DNA from: Armatimonadota bacterium
GTDB taxonomy: Bacteria; Armatimonadota; Zipacnadia; Zipacnadales; Zipacnadaceae
Direction: 5' to 3'
DNA length: 64,000 nucleotides
NCBI GenBank assembly: GCA_036504235.1
Contig: DASXVN010000005.1
Coordinates: forward strand, 76,497 to 140,496
Positions 1-64,000 of the stretch are shown here, piece after piece (the first letter of the stretch is position 1; each line of letters starts with the position of its first letter). A program made the position numbers and the translations under genes. The notes beneath the pieces are model-generated. The model searched no databases and was not told the DNA's origin. It saw only the letters and a program-made list of their open reading frames with translations.

Positions 1-960
1 CTGCCGGGCTACCGCGAGAACGAACTGGCCCCGCCGGGGACCGACGTGACCGCCCTGGGTGGCTGGTGGGCCGAGCCAGGGCGGGGGTATCTGCCGGGGA
101 CCATCCTCCATCCGGGCGGTCGGGCGGTGCTGTCCACCTACTTGACCGAGGACTGGGGCCTGGGCGCCTCCAGCCGGATTCTCTTCAGCCAGTGCGACTT
201 CTGCCATGCGATCTGGCGGCGAGAAGTCCCTGCGGCGGCAGCCTCGTCGCTGGAGACGCTGCTGGCCCGCCGGACCCTGTATACCCGCTACGTGGTCAAC
301 GATCAGGTGGAAGAGAAGCTAGGCGGCAATCGCCTGGACCTGGTTGCCGAGCAGGGCCGGGGCGGTTGCCTGCAGAGCGGCCCCCTGGCGGTCGCCTGGT
401 ACAACGGGGGAGACGTCCCCACCACCGGGGTCAGCCGCCTGCGGACCTGCGCCCTGATCCCGGAGCACTTCAGCCGCCTGGACGAGGTCTGGCTGGGCGA
501 CCAGCCGCTGGCGGACCTCACCGGCAGCAGCGAGGAAGAGGAATGGGTGTTCCTGCGCGACGGGATCACCTACCTGGGCCTCCGGCCGCTGCGCCTGACC
601 AACCACGGCCGCGGACCAGTCGTCTCCGTGGAGCGCGTGGGGCAGTTCCGGGTGGTCTCCTTCGCTAACTACCAGGGCGAGCCGCGCGACTTTCTCGGCG
701 CGGAGCTACGCCAGACCTGCGGCGGGCTCGCCTTGTGCATAGGGTCCGAGCGCGAGTGGGGAGATTTCGAGGCCTTTCGCACGGCCTGTCGTCCACTAGA
801 ACTGTCCGACACCCGCTATGAGAGCCAGCGCCGGCTGGTGTGTCGCTGGGGCGAGTGGGAAGCTGACGTCCTGTGGGACATGCAGACGGAGGAGATCAAG
901 CGCGCCACGCGAAATGGAATACCGCTGGACGAACCGTTCCTGCAGTACGGCCCCGCCTGA
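1..960 (+). CDS. Hypothetical protein, 5'-truncated. The frame is open from the first base of the window.
   Basis: The reading frame that contains ORF 46..960 has no stop back to position 1. No recognisable motif. Stop at 958-960. Confidence 0.4.
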   Translation: MPGYRENELAPPGTDVTALGGWWAEPGRGYLPGTILHPGGRAVLSTYLTEDWGLGASSRILFSQCDFCHAIWRREVPAAAASSLETLLARRTLYTRYVVNDQVEEKLGGNRLDLVAEQGRGGCLQSGPLAVAWYNGGDVPTTGVSRLRTCALIPEHFSRLDEVWLGDQPLADLTGSSEEEEWVFLRDGITYLGLRPLRLTNHGRGPVVSVERVGQFRVVSFANYQGEPRDFLGAELRQTCGGLALCIGSEREWGDFEAFRTACRPLELSDTRYESQRRLVCRWGEWEADVLWDMQTEEIKRATRNGIPLDEPFLQYGPA

Positions 961-1085
961 GGGAGTACCCGCGGGGACTGATGCAGACAGGCCTGCCCTA
1001 ACTTGCGTTGCTCTCGTCATCGTTGGAGTATTTCAGCTTTGCGCAGTATCTGCGACGGGTTGACTCCTGGGGGAGGCGATGGGGC

Positions 1086-1412
1086 ATGAGAGGTCTATGG
1101 GTCTGGCTGATTTTGATGTTGCTGGCGGCGCTGGTGGTAGGCACGTTGGTCAGGGCGTCGGGGTTACAGCGAGCCAGCGCGGAGGCGCTTCCGGGAGGAC
1201 CGCCGTCGTTCGAGCGCGACGCCCACGCCTATTGGGTCTGGCTGGCGGCCCTGCGCGAGTCGGATCCCGCCCTGTTCAAGGCCTATGCGGTGGAATGCTC
1301 GGGCTTGCCGGTCGAGTACCAGGCGGCGGGGAAAGCTCCGCTCTCCTTTGACGGTTTCCGATCCCGAGCCTGGGAGAGGGTAAACGCCCGCGCCGGCGGA
1401 GGGGCCGGTTGA
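1086..1412 (+). CDS. Small membrane-anchored hypothetical protein (N-terminal TM helix 'LWVWLILMLLAALVVGTLV').
   Basis: An internal ATG at 1086 is preceded by 'GGGGGAGG' at 1069-1078. The ORF track begins at an upstream TTG (1008). Hydrophobic N-terminus. Confidence 0.3.
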   Translation: MRGLWVWLILMLLAALVVGTLVRASGLQRASAEALPGGPPSFERDAHAYWVWLAALRESDPALFKAYAVECSGLPVEYQAAGKAPLSFDGFRSRAWERVNARAGGGAG

Positions 1413-1505
1413 GCCGAGGGGCGAGGTGGCGAGGACACCGCGCCGACCACGTCAGGGGCGGACTTTTGTGCTGCCCGAATCAAAACTGAGGAGACTACTA
1501 TTCGC

Positions 1506-2630
1506 ATGAAACCCGATACGAAATGCCGTCCCAAGTGGAAGAGCGCCATGACCGACCGGGAGCGCTTCAACAACCAGATGCACTACCGCCCCGTGGACCG
1601 TTGCTTCAACATGGAGTTCGGCTACTGGGCCGAGAACTACCAGCAGTGGGACATCTTTGTGGACAACGAGATCCAGAACGACAGCGAGGCGGATGTCTTC
1701 TTTGGCTTTGACAAGCTGGGCGGGGTCGGCGGCACCGTGGGGATGAACCCGGCCTTCCCTAGCACGGTTATCGAGGAGACTGCCACCACCCGCATCCTGA
1801 TGAACGGTGACGGCCTGCTGGCCGAGGTGCCCAAGGACGGCCACGACACGATTCCGCACTACGTCAAGGCCAGCATCGTCACCCCCGACGACTGGAAGCG
1901 CTGCAAGGAAGAGCGCTACCAGCTAGACGACCCGGCGCGGATTGTGGACGTAGCGGCGCTCCAGCAGCAGCACCCGACCGACCGGGACTATGCCCTGGGC
2001 GTCAGTTGCGGTTCCATGATCGGCGTGCCCCGCAACATCCTCACCTTCGAGGGCCTGGCCTACGCCACCTACGACTATCCGGAGATGGTCGAGGACATGG
2101 TGGAGACCATGTGCGTCATGGTGGAGCACTTCCTGGATCAAGTGCTGGGGCATCTCGACTTCGACTTCGCCACCGGCTGGGAGGATATTTGCTTCAAGAA
2201 CGGTCCCATCGTCTCGCTGAAGTTCTTCCAGAGCGTCGTGGTGCCGCGCTACAAGCGGATCAGCAAGCGGCTGCACGCACACGGCATTGACCTGTGGTAC
2301 ACCGACTGCGACGGCGACGTGCGTCCGCTGATGCCGAGCTTCCTGGAGAGCGGCATCAACTGCCTGTTCCCCTTCGAGGTCAACGGCTGCGCCCATCCCT
2401 CCGAGTTGCTCAACGAGTACGGCAAGGACCTGCGCATCATGGGCGGCGTGGACAAGATTGAGCTAGGCAAGGGCAAAGAGGCGATCAAGGCGTACCTGGA
2501 GACCCTGGTGCCCCTGGTAGAGCGCGGCGGGTACATCCCCTTCTGCGACCACCGCTGCCCGCCCAACGTCAAGCCCGACGACTACCTGTACTACCTGGAT
2601 CTCAAAGAAGCCATGTTTGGCATGCACTAG
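1506..2630 (+). CDS. Uroporphyrinogen-decarboxylase (URO-D) family protein.
   Basis: The N-terminal 'MTDRERFNNQMHYRPVDRCF' resembles the URO-D/MtaA-like family N-terminus (MTxRER...DR.P). RBS 'GAGGAG' lies upstream of ATG 1506. Confidence 0.45.
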   Translation: MKPDTKCRPKWKSAMTDRERFNNQMHYRPVDRCFNMEFGYWAENYQQWDIFVDNEIQNDSEADVFFGFDKLGGVGGTVGMNPAFPSTVIEETATTRILMNGDGLLAEVPKDGHDTIPHYVKASIVTPDDWKRCKEERYQLDDPARIVDVAALQQQHPTDRDYALGVSCGSMIGVPRNILTFEGLAYATYDYPEMVEDMVETMCVMVEHFLDQVLGHLDFDFATGWEDICFKNGPIVSLKFFQSVVVPRYKRISKRLHAHGIDLWYTDCDGDVRPLMPSFLESGINCLFPFEVNGCAHPSELLNEYGKDLRIMGGVDKIELGKGKEAIKAYLETLVPLVERGGYIPFCDHRCPPNVKPDDYLYYLDLKEAMFGMH

Positions 2631-2748
2631 CGCGTCACTCATTCTGAGCTAGGGAACACTCGGCGCCGCTCGGGCGACATATCGACGGGCGGCGCTGTCA
2701 TTATTGGACTTCGGCCGCCAGACGCGGCCGCGACTTAGGGGGACCAGG

Positions 2749-5700
2749 ATGTTTGTCAAATCTGTGCGGCTCTGGGTGGTTGGCGCGACTCTGGTCGGGC
2801 TATTGTCGGCCTCCGGGGCGGGGGCCAATCTTGCGCCCAATCCGGGCTTCGAGGAGGGGGCCGAGGGGACCTGCGCCGCCTGGCAGGTCACCGAAGCGGG
2901 CGTGCCGGGAGAGGGCGGGGCGGTGGCCTCGTGGACGACCGAGCAAGCCCATTCCGGAAAGCGCAGCCTCAAGCTGCAGATGACCGGCGACGGTATGGGC
3001 TACGTCCTGGTCGGCTCGCCCCCGCTGCCGGTCGTCGGGGGCTATGAGTACGAGCTGTCCTTCTGGTACAGATCCAGCGGTCTGCGCCCCGAGAACGCCG
3101 AGCGCACGCAGTATTCGGCGATGATGGCGGACAACTTCCTGTGCAGCGCGGCGCCCGCTAAGTACTTGGCCAACCGCCGCCTCCCGCTCTACCAGGATTC
3201 CCCGGAATGGCAGCGGGTGAGCCTGACCTACCGGGTGACCGAACCCGGAGCCGCGACCGTGCAGTTGCGCCTGGCCCTGGGCGCCCGTATGCCCGGGCTC
3301 AAGCCGGTCGTGTACCTTGATGACGTGTCCCTCGAGCCGCTCGACGCTTCCCTCCCTAACGGTGGTTTTGAGGCCGGCGCCGAGGGTCCGGACGGCTGGC
3401 GGCACAGCGACACGGGCAATCCGGCCTGGACCCGCGACCAGGCGCACGGGGGCCAGCGGAGCGTCTCCCTCAGCGAATCGCCCCTCGGCCAGCCCAGCGC
3501 CTGGTACACCGACCTCCCCTGCCGGCCGGACCGCAAGTATGGCCTCAGCGGCTGGATCAAGACCGCCAAACTCAACCCCAACGCCCTTCCCCCGGGCGCC
3601 GTGGTGGCGCTGACTTTCCTGGATGCGCAGGGGGCCGCGGTGGGGGCGCCGGCGGTTAGCGGCCCGGTCGCGGGGGATAGCGCCTGGACCCGGGTGCAGG
3701 TGGAGCCGCAGGTCGCCCCGCCGGGGGCGGTGCTGCTGCGCGCGTCGGTCCAGATGGTCTTTTGCGGCGGCACGGCCTGGTTTGACGACCTCGACCTGAG
3801 CCTGGCCCCCACCGAGGCCGCTACGGTACGACGCGTGGCCCGCACCGTGACCGGGCCGGAGCCCGGCGTAACGTATGCCCCGAATCTCGTGCCCAATCCG
3901 ACCCTGGAGGAGGGCGCCGACGGCAAGCCCGTCGGCTGGACCTTCGTGGGCAAGTCCGACCCCGATTGGACCCCGCAGGAACTGGACACCTACTATAACG
4001 GCAACGGCGGCCGGCCCCTGCCCAGCATGGGGCGGGCGCGGGGCGAGTGGAGCGACGAGGCCTTCGCCGGCAAACACTCGCTGCTGCTGATTCCGGTGGA
4101 GCCGCCGCTGAGCAAGGTTAACCGCTGGTACGGCGAGCAGGAGGTAGACGCCTACTGGCAGTCCGACGCGATGCCCTGCGCGCCGGGGCAGCAGTATTTC
4201 GCCGCGGCGTGGCTCAAGGTGACCAACGACTTCCGCGGGACCTGGAACGGGCCGCTACGGGTCTTCTTCTACGACGCCCAGGGCAATCGCCTCAACACCG
4301 CCCTGCCGCGCACCGCCTTCGAGCCGTGGAGTCCCGGGCAGTGGGCCTGGTACTGCACCGCGCCGCTGACCGCTCCCGCGGGGGCGGCGACGATGCGGCT
4401 GATCCTCAACCAGGGCCTGCGCGCCAATGCGGGCACTTTTGGGCGGATGTGGGCCGACAATCTGGCGGTGTGGGCGCGGCCGGAGCTGGGCCGGGACTTG
4501 CCCGCGCCGGCCACGTACACCGCGGAGAGCTTCCGGCACTTCCTCTTTGACACGCATCGCCAGGTGCGGCCGCCCTATCTGCCCGCGCCGGACTTCGTGC
4601 CGACCGGGGATACCACCTGCGTCAAGGTGAGCACCAGCGCGCTGGGCAACCTTTTCTTTGACCCGAAGCAGCCCACTCCCCTGACCGTGACCGTGGGCAA
4701 CTTCCTGGCCGAAAAGCGGTCGGTGGTGGTGCGCTTGACCAAGTACAGTTGGCAAGGCGCGCGGACCGAGTTGCCGCCGGTGCCGGTGTCCCTGAACGCC
4801 TGGAGCGAGACGGCGGCGCCCGTCGCTCTGCCCGCGGCCGGCAAATACGACTGCTACTACGTGGAGGCGACCGTGCGGGAAGCGGGCGCCCCGACCGGCT
4901 CGGGATTCGGCCGTCTCGCGGTGCTGCCCCGGCCCACGCGCCCGCACTATCCGGCGGCGGAGAGCCACTGGCAGGTCTCCGTCGGCCTCCAGCCGGGAGA
5001 CATGCAGGCCGGCGCTCCGGGCGCTGAGCGGCTGGCGGCAGCGCTCAAGTTGGTGGGCTTCGGCTCGGCCCGGCTGCAGCTCTTCCCGCCGGGGCCGACG
5101 GCGACCAGCGCCCAGGTCGAGGCGACGGTGGACGCGCTGCGGCCCACCCTGGCCTACTTCAAGTCGCTGGGCCTGGACGTGGTCCTCAACATCCAGCAGC
5201 CGGGTAAGGAAATCGCCGCTCAAATCGGCCGCCTGCTAGGCAGCGACGTCGCGGTCTGGGACGTCGGCGGCGTGGAGCAGGCCAATCTGGTCTCCCCGGG
5301 CATCTGCGCCTACGGGTCCATGAAGGTGGAAGACTACGACCGGGCGGTGTCCGAGACGGTTGACGGCCTACGCTCGGCCCTGCCGCAGGCCAAGATCATG
5401 GGCGGCGCCATTGCTACCGACATGGAGGCCAAGGTCCTCCAGCGCTGGTACCAGGCCGGAATCGCCCAGAAGTTTGACGGCTTCACCTACAACACCTACA
5501 TGGGCTGGCCCCTGGTCCTGAAGAACAACTTCGCGGTGATGGACAAGCACGGCGACAGCCGCAAGCCCGCGTGGATTGAGGAAATCCCGGTGTCGTACGG
5601 CATCTACGGGGCCAACCGGCTCATCAGCGAGCAGACCGCCTCGCGCGACCTGGTGCGCACCTTTGTGAGCCTGCTTAGCGACTTCTCCCCGCGCTTCCAG

Positions 5701-7014
5701 CGCATTACCGCCTGGGAAGACCACGCCACGATCAAGATCCTCAGCGGCGACGCCTTCCCGCGCCCGATGTACCCGGCGCTGGTGGTGCTCACCGATAAGT
5801 TCGGGCGGGCCACTTTCGACCAGTCGCTGGGGAACGATCGCCTCTCGATCTACCGCTGGCGGGAGGGGCCGCGCACGCTGGGCATCCTGTGGGCTACGGT
5901 TGGCGAGCAGTCGGTGACCCTGGAGACTACGGCCAAGTCCGTGACCGTCACCGATCTCATGGGCAACGCCGAGCGGCGTCCGGTCAGCGGCGGCCTGGTG
6001 ACGCTGAACCTGACGGAGGCGCCGCTCTACCTGGAGGACGCGGGGGAGTTCACGGTCAGCCGCCGCCTGCAGGTCTCTGTGACGCATGCGGCCTCGGCCC
6101 CGGGGGCGCCCCCGGTGGTGCGGGTGACGCTGAAGAACAACGGTGCGCAGCGCCTGGCCGGGCAGCTTGCGCTTAGCGGCGTGACGCCGCTCGACCCGGC
6201 CTCGACGCCCTTTGACCTCGCCCCCGGCCGGGAGCTGATCCTGACCGCGAAAGTGCTCGGCGAGGCCCCGGTCAACAGCCGCGGCACCTACCGTGCGGTG
6301 GCGACCACCAAAGAGGGCTACGTCTTCGCGGGCCTCGCCAACCTCAACTTCGCCACCGCCGCGCACGCCGCGACACCCCCGGCGCTGGACGGTACCTGGC
6401 AAGGCTGGGAGGCGGCCCCGGTCTTGCGCCTGGACAGCCGCGAGCAGCTCCACGAGAGCCTCAATCCCGGCGAATCCTGGACCGGCCCCGCCGACTCCAG
6501 CGCGAAGCTTCGCCTGCTGTGGGATGACCGGTACCTCTACCTGGGCGTGGAGGCCACCGACGACGTGCTCCGCCTGGCGCCGGAGACGTTGGGCAATGGC
6601 TTCTCCGGCTTCTGTGGCGACAGCCTCGAGTTCGCGGTGCAGCCCGACAACCTGCTGCAGAGCGACGCGCCGCGGCAGGAGTTCGAGCTGTACCGGCCCG
6701 CGGGCCAGACCCGGGCGCGGCTCAACGCCCGCTTCAACGCGCAGGGGAAGGTGGAAATGCGGCAGATCACCAGTTGGACCTGCAGCGTGGTCCCCACCGG
6801 GCACAACGCCGACCTGAACTACCAGGTGGCGATACCCTGGGCCGAGCTGGGTGGCCCGGCCCCCTCAGCGGGGCGGGCGGTCTCCTTCGCGCTGGTGCTC
6901 AACGATACCGATCTCGACCACTTCACCGGCGGCCGCGGCTGGCTCTCCTGGTTTGAGGGCGTAGCCACCGGCAAGAGCCCGGCACTGTACGGCGACGTCG
7001 TGCTGGGCCAGTAG
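2749..7014 (+). CDS. Very large secreted multidomain protein (1421 aa). It has at least three CBM4/9-like modules and a C-terminal CBM9/DOMON-like domain.
   Basis: Signal peptide 'MFVKSVRLWVVGATLVGLLSASGAGA'. The modules start 'NPGFEEGAEGTCAAW', 'LPNGGFEAGAEGPDGW' and 'VPNPTLEEGADGKPVGW'. The C-terminal region 'LDGTWQGWEAAPVLRLD...LRLLWDDRYLYLGVEATDD' is CBM9-like. ATG 2749 is preceded by 'AGGGGG'. The ORF track starts at an upstream TTG (2704). Confidence 0.6.
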   Translation: MFVKSVRLWVVGATLVGLLSASGAGANLAPNPGFEEGAEGTCAAWQVTEAGVPGEGGAVASWTTEQAHSGKRSLKLQMTGDGMGYVLVGSPPLPVVGGYEYELSFWYRSSGLRPENAERTQYSAMMADNFLCSAAPAKYLANRRLPLYQDSPEWQRVSLTYRVTEPGAATVQLRLALGARMPGLKPVVYLDDVSLEPLDASLPNGGFEAGAEGPDGWRHSDTGNPAWTRDQAHGGQRSVSLSESPLGQPSAWYTDLPCRPDRKYGLSGWIKTAKLNPNALPPGAVVALTFLDAQGAAVGAPAVSGPVAGDSAWTRVQVEPQVAPPGAVLLRASVQMVFCGGTAWFDDLDLSLAPTEAATVRRVARTVTGPEPGVTYAPNLVPNPTLEEGADGKPVGWTFVGKSDPDWTPQELDTYYNGNGGRPLPSMGRARGEWSDEAFAGKHSLLLIPVEPPLSKVNRWYGEQEVDAYWQSDAMPCAPGQQYFAAAWLKVTNDFRGTWNGPLRVFFYDAQGNRLNTALPRTAFEPWSPGQWAWYCTAPLTAPAGAATMRLILNQGLRANAGTFGRMWADNLAVWARPELGRDLPAPATYTAESFRHFLFDTHRQVRPPYLPAPDFVPTGDTTCVKVSTSALGNLFFDPKQPTPLTVTVGNFLAEKRSVVVRLTKYSWQGARTELPPVPVSLNAWSETAAPVALPAAGKYDCYYVEATVREAGAPTGSGFGRLAVLPRPTRPHYPAAESHWQVSVGLQPGDMQAGAPGAERLAAALKLVGFGSARLQLFPPGPTATSAQVEATVDALRPTLAYFKSLGLDVVLNIQQPGKEIAAQIGRLLGSDVAVWDVGGVEQANLVSPGICAYGSMKVEDYDRAVSETVDGLRSALPQAKIMGGAIATDMEAKVLQRWYQAGIAQKFDGFTYNTYMGWPLVLKNNFAVMDKHGDSRKPAWIEEIPVSYGIYGANRLISEQTASRDLVRTFVSLLSDFSPRFQRITAWEDHATIKILSGDAFPRPMYPALVVLTDKFGRATFDQSLGNDRLSIYRWREGPRTLGILWATVGEQSVTLETTAKSVTVTDLMGNAERRPVSGGLVTLNLTEAPLYLEDAGEFTVSRRLQVSVTHAASAPGAPPVVRVTLKNNGAQRLAGQLALSGVTPLDPASTPFDLAPGRELILTAKVLGEAPVNSRGTYRAVATTKEGYVFAGLANLNFATAAHAATPPALDGTWQGWEAAPVLRLDSREQLHESLNPGESWTGPADSSAKLRLLWDDRYLYLGVEATDDVLRLAPETLGNGFSGFCGDSLEFAVQPDNLLQSDAPRQEFELYRPAGQTRARLNARFNAQGKVEMRQITSWTCSVVPTGHNADLNYQVAIPWAELGGPAPSAGRAVSFALVLNDTDLDHFTGGRGWLSWFEGVATGKSPALYGDVVLGQ

Positions 7015-7024
7015 CGCGGCCGGG

Positions 7025-9475
7025 CTATTTCGGCGGCGGCGGGCCGCCCGCGCCGGTGACGGTGGGCGGCGGCGTCGGGGCCGGGCCGGTGGGCAGCTCG
7101 GGCGCTACCCGCTGCACCGGCTTGAGCACGGTTTGCCCCAGGTCCACCGTTTGGCCCGGCGTGCAGGTGACGTCCTGCGGCGTCCCGCCTCCGGTATTCC
7201 CGTCCGGCCCCCAGAAGTTGACCCGGTAGGCCAGGCCGGGTATCAGGCCCTCCGCCTGCCACTTGCCCTGGGCGTCGGTGCTCGTCTGCCGGTTGCCGCC
7301 GCCCAGCGCCTGCAGCCGGCTCATTATCTCCTGCGGCGCTTGGCTGTCGCTGTAGAATTGGACCTGCACGCCCGGCTGCGGCTTGCCCGCCTCGTCCACG
7401 ATCTGCCCGGTAGCGCTGCCCAGGGCGGTGAGACGTAACTGGGCGTTCCCCGCCTGGTCCGCTGCGATCTCCACCGTGCCGACCAGCGGATGAATCGGGT
7501 CCATCGCATACAGGATCGCCATCGGGGGGGGCGGTGGCTGGGGGTCGCCCGGCTTCACCGGTGCCATGGGCTTCATCCGCGGCAGGGACGGCGGCACATG
7601 CGGGAGGGTGAAGTGGCCGTTCGCGTCGGTCTCCACGGCCTCCGGCGCAAGAGCCGCGTAGACCAGCGCGCCGACGGCGGGCCGCCCGCGCAGGTCCAGC
7701 ACCGTCCCCGCCACTGTCTTGCCCTCGCGGTCAATGACCAGCGTCGGCACCGCGTGCTCCTCGCCGGCCGCCAGGGTGAAGCGCGCTCCGGGCCACCCCC
7801 GGCTTACCTGGTAGAACTGGTCGCTCTGCAGCAGCAGGAACACGTCATCCCCAGCCGGCAGCGGCCCCAGCCGCGCTTGGCCCAGAGCGTCCGTCGCTAC
7901 CGGCGGCAGCGCGGCGTACCCTCTGACCGGTTGCTCCCTCGGCGGGTCCGGCTGGCCGGGGCTCACCTGCGCCGCGACCAGCACGTCTTTCAGGGGCCGC
8001 CCTTGCGGGTCGGTGGCCTGGCAGGTCACGTACGCGCCGGGGCTGAGGATCAGGATCACTTCGTCCGGCGCTTTGTCCACCCAGGCCTCCGCGACCAGGC
8101 CGGTGGCCGGGTCCTGCGCCAGAATCAACTGCGCGCCGCCCCCGCCCCAGGGATTCCCCATCGGGAAGGGCAGCGACCACGCACCGGTCGCATCGGTCTT
8201 GATGCGGTAGGCACTCGCGACGAACGAGGGCATGCTGGCTACTCTAACCTCCAGGCCCGAGGCGGGCGTCCCGTCGGGCCCCTGGAGATGCCCCTTGAGG
8301 AGCGTCGGCGGCGTCACCACGAAGTCAACGCCCTCGCGGGTTTCACCTTCTTTGAGGTCGAACTGCGGGCGGTTTTGATCTCCCTGCCCGCCCCAGTAGA
8401 GGCCTCCCTGGGCGTACACGCTCACCTGCACATGCCCCGCCGGCACCCGCACCTCGTAGGCGCCGTCCGGGCCGATTTTCACCTCATAGCTGCTGCGGGC
8501 GGGCGTCTTCACGTCGGACCAAACTAGAAAGCCGGCGACATCGGCGCTCGGCCGGCCGGTCGCCGCGTCCGTGACCTTCCCGCGCACCAGAGCTCCCGGG
8601 GTGAGCGTCAGGTCCAGTCCTTTCACTTCATCGCCGGGTTTCAAGACCGGCAGCATCACAGGGGCCGCCACCCAGCCCGCCGGGGGTTCCACGATCTCCA
8701 GTGCCCCGCGGGTGATTCCGAGCCCGTTTAGTCGGTAAGCGCCCTGGTTGTCAGTAACCGCCTGGACAAGTTCGCTGCCCGTCGAGATGCTGACCTTAAT
8801 GCTCGCCACCGGCTGGCCCTCCCGCAGCACGCGGCCGCTGATCGTGGCTTCCGGCGCGAGGATCGTCGGCAGCGTCGCGCCGCCCACGTGAACGACCTGG
8901 CTTACCTCCGCTCGCCTCGGACCCGTGACGACCAAGGACAACTGGTACCCAGCGGGTAGGTCGGGGAAGGAGTAGCGCCCCTCGGGGTCGGTGGTAGCCA
9001 CAATAGCGCCGGACCCGCGCAGGTACGGCGAATTGCTGTAGTTCTGGTCGGACCGGATCAGCGCGGCCACCTTCACGGTCGCGCCGGCCAGGGGGTTGCC
9101 GTCGGGATCGCAGACCCGCCCGCGGTAAGTCGCCGGATTGTCGCCCAGACGGACGGTGATTGGCCCGGGAGGGGTCCCGGTCACCTGGGTCCAGCCGAGT
9201 GCGTAGCCAGGCTTCAGGGCGATCACGGAGCGCGAGCGCGACTCCGGGCCGGCGGCGACGGCCAGGCGGAAGCTCCCGTCGGGGCCGGAGGTGGTCTCGT
9301 CCCAAGTGGGCACGGTGCCGGCGCCGCCCGCCCCGACCCGCGCCCCGGCGGCGGGCGTGCCGTCGGGGAGGAGGACCTGGCCGGTGATCGTGACCGGGTC
9401 GGCGGCGAAGCCAGGCGCGGCCAGACAGAGGCAAAGCAGCGGCAGGAAACGCAACCAAGCAGAGCGAGACGGCAT
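7025..9475 (-). CDS. Secreted protein made of repeated carboxypeptidase-regulatory-like (CarbopepD_reg) beta-sandwich domains, with a Pro-rich C-terminus.
   Basis: Signal peptide 'MPSRSAWLRFLPLLCLCLAAPGFAADP'. Recurrent modules 'ITGQVLLPDGTPAAGARV', 'YRGRVCDPDGNPLAGATVKV' and 'ISGRVLREGQPVASIKVS'. C-terminal tail 'PTGPAPTPPPTVTGAGGPPPPK'. Confidence 0.55.
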   Translation of the reverse strand: MPSRSAWLRFLPLLCLCLAAPGFAADPVTITGQVLLPDGTPAAGARVGAGGAGTVPTWDETTSGPDGSFRLAVAAGPESRSRSVIALKPGYALGWTQVTGTPPGPITVRLGDNPATYRGRVCDPDGNPLAGATVKVAALIRSDQNYSNSPYLRGSGAIVATTDPEGRYSFPDLPAGYQLSLVVTGPRRAEVSQVVHVGGATLPTILAPEATISGRVLREGQPVASIKVSISTGSELVQAVTDNQGAYRLNGLGITRGALEIVEPPAGWVAAPVMLPVLKPGDEVKGLDLTLTPGALVRGKVTDAATGRPSADVAGFLVWSDVKTPARSSYEVKIGPDGAYEVRVPAGHVQVSVYAQGGLYWGGQGDQNRPQFDLKEGETREGVDFVVTPPTLLKGHLQGPDGTPASGLEVRVASMPSFVASAYRIKTDATGAWSLPFPMGNPWGGGGAQLILAQDPATGLVAEAWVDKAPDEVILILSPGAYVTCQATDPQGRPLKDVLVAAQVSPGQPDPPREQPVRGYAALPPVATDALGQARLGPLPAGDDVFLLLQSDQFYQVSRGWPGARFTLAAGEEHAVPTLVIDREGKTVAGTVLDLRGRPAVGALVYAALAPEAVETDANGHFTLPHVPPSLPRMKPMAPVKPGDPQPPPPPMAILYAMDPIHPLVGTVEIAADQAGNAQLRLTALGSATGQIVDEAGKPQPGVQVQFYSDSQAPQEIMSRLQALGGGNRQTSTDAQGKWQAEGLIPGLAYRVNFWGPDGNTGGGTPQDVTCTPGQTVDLGQTVLKPVQRVAPELPTGPAPTPPPTVTGAGGPPPPK

Positions 9476-9820
9476 GGCGATTCACCTCGCGGTAGGGACT
9501 TGATGAGCTTCGGCGCTCAGTACCAAGTATAATATACTCCGGCAGCGCGGAAGTTCCTCCTGAAAGCGAAGAATTTGATCCGTGCGGCGAGACGGCCAGG
9601 CGCGAGGGGGAGAGGGGTATTGGGTGGCGGCGGTGAACTCTATGTCTAATGAATATTTATTTGTTGCCGCTTGGAGGCATTCTGCTTGCGGCTGGCGTTC
9701 ATGCCCCCAAAAGCCTCGCTCCCTCCGCGAGACCATGTTGTCCCCCTATAATCACCTCCAACGCTGCCGGCGTTGGGACGCACTATAAGTCAATCCGATA
9801 CCGGAAAGGACTGAAGTGAC
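9476..9820. promoter_or_regulatory. AT-rich divergent promoter region between the 7025..9475(-) and 9821..11185(+) genes, with two TATAAT-like boxes.
   Basis: A 345-nt non-coding stretch that is markedly AT-richer than its surroundings. 'GTATAATAT' sits near 9527; its reverse complement reads 'TATTATACT' about 45 nt upstream of the minus-strand ATG. 'CCCTATAATCAC' sits near 9745, about 75 nt upstream of ATG 9821. Confidence 0.35.
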
Positions 9821-11185
9821 ATGGGCACCTCGACGTCGTCGCGGGTACGGACGTTGGCGGTAGTACTGCTGATGAGTGGGTGGTTAGGGGTGGCGGTCTC
9901 GGTCGGCTGGGCGGGGATGGCCCAACAATCCCCGGTCTTCAGCGCCAAGGGCCAGGCGGTATACGAAGGGCCGCCGCCGGCGTTGGGCGCGCCCGGTCCC
10001 GACGGCCTGTCCCGGCCCCCCGGTCCCACCAATCTCCGGCTCTACACCACCGGCGGTCAGCCCTCGCCGGTCACGCGCGAGAAGACCGACGTAACTTTGG
10101 ACCTCGTGGCCAAGTACGGCGACGACAAGGACCAGGACCTGCGCCGGTACGAGGCGACCTTCAGCGGGCACTACGTGGTCCGCAACAAGAAGCAGGAGAA
10201 GGTCACCGTCAACGTCTTTTTCCCCTATCCCTCCAGCGCCGACACCATCCCCGGCGCGCGGGTGATGGTCGGCGGCCATGAGCCGGACGGGGCCAAGTAC
10301 ACCCACCAGGGCGTCCAGTGGGAGAGCAGCTTCGATCCGGAAGAGGCCAAGGATATCGTCATCGAGTACCGCGCCTTCGGCACCGAGGACTTCTCCTACA
10401 TGCTGGACCGCGACGAGCGCCTCGGGGAACTCAGCTTTAAGCTCGCGGTAACCGGGACCGAACGCCGGCCTGAGCTGCCCGCGCGCGTCTGCCTGGAGCC
10501 CAGCGGCCCGCTGACCCGGACGGCGGACGGCTGGCACGCCGAGTGGGTTTACACCAACCTGCTGACCACGCGGGACATCGTCATTGTGATTCCGCCCCGC
10601 CTGATGGGAAGCAACCTCGCCTTGTTCTCGAGCCGGCTGGTCTGGGCCGGCCTCCTCACGGTGATCCTGTTCGGTTTGGTTCTGTTCACCGGCGCGGTGG
10701 TCGCCCGGCGGCCCCTGGGCGTCGGCCAGTTTCTGCTGATCGTCCTGGCGCTGGTCACCTTCTACCCGGTCTTGCTGTATATGTCGCAGTATCTGCCCGT
10801 GGCGGCGGCCTTCTGGATCTCCTACCTGGCGGTGAGCGGGCTGGTGCTGGCGAATCTGCGGCGGGGGCAGGGGCTAAGCTTTGCCCTGCGCTATGGCGGC
10901 TTTGCCCTGGTGGTGCTGCTGGGCCTCTCGACCGCGGCCGCTCTGGCCACCAAGGGCTCGGGCGCGCTGGTGACCGTGGGCTGGCTGCTGCTGGTTGGCT
11001 ACATCATGTCCGTGGCGCCGGGCGTGGCCGCGGCGATCAAGGCCGCGCGGCCGCCGCTGCCTCCCGCCCCGCCGCCCCCGGCTCCGCGCCCCTCTCGCCC
11101 GGTCGCCCCGCAACCCGGCGACGCCGGTGCGGCGGAGGAGCCTCGCCCGGCCTCCGCAGAGGCCTCCGAACCAGCGTCACCCTAG
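9821..11185 (+). CDS. CreD-family inner-membrane protein (cell-envelope integrity protein CreD-like).
   Basis: N-terminal TM helix, a ~250-aa extracytoplasmic domain, then five TM helices. The segment 'GQFLLIVLALVTFYPVLLYMSQYLPVAAAFWISYL' aligns with E. coli CreD 'MQYLLVGLSLVMFYLLLLALSEHIGFTVAWIIASL'. Pro-rich C-tail. RBS 'AAAGGA'. Confidence 0.5.
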   Translation: MGTSTSSRVRTLAVVLLMSGWLGVAVSVGWAGMAQQSPVFSAKGQAVYEGPPPALGAPGPDGLSRPPGPTNLRLYTTGGQPSPVTREKTDVTLDLVAKYGDDKDQDLRRYEATFSGHYVVRNKKQEKVTVNVFFPYPSSADTIPGARVMVGGHEPDGAKYTHQGVQWESSFDPEEAKDIVIEYRAFGTEDFSYMLDRDERLGELSFKLAVTGTERRPELPARVCLEPSGPLTRTADGWHAEWVYTNLLTTRDIVIVIPPRLMGSNLALFSSRLVWAGLLTVILFGLVLFTGAVVARRPLGVGQFLLIVLALVTFYPVLLYMSQYLPVAAAFWISYLAVSGLVLANLRRGQGLSFALRYGGFALVVLLGLSTAAALATKGSGALVTVGWLLLVGYIMSVAPGVAAAIKAARPPLPPAPPPPAPRPSRPVAPQPGDAGAAEEPRPASAEASEPASP

Positions 11186-11217
11186 CGCCCACCCAGCGGA
11201 CAGGAGTGCGCCGCTTT

Positions 11218-11961
11218 ATGCCCCAGACTGCGCTGGACTACATTGCCTCGCTCCGCGCGGAGGGCCACCGCGATGCAGATATCGCTGCGGCCCTGCGCGG
11301 CGGCGGGTGGACCCGGTGGCAGGTGCGCTACCTGCTGCGCGGAACAGTGCCGCCGGCCGCTGCGCCAGCCCGGCGGTGGCTGACCCGGACCCTGGTGTTC
11401 CTGGGGCTGCTTGGGTTGGCGCTGGTCGTGATCGCCGGGCTCTTGCGGGTCAGCGCGGAGCGCACCCTCGCGGCGCCCCCCGCCCACCCGCTGCTCCTGC
11501 CCCCCGGCGGCCTGGGGGACATGCCGCCCTCCACCAGCCGGGCACCGTGTCTGGCGCAGGTCCAGCGGCTGATGGTCGCGCAGTTGGCTTACGCCACTGA
11601 CCACGAGAACCGCTTCCCCTGTCCCCGGGACTGGAAGTTGAACCTGCGCGAGTATGGGGTCCCCGAGTCCGACTTCTGGTGCCCCGACGATGCCCGCCGC
11701 CGGCAGTGGTTCCTGGCCAGCTATGCCATGAACCAAGTCTGCGACGGAAGGTGGGGGATAGGTCCCGGTGATCCTCACCTGGTGCTGCTCTTCGACAGCG
11801 AGATGACCTCCGGCGGCCCGGAGTGCGCTCGCTTCCGCCATGATGACGGGGCGAACGTCGGCTTCGCGGACGGCCACTGCGCCTGGCGCTATCCGAGCGA
11901 CTTCAAGCTCGAGCGGTTCACCCCCCAAAGGCCGCGGAAAGTGTGGTGGCAGGACGGATGA
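11218..11961 (+). CDS. DUF1559 (H-X9-DG) pseudopilin-like domain protein. It lacks a prepilin leader; instead it has a cytoplasmic N-terminal domain and a single TM helix.
   Basis: ATG 11218 follows RBS 'AGGAG'. The C-terminal 'FRHDDGANVGFADGHCAWRY' is the DUF1559 H-X9-DG motif. The TM helix is 'LVFLGLLGLALVVIAGLL'. The N-terminal 'ASLRAEGHRDADIAAALRGGGWTRWQVRYLL' is conserved with the next gene. The ORF-track entry 10543..11961 is an upstream extension that overlaps the CreD-like gene. Confidence 0.6.
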   Translation: MPQTALDYIASLRAEGHRDADIAAALRGGGWTRWQVRYLLRGTVPPAAAPARRWLTRTLVFLGLLGLALVVIAGLLRVSAERTLAAPPAHPLLLPPGGLGDMPPSTSRAPCLAQVQRLMVAQLAYATDHENRFPCPRDWKLNLREYGVPESDFWCPDDARRRQWFLASYAMNQVCDGRWGIGPGDPHLVLLFDSEMTSGGPECARFRHDDGANVGFADGHCAWRYPSDFKLERFTPQRPRKVWWQDG

Positions 11962-13577
11962 CCGACCGCCTCGCCGAGGCTCGGGAATACCTAGCTTCTC
12001 TCCGCGCCCAGGGCCACCGTGACGCGGAGATTGCCCGCGCGCTTCGGAAGGCCGGCTGGACGCGAGCCGAGACGCGCGAGTTGCTGCACCCAGCACCGCC
12101 CAACTCGCTGGAATCGGGGACCGCTGAGGTTCGGCTCTCGCCGCCCGCGGTGGCCGAGTTTTCCCGGTGGCGGGGCTGCCTGTTAGGCCTCTCTCTGTTT
12201 GTCGTTGCGGCGCTAGTGCTCTACTCCATCGCTGCGCGCCCTCCCCGAGTTGCCTCCTCGAGCGTGTGCTTGAGCAACGTCAAGCAGCTGCTGCTCGGTT
12301 CGCTGATGTACGCCTCGGACAACGACGAACACTTTCCCCCGGCGCCCGACTGGCCGGAACGGATTTACCCGTATGTGAAGAACGCTTTGATCTATGACTG
12401 CCCCAACGACAAGTCTCCCCGCCACTATTCCGAGACCATTCGGCAACTGAGCTACACCATGAATATGGGGGCTAACCAGCTTTCCACCAAGGCCATCTCT
12501 CGGCCGGTCGAGCTGGGGGTGCTTTTTGATGGCGCCCAGGTTTGCGGCGGCTCGGAGGCTGCGGCCTTTCGCCACAACGAGGGCGCCAATGTGGGCTTCG
12601 CGGATGGCCACGCGAAGTGGCTGTCGCAGACGCAGTTCGCCCAAGTTCCGCTGCAGTACCCGACCACGGGTGGGGTAGTCGCTGAGGCCACTCCGAACCT
12701 GCCCTCGGTTGGCGCGCTTCCGACGGAAGGTAATGACGACCCCACCGAGAGGTATGACATGGTTACGGGCATGTACAAGGCCCGCCCTCGCTACCCCTCC
12801 TCCTCGTCTGACCAGATCCGCGCCAGCGTCGGCATTGAAAGCCCGGACTCCGCCTACTTCGACGAGCGCTTCACCGCAACCGCGCACGGCAGCTACACCC
12901 TCTCGGAGGACTTGCGCCGCCTGATTCGCTCCGGCAAAGCGCAACTGAAGGAGAGCTACGAGTGGGAGGGCACGATCGTCATCGAGGGGCAGCCGCAGCC
13001 GCGAACGCAGACGGTGAGCTGCCGCCTGCTGGCGCGGGACTCGTTCGGCAGCGGGGACGAGCGGGACCTTGTGCCCGGCTTGTGGGTTGCCTACGTGGTC
13101 GCAGTGCGGATGCCGGATGGCGCCTACCAATGGGCGCGGGCCGAAAATCATGTCGTGCCCCAGGGCTGGCGGTTCGGCATTCGCCCCGTCTCACCCAACT
13201 GGGCCAAGCGCGAGGATACGAGCGACCACTCGCCCGTCTACGGCAGCCAGATTCGCACCCCGGTGCGCTTTGAGGCCAAGGGCTTCCGCGACCCCGGCGA
13301 CGTGATCACCTCAGGCCTCAAGTGGGAATGGAACTTCGATGATGGCACTACCGCCACGGGCAACCCGGTCAGCCACACCTTCAAACAGTGCGGCGACTAC
13401 GACGTCTATATCCGCGCGACCTACCAGGGTCGGGTCGCGGAGTACGTGACGACGGTCCTCATCAACAGCAACGACGAGGATGACCGCATTGTCGGCCGCG
13501 AGCACGACCCCCAGATGGCGCGGGATCGCCACAAGGCCATTGACCTGAACAATGGCTACTCCCCGCCGCGGAAGTAG
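11958..13577 (+). CDS. DUF1559 (H-X9-DG) domain protein, paralog of 11218..11961, with the same N-terminal cytoplasmic domain and TM helix plus a C-terminal PKD domain.
   Basis: Its ATG (11958-11960) overlaps the upstream TGA (11959-11961) as 'ATGA'. Domains: 'EYLASLRAQGHRDAEIARALRKAGWTRAETRELL', TM 'LLGLSLFVVAALVLYSIAA', 'CLSNVKQLLLGSLMYASDNDEHFPP', 'AAFRHNEGANVGFADGHAKWLS', and PKD-like 'LKWEWNFDDGTTATGNPVSHTFKQCGDYDVYIRATYQG'. Confidence 0.6.
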   Translation: MTDRLAEAREYLASLRAQGHRDAEIARALRKAGWTRAETRELLHPAPPNSLESGTAEVRLSPPAVAEFSRWRGCLLGLSLFVVAALVLYSIAARPPRVASSSVCLSNVKQLLLGSLMYASDNDEHFPPAPDWPERIYPYVKNALIYDCPNDKSPRHYSETIRQLSYTMNMGANQLSTKAISRPVELGVLFDGAQVCGGSEAAAFRHNEGANVGFADGHAKWLSQTQFAQVPLQYPTTGGVVAEATPNLPSVGALPTEGNDDPTERYDMVTGMYKARPRYPSSSSDQIRASVGIESPDSAYFDERFTATAHGSYTLSEDLRRLIRSGKAQLKESYEWEGTIVIEGQPQPRTQTVSCRLLARDSFGSGDERDLVPGLWVAYVVAVRMPDGAYQWARAENHVVPQGWRFGIRPVSPNWAKREDTSDHSPVYGSQIRTPVRFEAKGFRDPGDVITSGLKWEWNFDDGTTATGNPVSHTFKQCGDYDVYIRATYQGRVAEYVTTVLINSNDEDDRIVGREHDPQMARDRHKAIDLNNGYSPPRK

Positions 13578-13597
13578 CCGCTCGTGCGGGTCTCGGC

Positions 13598-14539
13598 TTA
13601 CCGGTGTGGCGGATCCAGCTTGGTCAGGCTCTGCCCGGTGACCGCATCTACGGTGATGACATAGGGATGCGGCGGCCACTCGGGGCGGGCGCCGTGGTTG
13701 TCCACGGTCACCAGCCACACCGGACCGTCGTCGCCCGGGGGCCGCGGAGGGGTCCAGGCAAAGTTGAGCACCAGCCGGGATTCGCTGAGGTCCACGATAT
13801 CATCGGCCCGAGCGACGGACTGCACCTGCTGCAGCGCCGTCTGCTCGGCGTCCTGCTGGCGGACCCGCGCCTCATATAGCTCGTGGTGCTCCACCGGCGT
13901 GGCGCGAGCGATCATGTCGAGCTTCCCCGTCTCCAGAGAGACGTTGCCGGAGACCCAGGTACCCGTCACTACCCCGGGCTTCACCACCCGTTCCCAGCGG
14001 AAGGAGCGCAGGGGAGCATCGGGTGGGGTATAGGTCTTGTCGTTCGCCAGTTGCAGCCCCTCCGGCCAGCGGCCGAAAGCCCGCCGATAGGTTCGCCGGA
14101 CCAGAGCCTCCGCCTCCGCTTGCGTGCAGTTGCGGTGCGTGGCGGGGGCGCCCTGGCCGCCCAGCCACGATATCAGACTCAGGCTCTTGCCGTCCGGCGC
14201 GAAGCTCACCAGGACCCGGCGCCGTTGCGGCGACCCGCCCTGGGGGGTGTCGTCCACGTCCACCTCCAGCCACGGCGGCGACTCGGACCCCGGCTGCGGC
14301 CAGTCCTGGAAGGCCGGCTTGACCTGGAAGGGCCGCACCCCCAGGGCGCGCGCGACTACGTCCGGGGGCGTGTCGCCCGTGATCGGCAGCGGCAGGTAGC
14401 TGAGGGTGCGGTACACGACCAGCACCAGCAGTCCCAGAGCCAGCAGGACGATTAGGAGCATGAGCGGCACGGTGACGCGCAATCGGGTCGCCGGGCGCGC
14501 CGGGCTGGTCTCCGCCGGGGACGGGAGCGGGGTCGTCAT
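13598..14539 (-). CDS. Hypothetical membrane-anchored protein (Pro/Thr-rich N-terminus, one TM helix, ~250-aa extracytoplasmic domain).
   Basis: ATG at 14539 ('MTTPLPSP...'); the ORF track begins at an upstream GTG (14557). TM helix 'LMLLIVLLALGLLVLVVY'. No recognisable catalytic motif. Confidence 0.35.
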   Translation of the reverse strand: MTTPLPSPAETSPARPATRLRVTVPLMLLIVLLALGLLVLVVYRTLSYLPLPITGDTPPDVVARALGVRPFQVKPAFQDWPQPGSESPPWLEVDVDDTPQGGSPQRRRVLVSFAPDGKSLSLISWLGGQGAPATHRNCTQAEAEALVRRTYRRAFGRWPEGLQLANDKTYTPPDAPLRSFRWERVVKPGVVTGTWVSGNVSLETGKLDMIARATPVEHHELYEARVRQQDAEQTALQQVQSVARADDIVDLSESRLVLNFAWTPPRPPGDDGPVWLVTVDNHGARPEWPPHPYVITVDAVTGQSLTKLDPPHR

Positions 14540-14718
14540 GGCAGGGTCACCTCTCACGGGAGTTGCGGACCACGGCCGAACGCGGGGTCCTTCGCCGCTT
14601 GCCCCGCTTTCCCCTTTTGGGGCCCGTGCAGGTCCGCGGGGCCGGCAGAGAGAATCCGCTTAGGATGCATCTCAGGAGCTGGACTCCAGGTGAATAGGCG
14701 TCACGAAGGAGCGACTAC

Positions 14719-17700
14719 ATGAAACGTCTCATGCTGGTGGTGCTGCTGTCCCTGCTTGCCGTCTCCGCTTTCGCCGCTCCGACGACGCCGGCGGACCGCT
14801 CGCTGCTGGTCGTCGCCACCTACATCGGAGGGGCCGACTTTTTCGAGTTGCCGCTCATTCAGGTCCTGCTCAAACAGGGCTGGCACGTCCAGCGCGCCGA
14901 TATTACCGAGGTGAAGGAGCCGCTGCTCAAGCAGTTCCAGGTGGTGGTCATCACCGACGCCACCCGGCTGGACCCCGCGGCGGCCCAGCTTGACGCCATG
15001 GCGGGCACCCGGCCGATGATCGAAGGCCTCAGCCGGACGCTTTCCTCCTATGTGGAGGAGGGCGGCAACCTGTGGATTTTCGCCCGCTCCTCCAACCACA
15101 TGGGCAGCCCCGACGCGCTGAACGCCATGAACGTGATCCTCGAGCCCTGGGACGCGCAAGTCGCCCACGAGATGATCCGCGATCCGCAGCACGAGTCCAA
15201 TCAACTCCGCTACTGGCGGTACCGCTACTTCTACACCAACGCCATTACCAAAGACCCCCTGACCGAGGGCGTCACCGGTATCTGGTCGCCCAATCAGATC
15301 ATGGTGGGAATCACCTCGCCGCTGACGGTAGGCAAGGAGTGGACGCCGCTGATCCGCGGCATGAAGGGCTCCGGCTCGGACCAGGTGGTCAGCGACAACG
15401 GCTACCCCTTCGACAACGGCAAGCCGGGCCAGCAGAAGGAGGGCGTCATCGCCGCCGTTCGTACACTAGGGCAGGGCCGCATTCTGCTGACCGGATGGTG
15501 TCCCACTATCCCGGCCTTTGGCTTCAACCACGTCGTCTGGGACGACCTCATGCCCAGCGCGGGTCTTGCGGGCAAGAAGAGCGACTGGCTGACCTTCTTC
15601 ACTCGTTCCCTGGCGGTTCTCGCCGACGGGGCCAAGAACGTGGGCGGCTACGCGGGCGCCCCGGTGGTGCGCACGGAGCCTCCCCCCTCGATTATCCGCG
15701 ACTGGGACGCCGTCAAGCCGGGGGTGCCCAACCAGCCGCTATTCAAGGGCATCATCGGCGCCTCCACCAGCCTCTCTGACGGTACGGGCACGGTGGCCGA
15801 CTACGTGAAAGTGGCCCAGGAGATGGGCCTGAACTGGGTCGTCTTCACCGAGGACCTGCAGAAGATCACCGAGGATGGGTTCAAGCAACTGGTCGCCCAG
15901 TGCCAGGCCGCCTCCAGTGAGGACTTCGCCGCCATTCCGGGCCTCAAGTACCTGGAGGTCAACAACAACCACAAGATCATCGTCGGCCCCACCTGCTGGC
16001 CCAAGGCGAGCAAGTTGCACCTGCCCGACAAGACCATCTACGACCCGGTTTTCCTGTGGTTCGAGAGCGGCGTGCCCCTGCACCTGTACTACGACATGAA
16101 GGACAACGCCTACCCGGCCTACACTTATCGCGGGTACAACGCCATGGCGGTGGTGAGTTTCGACGAGGGCAAGCAGATCGAGGACGCGACCGCCGCTTAT
16201 CTGGACAACAATCATCACTGCGACCTGCTCACCCCGGTCGCGGTGAATCTGATGCGCTCGCCTGCGGCGCTGCGGACTTGCAGCTTTTACTACTACGCGC
16301 CCGCCAACAAGCTCGCCGACTGGGTGAAGGACGTGGGTCGCGAGTACCCCCGCTACGGCGGCTGGGGGCAGGGGTTCATCTCCTCAGGACCGCGCATCCG
16401 GCAGTGGGAGGCGGTCAACGGCCACCGCTTCACCGCCGGGCGCTGGTACGTGCCCGGCACCGAGCGCTGGCGCGTGGCGCTCCGCTGCGAGGCGGACGTG
16501 CCGCTCCAGACCGTGGAAATCCTGGAGAACCAGCAGGTCATCCGTACCTACCGGCCGACCGGTACTAGCTTTGAGGTCTACCTGGACGAGCTCCACGACC
16601 GCCAGAAGGTCCTGGTCGCGCGCGTGACCGACCAGAACGGCAACTGGGCCCTGACCGGCGGGATCACGCTCGACGACGGGCTGTACCGGCAGTTCCTGTG
16701 CAGCGACCGCCAGAACTACATGAGCGGCCAGCAGGACACCCGCACCGCCGACGACAAGTACGTAACCATCGGCGCTACCGGGATGATCGACAAGGACACC
16801 CGCGCGGGGTTCGGTAACGTGCAGACCTCCGACTCGCGCGCCCTCAATCCCTACGGCGTGGACGGGGGCTACGGCAACACCTTCTCGATGGGCAACCCCG
16901 TGCAGGTGCGCGGCAAGACCTGGGACTGCTACCCCTACGCGGTCTATCACCAGGGCTTCCGCTACTGCTCGCGCGACGCGATCATCTTCGACGAGCAGTA
17001 CACCCACCGCGCCGCCCCGGACTCGCCGGCCTGGCCCTCGCTGGAGAACCCCTGGCAGGCCCTGGACCCGCAGCGCTACTTCCAGGCGACGGTGACCGGC
17101 TACTACTTCCCCCACCAGTTCGGCGGCATTTCGCCCACGCTGGTGGATTACGACCTCAGCTTCGATCGCCAGCTTGATCTGAGCCGGGTCTGCAACCCGA
17201 ATATGGGCAAGTGGATCTTCTGGACGCACCGGCTGGGCTTCCACCATCCCGAGTTCCACTGGAAGACCGACCGGGTGCCGCTGAAGGGCTTTGTAGGCTG
17301 GGACACGCCGCCGACCAACGTCTACAGCGACAACTTCCCGGCGCTCAACCTGGCGACCCATGAGGGCGAGGTAGACACGGGCGTGGAGGATGTCTGCTCC
17401 CTCGTCAGCCCCGACGGCCAGACGACGACCCTGAAGGCCGGCCCCGACGCCGCGCATCCCGCGGTGTGGCAGGGGACGATGCAGCCCGGCCAGTTCCTCT
17501 CGCTCTATCCCAACCCCGCCGGCGCCGGCGGCTTCTTCCTGCTCAACGGAGACTTCCAGGCCCGCATCGAGCTGGGCTACGACTGGAAGCGCATCTATAC
17601 GGGCCTGTACGACCTGCGGTCCTTCGCGCCCGGCGACCAGTACAACGCCCGGCTGCTGCTCTTCCAGAGCAAGCTGCGCGACACCGATCCGGTCAAGTCC

Positions 17701-18210
17701 TGGACGGCCTTCCGCGATGCCTGGGGTGTCGCCGGTAAGGCCCCCGCGTACGGCCCCAAGCTCACCCGCGGGAAGGTCCTCGACACCCGCTACCTGCTGC
17801 GCCTGCAGGCGCAGGACGGGGCGGTCGTCGCCACCCTCGGCCAGGCCGATCTGGGCCAGCGGCTCCCGTTGGAGATCAACGGACTCAGCGACCACTGCAC
17901 CGCGGGCATCGTCAACAATACCCGCAAAGAATGGCTCCCCGTCGGCGTCGTGAACGGCCAGGCCTACGCCACCCTCGACACCCAGCCAGGCAGCAGCGAC
18001 GTCTACGTCGGCAACCTGGTCGCGTGCAGCCAGCCCGATTTATGGGTCACGGTGCTGCCGGTGGGGGAGGGCTTTGTGGTGGATGTCCACAATCCGACCG
18101 CGCAGGCGGTCAGCGCCACGGTGACGGCGCCGGAGGGCCTGTGGATGATCAAAGCCGGAACGAAAGCCGTAGACGTGCCCGCCGGAACCACGGTGCGGGT
18201 GGTCTGGTAA
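14719..18210 (+). CDS. Large secreted hypothetical protein (1163 aa) with an N-terminal class-I glutamine-amidotransferase-like module of the ThuA / GH42-trimerisation type. Possible glycan-active enzyme.
   Basis: Signal peptide 'MKRLMLVVLLSLLAVSAFAAP'. 'SLLVVATYIGGADFF...QVVVITDA' and 'GQGRILLTGWCP' resemble GATase1-like folds. RBS 'AAGGAG'. Confidence 0.45.
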   Translation: MKRLMLVVLLSLLAVSAFAAPTTPADRSLLVVATYIGGADFFELPLIQVLLKQGWHVQRADITEVKEPLLKQFQVVVITDATRLDPAAAQLDAMAGTRPMIEGLSRTLSSYVEEGGNLWIFARSSNHMGSPDALNAMNVILEPWDAQVAHEMIRDPQHESNQLRYWRYRYFYTNAITKDPLTEGVTGIWSPNQIMVGITSPLTVGKEWTPLIRGMKGSGSDQVVSDNGYPFDNGKPGQQKEGVIAAVRTLGQGRILLTGWCPTIPAFGFNHVVWDDLMPSAGLAGKKSDWLTFFTRSLAVLADGAKNVGGYAGAPVVRTEPPPSIIRDWDAVKPGVPNQPLFKGIIGASTSLSDGTGTVADYVKVAQEMGLNWVVFTEDLQKITEDGFKQLVAQCQAASSEDFAAIPGLKYLEVNNNHKIIVGPTCWPKASKLHLPDKTIYDPVFLWFESGVPLHLYYDMKDNAYPAYTYRGYNAMAVVSFDEGKQIEDATAAYLDNNHHCDLLTPVAVNLMRSPAALRTCSFYYYAPANKLADWVKDVGREYPRYGGWGQGFISSGPRIRQWEAVNGHRFTAGRWYVPGTERWRVALRCEADVPLQTVEILENQQVIRTYRPTGTSFEVYLDELHDRQKVLVARVTDQNGNWALTGGITLDDGLYRQFLCSDRQNYMSGQQDTRTADDKYVTIGATGMIDKDTRAGFGNVQTSDSRALNPYGVDGGYGNTFSMGNPVQVRGKTWDCYPYAVYHQGFRYCSRDAIIFDEQYTHRAAPDSPAWPSLENPWQALDPQRYFQATVTGYYFPHQFGGISPTLVDYDLSFDRQLDLSRVCNPNMGKWIFWTHRLGFHHPEFHWKTDRVPLKGFVGWDTPPTNVYSDNFPALNLATHEGEVDTGVEDVCSLVSPDGQTTTLKAGPDAAHPAVWQGTMQPGQFLSLYPNPAGAGGFFLLNGDFQARIELGYDWKRIYTGLYDLRSFAPGDQYNARLLLFQSKLRDTDPVKSWTAFRDAWGVAGKAPAYGPKLTRGKVLDTRYLLRLQAQDGAVVATLGQADLGQRLPLEINGLSDHCTAGIVNNTRKEWLPVGVVNGQAYATLDTQPGSSDVYVGNLVACSQPDLWVTVLPVGEGFVVDVHNPTAQAVSATVTAPEGLWMIKAGTKAVDVPAGTTVRVVW

Positions 18211-18227
18211 AGGTAGGATAAGGTCCC

Positions 18228-18250
18228 GCGGCGCGGCCGCAGCGCGCCGC
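18228..18250 (+). terminator. GC-rich hairpin (8-bp stem 'GCGGCGCG'/'CGCGCCGC', 7-nt loop) between two co-directional genes. It has no U-tract, so it is an attenuator or RNA-stability element rather than a full terminator.
   Basis: The sequence 'GCGGCGCGgccgcagCGCGCCGC' lies 18 nt after stop 18208-18210 and 19 nt before ATG 18269. Confidence 0.3.
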
Positions 18251-18268
18251 ATAACTCTAGGAGGTACC

Positions 18269-20452
18269 ATGCAATCCCTATCCAAGATAACTGAATTCCC
18301 CGTTTGGCTCGACCTGTCCCCCGAGGTGCGCGTGCAGCTTGTGGGCGAGGGCGATCGTTTGCTCGGTCTCGGCGCGGTCGAGATCGCCGGCGTGCCGGTG
18401 CGCGCCGGAGCCACGCCGATCCGGCCGGACTTCTCCACCCCCGACGCCCGGCACTATCAGGACTTTGTCCTGCTCGAAGTGGTCCAGGACGCCGACGGCG
18501 TCGTGCTGCGCACCGAGGCGCTGGGGCGACCCGAGGTCTACGGTGAGATGATGGACGAGTACTCGTACAACCTCGCCTTTCCGAGGCTGCGCGAGACCGT
18601 GCGGGACCAACTGGACTGGATTCTCCAGCCGGAAGAGCTAGTACTCGACGGGCAGCGCTACGTGGGCCTGTCGCTCGGCTTCCGGTTTGCGAGCGAGACG
18701 CAGGAGATCCACAAGCTGACGACGGTCGCCACCTGGGAAATCGGCGGGGCGGCGGCCGGCAACACCATTTACCATCAGGCATACACCTGCCCGCCGGTCT
18801 ACACCGCCACGGTCGAGAACCACTTCTCCACCACCTGCCTGAAGCGGCTGGACCTGTGGGATAGCTGGCTGGGGCACTCCTATCAGATGTTGCCGCGCTG
18901 GGGGGCTATCCAGCCCTTTGACTTCCAGGCCGCGGCGGAGGGGGTGCTGCTGGGCTACTGGAAAGACCCGCATGCGGTCAAGAGCCTGGTGCAGAAGAAC
19001 CCGGGCGAAGACGTGATCTTCGTGCTGGATGAGTACGACTTCCCGCTGGCCAAGACGGTTACCACGCCGGCCAAGCACATCCTCTTCAGCCCGGCGGAGG
19101 GGCGCGCGGCGCACGAAGTGGTGGATATGTGGACGCGGGCGATGGACCACACCGGCGAGATTATCCGCGGGTTCTTCGGCATCACGCCCTGCGAGCCGCT
19201 GCCCACGGGCGGGCCCTCGTACCACGGGCGCAACAGCGTGGCCCGGGAGGAACTGGCCGGCGGGCCGCAGGCCGACTGGCTGTGGCGCGTCAAGGACGGC
19301 AAGTTCTACTTCCTGCTCGAGGGCGACGAGATCGAGAGCCACGAGTTCCTGTACTGGACGGCGGACAAGATTCTGCCCCGGCTGCACGAGCAGGGGATTA
19401 AGCGCGTCACCTTTGAGCCGGTCCACGAGAGCGATTTCACCGAAGGCTGCATGGATTTCCATGCGCAGACCGGCTGGCATAGCGACCTGGTGGTCACCAG
19501 CATCTGCGGTTCGCGCCGGTACGTGCCCTCCGAGTTCTACGATGGCTGGCGCGGGTGGAACTACCTGGCGGACAAGGCGCGGCAGTTCGGCATGAGCGTC
19601 GGCCACTGGGTCGGCCTGCACCTGACCCCGCGGGCGCCGATCCTGCTGGAGCACCCGGAGTATATCCTGCAGCACGTCAACACCCTGGGCCATAGCGGCG
19701 GCTACAGCCACCAGTTCATCTGCTCGATCAACTGGTGCTCGGGGGCGCGGGAGTGGTTCCTCAACGATATGCGCCGGTGGCACGACGAGGGTGGCCTGGA
19801 GTGGCTGTTCTTCGACTCCTGGCCGAACCTGGGCTGCTCGCCGCTGAACTACGGCGGACGCATGGAGGCGATGCAGTGGGAGTTGGGTCACGTGCTCGCC
19901 GACCTGCAGGGGATTGGCTATAACTGGTTCAGCTTCGAGGGCACCAGCCCCTTTGGCGTCCATCAGTACGGCCTGTGGGACCCCATGACCGAGTACGAGA
20001 AGCATACCTCCGGCGGCGTGATGGGGCAGAACGACTTTGGCGGCTGGATCGGCCACGAGTACATGGGGTACAACCAGACTCTGGGGCCCAACGTCAACGC
20101 GCAGCGCGACCCGGCCGAGCTCCCGGCGATGCGCTTCCGCTACATGGCCAACCGCTCTCTGACCCTGTTTGGCATGAGGGAGGCGGGCCAGGACGCGGCG
20201 CTGGACGCGCTGGAGCAGACCTACCTCAAGCTGCAGCCGCTGATGCGCCAACGGTACCTACTCCCCGACGATCAGGGGGTGCGCTGGGTCTCCGGGGACG
20301 GCCCCGAGGCGCTGTTCGCCTTCAGGTCGTTTACCTATCCGGTTCCGGCGGGCGCCCCCGTCGTCGCCGTCAACGGCCGAGTGGAGACGCCGGTGGCGAC
20401 CAGCGGCGGGGTCCTGCAGACCACGCCCGGGACCGCCTATCGGATCGGTTAG
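18269..20452 (+). CDS. Hypothetical cytoplasmic protein (727 aa, no signal peptide), embedded among secreted glycan-binding proteins.
   Basis: RBS 'AGGAGG' plus ATG 18269; long clean ORF. I recognised no family motifs. Confidence 0.45.
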   Translation: MQSLSKITEFPVWLDLSPEVRVQLVGEGDRLLGLGAVEIAGVPVRAGATPIRPDFSTPDARHYQDFVLLEVVQDADGVVLRTEALGRPEVYGEMMDEYSYNLAFPRLRETVRDQLDWILQPEELVLDGQRYVGLSLGFRFASETQEIHKLTTVATWEIGGAAAGNTIYHQAYTCPPVYTATVENHFSTTCLKRLDLWDSWLGHSYQMLPRWGAIQPFDFQAAAEGVLLGYWKDPHAVKSLVQKNPGEDVIFVLDEYDFPLAKTVTTPAKHILFSPAEGRAAHEVVDMWTRAMDHTGEIIRGFFGITPCEPLPTGGPSYHGRNSVAREELAGGPQADWLWRVKDGKFYFLLEGDEIESHEFLYWTADKILPRLHEQGIKRVTFEPVHESDFTEGCMDFHAQTGWHSDLVVTSICGSRRYVPSEFYDGWRGWNYLADKARQFGMSVGHWVGLHLTPRAPILLEHPEYILQHVNTLGHSGGYSHQFICSINWCSGAREWFLNDMRRWHDEGGLEWLFFDSWPNLGCSPLNYGGRMEAMQWELGHVLADLQGIGYNWFSFEGTSPFGVHQYGLWDPMTEYEKHTSGGVMGQNDFGGWIGHEYMGYNQTLGPNVNAQRDPAELPAMRFRYMANRSLTLFGMREAGQDAALDALEQTYLKLQPLMRQRYLLPDDQGVRWVSGDGPEALFAFRSFTYPVPAGAPVVAVNGRVETPVATSGGVLQTTPGTAYRIG

Positions 20453-20478
20453 GCGCCGCTGCAGGCCGGGAAGAAGAA

Positions 20479-23400
20479 AGGTTGTCTATGAGAGTCTCTG
20501 CCCGCTTCTCTGGGGCCGCGGTGGCCGCACTGCTGGCCCTGCTGGCCCATACTACCCCCGCGGGGGCCTACGCGACGGCGCAGCCGCTGCTGCTGAACAG
20601 TATTTCGCAGGTTGATCCCGCGCCGCGGATAGACGGCGACCTCAGCGACTGGGGGGGCGTGCGCCCCGCCCCGTTCGTGCCTTTTGACCTGACGCAGGCG
20701 GCGGACCTGACTCCGGAGTTGCAGCGGGTGGCGGCTACCGTGCATGCCGCCTCGGTGCGGGCCGCCTATGACGATCAGGCGCTGTACGTGGGGATTGAGT
20801 GGCGCGGGCGGCCGCCGGTCGCGGGCGCTCAGCCCGGACGCGCGAGTGATGCGCTCGGGTTACACGTTCTGTCCGATCGCCTGGCCCATTTCCTGTGTGA
20901 CCCCCTAGCGCCGGGCGCGCAGACCCGCGTGCGCGTGCGCTATGGTGACAACCTGAACTGGAGCGACGCCGCCGGTTCGGGCGCCTCATGCTTCGTTGCA
21001 GTAGGCGCCGACGGCAAGTCCTACGTGCAGGAAATGCGGCTGCCATGGAAGACGATCACCTCGTCGGGCCAGGCGCCGGCGGACGGCCGCCTGCGGTTGA
21101 TGTTCGACTTCTCCTGGAGCGATCTGACCTCGGCGATCATCGCCCAGGCTCCGCTCGAGGTGCTGCACGGGCAGAAGTTCATCACGGCGACGTTCCTGTC
21201 GTCCCCCGACCGGCTCTTTGACCTAAGCGGGTACCTGCCCAACGTCCCTACCTGGGGCACCCTCCAGTTCTCGACGCAACTTACGCCCAACGAGACGCAG
21301 CCCTCGCCGCTAGCGACCGGGGCTACGGTGACCCACGTCGCGCCCGCCGGGCCCTCCCTGGCCGTGGACGGCGACCTGCAGGAGTGGCCGGCCGAGCTCT
21401 TTCAGACCATCTCCTACGCGCCCGGCTATCTGGGTGACCGCTATAGCGGCAAAGTCGCCGCCAGCTACGACGCGAACAACCTGTACTTGGCGCTGCACGC
21501 CCACACGGGGGCCGCGGCGTACAACGTCGAGCATGAGGCTAACCGGCGGGGTTACTGGGGCGGCGACAATCTGCAGGTGCGACTGAGCGACGGCAAGCGC
21601 ACCTTGAATTTGTGCGCCTGGTACGATTCCCTCGTCAAACAGCCGGCGCTCACGGCCGACGGCAAGGACCTCGCGGTGCCCTTCCTGCTGAAGCAGGGGG
21701 CGCGGGAGGCCTACCGGTCGGACGCCGACGGGCAGGGCTACAGCCTGGAGATCGCCCTCCCCTACACGGCGCTGGGCTTTGCCGCCCCGCAAGCGGGTAG
21801 CGCCTGGAAGGGGACCTTCCAGCTCTGGTGGGCCGCGCTGGAGCCCCAGTTCTCCGGGTACTCGGAGGCGACTTTGCAGCCGCGCGGGGGCCTGGCCTAT
21901 CGCTACACGATCCCCAAGGACGCCAACGTCACCCTGGGGGCCTATGACACCGAGGGGCGCTTGCTGCGCTGGATCGTGCGCGGGAGCTACCGGCACAGCG
22001 GGGCCAATGTCGAATATTGGGATGGCCTGGATCAGTGGGGCGAGCCGCTGGCGGCCGGGGCCTATCAGGTGAAGGGGATCGCTTTTTCGCCGCTGGGTCT
22101 GGACTACCAGTTCAGTATCGGCAACTCCGGCACACCCCCCTGGCCTACCGCCGACGGCAAGGGCGACTGGATCGGGGATGAGTCCACGCCCCAGGCCGCC
22201 GCAACTGAGGGGGACTGGGTCTACCTGGCCTCCCCCTGCAACGAGAAGGGCTGGAGCATCGTCGGCGTAGACGGCACGGGCCAGCGCCAGTGGGGCTTTG
22301 GCACCGGCGTCTGCCCGCGCTCCGTCTCCCTGACCGTGGCCGGGGACTACCTCTACGCGCTCTATTCGGGGCCGGAGAATACCACTACCTCGCGCGCCTA
22401 CCAGCCCGGCAGCGGCGAGGGGCGCAACGTATTGGTCTGCCTGGACAAGCGCACCGGCAAGCCCGCCTCCTTCTCGGTGCTGAATCCGAGTCTGGTCGTC
22501 AACCGCTGGCCGTACAATGATGACGAGGTGGTCTCGCACCTGTGGGACCTGCGGGCGAACAAGTCGTTCAACGCCGGCAACTACGGCGGCCAGCCCCGGT
22601 ATTCCACGCATGATATCGGCGAATCCACCAATTCCTTGGGGATCGCCGCCACCGGCGGCCGCCTGTATCTGTCGCTCTTCTACGAGAACAAACTGTGGGT
22701 GCTGGACGCGGCTACCGCAAAGCAGGTGGACGAGATCCCGGTGCCCCAGCCGGTGGGTCTGCACGCGCTGCCGGGCGGTAAGCTACTGGTCGTGAGCGGC
22801 GCCAGCGTGCTGGAAGTGGACCCGCAGACCAAGACCACCCGGCCGGTGATTGACCACGACCTGGTCGCGCCGCATGACGTGACCCTGGACAAGGACGGCA
22901 ATATCTACGTCTCGGACTGGGGCGCGTCCTTCCAGGTGAAGGTGTTCAGCCCCGCCGGCCAGCTCCTGCGGGCCATCGGCACGCCTGGCGGCCGCCCCTG
23001 GGTGGGCAAGTGGGACGCCAACGGCATGTTGGTTCCCCGCGGGATTGCCGTCACCGACGCCGGGAAGCTCTGGGTGGCCGAGGATGACAACTGCCCCTCC
23101 CGGGTAAGTGTCTGGAACGCGGGGACCGGGGCCCTGATCCGCGACTACCTGGGTCCCTCCTCCTACGGGGGCGGCAACTGGTTCTGGGTCAATCCCCAGG
23201 ACCCCACCATGATCATGACCGAGGGCGCGATGTACAAGGTGGATTACGCGAAGAGGACCTGGACGCCCACCTCCATTGCCCTGCGGCGCATGAGCATCGA
23301 CCAACCCTTCATGCCCAACGGCGCGGCCGGGATGCCGACCGCCCGGACCGTAGTGCACGACGGCAAGCCGTATCTGTACGTCGCCGACAATATCAGTATC

Positions 23401-25674
23401 ACCGCCCTGCGCTTGGACGGGGACGTCTTCACGCCGGTGGCGGCAATCGGGTTGCTGGACCCCTTCCTCTCCGGCGACGGCACCGGCGTGGATGTCTGGG
23501 ACAGCGACCTGGGGCATCACCGCTACCTCAACTGGCGGCCCAGTTTCTTCGCCGGGCACGTCGGGCAGATTTACACCTGGCACGACCAGAATGGGGACGG
23601 CAAGGTGCAGGCCGAGGAGATGCAATGGGCGCCCGTGGAGAAGTCCGCCGAGGTCCTGGCGCCCGGTCACTTCGGCAACTGGGACAACTACTGGGGCGGC
23701 GGGATTGGCCCGGACGGGAGCCTATACTTCCGCACCGTAAACGCCAAGCACCACCAGGTCTACCGGCTCGATGTGGAGGGCTGGACCGCCGCCGGCGCGC
23801 CGGTCTACACGCTGGCTAACGCGCACCGGATCATCTCCTCCGACGACCTGGGCTGGCTGGGCGGCCTGTACGTGACCAACGCGAACAAGCTGATCGCCAG
23901 CTACTCGCTCGAGTGGCCGCCGCTGCCCAAGAACGCGGTCGAGTGCTATGACCGAGACGGCAAGTTCCTGTGGGCCGTGGCTCGCTATCGGGGCGCGCAG
24001 CAGATTGACGACCCGGCGGCCACGAACATGTCCGGCGACTTCCCGGTGCCCGGCATGGGCAACGTGATCGGCTCCTGGGAGTGGCACCTCAACCAGCACT
24101 CCTACCTGCTAACCGACGACGGGCTGTACCTGTCGTGGCTCTGCGACGACAATGTGAGCGGCCCCACCCAGAACTGGGGCGAGTCCATGCGCAGCTACTT
24201 CCAGACCCCGGCGGGGGAGACCTATATTGTCAACGGGGGCGCTGACGCCTACCACCTCCTGCGGATCACGGGTCTCGAGGGCGCGCGGCGCTTCACGGGC
24301 CAGCTTGTGCTGACCGAGGCGGACGTGGCGAAGGCCGCTGCGGCCCGGGTGGCCGTGGCCTCGGCTCCGCCCCCACCGCCCCAGCCGGTGCTTCGCGTTA
24401 ACTGGCTCAAGCAGGCGCCGGTCGTGGACGGGGACCTCAGCGAGTGGAACCTGTCCGCGGGCGTCACGCTCAGCGCCGCGCAGAACCGCTCGGCGGAGGT
24501 GGCCCTGGGGCGCGACGCCGCGAACCTGTACCTGGCCTACCGGGTCCACGGGTCGGCGCTGTCCAACAAAGGCGCGGACTGGCGCACGCTGTTCCTGTCG
24601 GGGGATTGCGTGGACCTGATGCTGTCCACCGGCCCGGCGCTCGCGGCCAAGCACTTCGCCCCGGCGGCCGGCGACGAGCGGCTGCTGCTCAGCCTGTACA
24701 ACGGCGAGCCGACGGCGGTGCTCTATCGCCCGGTGGTGCCCGGCGCCACCACACCGGTGCGGCTGATGGCCACGACGCTGGATCAGATCACGCGGCTGGA
24801 CTCCGCGCACGTCGTCTTCCATCGCGAGGCGGACGGCTACGCAGTCGAGGCCTCCGTGCCGCTGACTGATCTGGGCCTCGACCCCGCGACGCCGACGGAC
24901 CTGCGGGGCGACGTGGGCGTGATCTACGCGGACCAGACGGGCGCCAACCGCGCCCTGCGCCAGTACTACTACAATCAGAACACCAAGATCGTCAACGATC
25001 TGACCACCGAGGCGACGCTGCAGCCGGGCGACTGGGGTCCGATCGAGATGGCGCTGGGCCCCAACCTGCTGAGCAATGGCGGCTTTGAGAGCCCCCTGGC
25101 CACCGACGTGACCCAGGGCTGGGTGCTCAACGATGTGCACCCCGGCACCCGGACCGCGGTGAGCGGCGAGGTGACGAACTCGGGCCACGGGGCGCTGCTG
25201 CTGCAGGCGGACCCGGTGGTGTTCACGCCGGAGTCGTATAGCCTGCCGGACTACCGGGCCTTCCTCGACTCCGCCAACGGCGGTAAGGGGGGCGGCCATG
25301 TGGCGGTGATGCAGACGGTGCCGGTGACCGCCGGCGCTCGCTACTGGGTGAAGGCGCATTACCGGACGCTGGAGATGTCGGGCTTCGAGAAGAAGAACCC
25401 GGGTCCGGGACGCGGCTACATCGCGCTCAGTCTCACGATCAACTGGCCGGACGCCAAGAACGGGCGGGAAAGCTGGCAGGGGGTTTTCTCCACCCAGTTG
25501 GACTACCCTGCCTGGCAGACCGCGGTAAGCGGCGTCCCGAATATAGTGACGGCCCCGTTCACCGCCCCCGAGGGCGCCACGCGGGCCACGGTCATCATTC
25601 GCTTCGTGGACAACTACGCCGACAAGCATCCGTCTGCCTGGGTGGATGACGTGGAGTTTGTGCCGGCACCGTAG
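20479..25674 (+). CDS. Giant secreted multidomain protein (1731 aa): CBM9/DOMON-like modules, NHL-type beta-propeller repeats and a C-terminal CBM4/9-like module.
   Basis: ATG 20479 gives signal peptide 'MRVSARFSGAAVAALLALLAHTTPAGAYA'. The ORF-track start at 19975 is an in-frame upstream extension that overlaps the previous gene. CBM9-like 'IDGDLSDWGGVRP...DDQALYVGIEWRG'. NHL-like 'DKDGNIYVSDWGASFQVKVFSPAGQLL' and 'GIAVTDAGKLWVAEDDN'. C-terminal 'GPNLLSNGGFESPLATDVTQGW...WVDDVEFVPAP'. Confidence 0.55.
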   Translation, partial: RLSMRVSARFSGAAVAALLALLAHTTPAGAYATAQPLLLNSISQVDPAPRIDGDLSDWGGVRPAPFVPFDLTQAADLTPELQRVAATVHAASVRAAYDDQALYVGIEWRGRPPVAGAQPGRASDALGLHVLSDRLAHFLCDPLAPGAQTRVRVRYGDNLNWSDAAGSGASCFVAVGADGKSYVQEMRLPWKTITSSGQAPADGRLRLMFDFSWSDLTSAIIAQAPLEVLHGQKFITATFLSSPDRLFDLSGYLPNVPTWGTLQFSTQLTPNETQPSPLATGATVTHVAPAGPSLAVDGDLQEWPAELFQTISYAPGYLGDRYSGKVAASYDANNLYLALHAHTGAAAYNVEHEANRRGYWGGDNLQVRLSDGKRTLNLCAWYDSLVKQPALTADGKDLAVPFLLKQGAREAYRSDADGQGYSLEIALPYTALGFAAPQAGSAWKGTFQLWWAALEPQFSGYSEATLQPRGGLAYRYTIPKDANVTLGAYDTEGRLLRWIVRGSYRHSGANVEYWDGLDQWGEPLAAGAYQVKGIAFSPLGLDYQFSIGNSGTPPWPTADGKGDWIGDESTPQAAATEGDWVYLASPCNEKGWSIVGVDGTGQRQWGFGTGVCPRSVSLTVAGDYLYALYSGPENTTTSRAYQPGSGEGRNVLVCLDKRTGKPASFSVLNPSLVVNRWPYNDDEVVSHLWDLRANKSFNAGNYGGQPRYSTHDIGESTNSLGIAATGGRLYLSLFYENKLWVLDAATAKQVDEIPVPQPVGLHALPGGKLLVVSGASVLEVDPQTKTTRPVIDHDLVAPHDVTLDKDGNIYVSDWGASFQVKVFSPAGQLLRAIGTPGGRPWVGKWDANGMLVPRGIAVTDAGKLWVAEDDNCPSRVSVWNAGTGALIRDYLGPSSYGGGNWFWVNPQDPTMIMTEGAMYKVDYAKRTWTPTSIALRRMSIDQPFMPNGAAGMPTARTVVHDGKPYLYVADNISITALRLDGDVFTPVAAIGLLDPFLSGDGTGVDVWDSDLGHHRYLNWRPSFFAGHVGQIYTWHDQNGDGKVQAEEMQWAPVEKSAEVLAPGHFGNWDNYWGGGIGPDGSLYFRTVNAKHHQVYRLDVEGWTAAGAPVYTLANAHRIISSDDLGWLGGLYVTNANKLIASYSLEWPPLPKNAVECYDRDGKFLWAVARYRGAQQIDDPAATNMSGDFPVPGMGNVIGSWEWHLNQHSYLLTDDGLYLSWLCDDNVSGPTQNWGESMRSYFQTPAGETYIVNGGADAYHLLRITGLEGARRFTGQLVLTEADVAKAAAARVAVASAPPPPPQPVLRVNWLKQAPVVDGDLSEWNLSAGVTLSAAQNRSAEVALGRDAANLYLAYRVHGSALSNKGADWRTLFLSGDCVDLMLSTGPALAAKHFAPAAGDERLLLSLYNGEPTAVLYRPVVPGATTPVRLMATTLDQITRLDSAHVVFHREADGYAVEASVPLTDLGLDPATPTDLRGDVGVIYADQTGANRALRQYYYNQNTKIVNDLTTEATLQPGDWGPIEMALGPNLLSNGGFESPLATDVTQGWVLNDVHPGTRTAVSGEVTNSGHGALLLQADPVVFTPESYSLPDYRAFLDSANGGKGGGHVAVMQTVPVTAGARYWVKAHYRTLEMSGFEKKNPGPGRGYIALSLTINWPDAKNGRESWQGVFSTQLDYPAWQTAVSGVPNIVTAPFTAPEGATRATVIIRFVDNYADKHPSAWVDDVEFVPAP

Positions 25675-25714
25675 CCGGGAGGTCCCGCGGCGGGTCCTGG
25701 CGAAACTTCCTTTC

Positions 25715-25726
25715 TGCAACGTTGCA
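25715..25726. promoter_or_regulatory. Perfect 12-bp palindrome TGCAACGTTGCA about 40 nt upstream of the 25765 gene. Candidate operator.
   Basis: The sequence equals its own reverse complement. It lies in the 90-nt intergenic region between 25674 and 25765. Confidence 0.4.
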
Positions 25727-25764
25727 CCTGCATCTATGACTGTCGGAGCAAAGGGTGAAGCTTG

Positions 25765-28700
25765 ATGAAATCGGTATACCTGGTCGTTCTTCTGGTCCTG
25801 GCGAGCTTGCTGCCGCTGGCCGCCTCGGCGGCGGTGCTGCGCGGCTTTGGCGCCGTGCAGGAATCCACGCTGCCCGCCGGGCAGGGGATGCGCTTTGTCT
25901 GCGATAGTCCGGAGCACGCCGTGCAGCTCATCCACAAACTGGCGCGGGATATGGAGCTGAGCGTCACCGCCAAGTCCGCGTGGGTGACCGTGGCGATCGG
26001 CGACCGGCAGGCGCCCGTCCTGGTGCGCCCGGGCCTGGGGTCCTACCTGGTGCTGGCGCAGGGGACGGACGCCTACTGCTTCACCTCCCCCGAGACGGAC
26101 GCCGCGAAGCTGGGCGCCGCCTTCCCGGCCGCCGCGCCGCTGCTCGCGGGGGCGCGGCTCTACGACGCGGCCTACCGCTATCCCATGTACCTGGACAAGT
26201 GGTCCACCGCCGGTATCGGCACCTGGTACACCCCCTTCAACCCCTTCGACGACAACCCCAAGGGCCTGAAGGACGTGGTCACTCCGCATTTCGAGTACCT
26301 CACCGAGAACAATCTGGCGGTTCACATCGGCGCGGGCGGGGCGGGGCGGCGGGAGACGGTGCCGTACATTCACAAGTACAATCGGCCCTTCCATATCGTG
26401 CAGTGGCATCAGTGGGACGCGGATATCGCCCGCCTGGACCCGTTCGATCTGACCCAGCCCAACCCCAACCTGTTCTCCACCTGGGAGTCCTATTACGGTC
26501 AGATCAGCAACGGCGGCGACCGGCTGCACCAGTACCGGGACTGGACCTTCCTGCGGCTGATGAAGGAATACGTCAACGATCCGCAACTGGTGGACTGGGA
26601 TGAGCCGCACGGCGAGATCGGGCCGGGGCCCTGGCAGCAATACTGGGACTACGGACCGCGCAACCAGGCGCATTTCGCGGCGTGGCTGCAGAGCGCGCGG
26701 GGCTATACCCTGCCCTCGCTGGGGCAGGCCTGGTACCACGACGGCGGGAAGTTCCGCACCTGGGAGCAGGTCCCTATCCCCTTTGACTACTCCTTCTTCG
26801 GCGCGGATAAGGACAGCCTCTTCGCGGACAAGGCCTGGAAGCTGCACACCGGCGACCTGGCTACCGGCCGGACCGGCAAGTGGCAGACCGCCGACTTTGA
26901 TGACTCGCAGTGGACGCCGATCACCAAGCCCGGCGGCGACCTGGGGATTATCGAGATCGAGACCCACCAGCGCTTCTGGTATCGCGGCACGATCAACGTG
27001 TCGGCCGAGTACCTCGCGAAGCACAAAGGCTCGCTGTATCTGGTCTGCGCGGCGATGACCCAGGCCGGCGGGCCGGAGGCCCCGAATCATATCTGGCTCA
27101 ATGGCGTCGAACTGGGTAGTCTGACCGGCCCGGGCGGCTTCTGGATCGTCGGCTCAAAGCTGGCGACCGGCGTGCTACATGCCGGAGCCAACCAGATCGC
27201 CTACTGCCCGACGGCGCCCGACTTTGCCGGGACCTTCTTCGTCTCGCCGCATCCGGTGGAGCGCTACCCCTTCCGCGACTCGGGCCTGAACTCCCGCTAC
27301 TCGGACTGGCGCGACTACGTGGCCTCCTGCGCGGTGGAGCAGGAGCGCAACACCATCCAGGCCATGCGCGGTCTCGACCCCAACCGGCCCATCAAGATCA
27401 TGGCCGCTGCCGACAAGGACCTGTTCAACGAAGTGATGTACGACTACGGCTGCTACTCGCACAATACCGGCGATGAGGCCTTCTACATGCCCTGGGATCG
27501 CCGCAGCGGCTACACCTACGGCCTGCCGGGATCAGCGGAGTCCTCGGGCAGCATGATTGATGTTCATTGGTACAAGCAATGGCAGGGCTGGTACACCTTC
27601 GAGTGCCTGAACGCCTTCGACAACTTCATCGATATCGAGGCGATGATGTACTCGCCGGCCACGCCGCTGTGGAAGGAGAACTTCCCCTACCTACATCTCT
27701 CCAACCGCTACGACCTGAAGAAACCGGAGATCGCCCTGCTGTTTTCCGGGGAGACCAATCGCCTAAATCCCGGCGAGATGGCGGCTATTCCCTTTGTCTT
27801 TGACCTGGGGCGCGGCGACCTGCATTCGATCGGTTACAGCTTTGCCTATGTGGATGAGCCCGCCCTCCGCCGCGGTCTGGCGAGTCCCTACCAGGTGATC
27901 ATCGACTGCGGCACTTGGGTAATGTCGCGGCAGACGGTGGCGGACCTGACCAAATACGTGGAGAACGGCGGCACCTACATCGCCCTGCAGGAGACCGGTC
28001 GGCACACCCCCGCCGAGCGCGACGCCTGGCCGATCAGCACGCTCACCGGCTTCCAGGTGCAGCAAGTGCGGCCGATGGGCGGCTTCGTTTCCATCCTGAA
28101 CGACCAGCCGGTCTTCACCAAGCTGGCCGGGAAGAACTTCATGAACCAGGGCCGCAGCGTGGACTACTCGGGCTACAACTACGCCGACGCCTGCCTCGCG
28201 CTGACCCCGGTGGCCCCGGATACGCAGGCCCTGGCGCGCTATCGCGACGGCTCGATTGCCATCGGCATGCGCAAGCTGGGCAAGGGGCGCGTGATTGTCC
28301 TGGGCAGCCCCTTCTGGCGTGATTCCTACGACAAGCGCGGCATGTGGTGGCCTGGCCCGCAGCAGAACGCCTTCGTCGAGGACCTGCTCACCGGCCTGGG
28401 CCTGCCGCCCGACGTCCCCGCCAACACCTCCGCGGTGTGGCGGGACCGCTTCGTGGCGAACAACGGCACCGAGGAATACCTCGTCATGTGGAATCCCAGC
28501 GACACCGATCCGCAGACCTTCACCACCGACTGGCATACCTCGTTCCCGGCGACGCAGGTGATTGACCCGAAGCTCGGCCAGCCGGTCGAGGCGCAGATTG
28601 ACGGTACGACGATCCACCTGGCGCAGTCGCTGCAGCCGCTGGAGACGCGCATCCTGGCCGTGCAGTCGCCGCGTCCGCCGGCGGATACCGTGGCCGACTG

Positions 28701-29577
28701 GTACGCCAAGACCGCGCTCTGGTGGAAGGGGACCAAACCGGGCCGCACCGTGGAATACCCCGATCTGCCCGTCTTCTATGCGCCCTTCCCGCCCGGCGCC
28801 GGCCAGATCGTGGAGACCAGCTACGTGAAGCCGGAGCTGCTTTCCGCCCTGTCCTCGACGCCCGGCACCGCCGAGGGCTGGGACAGCACGCTGGGGTTCA
28901 TCCAGCCCTTCTACGCCCTGAAGCCCATCACGCCGACCCAGTCGGTGCTGTACCGGAGCACCGTGGACACGCCGCCCTCCTGGAAACCGGGGGACCGCTA
29001 CGTCCTGCGCCTCCAGAGCCAGCCGCGGTATTACGAGGGCGGGTTCCGGGGCGAGGTCTACCTCAACGGCAAACAGCTCCCCGTCGCGGGAGAAATGGAC
29101 GTGTCCAAGGACCTCCGTTTCCCCGGCACCAATGTGCTGGTGATCCTGGCGGATCGGAACGGCTTCGCGGGCGACCCGGACCTGGTGCGCCAGCCGGCGC
29201 CGGCGGAGACGCTGCCGGTGGACGGCGAGTGGACGGTGCGCCTGGGCGAGGATACCGGCACTGGACCGGCGACAATTCCCGGGAGCTTCACCGGCCTGTA
29301 TGCCACCAAGAGCCTCGTGGTCCCGGCCTCCTGGAAGGGCTCGCACGTGTTCCTGAGCGCCCGCGCGAACTACTCGCGCATGGCGGTCAACGAGCGCGTC
29401 TTCTTCTTCAACAACCCGACCTCGTACTACATGGATGTCACCCCGTGGATCAAGTTCGGCCAGCCGAACCAGATCTTCCTGCAGCCCGGCGAGTCTTCCT
29501 CGCAGTGGAAACCGGGCAAGGTGACGGTAGACTCGATCGTGCTCGAGCGCGTGACGGAGGAGCAACTGAAGAAGTAG
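25765..29577 (+). CDS. Large secreted hypothetical protein (1270 aa) with a GATase1-like / beta-galactosidase-trimerisation-like module and a galactose-binding-like domain. Possible glycoside hydrolase.
   Basis: ATG 25765 follows RBS 'AAGGGTGA'. Signal peptide 'MKSVYLVVLLVLASLLPLAASAAV'. Motifs 'GKGRVIVLGSPFW' and 'DFDDSQWTPITKPGGDLGIIE...FWYRGTINV'. Confidence 0.5.
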   Translation: MKSVYLVVLLVLASLLPLAASAAVLRGFGAVQESTLPAGQGMRFVCDSPEHAVQLIHKLARDMELSVTAKSAWVTVAIGDRQAPVLVRPGLGSYLVLAQGTDAYCFTSPETDAAKLGAAFPAAAPLLAGARLYDAAYRYPMYLDKWSTAGIGTWYTPFNPFDDNPKGLKDVVTPHFEYLTENNLAVHIGAGGAGRRETVPYIHKYNRPFHIVQWHQWDADIARLDPFDLTQPNPNLFSTWESYYGQISNGGDRLHQYRDWTFLRLMKEYVNDPQLVDWDEPHGEIGPGPWQQYWDYGPRNQAHFAAWLQSARGYTLPSLGQAWYHDGGKFRTWEQVPIPFDYSFFGADKDSLFADKAWKLHTGDLATGRTGKWQTADFDDSQWTPITKPGGDLGIIEIETHQRFWYRGTINVSAEYLAKHKGSLYLVCAAMTQAGGPEAPNHIWLNGVELGSLTGPGGFWIVGSKLATGVLHAGANQIAYCPTAPDFAGTFFVSPHPVERYPFRDSGLNSRYSDWRDYVASCAVEQERNTIQAMRGLDPNRPIKIMAAADKDLFNEVMYDYGCYSHNTGDEAFYMPWDRRSGYTYGLPGSAESSGSMIDVHWYKQWQGWYTFECLNAFDNFIDIEAMMYSPATPLWKENFPYLHLSNRYDLKKPEIALLFSGETNRLNPGEMAAIPFVFDLGRGDLHSIGYSFAYVDEPALRRGLASPYQVIIDCGTWVMSRQTVADLTKYVENGGTYIALQETGRHTPAERDAWPISTLTGFQVQQVRPMGGFVSILNDQPVFTKLAGKNFMNQGRSVDYSGYNYADACLALTPVAPDTQALARYRDGSIAIGMRKLGKGRVIVLGSPFWRDSYDKRGMWWPGPQQNAFVEDLLTGLGLPPDVPANTSAVWRDRFVANNGTEEYLVMWNPSDTDPQTFTTDWHTSFPATQVIDPKLGQPVEAQIDGTTIHLAQSLQPLETRILAVQSPRPPADTVADWYAKTALWWKGTKPGRTVEYPDLPVFYAPFPPGAGQIVETSYVKPELLSALSSTPGTAEGWDSTLGFIQPFYALKPITPTQSVLYRSTVDTPPSWKPGDRYVLRLQSQPRYYEGGFRGEVYLNGKQLPVAGEMDVSKDLRFPGTNVLVILADRNGFAGDPDLVRQPAPAETLPVDGEWTVRLGEDTGTGPATIPGSFTGLYATKSLVVPASWKGSHVFLSARANYSRMAVNERVFFFNNPTSYYMDVTPWIKFGQPNQIFLQPGESSSQWKPGKVTVDSIVLERVTEEQLKK

Positions 29578-29619
29578 AGGAGATGGTCTCCCTAGCCGAG
29601 CAGGTTGCTTAAGCACGGG

Positions 29620-29651
29620 CCGGAGTACGGGCAGTTCTACCGCTACTCCGG
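29620..29651 (+). terminator. Hairpin (8-bp perfect stem CCGGAGTA/TACTCCGG, 16-nt loop) in the gap before the radical SAM gene. No U-tract.
   Basis: It lies 43 nt after stop 29575-29577 and about 80 nt before ATG 29730. Confidence 0.25.
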
Positions 29652-29729
29652 CTCGCGCCGAGCCTGGCGTTTCCGGCTTGCGAACTGGGGCCCGACGCCG
29701 GACGTCTGCCCTCTTGTGAGCAGACCATC

Positions 29730-31142
29730 ATGAGGGTGCTCGTCATCAACACCAATCGCGAGAGATCGCCCCAGGCGCTTCTCCCAATAGGCGCTTGCCT
29801 GGTGGCTGCGGCGGCGGAACGCGCGGGCCAGGAGGTGCGTTTTCTCGACCTTTGCTTCTCCCGAGACCCCCGGCGCGCCGCGGCGGCGGCGGTCGCCAGC
29901 TTTTCCCCAGACGTCATCGGCCTCTCGATCCGCAACCTCGACAACTGCGACTACCTGAATCCGCACAGCTATCTGCCGGCAGGCCGCGATCTGGTGGCGA
30001 CGCTCCGGGCCGCGTGTTCGGCGGAGATCGTCCTCGGCGGGTCCGCGGTTAGCCAGGTGCCTTTCGCCCTGGCGCGGTATCTCGGCTGCCGCTGGGCCGT
30101 AGTGGGCGCGGGCGAGGTGACCTTTCCGGCGCTGCTGCAGGCCCTCGCGGACGGCGCCGACCCGGCGGCCCTCCCGGGAGTGGCGGACGCGGAGCGGGAG
30201 GACCTCTTTGTCCCCGCCCCACCGGGCGAGGACCTGTCCGCGCCGCAATCCCCCGCGCTGGAGCGCTGGCTGGACCTGTCGCGCTATCGGGCCCGCGACG
30301 CCTCCTGGCCTGTCCAGAGCAAGCGCGGGTGCGCCTCCCGCTGCACCTATTGTGTGTACCCGCTCCTGGAGGGCGCCACCTATCGCCGGCGGGAGCCGGA
30401 ACTGGTGCGGGAAGAGGCCGCGACCGCCCGGCGCGCCGGTCTCCGCCTGGTGGAGTTTGTGGACAGCATCTTCGGCCTGCCCGCCGACCACGCGCTGGCC
30501 TGCTGTGAGGCGCTGGCCCGCCGCCCGGTGGGGCTGCCCCTGTCCGCGATGGAGCTTAACCCCGCCGCGATCACCCCGGAGCTGGTGGGGGCGATGAACG
30601 CCGCGGGCTTCTCGGGCGTGGCGGTCACCGCCGAGAGCGGCTCGGACGCCATGCTGGCGAGTCTGGGCAAGGGCTTCACCGCGGAGGCGCTCGGCCAGGC
30701 GCGCGATCACCTGCGGCATTTGCGGGCCTCCGTGATGTGGATCTTCCTGCTGGGGGGCCCGGGGGAGACGCCGGAGACGGTGCGCGAGACGGCGCGGTTC
30801 CTGGACACGCTGCCGCCCTCGCACCTGGTCCTGGTCACGCACGGGGTGCGCGTGCTGCCCCGCACCGCCCTGCACGGCCGGCTCCTCGCGAGCGGGGAAC
30901 TGTCGCCCGCGGAGGATCTGCTGCTGCCCACCTTCTACCATTCACCGGCGATTACGCCCGCCGCTTCCGAGCGGATTCTCGCCGAGAGCCGGTTTCCCGT
31001 TGGCTCGCGCGTCATGCTGGGAGACGGCGGCCACCGCTGGCTGCCGCTGGCGCAGCGCGTAATGGCCACCTGCGGGGTGCGTCCGCCGTACTGGCGGCAA
31101 CTGCGGTCGCTAAATCGCTTGCGGAGGGTGCTGGGCGCGTGA
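29730..31142 (+). CDS. B12-binding-domain radical SAM protein (class B rSAM).
   Basis: N-terminal Rossmann-like B12-binding region 'MRVLVINTNRERSPQALLPIGACLVAAAA...GLSIRNLDN'. Canonical CxxxCxxC 'CASRCTYC' and 'VEFVDSIFG'. Length and layout are typical of the HpnJ/BchE-type B12-rSAM family. Confidence 0.7.
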   Translation: MRVLVINTNRERSPQALLPIGACLVAAAAERAGQEVRFLDLCFSRDPRRAAAAAVASFSPDVIGLSIRNLDNCDYLNPHSYLPAGRDLVATLRAACSAEIVLGGSAVSQVPFALARYLGCRWAVVGAGEVTFPALLQALADGADPAALPGVADAEREDLFVPAPPGEDLSAPQSPALERWLDLSRYRARDASWPVQSKRGCASRCTYCVYPLLEGATYRRREPELVREEAATARRAGLRLVEFVDSIFGLPADHALACCEALARRPVGLPLSAMELNPAAITPELVGAMNAAGFSGVAVTAESGSDAMLASLGKGFTAEALGQARDHLRHLRASVMWIFLLGGPGETPETVRETARFLDTLPPSHLVLVTHGVRVLPRTALHGRLLASGELSPAEDLLLPTFYHSPAITPAASERILAESRFPVGSRVMLGDGGHRWLPLAQRVMATCGVRPPYWRQLRSLNRLRRVLGA

Positions 31143-31171
31143 CCTGCGGACGCCCGAGGAGGGATAGAACC

Positions 31172-31639
31172 ATGGTCACCACGGATGAGATAGTTATGCA
31201 GGCGCCGCCCGACGCGATCTTCCGCGCCGCGTCCGAGGTTGAGCGCTGGCCTCACTTACTCCCGCATTACCGGTGGGTGAAGGTCCTGGAGCGGGACGGC
31301 GACGCGTGCCTGGTGGAGATGGCGGCGCGTCGCGGGCCCTTCCCCGTGAAGTGGACCTCCCTCAAGACGCAAGACGCGGAGGCGCTGACCGTCCATTACC
31401 GCCACGTGGGCGGCCCCACCCGGGGCATGCGCGTGGTCTGGCTCATTGAGCCTGGTCCCGACGGGACGCTGGTCAGCATCGTCCACGACTTCCGGCTCGA
31501 GATCCCAGTCTTGCGCAGCCTGCCCGGCCAGTTGATCATCGGCCACTGTTTCGTAAAACCGATCGCCAATCGCACCTTACAGCATCTCAAAGCCCACGTG
31601 GAGGCCTCCTCATGCGCCGAGCCGTCCTTACCGGAATAG
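31172..31639 (+). CDS. SRPBCC-superfamily protein (polyketide cyclase/dehydrase, Polyketide_cyc2-like).
   Basis: 'GGAGG' RBS plus ATG 31172. The ~155-aa sequence 'APPDAIFRAASEVERWPHLLPHYRWVKVLERDGD...' has the START/Bet v1-like pattern. It overlaps the next gene by 28 nt. Confidence 0.55.
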   Translation: MVTTDEIVMQAPPDAIFRAASEVERWPHLLPHYRWVKVLERDGDACLVEMAARRGPFPVKWTSLKTQDAEALTVHYRHVGGPTRGMRVVWLIEPGPDGTLVSIVHDFRLEIPVLRSLPGQLIIGHCFVKPIANRTLQHLKAHVEASSCAEPSLPE

Positions 31640-32844
31640 GCCCTATCACCCCCATAGGCGTCGGCAAGGAGGCGTTCTGGGCGGGCTTGCAGGCCGCGCG
31701 CTCCGGCATTGGGCCGATCACGCACTTTGATGCCTCCGGCTTGCGCTCGCAGATGGCTGGGGAGGTCACGGGCTTCGACCCCGCCGTCTGGCTGGATGAG
31801 AAACGGCTCAAACGTACTGACCGCTTCTCGCAGTTCGCGATCGTGGGGGCGCGGCTGGCCCTGGCGGACGCCGGTCTGGACCTGGCGCAGGAGGACCTGA
31901 CGCGCGTGGGCGTCTCGCTGGGGTCGGCGTTGGGCGGGATCGCCTTCGCCGAGCGTGAGGTGGGGGTTCTCAACGGCGAGGGCCTGCGCGAGGTGGACCC
32001 CTCGCTGGCGCTGTGCGTTTTCTGCGGCGCCGGCAGCTCCAATATCGCCATTGATCTGGGCGCGACCGGCCCGGCCTCGGCCAACTCGAATAGCTGCGCC
32101 TCGGGCACCGTCGCGCTGGGGCAGGCCCTGGACTGTATCCGCACCGGCCGCGCCGATGTGGTGCTCGCCGGCGGCGCGGAGGCCCCCCTGGCCCCGCTCT
32201 GCTTCGGCGCTTTCACCCTGCTGCGGGCCATGTCCTGCCGCAACGACGAGCCGGAGCGCGCCTGCCGCCCCTTTGACGTGGACCGCGACGGCTTTGTCAT
32301 GGCCGAGGGGGCCTCGCTGATGGTGATGGAGGAGCGGGAGCACGCCCTCGCACGCGGGGCCCATATCTACGCCGAGGTCGCCGGCCATAGCCTCACCAAC
32401 GACGCCTACCACATGGCTGCCCCCCGTCCGGACGGCTCCTCGGCGGCGCGGGCCATGACCATCGCCCTGGCCGACGCCGACCTGAGCCCGCGCGACATCG
32501 GCTACATCAACGCGCACGGCTCTTCGACGCCGCTCAATGACAAGACCGAAACTCTGGCGATCAAAACAGTTTTCGGGGCGCACGCCTACGACCTGGCGAT
32601 CAGCAGCACCAAGGGCCACCATGGCCACTCCCTGGGCGCGGCCGGCGCGTTGGAGGCGGCCGCCTGCGCGCTCGCGCTGGACCACGGCTGGCTGCCGCCC
32701 ACTGTCAACCTCGACACCCCTGACCCGGAGTGCGATCTGGACTATGTGCCCCGGGCGGGCCGCGACCGCGCGATAGACGCCCTGCTCAGCAACAGCTTTG
32801 GCTTCGGGGGGATCAACGCGTGCGTGGTGATGACCAAGCCTTGA
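31612..32844 (+). CDS. Beta-ketoacyl-ACP synthase I/II family (FabF/FabB-like condensing enzyme).
   Basis: Active-site Cys in 'NSNSCASGTVALGQA'. His motifs 'INAHGSSTPLNDKTETLAIKTVFG' and 'SSTKGHHGHSLGAAGALEA'. C-terminal 'FGFGGINACVVM'. RBS 'GGAGG' 6 nt before ATG 31612. Confidence 0.75.
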   Translation: MRRAVLTGIGPITPIGVGKEAFWAGLQAARSGIGPITHFDASGLRSQMAGEVTGFDPAVWLDEKRLKRTDRFSQFAIVGARLALADAGLDLAQEDLTRVGVSLGSALGGIAFAEREVGVLNGEGLREVDPSLALCVFCGAGSSNIAIDLGATGPASANSNSCASGTVALGQALDCIRTGRADVVLAGGAEAPLAPLCFGAFTLLRAMSCRNDEPERACRPFDVDRDGFVMAEGASLMVMEEREHALARGAHIYAEVAGHSLTNDAYHMAAPRPDGSSAARAMTIALADADLSPRDIGYINAHGSSTPLNDKTETLAIKTVFGAHAYDLAISSTKGHHGHSLGAAGALEAAACALALDHGWLPPTVNLDTPDPECDLDYVPRAGRDRAIDALLSNSFGFGGINACVVMTKP

Positions 32845-33566
32845 TCGGTCCTCACCCCCCTGACCAGGCCGTAGCCGCCGGGAGCGGCGAGTTCCTGGAC
32901 GACCCGGCCACTCCCGCCGCGGCCCTCCGCGCCACCCTGCGCGACCAGGCCTGGATTAACCGCTACCTGGGCGGTGGTCAGGCCACCTGGGCGCACGCCG
33001 GGCCCTATCTGCGCCGGTGCTCTTCCGACCCGCTCCGGGTGCTGGAGATCGGCTGCGGCGGTGGCGATATCCTGCGCCGGTTGGTGGCTGCGGCGCGCCG
33101 CCCGGGGAGGCCCCTTGTGGCGGTCGGGCTGGACCGGAACCCCCGGGTGCTGGCCTGCGCGGCCGAGTGGTCGCGGGACTACCCGGAGATCCGCTTGCTC
33201 TGCGCCGACGCGCTGGACCTGCCCCTGCGCCCGGGCTCGTTTGATCTGGTGCTCCTGCCCACGTTTCTCCACCACCTCCCGCCGGACCGCGCGCCGGCCC
33301 TCCTGCGCGAGGCCGCCCGCCTCAGCCGCGGTCTAGTCGTGGTGGCCGACCTGGCGCCCTCGCCCCTGGCCCGGCTCGGCTGGCCGCTGCTGGCCGCGCT
33401 GCTGCGGCTGCACCCGGTATCGCGCCACGATGGCCTGCTCTCCCTGCGCCACGCCCCCGCCCCCGCGGACCTCGCCGCCTGCGCCCGCGCCGCCGGCCTG
33501 CGCGACTGGAGTCTGCACCGCCATCCCTGGTGCCGCCAGGCGCTGGTCTGCCCCGGCGCGGGCTGA
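32841..33566 (+). CDS. Class I SAM-dependent methyltransferase.
   Basis: 'VLEIGCGGGDILRRLV' is SAM-binding motif I, and 'FDLVLLPTFLHHL' is a post-I-like motif. The start is uncertain: TTG 32841 overlaps the KS stop (TTGA), and the ORF track runs from 32730 inside the KS gene. Confidence 0.5.
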   Translation: MIGPHPPDQAVAAGSGEFLDDPATPAAALRATLRDQAWINRYLGGGQATWAHAGPYLRRCSSDPLRVLEIGCGGGDILRRLVAAARRPGRPLVAVGLDRNPRVLACAAEWSRDYPEIRLLCADALDLPLRPGSFDLVLLPTFLHHLPPDRAPALLREAARLSRGLVVVADLAPSPLARLGWPLLAALLRLHPVSRHDGLLSLRHAPAPADLAACARAAGLRDWSLHRHPWCRQALVCPGAG

Positions 33567-33664
33567 ACCGTGGCTGGCTCTGTGCGTCGCAAAGCTCGGG
33601 CCCGGAATACCGGCTCCCCGGTAGAACGCATTCTAGAGTTGCGAAAAGAAGGAGACTGAAAGTC

Positions 33665-34624
33665 ATGGAGAATTCAGGACGCTATCTGATACTGGTTCTG
33701 GCCGCGGTCCTGGCGCTTACGGCCCTGGCGGTCGCGCCGGTCGCCGTCTATGCCGCTGACGCGCCGGCCATGATGGTCGCCAGTAGCAGCACGGCCGTGC
33801 AGTTCCGCGCGGACATGCGCCGGCTCTGGGAAGACCACATCATCTACACGCGCGGGGTCATCATCAGCGTGGCCGCCGGCTTGCCCGATGCCGATGCGGT
33901 AAGTGCGCGGCTGATGCAGAACCAGGTGGATATCGGCAACGCGGTGAAGCCCTACTACGGCGACGCGGCGGGGGAGAAGCTGACCGCGCTGCTCAAGGAG
34001 CATATCAACGGGGCTGGCCAGGTGCTGGGGGCGGCCAAGGCCGGCGACCAGGACAAATTGGCTGCGGCGCAGAAGGCGTGGTACGCCAACGCCAACGAAA
34101 TCGCGGCCTTCCTCAATGGCGCGAACCCGGACAACTGGCCCCTCGCCGATCTCCAGGGCATGATGAAGACGCACCTCGACACGACCACCGCGGAGGCCGT
34201 CGCGCGGCTGAAGGGCGACTGGGCAGGCGACCTGGCGGCTTTCGACAAGGTGCAGACGCACATTCTCATGATGTCCGATGCGCTGAGCCTGGGGATAATC
34301 CAGCAGTTCCCGGCCAAGTTCGCCGAGGCGCCGGACGCTCAGGTTTCGATGAACGATAATGCCTTTGACCCGCAGGAAGTGACCGTGGCGGCCGGCAGCA
34401 CCGTCGTCTGGACCAACCAGGGCGAGCACCCGCACAACGTCACCGCCGACACCGGGGGCGGGCCGAAGTCCGGGACTATCCAGCCGGGGGAGAGCTACCA
34501 GTGGGTAGTTCCGGCCGGGGCCGTGGCGGGCGCCAAGTACTTCTACCACTGCTCCTTCCACGCCCCGGCGGGCGACGGGACGACCCTGGGGCCGAACATG
34601 AGCGGCGTCGTCATTGTGAAGTAA
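33665..34624 (+). CDS. Secreted cupredoxin (type-1 copper, plastocyanin/azurin-like) domain protein with a ~240-aa N-terminal domain of unknown function.
   Basis: Signal peptide 'MENSGRYLILVLAAVLALTALAVAPVAVYA'. C-terminal 'VVWTNQGEHPHNVT...KYFYHCSFHAPAGDG...NMSG' supplies the His/Cys/His/Met copper ligands. RBS 'AAGGAG'. Confidence 0.55.
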   Translation: MENSGRYLILVLAAVLALTALAVAPVAVYAADAPAMMVASSSTAVQFRADMRRLWEDHIIYTRGVIISVAAGLPDADAVSARLMQNQVDIGNAVKPYYGDAAGEKLTALLKEHINGAGQVLGAAKAGDQDKLAAAQKAWYANANEIAAFLNGANPDNWPLADLQGMMKTHLDTTTAEAVARLKGDWAGDLAAFDKVQTHILMMSDALSLGIIQQFPAKFAEAPDAQVSMNDNAFDPQEVTVAAGSTVVWTNQGEHPHNVTADTGGGPKSGTIQPGESYQWVVPAGAVAGAKYFYHCSFHAPAGDGTTLGPNMSGVVIVK

Positions 34625-34690
34625 GCGGGAAACGCGCGGGAGGCCGACGCGCCAGTATTGGCCCCGACCTCCTCGCAGGTGGCACTCACC

Positions 34691-34735
34691 CCGGTCCGGC
34701 GGGCCCCCGTGCCCTGCCGGACCGGTCTGTTTTGC
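34691..34735 (+). terminator. Rho-independent terminator.
   Basis: 10-bp stem CCGGTCCGGC/GCCGGACCGG, 15-nt loop, followed by 'TCTGTTTTG'. It lies 67 nt after the cupredoxin stop. Confidence 0.55.
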
Positions 34736-34881
34736 GGTTACTCCTCGGGCTTTATCGGTGAAGGGAAATCCGCCGGGAAAGAGAAACAGTTCCTGCCCTT
34801 TGCCCCGGAGCGCGCTCGGGCGCCCGTTGGGAGGGGGGTTGCGCCGGTCCTGAGCGCGAGTATCTGGGCGGAGGAGAGACC

Positions 34882-35952
34882 ATGGCCGCACCGATCCGCA
34901 TGCCCGATCTGGGCACGACCGTTGATGAATGTATGATTATGGGCTGGCGCGTTGCGGAGGGCGACACCGTGGCCCTCGGCGATATCCTGGCCGATATTGA
35001 GACCGACAAGGCGATCATCGAACTGGAGTCGGTCGCCGCCGGCGTCGTGCTCAAGCTGCTGGCCGAGGCCGACGCGATGGTGCAGGTCGGCGACGTGCTG
35101 GCCTACATCGGCGAGCCGGGCGAGGCCCTCCCCGAGGAGGCTCCCGCCGCGCCCGTGGCGGTCGCGCCGCTAGTCCGGAATCTGGCCGCCAAACTGGGCG
35201 TAGACCTGGCGACCGTCACCGGCACCGGCCAGGGCGGCGTCCTTACCCGTGAGGATGTCCAACGCGCGAGTCAGGCCCCCGTCGCGCCGGCTGAGCCGGA
35301 GGGCGCCGCCCTTTCCCGCGTGCAGGAGGCCGTGGCGCGGGCGGTGGCGAGCAGTTGGGCGGACAAGCCGCATACTTATTTCACCGCCGCCGTGGACATG
35401 ACCGCGGCGGTGGCGCTCCGCGAGCGCGCGCAGGCCGAGGGCAGTCCGCTCAGCCACGACGCGCTGCTGCTGGCCGCGATGGCGGCCGCCCTGCCGGAGT
35501 TCCCCGCGCTGCGCTCGGTCTGGCAGGAGGGCCGCGTGGTGGCGATCCCCGGCCTGCATCTGGCGGTGGCCATTGGCCGGGAGCAGGAGCTGTTTCTCCC
35601 GGTGATCTTCGACGTGGACCGGCTCTCCCTGGCGCAGGTGCAGGCGCAACTCAACGAACTGGTCGCCGAGATTCAGGCGGGCACCCTCCCGGCCTCGCGC
35701 CTGACCGGCGCATGTCTCGCCCTGACCAATCTCGGCATGTTCCCGATTGAGTCCTTCGACCCGATCATCTTCCCCGAGCACAGCGCGATCCTCGCGGCCG
35801 GAGCGGTCACGCTGACGCCCGTAGCGGTTGACGGGCAGGTCGTGATCCGCCCGATTATGCGCATGACCCTGGCCGCCGACCACCGCGTCATCAACGGCCG
35901 CACCGCCGCCGGCTTCCTCGCCGCCGTCAAGGCACATCTGGAGACAGTCTAG
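34882..35952 (+). CDS. Dihydrolipoamide acyltransferase (E2) of a 2-oxoacid/acetoin dehydrogenase complex.
   Basis: Lipoyl domain 'ADIETDKAIIELES' (lipoyl-Lys). Peripheral-subunit-binding domain 'LVRNLAAKLGVDLATVTGTGQGGVLTREDV'. Catalytic 'DHRVINGRTAAGFL'. Confidence 0.7.
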   Translation: MAAPIRMPDLGTTVDECMIMGWRVAEGDTVALGDILADIETDKAIIELESVAAGVVLKLLAEADAMVQVGDVLAYIGEPGEALPEEAPAAPVAVAPLVRNLAAKLGVDLATVTGTGQGGVLTREDVQRASQAPVAPAEPEGAALSRVQEAVARAVASSWADKPHTYFTAAVDMTAAVALRERAQAEGSPLSHDALLLAAMAAALPEFPALRSVWQEGRVVAIPGLHLAVAIGREQELFLPVIFDVDRLSLAQVQAQLNELVAEIQAGTLPASRLTGACLALTNLGMFPIESFDPIIFPEHSAILAAGAVTLTPVAVDGQVVIRPIMRMTLAADHRVINGRTAAGFLAAVKAHLETV

Positions 35953-35974
35953 CTTTAGCTGTGCAAGCCTTACT

Positions 35975-36019
35975 CCCCCTCTCCTGCGGCGTTCGTCGGC
36001 GAACGCCCCGGAGAGGGGG
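35975..36019 (+). promoter_or_regulatory. Strong intercistronic hairpin between the E2 and E1-alpha genes.
   Basis: Two-tier stem 'CCCCCTCTCC...GGCGTTCG tcgg CGAACGCC...GGAGAGGGGG', followed by a G/C-run mini-hairpin and the RBS 'AAGGAG'. No U-tract. Confidence 0.4.
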
Positions 36020-36052
36020 CGGGGGGGGTGAGGCCTCCCCCGAAGGAGTAAC

Positions 36053-37012
36053 ATGGCACACGACGCACCCTTATTGATATCGCTGTACCGCCAGATGGTG
36101 ATGATTCGCCAGTTTGAGGAGCGCGTGAAGTTCCTCTTTCTGGAGGGCATCATGCCCGGCACCATTCACCAGTACCAGGGCCAGGAGGCCGTCGCCGTGG
36201 GCGTGTGCAGCGCGCTCGACCCGGGCGACGTGATCACCAGCACCCACCGCCCGCACGGCCACGCGATTGCGCGCGGGCTGAGTGTCGAGTCCATGATGCA
36301 CGAGCTATTCGGCAAGGCCACCGGCTGCTGCCACGGCAAGGGCGGCTCCATGCACCTCGGCGACCTGGAGCAGGGGATGCTGCCCGCCATCGCCATTGTC
36401 GGGGGCGGCGTGCCGATTGCCACCGGCATCGCCCTGGCCTTCCAGATGCGCCGGGAGCCGCAGGTGGCGGTCTGCTTCATGGGCGACGGCGCGACCAACG
36501 AGGGCGCCTTCCACGAGGCGGTCAACATGGGCGCGATCTGGTCGCTGCCGGTCGTCTACGTCATCGAGAACAACCGCTACAGCGCCTCCACGCCCATCTG
36601 CCAGACCGCCAAAGTGCCGCACCTCTCCGATCGCGCCTGCGCTTACGGGATCCCCGGCGTCACGGTGGACGGCAACGACCTGCTGGCCGTCCGCGAGGCC
36701 GCGCAGACGGCGCTGGCCCGCGCCCGTGGGGGAGAGGGGCCGACGCTCCTGGAGGGCATGACCTACCGCCTCACCGGCCATTCGCGCCGCGACCCTTGTG
36801 CCTACCAGCCGGAGGAGGAGCGCCGGCGCGCCCAGGAGCAGGAGCCGATCGGGCGCTTCGGCGCATGGCTGCTGGCCGAGGACGTCGCCGACCAGCCGGC
36901 GTTGGACGCGGTGCGCGCTGAGGTGGACGCCGAGATCGAAGCGGCCGTCCAGTCGGCCAGCGCCGCGCCCGATCCCGCGCCGCAAGATGCGCTCAACGAC
37001 GTCTTCGCCTAA
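36053..37012 (+). CDS. TPP-dependent 2-oxoacid (pyruvate/acetoin) dehydrogenase E1 component, alpha subunit.
   Basis: 'YRQMVMIRQFEERV', 'GTIHQYQGQEAVAVG' and 'MGDGATNEGAFHEAVNMGAIWSLPVVYVIENNRY' (TPP-binding GDG...N motif). Confidence 0.75.
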   Translation: MAHDAPLLISLYRQMVMIRQFEERVKFLFLEGIMPGTIHQYQGQEAVAVGVCSALDPGDVITSTHRPHGHAIARGLSVESMMHELFGKATGCCHGKGGSMHLGDLEQGMLPAIAIVGGGVPIATGIALAFQMRREPQVAVCFMGDGATNEGAFHEAVNMGAIWSLPVVYVIENNRYSASTPICQTAKVPHLSDRACAYGIPGVTVDGNDLLAVREAAQTALARARGGEGPTLLEGMTYRLTGHSRRDPCAYQPEEERRRAQEQEPIGRFGAWLLAEDVADQPALDAVRAEVDAEIEAAVQSASAAPDPAPQDALNDVFA

Positions 37013-37030
37013 ACTCTCAGGAGGAAACTT

Positions 37031-38047
37031 GTGGCTCATATCACGATAGCGGAAGCCTTGCGCGATGGTTTGCGCGAGGAGATGGCGCGCGATGACCGCG
37101 TGTTCTGCATTGGCGAGGATATCGGCATCCCCGGCGGCTGGGGCGGCGCTTTCACGGTGACGCTCGGGCTGGAGAAGGACTTCCGGGAGCGGATCATTGA
37201 CACGCCGATCTCCGAGGCCGGCTTCTTCGGCGTGGCGCTGGGCGCGGCGGTGATGGGCCTGCGCCCGGTGGCCGACGTGCAGTACAGCGACTTTCTCTTC
37301 TGCGCGATGGACCAGGTCGTCAACCAGATCGCGACCCTGCGCTACATGTCGGGCGGGAAGGTCACCGTGCCCCTGGTGATGCGCGCCCCGGTCGGCGCCA
37401 CCGGTCGCGGGGCCCAGCACGCCCGCAATCCGGAGGCCATCTTCTACGGCATCCCCGGCCTGAAAATCGTCTGCCCCGCCACCGCCTACGACGCCAAGGG
37501 CCTGCTCAAGGCGGCTATCCGCGAGGACAATCCGGTGCTGATCTTCGAGCATAAGCTGCTCTACGGCTCCAAGGGCGCACGGGCGGAGTCGGGCAACATC
37601 GACGCCTCCAGCGAGGTCCCGGCGGAGGACTATATCGTACCGATTGGCTCAGGGATCGTGCGGCGGGAGGGCAGCGACGTGACGATCATCGGTACGCTCC
37701 TGATGATGCACCGCGCGCTGCTGGCGGCCGAGCGCCTGGCGGCCGAGGGGATCAGCGCCGAGGTCATCGACCCGCGCAGCCTGGTGCCCTTCGACTGGCC
37801 GCTGGTGGAGGCCTCCGCGCAAAAGACCGGCCGCGCGGTGATTGTCGAGGAGGGCCCGCGCACCGGTGGCATTGGCGGCGAGCTGGCCGCGACGCTCTCC
37901 GAGCGCCTGGTCGACTACCTGCTGGCCCCGGTCGCGCGGGTGGCCTCGCCGGATATCCCGGTGCCCTTCGCTCCGCCGATGGAGGATTTCTACCGCCCGA
38001 CCGTAGAGCGAATCATGGAGGCAGCGCGCGTCGTCGTGAACGGGTAG
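37031..38047 (+). CDS. 2-oxoacid dehydrogenase E1 component, beta subunit.
   Basis: GTG start 5 nt after 'AGGAGGA'. Motifs 'DDRVFCIGEDIG..GGWGGAF', 'RIIDTPISEAGFFGVALGAAVMGLRPV' and 'RAPVGATGRGAQH'. Confidence 0.75.
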   Translation: MAHITIAEALRDGLREEMARDDRVFCIGEDIGIPGGWGGAFTVTLGLEKDFRERIIDTPISEAGFFGVALGAAVMGLRPVADVQYSDFLFCAMDQVVNQIATLRYMSGGKVTVPLVMRAPVGATGRGAQHARNPEAIFYGIPGLKIVCPATAYDAKGLLKAAIREDNPVLIFEHKLLYGSKGARAESGNIDASSEVPAEDYIVPIGSGIVRREGSDVTIIGTLLMMHRALLAAERLAAEGISAEVIDPRSLVPFDWPLVEASAQKTGRAVIVEEGPRTGGIGGELAATLSERLVDYLLAPVARVASPDIPVPFAPPMEDFYRPTVERIMEAARVVVNG

Positions 38048-38071
38048 GCGCCGTCTCAAGGAGTGCTCACC

Positions 38072-39025
38072 ATGGCCGAGGTTGTTTGCCTGGGGATTCT
38101 GGTCGCTGATGTCTGGGCTCGTCCGGTGGACCGCTGGCCGGAACACGGGCGGCTGGGCGTGGTGGGCCAGACTGGACTGTCCCTGGGCGGCTGCGCGGCC
38201 AACACCGGCACCGATTTGCAGCGTCTGGGCGTCTCCGTGGCGGTGCAGGGCTGCGTGGGGGAGGACGGTTTCGGCGATTTTGTCACCGATTCCCTGCGAC
38301 AGGACGGGATTGACGTCAGCGGCATTTACCGCACCCGCGCGGCCGGCACCTCGACCACGATGATCATGATCGACAGCGCCGGGGAGCGCACCTACCTGCA
38401 CTGCTTCGGCGCGAACGGTCACCTCGACCCGGCGCGGTTGGACATGGCCGCGATCAAGTCCGCGAAGCTGCTGCACCTGGCGGGCGTACTGCTCATGCCC
38501 GGCTTTGACGGTGAGCCGCAGGCCCAGGTCCTGGCCGCAGCGCAGGCAGCGGGCGTGACCACCTGCGTGGACACCGCCTGGGACGACACCGGCCGTTGGA
38601 TGCAGACCGTCGCCCCGTTGCTGCCGCATGTTGACCTGTTCCTGCCCAGCCTCCCGGAGGCCCAGAAACTAACCGGTCGGGACTGCCCGGAGGAGATGGC
38701 CCGGGTCCTGCTCGATGCTGGCGCGGGCCTGGTGGGCATAAAGCTGGGCCCTGACGGCAGCTACGTGCGCACCGCCGACGCGGAGTTGCGGATGCCGGCC
38801 TATCGGGTGCACGTGGTGGATGGCAGCGGCGCGGGGGACGCGTTCGTGGCGGGGTTCCTCTATGGCCACCTGCACAACTGGGACCTGGAGCGCACCCTGC
38901 GTTTCGCCAACGCCGTCGGCGCCCTGGCCACTACCGCCGCCGGGACCACCACCGCCGTGCGCGACTACGATCAGGTGATTGAGCTACTGGAGACCCACGA
39001 ACCAGGCCAGTGGGCGGGGCGCTAG
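38072..39025 (+). CDS. PfkB-family carbohydrate kinase (ribokinase-like).
   Basis: N-terminal 'VVCLGILVAD' and the C-terminal anion-hole/ATP motif 'DGSGAGDAFVAGFLYG'. RBS 'AAGGAG' 8 nt before ATG 38072. Confidence 0.65.
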   Translation: MAEVVCLGILVADVWARPVDRWPEHGRLGVVGQTGLSLGGCAANTGTDLQRLGVSVAVQGCVGEDGFGDFVTDSLRQDGIDVSGIYRTRAAGTSTTMIMIDSAGERTYLHCFGANGHLDPARLDMAAIKSAKLLHLAGVLLMPGFDGEPQAQVLAAAQAAGVTTCVDTAWDDTGRWMQTVAPLLPHVDLFLPSLPEAQKLTGRDCPEEMARVLLDAGAGLVGIKLGPDGSYVRTADAELRMPAYRVHVVDGSGAGDAFVAGFLYGHLHNWDLERTLRFANAVGALATTAAGTTTAVRDYDQVIELLETHEPGQWAGR

Positions 39026-39032
39026 CAGAAAG

Positions 39033-39175
39033 CCGTTGCCGTACGTAGGGGTGGATCTTTCGCGGAGCCGTATCCCGCGGAACATCCACCCGCGCCTGCC
39101 GCTGATCCACGGCTTCGTGGTTGCCGCGGGTGGACGTCGCGGCGCAGACGCCACGAGGTCCACCCCTACAGGGGA
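39033..39175. repeat. Intergenic repeat element (REP/MITE-like), full copy, with 13-bp imperfect terminal inverted repeats and internal palindromes.
   Basis: The 60-bp core 'GCCGTTGCCGTacGTAGGGGTGGATCTTTCGCGGagCCGTATCCcGCGGAACATCCACCCGCG' at 39033-39093 is about 93% identical to 44744-44804. The ends 'GTAGGGGTGGATC' (39045-39057) and 'GGTCCACCCCTAC' (39157-39169) are inverted. It begins 8 nt after the PfkB stop, between convergent genes. Confidence 0.5.
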
Positions 39176-39179
39176 TTGC

Positions 39180-40049
39180 TCAGGCCTGCCCTGCCGCCCC
39201 TAGCACCTCACACTTCTCCGCCACCAAGTTGCTGACCGCCTCCAGCGCCGGCCGCATCACGTCCGCCTCCAGGCCGGTACCCAGCAGTTCGTGCGGGTCC
39301 TCGGCGCGCCAGTTTTCGGCCAGCGAGCGCTCCAGTTGCGCCAGGAAGACCAGCCGCTGCGCGGTGCCGTAGTTGACCTGGGGGACGCCCCGTCCCGCCG
39401 CTTCGCGCAATTGCTCGTCCTCCGCGCCGCTGCCCCCGTGCAAGACCAGTGGTGCCGGCACGACCTCGGCCAACCGCGCGATCAGGTCCAGATCGAGTTG
39501 GTACTTGCCCGTGGTCAGGTGGCGGTTGCCGGCGGTGATGCCCAGCGCGTGGACGCCGGTGCGGCGGGCGAAATCCGCGGCCACCTCCGGCTCCGTGTTG
39601 TCGTGGTCGCCGCCCAGCAGGGAGCCGACCTCGGACTCCACCTCCACGCCAACCGCCGCGGCCTGACGCACAAGGTCCGCCGTCTTGCTGACATGCGCCT
39701 CCGGATCGTCGGTGGGGTTACTGTACATGACCACGTTGAAGCCCAGCGGCAGCGCCGCCACGGCCCAATCCCAGTAGGGCGTCTCGTTGAACAGGTACGC
39801 CACCGGCACGGTCGCGGCCTCCGCGGCGAGACGGCCGGCCTGCGCGTAGGCGGGGAAGAAGCGCTGATCCATGCCCAGGGCGGGCGGCAGGTAGAGGCCG
39901 CTCTGGCCAATCATAATCGGCGCCCGCGCTCGCTCCGCGCCGCGCAGGATGGCCAGCAGGCTGGCCTCATCCCAGGGCTCGAAATAGGCGACCGCATAGC
40001 CGCCTTGGCGTGCGGCGGCCATGATCTGACTGAAAGGTTCCATCGGCAT
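39180..40049 (-). CDS. Class II (metal-dependent) ketose-bisphosphate aldolase family protein (fructose/tagatose-bisphosphate aldolase-like).
   Basis: 'GYAVAYFEPWDEASLLAIL', 'PVAYLFNETPYWD' and 'LVLHGGSGAEDEQLREA'. The start is ambiguous: GTG 40061, ATG 40049 or ATG 40043. Confidence 0.6.
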   Translation of the reverse strand: MPMEPFSQIMAAARQGGYAVAYFEPWDEASLLAILRGAERARAPIMIGQSGLYLPPALGMDQRFFPAYAQAGRLAAEAATVPVAYLFNETPYWDWAVAALPLGFNVVMYSNPTDDPEAHVSKTADLVRQAAAVGVEVESEVGSLLGGDHDNTEPEVAADFARRTGVHALGITAGNRHLTTGKYQLDLDLIARLAEVVPAPLVLHGGSGAEDEQLREAAGRGVPQVNYGTAQRLVFLAQLERSLAENWRAEDPHELLGTGLEADVMRPALEAVSNLVAEKCEVLGAAGQA

Positions 40050-40250
40050 CGGCCTAACCACCCCTGTGCTCGTCTCGGGCGAGTCCTGCGGCAGCGCGGG
40101 TAAGTTCCCCGCCAGACCGCGATTTCCTCGCCCGCGGCGCCCCGAGCCTCCGCCCCGGTGCGTCGTCGCTTGACACGAGGAGGCCCGGGAGTACTATCGG
40201 CGAAATCCCCAATCGACTCCGGAAACCCAGAGAGGCGAGTGAGTTCGTCC

Positions 40251-40595
40251 ATGAAGACACGGAAACGATCACCGGCGATCCTCGCGGCGCTCCTGATGCT
40301 CGCCGCCCTCGCAGCGAGCGCTCACGCGGCCGCCCCGCCGCTGGTGCCGGGGCGTTACGTGACCAAGTTCATCCTCAAGGTGGCGGACAACACCCAGCCC
40401 GAGGGGGGTCTTTTCCTACGGCCTCTAGGGAGCGACCAGGAAATCTGGCCGCAGGGGAAGGGTCGCGTGGCAGCCTTCCTCGGCACGCCGATGGGGGAGG
40501 CCGGCCCCGGCCGGCGGGGCTTCTGGGAGAGTTCATCCTGGCCGCAGACGATGGCGGCGCTGTTGCGCTGGCTGGCCGGCGGACCGGAGGGCTAG
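40251..40595 (+). CDS. Small secreted hypothetical protein (114 aa).
   Basis: ATG 40251 gives signal peptide 'MKTRKRSPAILAALLMLAALAASAHAAAPP'. The ORF track starts upstream at 40158. Confidence 0.35.
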   Translation: MKTRKRSPAILAALLMLAALAASAHAAAPPLVPGRYVTKFILKVADNTQPEGGLFLRPLGSDQEIWPQGKGRVAAFLGTPMGEAGPGRRGFWESSSWPQTMAALLRWLAGGPEG

Positions 40596-40770
40596 TCGCG
40601 AACCGGCCCGCCGGGAACGCCCCTGGTGGCGCTGGCGCCACTGGCCGGCGGCCCTGGCCGAGTTGGTGCGCTTGACCGCCTCTTCCGGGTAGGGGCGCGT
40701 GGGGCGGAGCGCAGCGCCTTCACCCCCGAGAGAGGAATCGGGGCGCCGCTCGGAGAACCGGCCTCGATGG

Positions 40771-40782
40771 GTAAACGTTTAC
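40771..40782. promoter_or_regulatory. Perfect 12-bp palindrome GTAAACGTTTAC, 62 nt upstream of the beta-helix gene. It matches a LacI/GalR-type operator core.
   Basis: The sequence equals its own reverse complement. With flanks, 'gGTAAACGTTTACa' differs by one base from the LacI-family consensus TGTAAACGTTTACA. Confidence 0.4.
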
Positions 40783-40843
40783 ACGGCAGGTGGCTGCGAG
40801 GCCGCGGTAGCAGCGAACCTGACTGACTGAGAGGCGAAACAAG

Positions 40844-42304
40844 ATGCGCTTCCTGACTGTACTGAGCCTGGCCGTCCTCCTGGTGACCTGGGGCCTGGCC
40901 GCCCACGCGGCGGAACCGGGCCCGGCCGTGTCGCTCAACGCCGCGGACTATCCGGACTTGCAGGCAGCCGTCAACGCCTTGCCCAACTCCGGCGGCACGG
41001 TGCTGCTCCCCCCGGGCACGATCAAGCTCGACAAGACTCTGAACCTGTCCTTCGCCCTGCACCAGAACCCACAGTTCTCGGTCACTCTCCAGGGCGCGGG
41101 CACGCTAGCCACGGTCCTCCTGCTCGATACCAAGGGGCAGCCGGGGCTGGATTTCACCGGCAACTCCTACTGGAAGGTCTCCAATCTGCACCTCATGAAC
41201 CGCAGCGGTAATGTCGGCGTGCTCCTGGCCCGGACCCCCGCCAACGGCCGGGGCTGTTCCGGGGAGTTCAACAACGTGCTCTTCAGCGGCTGCTTCCCCG
41301 TCGCCGCGGTCTACCTGACCGGCGCGGAGGTCTGCCGCTTCTACCACTGCCAGTTCAGCAACCAACTGAAGAAGTGGTACAACCAGGACGTCGCCGGCGT
41401 GACCGAGGGCGAGGCCTGCGTCATGATCTCCCCGAACAACGTCCGGGGCCTGCAGAGCCCCTACTGCACAGAGGGCACCGGCGGCGGCTCCAACACCGAG
41501 TACTACTTCGACGGCTGCACCTTCAACAACGAGGCGCCGGAGTCCCGCGGGCTCAAGATCTTCGGCCAGGCCTCCGACATCCGCGTCACCAACAGCTATC
41601 TGCACTCCGATGGCTTCACCGCGATCTACCTGGACGCCACCAAGGGCAATCTCTCCGGCTTGTCCCTGCGCGATCTCCGGATTGAGGGCGAGCACGGGCA
41701 GCACGCTCTCTACGCGATCGGCCACACCAATCAGGTCACCATCGAGGGCGGCTCCTGGAACGCCACCAAGGAAGTAATCCTGCAGGAGGCTGCCCCGGTC
41801 GCCTTCGTGGATGCCGGCGGCCCCTGCGTCTCGAAGGTCGGCGCGGCCAACAAGTGGCGGATCTCGCAGCTTTCCATGTCGATCTGGGACGGCTGGGGCT
41901 ACTCTAAGGAGTACCGCCAGATGGCGCAGGAGATGCGCGGCGGTCCGCTGCCCACCGCTTGGGCGGACAACGTGCCGCACGTCTACATGCGCTTCCATAC
42001 CCTGCTGAACAGCGTCATCGAACCCTGCGAGCCGGTCACCTTGCGCTGGCGCGAAGCCCTAGCCAGACCGGCGAACGCGGGCGACCAGGGGACAGTCAAC
42101 GGGCTGAGCGCCGAACAGGCGCAGGGCCTGTTCGAAGCAAGTTTCCAGCCTGGCGAGGCCAATCAGCGCCTGCGTGACCGGATGCGCCAAGTTGCCCTGG
42201 GCGCGGGCAGTGCCGGCAACCGGATCACGGTGACCAGCCGCGGACTGCTGGAAATAGACGCCGCCACCGCCCGGCACAATAGCCTCACTATCTTGCCCAA
42301 GTAG
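40844..42304 (+). CDS. Secreted right-handed parallel beta-helix protein (pectate-lyase / GH28-like fold).
   Basis: Signal peptide 'MRFLTVLSLAVLLVTWGLAAHAAEP'. 'ADYPDLQAAVNALPNSGGTVLLPPGTIKL' is the hallmark N-terminus of pectin-lyase-fold proteins. Repeated 'N..G....L' coils follow. Confidence 0.55.
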   Translation: MRFLTVLSLAVLLVTWGLAAHAAEPGPAVSLNAADYPDLQAAVNALPNSGGTVLLPPGTIKLDKTLNLSFALHQNPQFSVTLQGAGTLATVLLLDTKGQPGLDFTGNSYWKVSNLHLMNRSGNVGVLLARTPANGRGCSGEFNNVLFSGCFPVAAVYLTGAEVCRFYHCQFSNQLKKWYNQDVAGVTEGEACVMISPNNVRGLQSPYCTEGTGGGSNTEYYFDGCTFNNEAPESRGLKIFGQASDIRVTNSYLHSDGFTAIYLDATKGNLSGLSLRDLRIEGEHGQHALYAIGHTNQVTIEGGSWNATKEVILQEAAPVAFVDAGGPCVSKVGAANKWRISQLSMSIWDGWGYSKEYRQMAQEMRGGPLPTAWADNVPHVYMRFHTLLNSVIEPCEPVTLRWREALARPANAGDQGTVNGLSAEQAQGLFEASFQPGEANQRLRDRMRQVALGAGSAGNRITVTSRGLLEIDAATARHNSLTILPK

Positions 42305-42312
42305 AAAGCAGG

Positions 42313-42376
42313 CGCGAGAGGAACGGGGGGCAGGTGCGCCTGACCGGCGCGGAGAACCCTGCCCCCGTTCTCGCGT
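42313..42376 (+). terminator. Long imperfect hairpin downstream of the beta-helix gene. Probable terminator.
   Basis: 'GCGAGAGGAACGGGGGGCAGG' (42313-42333) pairs with 'CCTGCCCCCGTTCTCGCG' (42358-42376). It is followed by 'TTGCGG', a weak U-tract. Confidence 0.35.
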
Positions 42377-42466
42377 TGCGGTACAGCCCTTACCCTAGTA
42401 CGTGCCCAACAATCGGAGAGCCAGGCCCCCCGCGCCGCCCTCCGCCTACGACAGGAGAATCCCACT

Positions 42467-44731
42467 ATGCCCCAATATTTCACGCGAGATTACTTCACTT
42501 ACGACGGCAAGCCCAGCTTCATTTTCGGCGGTGATTTCAACTACACGCGCTGCCGGGCTGACGACTGGCGCGACCGCATGCTCAAGATGCGCGCCGCCGG
42601 GCTCAACACCCTCAATCTGTACGCCACCTGGGCCTTCCATGAGTTGGCGGAGGGCGAGTGGGACTTCTCCGGCGACCGCGATCTGGCCCGCTACCTGGAC
42701 ACGGCCCAGGAGCTAGGCCTGTGGGTAGTCTTCCGCCTGGGGCCCTTCATCCACGGCGAGTGGCGCAACGGCGGCCTGCCCCAGTGGCTGCTCGACAAGC
42801 TGGGCAAGCGCGCCCGCTCCAACGATCCCGAGTACCTGCGCCTGGCCAAGCTCTGGTACGAGAAGGAGCTGGAAATCGCCGTGCCGCGCCTGATCAGCCG
42901 GGGCGGGCCGATCATTATGGTGCAGGTGGAGAATGAACTGGGCTCGGCGGGCTCCAAGGGTGACGACATCCCCCGCGGCTCCACCGACCCCGAGGAGAAC
43001 GCCAAGCATGTGCTCTACTTCCACGGCCTCCTGCAGGAGCACGGCGTGGACGTGCCGGTGCTGGACATCAACCACTTCCCGGGCAAGGAAGACATGCCCA
43101 ATCTCATCAGCCCGGGGGGCGCCTACATCGTCAACTGCTTCGGCAGCGAGGGCGACTTCTGGCCGCTGAGCCTGGACGGCTGGGACCGGCACGACCGGCC
43201 GCTCATGACCATCGAGACGATGGGCGGCATGTTCCAGCGCTTCTACGACTGGCCGGCGTACCAGAACACCAACGGCTATCAGGGGCCGATCGTCAAACCT
43301 GAGTACCTGGAGGCGGTCACCCACCAGCACCTGGCGGAGGGCAGCAACGCCATCAACTATTACGTATTCGTGGACGGTCAGCATCCCGATGAGGGCAACG
43401 AGCGGATGCTGCCCTACCGGGACATGAACTACCAGGCGCCGATCACCGCCACCGGCACCTTGCGCGAGTCCTACCGCTCCGTCAAGCGCCTGGGCTGGTT
43501 CCTGCGGGCCTTCGAGCAGGAGATGCTGACCTCCCAGCCTAACCCGACCTGGATGCACGCGGTCTCCTATGGCCAGGCGCACCCCGGCACCGAGGAGACC
43601 GGCGATCTGTTCGCCATGTATCACGCCGAGGGCAAGGAGATTCCCGACGCGCTCAAGCATGTATCGGTGCTCAAGGCGAGCGGCCGGGCCACCAAGGGCC
43701 TGAACCTGAGCGAGTCCAACTTCGCCTTCCTGTTCAACATCAGCACCCGGGGCACCCAGTGGAAGTGCGACGTGCGCCTGACCACCTCGCCGCGCGGCAT
43801 CCCCTGCGAGGTCTCGGCCGAATACCCCCGCCGGACGCAGCTTTCCCTGCCGCCGCAGCGCACCAAGTGCCTGCCTTTCTTTGTCAAGCTGACCGAGGGG
43901 ACCTTCCTGGAGTACTCCACGGCGGAGTTGCTGGACCGCCGGCCCTTCGGCGCCGGGGTGCAGGTGATCCTCCACGCGGACGCCGACGAGTTGGTGGAGA
44001 CGCGCCTGGTCCTGCCCGAGCGCCGGGAGGCGCGCCACGACGGCGCCAGCCTGGCCCTGTGGGAGAGCCCGAACACCCTGCTGCTGGCCGGCGTCCCCGG
44101 CGAGAACCTGTCCGTGGTCACGGTGGGGGAGGCCGAGCCGGTGCGCATCGTGCTGATGGAGCGGCGTCTGGCCGGGCAGGTCTGGGACCTCGCAGCCCCC
44201 GGCGGCCCGGTAGTGGCGGCGAGCAACCTGGCGATCCTGGAGAGCACCGTCAGCGGTAGCCAAACCGTGGCCACCGTGCAGCTCACGGAGCCGGATGTGT
44301 TCCTGCACCTGATCTGCGATCGCGAGCCGGTAGTGGGCCTGCCGCAAGTGGAACTCACCGGCGGCTGGGACCCGGCGACCGGCGTCTACAGCGCCTCCGG
44401 CCGGGCCGCGGTGCCCCCGGTGGAGATTCCCTTCACCCAGCGACGCGAGGGCGAGTTGTGGGTCTGGGAGGCCGAGGTCCGTCCGGAGCAACTGGCGGGC
44501 CTGGCGGAGCTGATCCTGCACGCCGAGTACGACGGCGACTGCGCCCGGGCCTACCTCGACGAGACGCTCATCAGCGACCACTATATGGGCCGCTGGCAGT
44601 ACTGGGAGGCGGGCCTGAAGAACTGGCTCACCGCCCCGGCCACCCTGCGCCTGGAGTTCGAGCGCACCCGCCAGGTGGACCTGCGCGTCATGCCGGTAGT
44701 GGAGACCGAGATGCGCGTGGAGTGGAAGTAG
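42467..44731 (+). CDS. Glycoside hydrolase family 35 beta-galactosidase.
   Basis: 'KPSFIFGGDFNYTRCRADDWRDRMLKMRAAGLNTLNLYATWAFHE' and 'GPFIHGEWRNGGLPQWL' match the GH35 signature region ('GPYICAEWDFGG.P.WL'). 'VQVENELGS' contains the catalytic-acid Glu. RBS 'AGGAG'. Confidence 0.7.
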   Translation: MPQYFTRDYFTYDGKPSFIFGGDFNYTRCRADDWRDRMLKMRAAGLNTLNLYATWAFHELAEGEWDFSGDRDLARYLDTAQELGLWVVFRLGPFIHGEWRNGGLPQWLLDKLGKRARSNDPEYLRLAKLWYEKELEIAVPRLISRGGPIIMVQVENELGSAGSKGDDIPRGSTDPEENAKHVLYFHGLLQEHGVDVPVLDINHFPGKEDMPNLISPGGAYIVNCFGSEGDFWPLSLDGWDRHDRPLMTIETMGGMFQRFYDWPAYQNTNGYQGPIVKPEYLEAVTHQHLAEGSNAINYYVFVDGQHPDEGNERMLPYRDMNYQAPITATGTLRESYRSVKRLGWFLRAFEQEMLTSQPNPTWMHAVSYGQAHPGTEETGDLFAMYHAEGKEIPDALKHVSVLKASGRATKGLNLSESNFAFLFNISTRGTQWKCDVRLTTSPRGIPCEVSAEYPRRTQLSLPPQRTKCLPFFVKLTEGTFLEYSTAELLDRRPFGAGVQVILHADADELVETRLVLPERREARHDGASLALWESPNTLLLAGVPGENLSVVTVGEAEPVRIVLMERRLAGQVWDLAAPGGPVVAASNLAILESTVSGSQTVATVQLTEPDVFLHLICDREPVVGLPQVELTGGWDPATGVYSASGRAAVPPVEIPFTQRREGELWVWEAEVRPEQLAGLAELILHAEYDGDCARAYLDETLISDHYMGRWQYWEAGLKNWLTAPATLRLEFERTRQVDLRVMPVVETEMRVEWK

Positions 44732-44743
44732 GGGAGCCGTAGT

Positions 44744-44804
44744 GCCGTTGCCGTTTGTAGGGGTGGATCTTTCGCGGGCCGTATCCGCGGAACATCCACC
44801 CGCG
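44744..44804. repeat. Second, truncated copy of the intergenic repeat seen at 39033.
   Basis: 'GCCGTTGCCGTttGTAGGGGTGGATCTTTCGCGGgCCGTATCCGCGGAACATCCACCCGCG' lies 13 nt after the GH35 stop. It lacks the right-hand terminal inverted repeat. Confidence 0.5.
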
Positions 44805-44860
44805 TTCGCCGCAAACGAACCTAGTCCCGCGCACGCACCAATCACAGGGAGACGACCATC

Positions 44861-46753
44861 ATGCCCGCCAAGCAGCGCAGCCTCATCTGGAGCCTCAGCG
44901 ACGACCCGGCGTACGCCGGGTACAACGACAACTTCCGCGCGCAGGCCGAGTTGGCCGCGGCGGCGGGCGCTACTCATATCAACATCACCCGCATCCCGCC
45001 CAGCCGCTGGCAGATGGTGGACCCGCGCGATCCGCACCCGGAGTGGACCTCCTGGCCGATTTGGTCCATGGCCCTCAGCGGCATGTTCAAGCTGGCCGTG
45101 CCGGAGGCGCTGGCGGAGTGGCTGCCCCGTGCGGAGGCCGAGCGCAATCTGGACCTGCTGGCCGAGCGCTGTGACATTCTGCGCTCCCTGGGCCTGCGGG
45201 CCGCCTACGCGGGCAATGACCCCATGTGGCTGCCGGAGGGCGTCTTCCGGGCGCATCCCGAGTGGCGCGGGGCGCAGGGCGAGTTGCTCTGCATTGCCCG
45301 GCTCTCGTACTTCAGCCCCTGCGTGGATCACCCCGAGGTCCTGGAGATGTACCGCTGGGCCATGGAGCAGCTCTGCCGCCGCGTGCCGGAGCTGGACTAC
45401 TGGGCCTCCTTCACCAACGACTCCGCCGGCGGGCTGTGTTGGTCGGGATCGTATCCCGGCGACAACGGTCCGGCCTGGTGTCACGAGCGCAGCCACACCG
45501 AGCGGGTAGTTGGCTTTCTCTCCGCCCTGCAGCAGGGGGCGCGCGATGCGGGGTGCGAGGTCGAGGCCGACCTGCGCGTATGCAGCGTCCCGCCCGCCTT
45601 CGACTACCACCAGCTCCGGCCGGGCCAGCTCTACAACGGTCGGAACCAGGAGGGGCGGCCGGTCGGCTCGGGTGTGGGCAGCAACTCGTACTGGGGCAAC
45701 CACATGTACCCGGTGCTGGGGCTGCCCAGGATGTTCTCCTTTGCCGAGGAGCTGGAGGGCGCCCTCGCGGCCGACACGGTTACGGTCTCGATCGGGTTTG
45801 GCCCGCTCGTGGAGGACGCCCTGATCCCGCTGTATCGCGAGCTGGTCGCCGCCCCTACCCGCGGCCCGGCGGCGCGCACCGCGGCGCTGCGGCGCGTGGC
45901 GGCCACCCTGGTCGCCGAGGAGCACGCCGAGCAGTTGGTGGAGGTCTGGACGCTGATTGAGCGCTCGGTCGAGTGCGCCCGGCACGTCCGCGGCTACGGC
46001 TACGCCAGTATCGCTCTGGTCGGCGCGGGCATGATGCGCTGGCTGACCATGCCGCTGGTGCCGGATCCCTCCCGCCTTACACCGGAGGAGAAGGCCTTCT
46101 ATCAGCGCCACCGGGTCGTCACCAACGAGATCGAGGCGGACAGCTACCACGCGATCCTGGGGCGGCCGGGAGTGATCGGCTCCTCCGCGGTGTGGATGGC
46201 TCAAAACTCGTTCAACGAGGCCATCGCGTACGCGCGCCGCGCCGCCTCGGGGATGCGCGGTTTGGTCGCTTCCGCCGGGGACGAGGGCGCCGCCGCGCTG
46301 CTGCGGGCCTGGGGCGACCGGGCGCAGACCCTGGCCTGCGTCTACACCACCTGCCGCAATTTCATCCAGTACGAGGAGGCGCTGGCTCAGCGCTCGCCCG
46401 AGGAGGTCGAGGTGATCTGGCGCGACCAGACGGGGACCTATGGCCTCAGCCGCGCCGGGGTTGAACTGCGGGCCATCGCTCGCTCGGAGTTGGATAACGC
46501 CTACGAACTGGCGGCGCTGCTGGAGCAGGCGACGGCCCCGATCTTGCCGCTGGCCGCGACCCCGGAAGGGGAGGACTCCTTCGTCTTCAGCCCCGACCTG
46601 ACCGCGCAACTCCGCCGCAAGGCCGAGCTGATGCTGGATCACTGGGCGGAGTACAACGAGGACTACCCCGCGCAGCCGCAAGTGCAGGCGCGCCAGGTCA
46701 CCGAGCAGGGCGACGTCCGCCCCGGCCTGGCGGACAACTGGAGCGACTTCTAG
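44861..46753 (+). CDS. Hypothetical cytoplasmic protein (630 aa).
   Basis: ATG 44861 follows 'AGGGAG'. Clean long ORF with no signal peptide. I recognised no family. Confidence 0.45.
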   Translation: MPAKQRSLIWSLSDDPAYAGYNDNFRAQAELAAAAGATHINITRIPPSRWQMVDPRDPHPEWTSWPIWSMALSGMFKLAVPEALAEWLPRAEAERNLDLLAERCDILRSLGLRAAYAGNDPMWLPEGVFRAHPEWRGAQGELLCIARLSYFSPCVDHPEVLEMYRWAMEQLCRRVPELDYWASFTNDSAGGLCWSGSYPGDNGPAWCHERSHTERVVGFLSALQQGARDAGCEVEADLRVCSVPPAFDYHQLRPGQLYNGRNQEGRPVGSGVGSNSYWGNHMYPVLGLPRMFSFAEELEGALAADTVTVSIGFGPLVEDALIPLYRELVAAPTRGPAARTAALRRVAATLVAEEHAEQLVEVWTLIERSVECARHVRGYGYASIALVGAGMMRWLTMPLVPDPSRLTPEEKAFYQRHRVVTNEIEADSYHAILGRPGVIGSSAVWMAQNSFNEAIAYARRAASGMRGLVASAGDEGAAALLRAWGDRAQTLACVYTTCRNFIQYEEALAQRSPEEVEVIWRDQTGTYGLSRAGVELRAIARSELDNAYELAALLEQATAPILPLAATPEGEDSFVFSPDLTAQLRRKAELMLDHWAEYNEDYPAQPQVQARQVTEQGDVRPGLADNWSDF

Positions 46754-46876
46754 CGGCGAGACCGTCTTTCTCTCCGGGAGGAGGAATCCTCGGCGGGGGC
46801 GTTGAAATAACTTAGTCTTCGTCGCCTGCCTGTAGCCGGGGCGGCGACCATCTCGCCGCCAGGAGTAACGCCGTCT

Positions 46877-47416
46877 ATGACCAGACAACAGGTTTTTCGC
46901 CGTCAGATCTACATCGTGCTCGCCATCATCGTGCTCATTGGCGGGGTAGTCGCGGTTCGCCAGTACCTCAATACCTTCGGCTATGTCGTCCAGTTGGGTC
47001 CGGTGTCGCGCGCTCTCTTGGTCAATGCCAACGGCAAGCTCGAGGAGTGGACCGATGAGCCGACGCTGAACGCGATCCGGGCGGCGCTTCCCATGCACCG
47101 CGCCGGGGCGGGATTCATGCTGCCCGGAGACGAGCACGAGAGCTACGGCCTCGTCCTGATCGACGCGCAGGGCCAGCCGCACATGCTGGTTCTGCCGGTG
47201 GGGTTCAGCGTCATGGTCGGGCTCAAGCCCAAAGAAGGCAGCGAGAACGCCTGGGCCATGCCCGAGTTGCTGGGTCTGCTGGGTAACCTCGAGATAGAGA
47301 AAGTCAAGGCGAAGCAGTTGGGCGATCCCGCCAGTGCGGCCCAGTTGGAGTACTGGTACAACACCTTTGGCGACGGCAAGCGCCTGCCGAAGCCTCCCAC
47401 GGAGGGTGCAAAGTAG
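46877..47416 (+). CDS. Small hypothetical protein with an N-terminal TM anchor (179 aa). Its stop directly abuts the FGGY kinase start.
   Basis: RBS 'AGGAG'. TM helix 'IYIVLAIIVLIGGVVAV'. Stop TAG 47414-47416 is immediately followed by ATG 47417. Confidence 0.4.
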   Translation: MTRQQVFRRQIYIVLAIIVLIGGVVAVRQYLNTFGYVVQLGPVSRALLVNANGKLEEWTDEPTLNAIRAALPMHRAGAGFMLPGDEHESYGLVLIDAQGQPHMLVLPVGFSVMVGLKPKEGSENAWAMPELLGLLGNLEIEKVKAKQLGDPASAAQLEYWYNTFGDGKRLPKPPTEGAK

Positions 47417-48964
47417 ATGGCCTCAGCTCCCGGTCCCTATGTATTGGGCATTGACTGTGGCACCCAGTCGGTCCGCGCCGCGATCTTCAACGTGAGCGGT
47501 CAGTTGCTGGGCGTAGCCACGCGGCCCTCGAATATCTTCTACCCCCGGGTAAGCTGGGCGGAGCAGAACGCCGACGACTGGTGGGAGGCGCTCAAGACGG
47601 TCGTGCCCGCCGCTCTGGCGCAGGCCGGTCTGGTGGGCACCGATATCAGCGCGCTGAGCGTGGACGGCACCTCCTGCACCGTCGTCTGCTGCCAGGCGGA
47701 CGGGACGCCGCTGCGCCCCGCCATCCTCTGGATGGACCAGCGCGCCTTCGCCGAGGCCCGCAAGGTGACCCTCACCCAGAGCCCCGTTTTGCAGTACGTT
47801 TCCTGGCAGGAGTCGCCCGAGTGGATGATTCCCAAGGCTCTCTGGCTCCGCGCCAACGAGCCGCATGTCTACGACAGCGCCGATTTCATCGTTGAGGGTC
47901 GCGACTGGCTCATGCACCAACTCACCGGTGAGTGGACCGCCTCGCTGTGCAACGCCACCGCCAAGTGGAACTACGCCCGCCCCGCCGGCGGCTATCCCCG
48001 GGAGCTGCTCGAGGCCCTGGGTGCCGAGGAACTGCTCGGCAAATGGCCGACGGAGGTCCTGCCCATGGGCGCTCCCGCGGGCCGGGTCGCCGCCGCGGCC
48101 GCGGCGGAGCTGGGGCTGCCGACCGGCATCCCGGTGGCCCAGGGCGGCATTGACGCCTACGCGGCCATGCTGGGCTCCAACGTCGTGGTCCCGGGTCGTA
48201 TGGCCATGGTCATGGGGAGCAGCACCTGCCACATGGCCTTCTCCGACCAGCCGATTTTCAACTCGCACGTCTGGGGTCCCTATCCCGACGCGCTGACCGA
48301 GGGGAGCTGGGTCCTGGAGGGCGGCCAGACCGCCACCGGCTCCATTCTCACCTGGCTCGCCGACAACTTCGCCTGCCCGGATATCATCGAGAAGGAAGCC
48401 AGCGGTCTGTCCCGTTACGCTCGTCTGGACGAGCAGGCCGCGAAGATTCCGCCCGGCGCCGAGGGCCTGGTGCTGCTCGACTACTGGCAGGGCAACCGCA
48501 CTCCCCTGCGCGATCCGCTGGCCCGCGGCGCGGTCTGGGGCCTGTCGCTCAAGCACACCATGCCGCATCTGTGGCGCGCGGTGCTGGAGGGCACGGCCAT
48601 GGGCAGCCGCCACATCATCGAGGACCTGGCCGAGGCCGGCTTCACCGTGGAGGGCATCTACGCCTGCGGCGGCGGCTCCGTTTCCGAGCTGTGGCTGCAG
48701 ATTCACGCCGATGTCACCGGCATCCCCCTGTACCTGCCGGCCAAGCGCGAGATGGCCAGCGTGCTGGGCACCGCCGTCTGCGCCGCGGTCGGCGCGGGCC
48801 TCTTCCCGGACCTGAACGCCGCCACCCAGGCCATGGTGACCATCGAGCGCCAGATAGACCCCGATCCGGCGCGCCATTCCTTCTACCGTGACCTCTACCA
48901 CCACTACATCGCGACCTACCCGGCCCTCCGCGATCTCATGCACGAGGTCGCGCGGGAGGACTAA
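47417..48964 (+). CDS. FGGY-family carbohydrate kinase (ribulokinase/xylulokinase-like).
   Basis: 'YVLGIDCGTQSVRAAIF', 'PKALWL', 'GGIDAYAAMLGS' and 'YACGGGSVSELWLQIHADVTGIPL' are typical FGGY N- and C-domain motifs. Confidence 0.7.
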   Translation: MASAPGPYVLGIDCGTQSVRAAIFNVSGQLLGVATRPSNIFYPRVSWAEQNADDWWEALKTVVPAALAQAGLVGTDISALSVDGTSCTVVCCQADGTPLRPAILWMDQRAFAEARKVTLTQSPVLQYVSWQESPEWMIPKALWLRANEPHVYDSADFIVEGRDWLMHQLTGEWTASLCNATAKWNYARPAGGYPRELLEALGAEELLGKWPTEVLPMGAPAGRVAAAAAAELGLPTGIPVAQGGIDAYAAMLGSNVVVPGRMAMVMGSSTCHMAFSDQPIFNSHVWGPYPDALTEGSWVLEGGQTATGSILTWLADNFACPDIIEKEASGLSRYARLDEQAAKIPPGAEGLVLLDYWQGNRTPLRDPLARGAVWGLSLKHTMPHLWRAVLEGTAMGSRHIIEDLAEAGFTVEGIYACGGGSVSELWLQIHADVTGIPLYLPAKREMASVLGTAVCAAVGAGLFPDLNAATQAMVTIERQIDPDPARHSFYRDLYHHYIATYPALRDLMHEVARED

Positions 48965-48987
48965 CCCACCGTAGCGAACCACCTTGC

Positions 48988-49020
48988 GGGGCGGGACTTC
49001 GGTTCCGCCCCCGTTTGTTT
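48988..49020 (+). terminator. Rho-independent terminator with a C(UUCG)G tetraloop.
   Basis: 10-bp stem 'GGGGCGGGAC'/'GTTCCGCCCC' (one G-U pair), loop TTCG, then 'CGTTTGTTT'. It begins 24 nt after the FGGY stop. Confidence 0.6.
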
Positions 49021-49032
49021 GGAGGAACAGCC

Positions 49033-51063
49033 ATGCCCGGCCTCCACAACCACTGCCTCGCGCTAGAACTTGACGACCTCGGCAACCTCGCCTCTTTGCG
49101 CAACCTCACCACCGGCCGCGAGTACCTGAGCCAGCCGGGGCTGGACCTGTGGCAGATGATCTACCCCTCGGAGGACGATCCCGAGACCCCCCTACGCAGT
49201 TCCCAGCAGGCCCGGCCCGAGATCGTCGCGGAGGGCGACACCTTGACGGTCACCTATCCGGCGTTGGTGGACTTCCGGGGGCGGCCCGTCGCGGTCCGCT
49301 TCCGCTATACGGTCCGCCTGGCGGGCGAGGAGTTGCTGTTCCGCGCCGAGATCACCAACGAGGCGGCGCCGGAGATTCGCGAGCTGTGGTTCCCCCTGAT
49401 CGGCGGCCTGGACGGCCTGGGCGAGCGGGAGGAGGCCAGCTTCCTGCTCTATCCCGAGTCCGCTGGGCGGCGGATTCTGGACCCCCGGCGCAACCTGGCG
49501 GACCGCGACGCCCAGCCGGTGCGCGGAGTGCGCTTCAACTACCTGCGCGATTTCTACCCGGGCCGCGCCTCCATGCAGTGGCTGGGCCTGTACGGCGACC
49601 AGGGCAGCCTCTACGTCGGCTCCCACGACTCCAGCCTGCAGACCACCGCCACCAACGCCCTGCTCCATATCGGCGCGACTCCGGCCGAGGACTCGCTCTC
49701 GCTGGGGTTCATCAAGTACCCCTTCGTCGGCGCCGGGCAGACCTGGTTCGGCGAGCCCTTCCTGGTCGCCGTGCACAGCGATTCCTGGCGGCGCGACGCC
49801 CGGCGCTACCGGGCTTTTTGCGATACCTACCAGGACCACGGCCGCCGCAAGCCCCAGTGGGTGCAGGCTCTGCCCGGGATGCAGGACGTGGTCATGCTGC
49901 ACCAGCACGGCCGGGTGAACTACCGTTACGACCAGATTCCCGAGATCGCCGCCGCGGCTGCTGCCGGGGGCCTCGACGTGGTCAAGCTCACCGGCTGGTC
50001 GCACGGCGGCCACGATAACATGTACCCGGATTTCCTGCCCAGTGACCGCCTCGGTGGCGAGTCGGCGCTGGTGGATAACTTCCGCCAGGTGCAGGCGGCC
50101 GGCTACCGCCTGGTGCTGTACTTCCACTTCATCCAGATGTCGCCCAACTCCGAGTTCTACCAGCAGCACGGTGAGTTCTGCACCATGAAGGGCCCCTACG
50201 GCAACCCCTTCGTGGACATCTTCACCTGGCCCAGCCATGGCTCGCTGATCGCCATGAACGAGCGCTTCCCGCTGTACAACGCCTGCGTGGGAACCGCCCC
50301 CTGGCAGGAGCAGGTGCTGGCCTGCGTGCGCCGGGGTCTGGACTGGGGCGTGGATTGCGTGTTCCTCGACCAGGTTGCCGGCGGGCCCAGTTCCTTCCTT
50401 TGTTTCGACGAGCGCCACGGGCATCCCAGCCCCGCGTTCGCCTGCGGACCGGGCAAGACCGAGCTATCGCGCCGGGCCCGGGAGATGGTCAAGGCGGAGG
50501 GCGAGGAGATCGCCCTGGGCGCGGAGTACGTTGCCGACGTGCTCCTGCAGTACTACGACTTCACGCTGCCCTTCGGCCTGGGGTTCCTGTACGGGGGCCA
50601 GCATTTCGGGGAGATGTACCGCTACACCTTCCCCGAGGACATCCTGTGCAGCCAGTACCTCGCGCGCGAGAACTACGAGCAGCTCCACTACAGCTTCGTG
50701 ATGGGCTACCGGTTCTTCCTGGCCGCTCGGCAGCAGTGCGAGCTGCTCACGGACCTGGACCCCGCGTTCGTCGCGCGGCTGGCGGAGCTGAACGCCCTGC
50801 GCCGCCGCCATGCCGGCGTGCTCCTGGGCGGTCGCTTCCGGGAGACCGAGCCGCTAGTGGTGGACAATCCGGCGCTAGTAGCTCGCGCCTACGAGACCAG
50901 TCACGAGGCCGCCGTGGCGGTGTGGAATCCGACCGACCAGCCCCAGGAGCTAGCGGTCGCGTGGCCCGGGAAGCGCCTGACGCAGGCGGAGGCCGCCGCG
51001 GGAGCGCTCCCGGCCGGAGCGCCTCTGGCCCCGCAGGACGTAGCCGTACTGACCTTTGCCTGA
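49033..51063 (+). CDS. Hypothetical cytoplasmic protein (676 aa), possibly a glycan-active enzyme.
   Basis: ATG 49033 lies 6 nt after 'GGAGGA' and after its own terminator. No signal peptide. I recognised no family. Confidence 0.45.
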   Translation: MPGLHNHCLALELDDLGNLASLRNLTTGREYLSQPGLDLWQMIYPSEDDPETPLRSSQQARPEIVAEGDTLTVTYPALVDFRGRPVAVRFRYTVRLAGEELLFRAEITNEAAPEIRELWFPLIGGLDGLGEREEASFLLYPESAGRRILDPRRNLADRDAQPVRGVRFNYLRDFYPGRASMQWLGLYGDQGSLYVGSHDSSLQTTATNALLHIGATPAEDSLSLGFIKYPFVGAGQTWFGEPFLVAVHSDSWRRDARRYRAFCDTYQDHGRRKPQWVQALPGMQDVVMLHQHGRVNYRYDQIPEIAAAAAAGGLDVVKLTGWSHGGHDNMYPDFLPSDRLGGESALVDNFRQVQAAGYRLVLYFHFIQMSPNSEFYQQHGEFCTMKGPYGNPFVDIFTWPSHGSLIAMNERFPLYNACVGTAPWQEQVLACVRRGLDWGVDCVFLDQVAGGPSSFLCFDERHGHPSPAFACGPGKTELSRRAREMVKAEGEEIALGAEYVADVLLQYYDFTLPFGLGFLYGGQHFGEMYRYTFPEDILCSQYLARENYEQLHYSFVMGYRFFLAARQQCELLTDLDPAFVARLAELNALRRRHAGVLLGGRFRETEPLVVDNPALVARAYETSHEAAVAVWNPTDQPQELAVAWPGKRLTQAEAAAGALPAGAPLAPQDVAVLTFA

Positions 51064-51070
51064 GGCGGCG

Positions 51071-52030
51071 CTAGGGCACCAGCACCAGCTTGCCGTAGGC
51101 GCTCTCTTCCATGATCGTGTGGTGCGCCCGGGGGGCCTCCGCCAGGGGAATCTCCTCCCCGACCACCGGGCGCAGCGTGCCGTTGCTCAGGCCGGCAAAG
51201 GTCGCCGCGTGGATCGCCTCCAGCTCCTTGCCCTTCGCGGCGGTCAGGTACACCCCAGTCACCCAGATCTCCTTGAACAGGTCGCGCGGGCTGAGTTCCT
51301 GCACCGGCCCGCGCGCGCCGATGACCACCAGGCGCCCGCTGGCGGCCAGAGCGGGCAGGTCGCGCGCCAGGTTTTCCTCGGCCCGCATCTCCAGAATCAC
51401 GTCAATTCCCCGGCCCTCCGTGGCCTCCGCGGCCTGCTGGAGGTGCGCGGGATCGGTGTGGTCCCACACGACGGGGACGCCCTGGTCGGCCAGCAGTTGC
51501 CGCCCGCGCTGACTCCCCGCGGTGCCGATCACGCGCATCCCCGCGGCCCGGGCGAACTGCACGGCGGCCATTCCCACGCCGCCGCTGGCCCCGTGCACCA
51601 GGACCGTCTCGCCGGGCACCGCCATGCCCCGCTGGAACAGGGCCCGGTAGGCGGTGCCGTAGGGAATCCACAGGGTCGCGCCCTGGCTGAAGCTGACGTT
51701 ATCCGGCAGCGGCCGGACCTGGGCCTCGGTGCAGAGCGTCTGCTCGGCGTAGGAGCCGGTCAGCGTCCCCGCGGCGTAGACCCGGTCGCCCTCGTGGACG
51801 CGCGTGACCTCCGCTCCCACCGCCGCCACCACGCCGGCCGCGTCGTTCCCCGGCGTAAAGGGCCGCGGGATCTCCCCATACCGCCCCGAGCGGATATAGG
51901 CCTCCACCGGATTGACCCCCGCCGCCTTGACCGCCACCAGCACCTGCCCGGCGTCCGGCGTCAGGTCGGGGACTTCCTCCAGCTTCATGACGTCCGGCTC
52001 GCCGAATTCATGCACCCGAATGGCCTTCAT
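51071..52030 (-). CDS. NADPH:quinone oxidoreductase / zinc-type MDR family (Qor-like).
   Basis: 'MKAIRVHEFGEPDVMKLEEVPDLTPDAGQVLVAVKAAGVNPVE', 'LVHGASGGVGMAAVQFA' and the C-terminal 'GKLVLVP'. ATG at 52030 with 'AGGAGACG' upstream. Confidence 0.7.
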   Translation of the reverse strand: MKAIRVHEFGEPDVMKLEEVPDLTPDAGQVLVAVKAAGVNPVEAYIRSGRYGEIPRPFTPGNDAAGVVAAVGAEVTRVHEGDRVYAAGTLTGSYAEQTLCTEAQVRPLPDNVSFSQGATLWIPYGTAYRALFQRGMAVPGETVLVHGASGGVGMAAVQFARAAGMRVIGTAGSQRGRQLLADQGVPVVWDHTDPAHLQQAAEATEGRGIDVILEMRAEENLARDLPALAASGRLVVIGARGPVQELSPRDLFKEIWVTGVYLTAAKGKELEAIHAATFAGLSNGTLRPVVGEEIPLAEAPRAHHTIMEESAYGKLVLVP

Positions 52031-52290
52031 GCGCGATCGTCTCCTCTGGCTGCGACTAGTAGTGACCAGCAAGAGCAGACGAGGCCGGGGAGCGGAGGGT
52101 TTGGTGGAGGGTGAGAGGGGTCGTCTCCACGTAGGGGCGCGTTATGCGGAGCGAAGCGGAGCAACACACGCCCGCGCCAGGGCGGCAGGGGGAGGCAGGA
52201 GGCCAGTGTAACCTCATCCGCCTTCGCTGAAGCTACGGCGGACAGGCCCCCCGGCCCCCTCTCCCGCGGCAGGGAGGGCGCGAGGGCCGG

Positions 52291-53268
52291 CTAGCGCGAC
52301 TCGAGACCAGGCAGCCGCGCCTTGAGGAAGGCGGCGAGGTCCCCTCGGTAGGCGAGGGCGACCCGCGCCAGCAGGTAGCGCTTGAGGAGCCGTCCCCGCA
52401 GGAGCGCCCCCGGCGAACGTCCCCACGGCTCGCGGATCGTCCACAGATAGTGGTCAAAGACCATCCGCTGCAGGTCGCCCTCCCAGCGGCGGGCATAGCT
52501 CGCCGGAAAGCGGTCGCGGAACTCCGCCGAGCGCATTAGCTCCCCCAGCTTCTCGATGATGCCCAGCATCTTGGTCAGTTCCCGCCCCTCCCCGGCGGCG
52601 TAGCTGTGCGGCGTCAGGCGCCAGGTGGCGCCGGGCTCCGGCAGGTAGCAGGCGCCGTAGCGCAGCGCCAGGGCCCGCAGGGCGAAGGTGTCGCACAAGT
52701 GCCCCAGTTCTCGCCGGAAGCCGCCCTCCTCCAGGAACAGATCGCGCCGGTAGATAGTGGCGTGAGTGAGAGAGTGCCAGGTCGGCTCGGCCTGCAGGTA
52801 GTCGCGCAGGAATACCTCCGGCGAGGCGTACAGCGGCTCGGTCCAGCGGCGGACGCCCCGGATCTCCACGCTGTCCGGCGCGCCCGGCTGATGGCCCCGC
52901 AGGGCGATCTGGCCGAAAACGATGGCCGCCTCGGGGTGCCGCTCGGCCAGGGCCAGGGCGTGCTCGAGAAAGCCGGGCAGCACGTAGTCGTCGGCCGCCC
53001 CGAAGTAGACGTAATCGCCGGTAGCGGCGCGCAGGAGGCGGTCCAGCGAGGCCACCACTCCCAGATTGCGCTCGTTTTGCGCCACCCGCAGGTAAGGGCA
53101 CCGCTGGGCGTAGGACTCCATGATCTCCACGCTGGTGTCGGTGGAGGCGTCGTCCAGGAGCAGAAACTCCTCGGGCGGCCGCGACTGGCCCAGCACGGCC
53201 TCAATCGCCTCGGGGAGGTACTGGCTGTGATTGTAGTTGGGGATGCAGGCGGTCAGGGACAGGGTCAT
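52291..53268 (-). CDS. Family 2 glycosyltransferase.
   Basis: 'LTACIPNYNHSQYLPEAIEAVLGQS' and 'EFLLLDDASTDTS' (the DxD-region signature of GT2). ATG 53268 follows 'GGAAGGAAGAG'. Confidence 0.65.
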   Translation of the reverse strand: MTLSLTACIPNYNHSQYLPEAIEAVLGQSRPPEEFLLLDDASTDTSVEIMESYAQRCPYLRVAQNERNLGVVASLDRLLRAATGDYVYFGAADDYVLPGFLEHALALAERHPEAAIVFGQIALRGHQPGAPDSVEIRGVRRWTEPLYASPEVFLRDYLQAEPTWHSLTHATIYRRDLFLEEGGFRRELGHLCDTFALRALALRYGACYLPEPGATWRLTPHSYAAGEGRELTKMLGIIEKLGELMRSAEFRDRFPASYARRWEGDLQRMVFDHYLWTIREPWGRSPGALLRGRLLKRYLLARVALAYRGDLAAFLKARLPGLESR

Positions 53269-53419
53269 AGCTCTCTTCCTTCCATGTGACGGGCCCATAG
53301 GTTCAGCAGGCGCGCCTTGAGGCGGCCCAGCCCGGGGCGGAGCCGGCGCAGCGCGGACCGCGGGCGCCCCCGGCTCCTCGAGTCCTCTCCCCAGACCGGC
53401 GTGACCAAGTGGAACTCCC

Positions 53420-54322
53420 TCACGGCCGCGCCTCCGGGGGCGCGGCGGCGGCCACCTCCGCCAGCACCGCCGCCACGGTGTCCGCGACCGGCGGCGGGGT
53501 CAGGCCCAGTTCCTCGCGCAGGCGCGTGGTGTCCAGCGTCGCGTAGGGGGGGACGCTCTCCAACTCCAGCCCCGAGTCCGCGGCCGGCATCGGCTGCACC
53601 AGGTCCGCGGCGGCCCCCAGCCGCTCGGCCAGGCGGTAGGCCAGCTCCGGATAGGGGAGGTCTTCCTCCCCCGACACCTGGACAATCCCCGCGGCCCGCC
53701 GCTCGCCGACCCGCGCCAGCGCCTCCGCCACCAGGGCCACCGGGACCGGGGGCAGCACCATGTCGCTGAAGGGATGGATGGCCTCGCCGCGGCGCAGCGC
53801 CTGAGCCCACTCGCGCAGCAGGGCCCACTCGGGGCTGAGCACCTTGGTCAGCCGCACCACCGCCGCGGGTCCGGGGCCGCCGAGCAGGCGGCGCTCCAAC
53901 TCCGCCTTCTGGCGGCCATACTCGGTGCGCGGACTGACCGGCTCCTCGGCCCGGCGATAGGGGACCGCGCCGTCATAGACCAAGTTGGAGGAGGTGTACA
54001 CGAGGAAGACGCCCCGGCGGGAGAGGCTCGCGGCCAGCGCCGCCTGCGCCTCTACGTTGACTAGTCGGGTGCCCACGGGGTCCCGGCGGCAGCGGCCCAG
54101 CGCGGTCTCGCCCGCGCAGAGATAGGCCACGGCCACCTCCGGCAGCAGCGGCCAGCCGCGGGGGTCGGCGGCAAGATCGAGGAAAAGCTGCCCCGCGAGA
54201 AGCGTGCCGGGGCGGCGGGTGGTAGTGAATACGGGGGTGCCCGCCGCCCGCAGGTGGGCGGCCAGCGCCCGGCCGATCAGCCCCTCGCCGCCCACCACCA
54301 GGGCCGGCTCCGGCGCGGCCAT
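53420..54322 (-). CDS. NAD(P)-dependent sugar-nucleotide reductase/epimerase (RmlD-like short-chain fold).
   Basis: 'LVVGGEGLIGRALAAHL' (GxxGxxG) and 'VYTSSNLVYDG'. Its ATG overlaps the upstream TGA (TGATG at 54320-54324). Confidence 0.5.
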   Translation of the reverse strand: MAAPEPALVVGGEGLIGRALAAHLRAAGTPVFTTTRRPGTLLAGQLFLDLAADPRGWPLLPEVAVAYLCAGETALGRCRRDPVGTRLVNVEAQAALAASLSRRGVFLVYTSSNLVYDGAVPYRRAEEPVSPRTEYGRQKAELERRLLGGPGPAAVVRLTKVLSPEWALLREWAQALRRGEAIHPFSDMVLPPVPVALVAEALARVGERRAAGIVQVSGEEDLPYPELAYRLAERLGAAADLVQPMPAADSGLELESVPPYATLDTTRLREELGLTPPPVADTVAAVLAEVAAAAPPEARP

Positions 54323-55215
54323 CAGAGCGTCTCCCCGGCCGAGAGCCGCTCCTCGGGAACCGCGATGATGTGCGGCTCGGCGTCGGGATAGGCGACATAC
54401 GGGGCCACTCGGTAGCGCTCAGTCAGGGAGTTCAGTTGCGCCGCCAGCGCCTGCTCGTCACCGGGCAGGTGGTAGCTGGCCGCGATGACCACCGGCCGGT
54501 AGCACCGCAGCGTCTCCGCCGCACCCGCCAGGGCGGCCGCCTCCCCGCCCTCCACGTCCAGCTTGAGCAGGTCCACGCGCCCCAGCCCGGCGGCGATCTC
54601 GTCCACCGTCGTCGCCCGCACCGTCACTCGTCCGCTGATCTCCACGCCGAAGTTGGTGGTCAGCGCCTGGACGCCCAGGTTGGTGTGCGCCCACTCCAGG
54701 GTCATCTCGCCCGGCGCGGCGGCCAGGGCCCCGGCCAGCACCGTGATCTCCGCCCCGCCAGCGCCGGCCACGTTTTCCCGCAGCAGCGCCAGGTTCTGCG
54801 GGCACGGCTCCACGCTGACGACCTTGCCGGCCGGCCCCACCAGCTTGGCGGCGAGCCGCGCGAAGCAGCCCACGTGCGCGCCCCCGTCAATCACCACGTC
54901 CCCCGGCCGCAGGAACCGCGAGGCGTCGTACTGGTCCAGACAATAGACGGGGAACCACAGTTGGATCAGCGCCGCCCAGCTCGCCTCCGCCTCGGAGCCC
55001 TCGCGAGGGCGGGAGAGCACGAAGCGCTCCCGGCCCAGCGTGAGCAGGAAGGTGTCCGGGTCGCGCGGGCCCAGGTGAAGGCCGAAAAGTCGTCGCCAGG
55101 CCGGGGACTGCGCCGCCCGCCGGGGACTGAGCAGAAAGCCTAGCGTCGGCCAGGACAAGCCCCGCGTGGCCCGCAGCCGCTGCGCCAGCATCCGCCGGAA
55201 GGCCAGCGGGTTCAT
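54322..55215 (-). CDS. FkbM-family methyltransferase.
   Basis: 'VVIDGGAHVGCF' and 'LLKLDVEGGE' are FkbM-domain signatures. Its ATG (55215-55213) overlaps the upstream TGA (55214-55212) as ATGA. Confidence 0.6.
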   Translation of the reverse strand: MNPLAFRRMLAQRLRATRGLSWPTLGFLLSPRRAAQSPAWRRLFGLHLGPRDPDTFLLTLGRERFVLSRPREGSEAEASWAALIQLWFPVYCLDQYDASRFLRPGDVVIDGGAHVGCFARLAAKLVGPAGKVVSVEPCPQNLALLRENVAGAGGAEITVLAGALAAAPGEMTLEWAHTNLGVQALTTNFGVEISGRVTVRATTVDEIAAGLGRVDLLKLDVEGGEAAALAGAAETLRCYRPVVIAASYHLPGDEQALAAQLNSLTERYRVAPYVAYPDAEPHIIAVPEERLSAGETL

Positions 55216-55907
55216 GCCCCGTCCTTCCGCGCGCAGCACAGGGCCAGCAGGTAGTTCGCCATGGGCTGGAAGCCGGTGTGGACCACCTCGTCATTCATGG
55301 AGAAGAGAAACACGTCGCGGAAGTAGCCCTCCAGCAGCCGCCGCAGAGCGGGGCCGTCTTTGCAGTTCACGTGGCCGGCGCGGCTGGGCTCGGAGGCGTA
55401 GGCCTGGGACTGCAGCGAGGGAGTCCCCACGATCAGCACGCCCTCCGGCGCCAGGGAGGCGACCAGGTGGCCCACGAAGTCGCGCTCCCGCTCCGGGGCG
55501 ATGTGCTCCAGCACGTCCAGAGCGTAGGCGGCGTCAAAGTCGCCCGGCACCGGGCCGGTCAGCAGATCGTGGACGCGGTACTCGCAAGGCCAGTGAGCGT
55601 CCTGGCGGGCGGTGGCGTCGGCGATGAAGACGGGGTCAAAGTCCACGGCGGTGAGCCGGGCCACCTCCTGCTGCACCAGCCGCGTGCCGAAGGCGTCCGC
55701 GCAGCCGACCTCCAGGACGTGGCGGCGGCCGGTGAGCATCTTGGCGACGAACTTGTAGCGGGCCAGCAGGAAGACCAGCCGCTTGGGGTCGTCATGCCAG
55801 GTCTGATTGCTCATCAGCCCCAGCGGGGTGAGGCCCTCGCCGTCGCGCAGCTCCACGCACCGCTGGTATTGAGTTTCGCGAGTATGCTCGGACACGGGGT
55901 CCCCCAA
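55212..55907 (-). CDS. Class I SAM-dependent methyltransferase.
   Basis: 'HVLEVGCADAFGTRLV' (motif I) and 'YALDVLEHI'. It abuts the upstream gene (stop at 55908-55910). Confidence 0.55.
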   Translation of the reverse strand: MGDPVSEHTRETQYQRCVELRDGEGLTPLGLMSNQTWHDDPKRLVFLLARYKFVAKMLTGRRHVLEVGCADAFGTRLVQQEVARLTAVDFDPVFIADATARQDAHWPCEYRVHDLLTGPVPGDFDAAYALDVLEHIAPERERDFVGHLVASLAPEGVLIVGTPSLQSQAYASEPSRAGHVNCKDGPALRRLLEGYFRDVFLFSMNDEVVHTGFQPMANYLLALCCARKDGA

Positions 55908-56669
55908 TCACTCGAAGTAGATGAAAGAATGGTCGCCGCGGTAGCCGGTCTGGCCGAAGATCCACTCCCACTCCGCGGGGGTGTGGAAGGCGCGGCAGGT
56001 GAGCTGCCAATAGAGCAGATTCACCTTCTCGCGCTCGTTGCGGTAGGCCTCGACGCACAGGTACTGGGCGGCGCGGCTGACCCGCTCCAGCTCGGCCAGC
56101 GCGGCCCACAACTCGTTGATATACAGGTTGTGCAGGGTGTTGATCGAGTAGACGAAGTCAAAGGAATCGTCCGGATAGGGAAGCTGCGCGGCGCTGCCCA
56201 GGTGCAGAAAAGGCTGCACTTCCGGCTTGGCGTTTTCCAGCGCATATGCCGAGATATCCAGCCCGACCACTTCCACGCCGGGCACCACCTGGGTGAACTC
56301 GTAGAGCAGGAAGGCCTTCCCGCAGCCCACGTCCAGAATTCTCATGCCCGGCTGCAGGCCGTAGTGGGCCACCATCTGCTCGGCCACCGCCCGCCAACGG
56401 CCGTCGTAGCGGTAGCCGCCGTAGCCGTACTTGCGGTCGCCGTCCCAGTAGTCGCGGCCGAACTGAATCGCCACCGCCGCGACCTCGGCCTTGTCGGCCT
56501 CGTTGACCCGGGCGAGGTAGTCGCGGGTGGTGGCTTTGTGGATGGGACTGAGAAAGTCAACGTAAGACACGGGCGGTACCGCCTGTACAGCGTAGTGGTT
56601 ATGGTTGGTGCTGGTACTCCAGCGGCTGCCGACGAATCTCCTCCCAGTTCTCTTCGACCCAGGAGACAA
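55908..56669 (-). CDS. Class I SAM-dependent methyltransferase (Methyltransf_11/23-like).
   Basis: 'MRILDVGCGKAFLLYEF' and 'FDFVYSINTLHNL'. The start is uncertain: TTG 56669 overlaps the upstream gene by 70 nt; an internal GTG near 56573 would leave a ~26-nt gap. Confidence 0.5.
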   Translation of the reverse strand: MSPGSKRTGRRFVGSRWSTSTNHNHYAVQAVPPVSYVDFLSPIHKATTRDYLARVNEADKAEVAAVAIQFGRDYWDGDRKYGYGGYRYDGRWRAVAEQMVAHYGLQPGMRILDVGCGKAFLLYEFTQVVPGVEVVGLDISAYALENAKPEVQPFLHLGSAAQLPYPDDSFDFVYSINTLHNLYINELWAALAELERVSRAAQYLCVEAYRNEREKVNLLYWQLTCRAFHTPAEWEWIFGQTGYRGDHSFIYFE

Positions 56670-57600
56670 CCTCCGCCAGGCCCTCCTCGATGGGGACCGT
56701 CGGCCGCCAGCCCAGTCCGGCGCGGGCGCGGGTGGACTCGATCACATAGGCGGCGTCCTGTCCGGGGCGCTCGGCGACCGTCTCGGTGGCGGTGGCGAAA
56801 TCCCGCCCCAGGCGCTCGCAGATCAGCCGTACCACCTCGCGCACCGCGATCCCCGCATCCGGCGAAAGGTGGTAAGTGCTACCCAGCTCACCCCGGTCGA
56901 GGATCGCTAGTTCCCCTCGCGACACGTCGCGAATATGGATATACGACTTGACCGCGGCCCCGCCGCCATGCAACTGGATCGCGCGCCCCAGCAGCAGGTA
57001 GATCACCGAGCGCGGGATGATCTTGAAAAGCTGCTGCCGGGCGCCGTAGACGTTGGTGGCCCGGACGGTGACCAGCGGGAAGCCGAACTGCTTGTAGTAC
57101 GTCCGCAGGAGCAGGTCCGCGGCCGCCTTGGAGGCGGCGTAGGGCGTGCTCGGATGGAGCGGCGCGTCCTCATAGACGCTCCCCACGCAGGTGCCGTAGA
57201 CCTCCGGCGAGGAGACGTGCAGGTAGCGCTGCAGGTAGTCCCGGCGGCGCAGATGATTGACCAGTCCGGCCAGGGCCACGCAGTTGGTCTGAAACCACTG
57301 CTCCGGGTGCTCCCAGCTAGGCGCCACCTCGCTCTGCGCGGCGAAGTTGACGATCGCCTGCGGGCGTTCGGCGTCCAGCAGGGCCAGCAGCTCCGGCAGG
57401 TCCCGGTTTAGGTCCAGTTGGTAGTAGCGGTAGCGCGAGAGGTCGGGGCGCAGTTTGTAGCGCAAGGCCAGGGCCGAGCGCTCCTGAGAGCGGCTCACGC
57501 CCAGGACCTCCTGGGTCGGATCGTCGAGCAGCAGGTCCACGAAGTCCTGCCCCGAGAAGGAATTGGCGCCCAGCACGACGACTTTGCGGGTGGTGCTCAT
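56599..57600 (-). CDS. NDP-sugar 4,6-dehydratase (RfbB/RmlB-like extended SDR).
   Basis: 'VVVLGANSFSGQDFVDLLL' and the catalytic 'PYAASKAAADLLLRTYYKQFGFPLVTVRATNVYG' (YxxxK), similar to dTDP-glucose 4,6-dehydratase. ATG 57600 overlaps the upstream TGA as ATGA. Confidence 0.6.
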   Translation of the reverse strand: MSTTRKVVVLGANSFSGQDFVDLLLDDPTQEVLGVSRSQERSALALRYKLRPDLSRYRYYQLDLNRDLPELLALLDAERPQAIVNFAAQSEVAPSWEHPEQWFQTNCVALAGLVNHLRRRDYLQRYLHVSSPEVYGTCVGSVYEDAPLHPSTPYAASKAAADLLLRTYYKQFGFPLVTVRATNVYGARQQLFKIIPRSVIYLLLGRAIQLHGGGAAVKSYIHIRDVSRGELAILDRGELGSTYHLSPDAGIAVREVVRLICERLGRDFATATETVAERPGQDAAYVIESTRARAGLGWRPTVPIEEGLAEVVSWVEENWEEIRRQPLEYQHQP

Positions 57601-58619
57601 GGCGTGACGGCTCCTGGTGAGTCGAGATCGGATTGCGCCCGTCGCAGCAGGGCCCGGGCCGCCGTAAGCTGCCGCGCGGCCGACTCCGGCGCGGGGCCCT
57701 CCCCGGCGGCGAAGCGACGGCGGGCGCTGCCCTCCGGCAGCAGCCCGTTGAGCAGGATGCAGCACCACTTGAGGCGATACAGGGGCAGCAGCGCCCCGCA
57801 GCGGGCCAGGTGGAGGCCCGGATCAGACAGCTCCGCGGCTACCGCCCCGGCGAACTCCGGGTACAGCTCCGGCGGCACGGGTACCGCCGGCTGGCAGAAG
57901 AAATCGCCGACCAGCTTAGCCGGATCGTCCCAGCCCGCGTACTCAAAGTCCAGAAAGCGCAGGCGGCCGCCCGCCTCGCGCAGGGCGTTGTGAAAACCGA
58001 AGTCGGAGGGCGACAGGCAATGGTCGGCCTCCGGCAGGGCTAGTTCCGCCTCGCGCCCCTCCAGCGCCCCCGCCACGCGCTCGCAGGCGGGCGCCAGCTC
58101 CTCCCGCACGAAGCTCTGCGCCTCGCCGCCGGTGACCTCGGCCAATCGCCGCACCCGCCGCGCCACGCACTCCCGGTGGTCGGCGAGGGTGAAGCAGGCC
58201 TCCGAGGCGGGCGGCAGGGCGCTGGCCTCCGGGAGAGGCTGGAGCCGGTGGAGCGCCCGGTACAGCGCCAGCGCCTGGCCCAGCTCCTCTCGCCCTACCT
58301 CCCCGGAAACCAGCCGCTCCCCGCACACGTACTCATACAGCGCGGCGTTCCCGGCGCGGTCGCAGGCCAGCGGTTGGGGGACGCAGCGCAGACCGTGGTC
58401 CCAGGCGAACGACAGGAAGGCCCACTCGGCGCCCAGGCGGTCGCGGAGGTCCTCCGGGTGGCGGAAGTAGACCTTGAGCGCGACCTTCCGGCCGCCGACC
58501 TCAACCCGGAAGACCCGGTTGTTGGCCCCGCCGGTCAGGGGCTCCAGGTGCGGCACGCCGGCCAGACCGGCGTGCGCCAGCAGCCGCGCTAGCGTCTCGC
58601 GAGTCGGCGCCTGGTTCAT
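57597..58619 (-). CDS. Phosphotransferase-enzyme-family (APH/choline-kinase-like) small-molecule kinase.
   Basis: 'LEPLTGGANNRVFRVEVGGRKVALKVY' is the nucleotide-binding N-lobe typical of the APH fold. ATG 58619 overlaps the upstream TGA as ATGA. Confidence 0.5.
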   Translation of the reverse strand: MNQAPTRETLARLLAHAGLAGVPHLEPLTGGANNRVFRVEVGGRKVALKVYFRHPEDLRDRLGAEWAFLSFAWDHGLRCVPQPLACDRAGNAALYEYVCGERLVSGEVGREELGQALALYRALHRLQPLPEASALPPASEACFTLADHRECVARRVRRLAEVTGGEAQSFVREELAPACERVAGALEGREAELALPEADHCLSPSDFGFHNALREAGGRLRFLDFEYAGWDDPAKLVGDFFCQPAVPVPPELYPEFAGAVAAELSDPGLHLARCGALLPLYRLKWCCILLNGLLPEGSARRRFAAGEGPAPESAARQLTAARALLRRAQSDLDSPGAVTP

Positions 58620-59197
58620 CGGCGCAGCAACTCCCCTAGCTCGGCCCACGAGGCGACCCGGGGGAAACGGGTCTCGCCCTCGTGTTGCCCGTGCGGGTCA
58701 AAGAGCACCCGGCAGACGCCCGCGGGGAACTCCGGCTCGGCCAGAAACTCGGGCAGATCGTCCACGAAGTGGGTGCAGCCGAGGGCGGCGATCCGCGCCA
58801 GCTTGTCCGCCTTGGTCAGCTCCAGAAAGACGCGGTCGGCGGGCAGGCCGTGCTCGGCCAGCCACTGCCGGGCGGCGGCGTGCAGGTCGTACTGCGGCCC
58901 TCGGAAGGGGTAGCGGGTCTTGTGGCTAATGATCCAGACGGAAACCTGCTCGCTGAGGCAGCGGGCCAGGAACTCCAGCGCGCCGGGAAAGGCCTGCGCC
59001 TCGTCCAGACGCGCGCCGTACAGGTAGCCCTGCAACTCGGTCCAGTCCTCCTCGCGGTCGCCGCGGCGCAGGTAGTCGCGGACGGCGTACTTGCTCACGG
59101 GCAGGTCGGCGGGGATCAGGCCGCGCTCCACCGCGACGCGATGAAACCCGGCGTCATAGCAGACCAGGGTATTGTCAAAGTCCACCCCGAGGCGCAT
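58616..59197 (-). CDS. HAD-superfamily hydrolase (phosphatase).
   Basis: 'MRLGVDFDNTLV' is the DxDxT motif I, and 'WIISHK' is motif II-like. Confidence 0.6.
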   Translation of the reverse strand: MRLGVDFDNTLVCYDAGFHRVAVERGLIPADLPVSKYAVRDYLRRGDREEDWTELQGYLYGARLDEAQAFPGALEFLARCLSEQVSVWIISHKTRYPFRGPQYDLHAAARQWLAEHGLPADRVFLELTKADKLARIAALGCTHFVDDLPEFLAEPEFPAGVCRVLFDPHGQHEGETRFPRVASWAELGELLRR

Positions 59198-59200
59198 GGG

Positions 59201-60247
59201 TCAGACCGACTCCCCGCTCAGCTCGAGTAGCGGGCGCGCCACCCGCGCGGCCTCCAGATCATCCAGCGCCTGATCAATCGCGCTCAGCGGGTAGACCGGG
59301 CCCAGCAGCGGCTCCAGATTCAGCCGCCCCGCGGCGATCAACCGGGCGTAGCGCGGAAAATCGCGGTCCGGCTGGGTATCGCCGCCCCAGGTGCCGAGCA
59401 GCCGCTTGCCCTGATTGAGCTGCCGAGGGTCGAGCGCCACCTGCTCCCCGTGGGGGGCGTTGCCCACGATGACGGCCGCCCCGCCCTGGCTGCGGACCGC
59501 GGCCAACGCCGCGCCCATGACCTCCGGCCGCCCGGTGGCCTCAATCGCGTAGTCCACGCCCCCCGGGCAAAGCCGCGCGATCTCCGCCGCCGGGTCCGCC
59601 TCCCCGGCCAGAATCACCGCAGTCGCCCCCAGTTGCCGGGCCAGGTCCAGCTTGGCGGGCACCACGTCAATCGCGATAATCGGCGTGTTCCCGGCGATCT
59701 GGGCCGCGGCTACCGCGCACAGGCCCACGCCGCCCAGGCCGAAGACGGCCAGACTCTCCCCCGGCCGGGACCCGGCGGCGTTGAAGACCGCCCCTGCGCC
59801 GGTGGCGACCGCGCAGCCGAGCAGCGCCGCGTGCCGCAGGGACAGCCCCGCCGGCAGCACCGTCAGCCGGTTCTCGCTGAGCACCGCGTGGGTGGCGAAA
59901 GTGGTGATCGCGCCGGCGTTGACGGTCCGCCCCGCCCAGTCATAGACGGTGCCGGGCACGTCGCGGCCGCTGCCCTTGATCCAGGAGAGAATCACGGCGT
60001 CGCCGGGCCGGACCTTGGTGACGCCTGCTCCGACCTCGCGCACCACCCCGCTGCCCTCGTGCCCCAGGCAGTGCGGCAGGTAGCGGTCCTCGCCGCGCCG
60101 GCCGCGGACCTCCAGCACCTGCGTGTGGCAGACGCCGCTGTAGGCGATCTCCACCAGCGCCTGGCCCGGCTTCAGCGCCGGAATCTCCAGTTCGGCAATT
60201 TCCAGCGGTCGGCCCAACTCCACCAAGACAGCGGCAGTGGTCTTCAT
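59201..60247 (-). CDS. Zinc-dependent alcohol dehydrogenase (MDR family).
   Basis: 'GVCHTQVLEVRG....CLGHEGSGVV' (Zn ligands) and 'GLGGVGLCAVAAAQIAG' (NAD fold). Confidence 0.65.
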   Translation of the reverse strand: MKTTAAVLVELGRPLEIAELEIPALKPGQALVEIAYSGVCHTQVLEVRGRRGEDRYLPHCLGHEGSGVVREVGAGVTKVRPGDAVILSWIKGSGRDVPGTVYDWAGRTVNAGAITTFATHAVLSENRLTVLPAGLSLRHAALLGCAVATGAGAVFNAAGSRPGESLAVFGLGGVGLCAVAAAQIAGNTPIIAIDVVPAKLDLARQLGATAVILAGEADPAAEIARLCPGGVDYAIEATGRPEVMGAALAAVRSQGGAAVIVGNAPHGEQVALDPRQLNQGKRLLGTWGGDTQPDRDFPRYARLIAAGRLNLEPLLGPVYPLSAIDQALDDLEAARVARPLLELSGESV

Positions 60248-60254
60248 CGTAGGC

Positions 60255-61187
60255 TCAACTCGTTTCCCCGGCTAGACGTCGCCGGACGCGCTCGGCGATA
60301 CTCGCGGGCGTCAGGCCGTAGCGTTCCCGCAGATAGGCCTGATCGCCGGCCTCGGGGAGGAAGTAGTCGCCGGTGCCCACGCGCAGTAGACGGGCACCGG
60401 GGCGGTCTTGGTCGGCCCGCCACTCGGCCACGCTGCCGCCCAGGCCCCCCAGGACGCTGTGCTCCTCCACGGTCGCCACCAAGCGGAAGCGGGCAAAGGC
60501 CGCCGCCAGCAGCGCCTCGTCAAGCGGCTTGACCGTGTGGAAACTGACCACCTGCGTTGAGACACCGGCCTCCGCCAGCACCGCCGCAGCCTCCAGGGCC
60601 AGGGGCAGGACGTTGCCGGCCGCCAGGAGACACACGTCCTCCCCGGGGCGGACTACAAGCGCGCGGCCCAGGGCGAACTCCGGCGGCGCGGCGTGGACAG
60701 TCGGCTCGCCTTTCTTGCCCAGGCGCAGGTAGACCGGGCCGGGCTGCTGGGCCGCGGCCCGCAGGGCCAGCCGCGCCTCCACCGGGTCGCCGGGGGCCAC
60801 GACCGTCATGTTGGGCAGGACGCGCAACAGGGCCAGGTCCTCGCACGACTGGTGCGTGGGACCGTTAGCGGCATAGGACAGGCCTCCGCCCACCCCCGCG
60901 ATGATTACCGGCAAGTTGTGATAGCACACGTCCACCCGGATCTGCTCCAGACAGCGCGTGGTCGTGAAGGGGGCGATGGTGTAGGTGATCGGCCGCAGCC
61001 CGCACAACGCCATCCCCGCGGCGACGCTCATCATGTTGGCCTCGGCCACCCCGCAATTGTAGAATTGGTCGGGGAAGCGGGCCTTAAAGTCGTCAAACAT
61101 GCGGTTGCCGATGTCCCCGGAGAGCAGGACCACCGGCGCGCCGCTCTCGGCCAGCGCGGTTAGCTCGGCGACGAAGGCGTTTCTCAT
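60255..61187 (-). CDS. Transketolase, C-terminal (pyrimidine-binding plus C-domain) subunit of a split transketolase.
   Basis: 'FYNCGVAEANMMSVAAGMALCGLRPI' and 'PTHQSCEDLALLRVLPNMTVVAPGD'. ATG 61187 overlaps the upstream TGA as ATGA. Confidence 0.7.
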   Translation of the reverse strand: MRNAFVAELTALAESGAPVVLLSGDIGNRMFDDFKARFPDQFYNCGVAEANMMSVAAGMALCGLRPITYTIAPFTTTRCLEQIRVDVCYHNLPVIIAGVGGGLSYAANGPTHQSCEDLALLRVLPNMTVVAPGDPVEARLALRAAAQQPGPVYLRLGKKGEPTVHAAPPEFALGRALVVRPGEDVCLLAAGNVLPLALEAAAVLAEAGVSTQVVSFHTVKPLDEALLAAAFARFRLVATVEEHSVLGGLGGSVAEWRADQDRPGARLLRVGTGDYFLPEAGDQAYLRERYGLTPASIAERVRRRLAGETS

Positions 61188-62005
61188 ACCGGCCCCAACT
61201 CCGCCTGCGCCCGCGCGACTTCCTCGGCGTTGGGCACGCGGTAGTGCCAGTTGTTGTCGTCCTCCATGAAGGACACGCCCCGGCCCTTGACGGTGTGGGC
61301 GATCAGCGCCACCGGCCGCCCGCTGCCGTCGGGAACTCGCTCCAGCGCCGCGGCGAGGGCGGCCAGGTCGTGGCCGTCCACCTCGGCGGCGCTCCAGCCG
61401 AAAGCCTCCCATTTCTCGCGCAGGGGGGCCAGGGCCAGCACTTCATTGCTGCGCCCGGTGGCCTGCCACTTGTTGTAGTCCACGATCGCCACCAGGTTGT
61501 CGAGGCCCTGGGCGGGGGCCATCATCGCCGCCTCCCACACTGAGCCCTCGTTGCACTCGCCATCGCTCATGATCACGAACACCCGGTAGTCGCGCCCCTG
61601 AATCCGGCCGGCCAGGGCCATGCCCAGGCCCAGCGACAGGCCGTGCCCCAGGGAACCGCTGGCGATCTCCACGCCCGGCGCACAGGCCGCTCCGGGGTGC
61701 TCGGGCAGGCAGCCCCCCGGCTCGGCGTAGTGGTCGAGCAACTCCGCCGGGAAGAAGCCCCGGTACGCCAAAGCGGCGTAGAGAGCCGTGGCCGCGTGGC
61801 CCTTGCTGAACAGGAGCCGGTCGCGCGCGAGATCGTCGGGACGCCGGGGGTCAATCCGCAGCGCCTCCCAGTAGGCGGCCACCAGCAGGTCCACGCAGGA
61901 CAGCGCCGAGGCCAGATGCGGCGCGCCCGCGGCGTGCGACATCTGGACCAGCCGGCTGCGGATCCGGCGCGAGAGGGCCGTCAACTCGCTCAGATCGTGC
62001 TTCAT
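61184..62005 (-). CDS. Transketolase, N-terminal (TPP-binding) subunit of a split transketolase.
   Basis: 'LFSKGHAATALYAALAYRGF', 'GSLGHGLSLGLGMALAG' and 'VFVIMSDGECNEGSVWEA'. ATG 62005 overlaps the upstream TGA as ATGA. Confidence 0.7.
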   Translation of the reverse strand: MKHDLSELTALSRRIRSRLVQMSHAAGAPHLASALSCVDLLVAAYWEALRIDPRRPDDLARDRLLFSKGHAATALYAALAYRGFFPAELLDHYAEPGGCLPEHPGAACAPGVEIASGSLGHGLSLGLGMALAGRIQGRDYRVFVIMSDGECNEGSVWEAAMMAPAQGLDNLVAIVDYNKWQATGRSNEVLALAPLREKWEAFGWSAAEVDGHDLAALAAALERVPDGSGRPVALIAHTVKGRGVSFMEDDNNWHYRVPNAEEVARAQAELGPV

Positions 62006-63000
62006 GACAGGGGCCGGGCGCGCATCGTCTCGACGTTGAAGAATTTGGGGTCGGTCAGCGCTTCCGGGACCAGGCCGGCGTCGAAAGCCGCCAGCAGCCC
62101 CCGCACGGCGTCCTCGAGACTGCGCTGCGCCTCCCAGCCCAACTCGCGGCGGAGGGTCTCCGAGGAGATGTGGTAGGAGCGCCGGTCCTCGTAGGGAGTA
62201 ACCTCGATCTCCACGTCCGGTCCCACCACCTCCCGCACGATATGCGCGATCTCCAGGACCGTGTGGTTCCGCATACCCGCGTTGAACACGCGGCCGTCAA
62301 TCGCCGCGGCGGGATACTGGAGCATCTGCACGTACACGTCGGCAATATCCTCCACGTGAATGTTAGGCCGCTTCTGCTCCCCGCCCAGGACCGTGATCTG
62401 GCGGCGGTGATAGGCCTGGTTGGTGAGGATGTTGACCACCACGTCCAGCCGCAGCCGGGGCGAGTAGCCGCAGACCGTGGCGGGGCGGATGCTCACCGTA
62501 GTGAAGCCGGGTTGCCGCTCGGCCAGCAGTTCCTCCTCACAGATCGCCTTGTACCGGGAGTATCCGGTCAGCGGATTGAGCGGCAGGTCCTCCGTGACCT
62601 CGGCCTCTTCCTTGGGCCCATAGACGCTGGAGCTGGAGGCGAAGATGAAGCGCTCCACGCCGCTGTCGCGGGCCAGCCGCACCAGGGGCCGGAAGGAGTC
62701 GTAGTTGACCGACTTGCCCAGTTCCGGGTCAAGGTCAAAGCTGGGGTCGTTGGAGATGGCGGCGAGGTGGACCACCGCCTGGCAGCCGGGCAGAATCTGC
62801 GCCAGCAGTTGCTCGTCGCGCAGGTCGCCGGCAATGGCCGTGAACCGCGGATGAGCGGCCACCGCGCCCAGCGGCGCGTGGCCGTAGAGGAAGAGGTCCA
62901 GCACCTTCACCGCGTGTCCGGCGGCCAGCAACTTGGGAACCAGGACGGAGCCGACGTAGCCGGCCCCGCCCGTAACTAGTACGGTACTATTCGTCTCCAT
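62002..63000 (-). CDS. NAD-dependent nucleotide-sugar epimerase/dehydratase (extended SDR).
   Basis: 'VLVTGGAGYVGSVLVPKLL' and 'YSRYKAICEEEL' (YxxxK). Confidence 0.65.
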   Translation of the reverse strand: METNSTVLVTGGAGYVGSVLVPKLLAAGHAVKVLDLFLYGHAPLGAVAAHPRFTAIAGDLRDEQLLAQILPGCQAVVHLAAISNDPSFDLDPELGKSVNYDSFRPLVRLARDSGVERFIFASSSSVYGPKEEAEVTEDLPLNPLTGYSRYKAICEEELLAERQPGFTTVSIRPATVCGYSPRLRLDVVVNILTNQAYHRRQITVLGGEQKRPNIHVEDIADVYVQMLQYPAAAIDGRVFNAGMRNHTVLEIAHIVREVVGPDVEIEVTPYEDRRSYHISSETLRRELGWEAQRSLEDAVRGLLAAFDAGLVPEALTDPKFFNVETMRARPLS

Positions 63001-63065
63001 GAGGACCAGTATACCCCGTTTCTTATGGTAAACGCCCGCCCTCGGCGCGGGGCGCGAGGTTCTGA

Positions 63066-63992
63066 CTAAGGCTTAACGGCCACCACCTGCAAGCCGGTGA
63101 CCGACAACTCCCGTAGGCTGTAACGTTGAAAATCCGGATGAAGTGCCCCCCGCAGTTCCTCCGTCACCCAGGGCGTAATCTGCTCCAGATCCGGCAGGAA
63201 AGTGTGTCCCAGCGGCTTTTGCGCCATGCCGTAGTTGTCGGTGATGCCGCCCGCCAGGCGGTGCGGCAGGCAGTATCCCGCGTAGGCCACGGTGAAGCCG
63301 GCCGCACGGAACTCCCGCAGATAGTCGGAGGCGCGGTGCCGGAAACTGAGCGGCCCCCGCGCCCGGTACTCCTCCTCGCTGTAGCGCAAGCAGTCCAGCG
63401 GCGCGTCGTCCAGGTGCGCGTGGTCGCGCAGATCAATGTCATGGCAGCACCAGCCGCCCGGCCGCAGCATCCGGAAGGTATTGCCCAGGACCGCCGGCAG
63501 GTCGTCCACGTGCTCGAGAACCGTGATCGAAAAGAGCGTGTCCAGGGAATCGTCAGCCAGGGCCAGCGCCTCCGCCCCCACCTGGGGCAGCACCGTCAGC
63601 AGGCCGGGCCGCAGCTCCACGTAGTGGGGCTCCCCGGCGACCGGCATGACCAGCTCCTCCAGGGTGCAAGGCGCCTGGTAGAAGGTGCCCAGCAGCGCCG
63701 CGATGGTCTCGGCGTAGGAGAGGGGTAGGCGGTTGGCCACGGGCGTCAGGTTGTTGATGTAGACCCGGTCGGCGCCGGACAAGAGTAGCGCCAGGGCGAG
63801 GCCCGGATGCGGATAGCTGCCGATCTCCAGGACCTCCCCGCGCAGCGGCGCGCCGACCACCGTGGCCCCCTGCCGCAGGGAGCGCAGGCAGATGGTCAGA
63901 TGAAACTCGGACCCGGCGACATTGTAGCTCAGGCGCAGCGACTCTTGCAGGGAGCGGCTGATCTTGTCCACCGAGTAGCCCGGCGGCCCCAT
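63066..63992 (-). CDS. Class I SAM-dependent methyltransferase. Its start is close to the window edge.
   Basis: 'VLEIGSYPHPGLALALLLSGA' and 'DTLFSITVLEHVDD'. The ORF begins at 63992, 8 nt from the window end, so the true start may lie further upstream. Confidence 0.5.
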   Translation of the reverse strand: MGPPGYSVDKISRSLQESLRLSYNVAGSEFHLTICLRSLRQGATVVGAPLRGEVLEIGSYPHPGLALALLLSGADRVYINNLTPVANRLPLSYAETIAALLGTFYQAPCTLEELVMPVAGEPHYVELRPGLLTVLPQVGAEALALADDSLDTLFSITVLEHVDDLPAVLGNTFRMLRPGGWCCHDIDLRDHAHLDDAPLDCLRYSEEEYRARGPLSFRHRASDYLREFRAAGFTVAYAGYCLPHRLAGGITDNYGMAQKPLGHTFLPDLEQITPWVTEELRGALHPDFQRYSLRELSVTGLQVVAVKP

Positions 63993-64000
63993 GCCCAGCA

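Follow-up and report, generated by a model that had tools for sequence, protein, structure and literature searches.

A conserved split-transketolase cassette in an Armatimonadota bacterium, possibly for a bradyrhizose-type higher sugar

What does a split transketolase make when its genes lie among sugar-nucleotide enzymes and methyltransferases? The question is raised by the last part of the window, the stretch of 64 000 nucleotides of Armatimonadota DNA analysed here. An ORF check of the window and of the source contig placed all the genes described below on the minus strand, the JGI annotation of the contig contains the same genes, and Pfam family matches from a profile search agree with the domain assigned to every one of them. 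A sequence-only reading had counted 13 uninterrupted genes; the array itself stands and the count does not, as 14 genes were listed and one of them, Qor, probably lies outside the unit. The reported stop/start overlaps were found exactly in place, five of the type ATGA (62002-62005, 61184-61187, 58616-58619, 57597-57600 and 55212-55215) and one of the type TGATG (54320-54324). The remaining junctions inside the array measure 3 to 65 nt; the spacing is 151 nt from the RmlD-like gene to the GT2 gene and 260 nt from the latter to Qor. Terminator-like sites in the array show no excess over the expectation from shuffling. The codon overlaps suggest translational coupling, which falls short of proof for the obligatory co-translation that had been claimed. 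The idea of a dedicated sugar-nucleotide tailoring operon gains support, and a nucleotidyltransferase gene is indeed present upstream of position 64000: the co-directional genes of the source contig encode a fusion of nucleotidyltransferase and PfkB kinase (NT-PfkB), a second GT2 and a GNAT + PIG-L protein.

With the kinase family (product of 57597-58619) as marker, a genome scan found the cassette in some 15 phyla and at least 583 species-level genomes, methanogens among them. Locus comparison covered 80 related loci, and the 37 with full 10-kb flanks were used for gene counts. The cassette comprises nine genes: the HldE-like NT-PfkB fusion, an extended SDR resembling Cj1427, the transketolase subunits TK-N and TK-C, an alcohol dehydrogenase (Zn-ADH), a HAD phosphatase, the kinase, an RmlB-like extended SDR and a methyltransferase (MT2). 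HAD and kinase are each present in 37 of the 37 full-flank loci, MT2 and the RmlB-like SDR each in 35, the Cj1427-like SDR in 33, both transketolase subunits in 32, and Zn-ADH and NT-PfkB each in 28. In these 37 loci, the gene order is largely kept and the median identity to the window proteins is 44-66%. The RmlB-like SDR and Zn-ADH each split into two sequence classes among the cassettes, so the products of different cassettes may differ. We propose, with about an even chance of being right, that the array represents, in Armatimonadota, a conserved cassette that has spread horizontally and makes a bradyrhizose-type higher sugar. The array of the window would then be a variant of a pathway known from genetics.

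The only studied relative of the cassette is the gdh operon of photosynthetic Bradyrhizobium; this link had not been drawn in the sequence-only reading. Bradyrhizose is missing from both Tn5 and insertional mutants of gdh, and the gene belongs to an 11-gene cluster that is syntenic across six photosynthetic strains, the other bradyrhizose biosynthetic genes being described as not known (Busset et al. 2016, PMC4743980). Disruption of the operon abolishes the bradyrhizose O-antigen (Busset 2016, PMC4743980), an effect that could be polar; the ORS285 mutant phenotype establishes no more than a requirement of the operon for the O-antigen, and the function of the operon is known through genetics only. 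On the ORS285 contig CAFH01000002 (BRAO285v1_100023 cluster), we find exactly 11 co-directional genes, encoding NT-PfkB, NTP_transferase, SDR, SIS, gdh, TK-N, TK-C, Zn-ADH, a HAD-like protein, APH and a methyltransferase. Nine gene families are common to this operon and to the window array with its flank, in nearly the same order. Eight of the nine shared products have 41-67% identity to their window counterparts, whereas the two NT-PfkB proteins are only 23% identical. The gdh product is the homologue of the RmlB-like SDR of the window, and both lack the catalytic Asp of RmlB; the window protein is 65-79% identical to those of other phyla against 44% to that of Bradyrhizobium, which belongs to a different sequence class and carries YxxxR in place of YxxxK. 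The substitutions in the transketolase pocket of the operon match those of the window enzyme, and its single methyltransferase (220 aa) is the counterpart of MT2, with 62% identity. Only the operon contains a GmhA-like SIS gene and an NTP_transferase gene, neither of which was found in the window; the array in turn has MT1, MT3, an FkbM-family methyltransferase, an RmlD-like reductase and two GT2 genes in addition.

The transketolase consists of TK-N (61184-62005; Pfam Transketolase_N, 7e-35), the N-terminal ThDP/PP-domain subunit, and TK-C (60255-61187; Pfam Transket_pyr and Transketolase_C), the subunit with the Pyr and C domains. Their closest structures are 6YAK (E 4e-64) and 6YAJ (E 8e-63), respectively, from the split transketolase of C. 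hydrogenoformans, which is likewise built of two subunits. The cassette enzyme, canonical transketolases and that of C. hydrogenoformans share the ThDP motif, the Glu that activates the cofactor and the catalytic His residues: in TK-N, the GDG..NEG motif and the catalytic histidines are kept in 57 of 57 homologues, and TK-C retains R358 (Lys in one case), E411 and H473 (E. coli numbering throughout). In contrast, the residues that hold the phosphate of the substrate and the 2-OH of the acceptor are replaced, H461 by Gly and R520 by Lys in all 59 cassette sequences, D469 by Leu or Asn and S385 mostly by Arg or Lys. Because the sugar-phosphate-binding residues are gone in every cassette homologue, the cassette transketolase is predicted to be a specialised enzyme with a remodelled acceptor/phosphate pocket and not a pentose-phosphate enzyme. 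The earlier preference for a specialised over a housekeeping transketolase is thus borne out by the replacements in all 58 cassette homologues.

The gene at 62002-63000 (Pfam Epimerase, 3.5e-44), which in nearly all loci directly precedes TK-N and often overlaps it, had been taken to encode an NAD epimerase. The family is correct, and the nearest relative is Cj1427, a GDP-heptose C4-dehydrogenase: the best PDB sequence match is 6VO6/6VO8 (E 5.9e-42), and Cj1427 tops the Foldseek list (TM 0.83-0.91), although this nearest solved structure is just 32-33% identical to the window protein. The product is a putative NDP-heptose C4 dehydrogenase. The second extended SDR (56599-57600; TIGR01181, 201 bits against a cutoff of 365) has RmlB (6BI4) as its best PDB match and appears related to dTDP-glucose 4,6-dehydratase. 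The label of RfbB-like 4,6-dehydratase cannot be kept, as the 'TDE' motif is S/T-P/A-E in 60 of 60 cassette members and the catalytic Asp of RmlB is gone. The NT-PfkB fusion has HldE as its best NCBIfam match and fits the RfaE domain I and II models over nearly their entire length, with scores far under the curated cutoffs (e.g. 169 versus 521 bits). Both RfaE-type domains of the ADP-/GDP-heptose pathway (GmhA, HldE/HddA, GmhB, HldC/HddC) are therefore found in the fusion, in reversed order compared with HldE, the nucleotidyltransferase being N-terminal and the kinase C-terminal. Neither GmhA nor GmhB genes were found in the window or its flank; the related loci include GmhA-like SIS genes (21/80), GmhB-like genes (13/80) and HddC-like genes (9/80). 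Together with the HldE-like fusion, these genes suggest that NDP-heptose is the chemical context of the cassette.

The kinase (57597-58619; Pfam APH, 1.5e-9) carries the motifs SDFGFHN (206) and DFEY (224), both invariant within the family. A PDB sequence search gave no match for it, and its AF2 model (pLDDT 91) resembles choline kinases, APH(9) and NahK in Foldseek (TM 0.5-0.66). The modelled fold is that of choline kinase/APH and not ROK. The small HAD-superfamily phosphatase (58616-59197; weak Pfam HAD match) was recognized by its motifs, DFDNT at residues 6-10 and DD at 146-147. The HAD and kinase genes are always adjacent in the cassette loci and HAD-kinase fusion proteins exist (P0076 and P0083), which argues for coupling of the two activities. 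The Zn-ADH (59201-60247; Pfam ADH_N and ADH_zinc_N) is class I/III-like, with class III and liver ADHs as PDB matches (about 1e-47). It has residues of the catalytic-zinc type (C40, H63 and C145); the four-Cys cluster was absent in a sequence check, which leaves the protein without the structural-zinc loop. In cyanobacterial loci, other ORFs take the place of Zn-ADH.

On the basis of the enzyme families and of the published carbon skeleton of bradyrhizose, the following pathway may be proposed. The HldE-like fusion encoded outside the window would convert a heptose phosphate to NDP-heptose, with GmhA-/GmhB-type functions supplied from elsewhere or with the cassette HAD in the role of GmhB. The Cj1427-like SDR would oxidize C4 of NDP-heptose, and Zn-ADH would turn the terminal C7 alcohol into an aldehyde. 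The remodelled transketolase would then transfer a two-carbon glycolaldehyde unit to the sugar nucleotide, giving a C9 ketose-type side chain or, alternatively, a hydroxyacetyl branch on the 4-ketone. Kinase and HAD might add and remove a transient phosphate beside the new ketone, the weakest inference of the scheme, and MT2 would supply the tenth carbon. The RmlB-like SDR without its dehydration Asp would carry out C4-keto chemistry and an intramolecular aldol reaction, probably joining C4 and the penultimate carbon to form a carbocycle. Seven carbons from heptose, two from the transketolase and one methyl group make ten, which fits bradyrhizose. This sugar is a ten-carbon bicycle in which the aldehyde closes on O4, O5 or O9 (PMC9912281), compatible with a C4-C9 carbocycle that carries a tertiary C4-OH. 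Under this proposal, the product here would share the C4-to-penultimate-carbon carbocycle of bradyrhizose and caryose (4,8-cyclo-3,9-dideoxy-nonose). In the Armatimonadota host, MT3, the FkbM methyltransferase, MT1 and the RmlD-like reductase may further decorate or reduce the product, and two GT2 enzymes may pass it to an acceptor. From this scheme, we expect a methylated member of the bradyrhizose family, though it need not be bradyrhizose itself.

The heptose context also admits another product. The Campylobacter jejuni heptose pathways comprise the C4-dehydrogenase Cj1427, a 4,6-dehydratase and C4 reductases and, as described, lack a transketolase, a Zn-ADH and an APH-fold kinase (PMC10680097). 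C4 oxidation of a nucleotide-activated heptose by an extended SDR comes first in these GDP-heptose pathways (PMC10680097), as proposed for the window; both include tailoring by reductases and methyltransferases, whereas a cupin C3/C5 epimerase is missing from the window. An ordinary cluster of this type would convert NDP-D-glycero-D-manno-heptose to a methylated (6-deoxy)heptose by C4/C6 oxidation/dehydration, reduction and O-methylation, the transketolase merely raising the supply of sedoheptulose-7-phosphate and the kinase and HAD replacing HddA and GmhB; we consider this reading unlikely. It accounts for the Cj1427-like SDR, the RmlB- and RmlD-like SDRs with several methyltransferases, the HldE-like fusion and the GmhA-, GmhB- and HddC-like genes of related loci, and the cassette HAD could fill the role of GmhB, which is absent as a separate gene from most loci. 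However, some loci encode a GmhB-like HAD in addition to that of the cassette, Zn-ADH is left without a role, and the RmlB-like SDR lacks the Asp for dehydration. A transketolase without H461, D469, R520 and S385 is hard to reconcile with the formation of sedoheptulose-7-phosphate from R5P and Xu5P, and its presence in 32 of the 37 complete loci makes it core and not accessory. Finally, the sugar linked to the single homologous operon studied so far is a bicyclic one with ten carbons and not a heptose.

ThDP-dependent enzymes that form branched-chain sugars include YerE (yersiniose) and E1 pairs of the AviB1/AviB2 type. Encoded in deoxysugar/NDP-sugar clusters, these members of the acetolactate-synthase or pyruvate-dehydrogenase E1 families attach two carbons to a sugar nucleotide, with pyruvate as substrate; the cassette enzyme, in contrast, is of the transketolase family and has kept the His pair for binding the C1-OH of a ketose donor. 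In an analogous reaction, it would add hydroxyacetyl to the C4 ketone of NDP-4-keto-heptose, giving an open-chain C-4-branched sugar without carbocycle, then reduced by Zn-ADH and methylated. The position of the Cj1427-like gene next to TK-N and the replacement of D469, the reader of the alpha-hydroxyl of aldehyde acceptors, agree with such branching, and C-4-branched sugars are known in related Bradyrhizobiaceae and others (PMC9912281). We nevertheless judge this route improbable, since it leaves the kinase-phosphatase pair and the second, RmlB-like SDR unexplained and the studied homologous operon is linked to a bicyclic sugar. Moreover, enzymes of the transketolase family are not known to use ketone acceptors.

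Very improbable is either the ketol transfer of the Rif15A/B-RifL-RifM-RifN type put forward in the sequence-only reading, for which split transketolase, HAD and kinase are found together, or a CDP-polyol route of the Kennedy type, in which the kinase, nearest in fold to choline/ethanolamine kinases, and the CTP_transf_like domain of the upstream fusion would activate a small polyol made by transketolase and ADH: the window genes and their flank include no aminotransferase, Gfo/Idh/MocA oxidoreductase (the one present being the class I/III-like Zn-ADH) or ROK kinase, the nucleotidyltransferase and its fused kinase have RfaE domains II and I as their best NCBIfam matches, related loci also contain GmhA- and GmhB-like genes, in an NDP-heptose context, and the two or three NDP-hexose-type SDRs of the core would be superfluous for a polyol.

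To return to the proposed bradyrhizose-type cassette, MT2 (55908-56570; Pfam Methyltransf_11, 1.7e-17) is the sole core member among the four methyltransferases. MT1 (63066-64000 in the window; Pfam Methyltransf_11/23), also of class I, is partial here; the full gene (334 aa; L001 8931-9935, JGI) starts 70 nt beyond 64000. Homologues of MT1 and of the FkbM-family enzyme (54322-55215; Pfam Methyltransf_21, 7e-20; TIGR01444 above cutoff) were found in none of the 80 related loci; MT1 appears lineage-specific and outside the conserved cassette, and the FkbM gene looks like a lineage-specific insertion. The class I enzyme MT3 (55212-55895, with a JGI start at 55856; Pfam Methyltransf_25/12/11) is accessory (14/37 full-flank loci), with 58-70% identity in loci of Armatimonadota, Planctomycetota and Acidobacteria. 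Also accessory (8/37) is the RmlD-like NDP-4-ketosugar reductase (53420-54322; Pfam RmlD_sub_bind, 6.7e-25; TIGR01214, 74 bits, below cutoff). Qor (51071-52030; TIGR02824 PIG3-type, 211 bits), a quinone-oxidoreductase-like MDR, has no counterpart in the 80 related loci, and this absence and the 260-nt gap place it probably outside the unit. A chain-extended or branched, methylated glycan unit, as suggested earlier, is the most reasonable product. Its probable transferase is the GT2 glycosyltransferase (52291-53268; Pfam Glycos_transf_2, 2.9e-27), which has homologues of 53-54% identity in the two closest Armatimonadia loci (L005 and L014).

On the minus strand, a gene array runs without interruption from 64000 down to 52291. 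Pfam searches agree with the families assigned to it in the sequence-only reading: a methyltransferase (MT1, 63066–64000), an NAD-dependent SDR (62002–63000), the Transketolase_N (TK-N, 61184–62005) and Transket_pyr + Transketolase_C (TK-C, 60255–61187) halves of a split transketolase, a Zn-ADH (59201–60247), a HAD protein (58616–59197), an APH-family kinase (57597–58619), an RmlB/GMD-like SDR (56599–57600), two class I methyltransferases (MT2, 55908–56570, and MT3, 55212–55895), an FkbM methyltransferase (54322–55215), an RmlD-like SDR (53420–54322) and a GT2 protein (52291–53268). The same reading had counted thirteen genes, although it names fourteen. Its five ATGA overlaps (62002–62005, 61184–61187, 58616–58619, 57597–57600 and 55212–55215) and its TGATG junction (54320–54324) are located exactly as claimed, and the remaining junctions within the array measure 3 to 65 nt. 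The overlaps suggest translational coupling, but they do not demonstrate that co-translation is obligatory, as had been proposed. The number of terminator-like sites does not exceed that in shuffled sequence, and the promoter/terminator scan is at chance level. Qor (51071–52030), previously counted as a member, is separated from the array by a 260-nt gap and has no counterpart in the best 80 of at least 583 related loci; it is probably outside the unit.

MT1 is cut by the window edge; its full length is 334 aa, with the start 70 nt past 64000. The co-directional array extends upstream on the source-contig locus (L001), where a nucleotidyltransferase–kinase fusion of 498 aa (NT-PfkB, L001 7400–8896) lies directly before MT1 and is itself preceded by a second GT2 gene and a GNAT + PIG-L fusion gene. 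A nucleotidyltransferase had been thought worth seeking upstream, and it is present in the form of NT-PfkB; neither the window region nor the 10 kb upstream of it contains an aminotransferase. The GNAT fusion (702 aa, L001 3852–5960) carries a PIG-L-type de-N-acetylase (MshB/BshB-like) and lies on the same strand about 3 kb past the window end. After it come a 30-aa ORF and a GT2 gene whose best NCBIfam match is the mycofactocin glycosyltransferase MftF. The sugar might be attached to an acceptor that is not a classical O-antigen.

Nine of these genes form a conserved cassette: NT-PfkB, the SDR, TK-N, TK-C, Zn-ADH, HAD, the kinase, the RmlB-like SDR and MT2. All nine are present here (window 55908–63000 and L001 7400–8896), and the gene set is found again in the gdh operon of Bradyrhizobium ORS285. 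Around gdh, the ORS285 contig has exactly eleven co-directional genes, coding for NT-PfkB, an NTP_transferase, an SDR, an SIS protein, gdh, TK-N, TK-C, Zn-ADH, a HAD homologue (204 aa), an APH-kinase and a methyltransferase (220 aa). Between the window and ORS285, identity is 67% for TK-N, 62% for MT2, 59% for TK-C, 57% for Zn-ADH, 51% for HAD, 48% for the kinase, 44% for the RmlB-like SDR compared with gdh, 41% for the SDR at 62002–63000 and only 23% for NT-PfkB. Because gene set and identities correspond in this way, the array core is a gene-for-gene homologue of the sole operon genetically tied to bradyrhizose. The two differ in that the ORS285 operon includes a GmhA-like SIS isomerase and the NTP_transferase, whereas tblastn with queries including five SIS proteins and the NTP_transferase revealed no GmhA-, GmhB- or HddC-like gene in the window or in the upstream flank on L001.

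Bradyrhizose is said to have been described in 2011 as a unique bicyclic sugar that is immunologically silent. The gdh gene belongs to an eleven-gene cluster with synteny across six photosynthetic strains; Busset et al. (2016, PMC4743980) assumed that the operon makes bradyrhizose, noted that polar effects could not be excluded, and stated that the other genes for its synthesis were unknown as of 2016. In the literature searched, we found no biochemical study of any cassette enzyme, nor of bradyrhizose biosynthesis after 2016. On gene content and homology, the array can justifiably be assigned to the Bradyrhizobium-type cassette, but not be credited with making bradyrhizose. It represents a widespread cassette with lineage-specific decoration; the only studied representative of this cassette is required for bradyrhizose on genetic evidence only.

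Homologues of the kinase number in the thousands, at about 50% identity. When one genome per species was scanned for the most conserved peptides of the kinase family, at least 583 loci were confirmed, and photosynthetic Bradyrhizobium (ORS375, B. aeschynomenes) are among the matches. Every window protein was then compared by tblastn with the best 80 of these loci. They include Cyanobacteria (Microcoleus, Oscillatoriales), Melainabacteria, Planctomycetota, Armatimonadota, Acidobacteriota, Chloroflexota, Verrucomicrobiota, Lentisphaerae, Elusimicrobiota, Omnitrophota, Margulisbacteria, Poribacteria, Desulfobacterota, Bdellovibrionota, Alpha- and Betaproteobacteria (several Bradyrhizobium among them) and methanogens of three genera. 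Within the best 80, 37 loci have complete 10-kb flanks. HAD and the kinase are present in all 37, MT2 and the RmlB-like SDR in 35, the SDR in 33, both transketolase subunits in 32, and Zn-ADH and the NT-PfkB fusion in 28 each; MT3, found in 14 of them, and the RmlD-like reductase, found in 8, count as accessory genes. Cassette gene order is largely kept, and median identity to the window proteins is 44–66% across phyla. The closest of the 80 loci are those of other Armatimonadia (L014 and L005), with identical gene order and 50–80% identity. MT1, the FkbM methyltransferase and the GNAT + PIG-L protein, like Qor, have no tblastn counterpart in the best 80 loci. Extra genes in these 80 code for a GmhA-like SIS isomerase (21 loci), a GmhB-like HAD of the histidinol-phosphatase type (13 loci) and an HddC/ManC-like NTP_transferase (9 loci). 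The operon core is thus a mobile cassette with a range far beyond Bradyrhizobium.

Some loci depart from this pattern. In a Pirellulaceae genome (L047 8350–11020), the Zn-ADH, HAD and kinase genes occur as a trio among housekeeping neighbours (tRNA synthetase, MsrA, CysNC, GidB); since the trio stands by itself there, these three genes constitute a separable sub-module. The cyanobacterial cassettes (L004 8045–9341, and the same position in L006–L009) have no Zn-ADH. Their interval between TK-C and HAD is occupied by two ORFs of 268 and 154–166 aa with no Pfam match, possibly a non-homologous replacement of Zn-ADH.

Among solved structures, TK-N and TK-C come closest to the genuine split transketolase of Carboxydothermus hydrogenoformans (6YAK/6YAJ). 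All cassette homologues keep the ThDP motif, the catalytic histidines and the Glu that activates the cofactor; in the window these are H30, H70, H103, GDG..NEG and H254 in TK-N, and the equivalents of E411 and H473 in TK-C. The acceptor side is altered. At the positions of E. coli S385, H461, D469 and R520, residues that in canonical enzymes hold the substrate phosphate or, for D469, read the 2-hydroxyl of the acceptor, the window TK-C has R, G, N and K. H461 is replaced by Gly and R520 by Lys in all 59 cassette TK-C sequences (E. coli numbering); D469 is Leu or Asn and is kept by none of the 59, and S385 has mostly become Arg or Lys. Judged by its residues, the cassette transketolase is competent as a ThDP ketol-transferase, and its acceptor pocket has been rebuilt.

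The sequence-only reading had raised the possibility of a housekeeping, pentose-phosphate transketolase; the replacement of the phosphate-binding and 2-OH residues, together with the conserved clustering, rules this out. A DXS-like, pyruvate-using enzyme is rejected as well: DXS retains an Asp equivalent to D469, and the cassette transketolase retains the two histidines to which the C1-OH of ketose donors binds. A catabolic sulfoquinovose transketolase pathway is also rejected, since the context here is biosynthetic, with GT2 genes. Two Planctomycetota loci (L052 at about 14961 and L058 at about 19641) carry a second, divergent split-transketolase pair, with 32–47% identity to the window TK-C and the same pocket substitutions (Gly, Leu, Lys).

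The SDR at 62002–63000 has Cj1427 as its top match both in PDB sequences (E = 5.9e-42, versus 5e-33 for the next family) and among predicted-fold matches (TM 0.83–0.91, 32–33% identity), and is closest to a Cj1427-type GDP-heptose C4 dehydrogenase, its putative function, which would be to oxidise GDP-D-glycero-D-manno-heptose at C4. The RmlB-like SDR scores 201 bits against TIGR01181, below the cutoff of 365. The T-D-E motif of RmlB is S/T-P/A-E in every cassette member and S-P-E in the window, so that all have lost the Asp, which in RmlB serves as the acid protonating the 6-OH leaving group. The window protein keeps YxxxK, which is replaced by YxxxR in the Bradyrhizobium type (ORS285 gdh, L085 10001–10999; also L069, L072, L075, L080 and L081). 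It belongs to a sequence class other than that of Bradyrhizobium, and the two classes may catalyse different steps.

Zn-ADH resembles class I/III alcohol dehydrogenases, with residues of the catalytic-zinc type and without the structural-zinc cysteines. NT-PfkB has a cytidylyltransferase-like domain at residues 10–144 and a PfkB kinase at 181–483, matching RfaE domain II and domain I, respectively. Its best NCBIfam match is HldE (model NF008454, 169 bits, which does not reach the cutoff of 521), in which the order is reversed, the PfkB kinase being N-terminal and the nucleotidyltransferase C-terminal.

The AF2 model of the kinase (pLDDT 91) has the fold of choline kinases, aminoglycoside phosphotransferases and the anomeric kinase NahK (TM 0.5–0.66), and its D-x-x-x-x-N and DFE catalytic motifs are intact. 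A profile search gave no PDB sequence match and no close characterised relative, and the fold search assigns no subfamily; the ROK-type option considered earlier is contradicted by the APH/choline-kinase fold. HAD carries the DxDxT phosphatase motif; its PDB matches are limited to spurious ones with transthyretin. In two proteins of 555–581 aa (P0076 and P0083), HAD and kinase are fused, the N-terminal 200 aa being 55–58% identical to the window HAD. Because such single-polypeptide fusions exist, a Rosetta-stone hint, the two enzymes very probably act consecutively on the same substrate. For MT2, the sole matches in PDB and NCBIfam are generic class I methyltransferases, which do not distinguish C- from O-methylation.

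Bradyrhizose is a ten-carbon bicyclic sugar, the C1 aldehyde of which closes on O4 (furanose) or on O5/O9 (pyranoses) (2023 review, PMC9912281). This closure pattern fits a C4–C9 carbocycle with pyranose fusion at C4–C5 and a tertiary C4 hydroxyl, the remnant expected when a carbon nucleophile adds to a 4-ketosugar. Caryose, a 4,8-cyclo-3,9-dideoxy-nonose (PMC9671505), has the same ring pattern. The cassette parts supply the chemistry needed for such a skeleton, with seven carbons from a heptose nucleotide, two from transketolase and one from a methyltransferase, and on these grounds we propose a pathway. Tentatively, and as a possibility that we place somewhat short of probable, the transketolase with its rebuilt pocket would extend or branch an NDP-heptose by two carbons, the kinase/phosphatase and the Asp-less RmlB-like SDR would build a cyclitol ring fused to the pyranose, and such bradyrhizose-family sugars would come from hundreds of species spread over about 15 phyla, with cyanobacteria, Planctomycetota, Armatimonadota and methanogenic archaea among them.

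The C4 dehydrogenase would make the 4-ketone; the RmlB-like SDR could still oxidise C4 transiently, but would not dehydrate. The alcohol dehydrogenase would oxidise C7 of the NDP-heptose to the aldehyde, and transketolase would extend this to an NDP-non-8-ulose. Phosphorylation of the new terminal hydroxyl and C-methylation alpha to the ketone would be followed by a cyclisation like that of inositol-phosphate synthase, through an intramolecular aldol onto C4, and finally by reduction and dephosphorylation. Alternatively, transketolase would attack the 4-ketone first, with the ring skeleton unchanged; this order is mildly favoured because the Cj1427-like gene adjoins TK-N near-universally. An inositol-first route was rejected, as the cassette holds neither an inositol-phosphate synthase nor an aldolase. 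In this array, the three further methyltransferases and the RmlD-like reductase would modify the product, and the GT2 enzymes would then transfer it. Given these additional genes, the product is probably a methylated relative of bradyrhizose and not bradyrhizose itself, with which the different class of the RmlB-like SDR is consistent.

An ordinary methylated (6-deoxy)heptose cluster, in which transketolase supplies sedoheptulose-7-P, would account for the SDRs and methyltransferases. It offers no explanation for why the phosphate site was lost, for the Zn-ADH, for a second HAD in GmhB-bearing loci or for the link to a C10 sugar, and we consider it unlikely. As a sub-variant of the cyclising pathway, an open-chain C-4-branched sugar could arise by YerE-like addition to the 4-ketone, which seems to us quite unlikely. 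The Rif15A/B-RifL-RifM-RifN module works with an aminotransferase partner, a Gfo/Idh/MocA oxidoreductase and a ROK/glucokinase-type kinase. The analogy drawn with it earlier does not hold, since the window region and 10 kb upstream have no aminotransferase, the oxidoreductase is a Zn-ADH and the kinase has the APH/choline-kinase fold; an aminoshikimate/kanosamine route, like a Kennedy-type CDP-polyol route, conflicts with the enzyme families present and is highly improbable.

New here are the composition of the candidate bradyrhizose operon and its specific enzyme features: a transketolase without the sugar-phosphate site, an acid-less dehydratase-like SDR and a fused phosphatase–kinase. If ring closure onto an extended NDP-heptose is correct, carbocycle-fused sugars are no curiosity of photosynthetic Bradyrhizobium. 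The chemistry would represent a new carbon–carbon bond-forming logic in nucleotide-sugar metabolism, predict that many uncultured lineages carry unusual C9/C10 sugars on their surfaces and give enzymatic access to bradyrhizose, the chemical synthesis of which takes 26 steps (PMC4743980).

Two other regions of the window were noted. On the plus strand, 14719–29577 contains very large ORFs of 1163, 727, about 1717 and about 1270 aa, followed by a B12-binding radical SAM gene; the large ORFs have no Pfam match apart from faint ones for that of about 1717 aa. Next to the operon and on the opposite strand, 40844–51063 contains a 486-aa ORF without a Pfam match (40844–42304), a GH35 glycosidase (42467–44731), an FGGY sugar kinase (47417–48964) and a DUF6259 protein (49015–51063). 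Just upstream of 40844, the minus strand encodes a class II F_bP aldolase. These are carbohydrate-utilisation genes converging on Qor.
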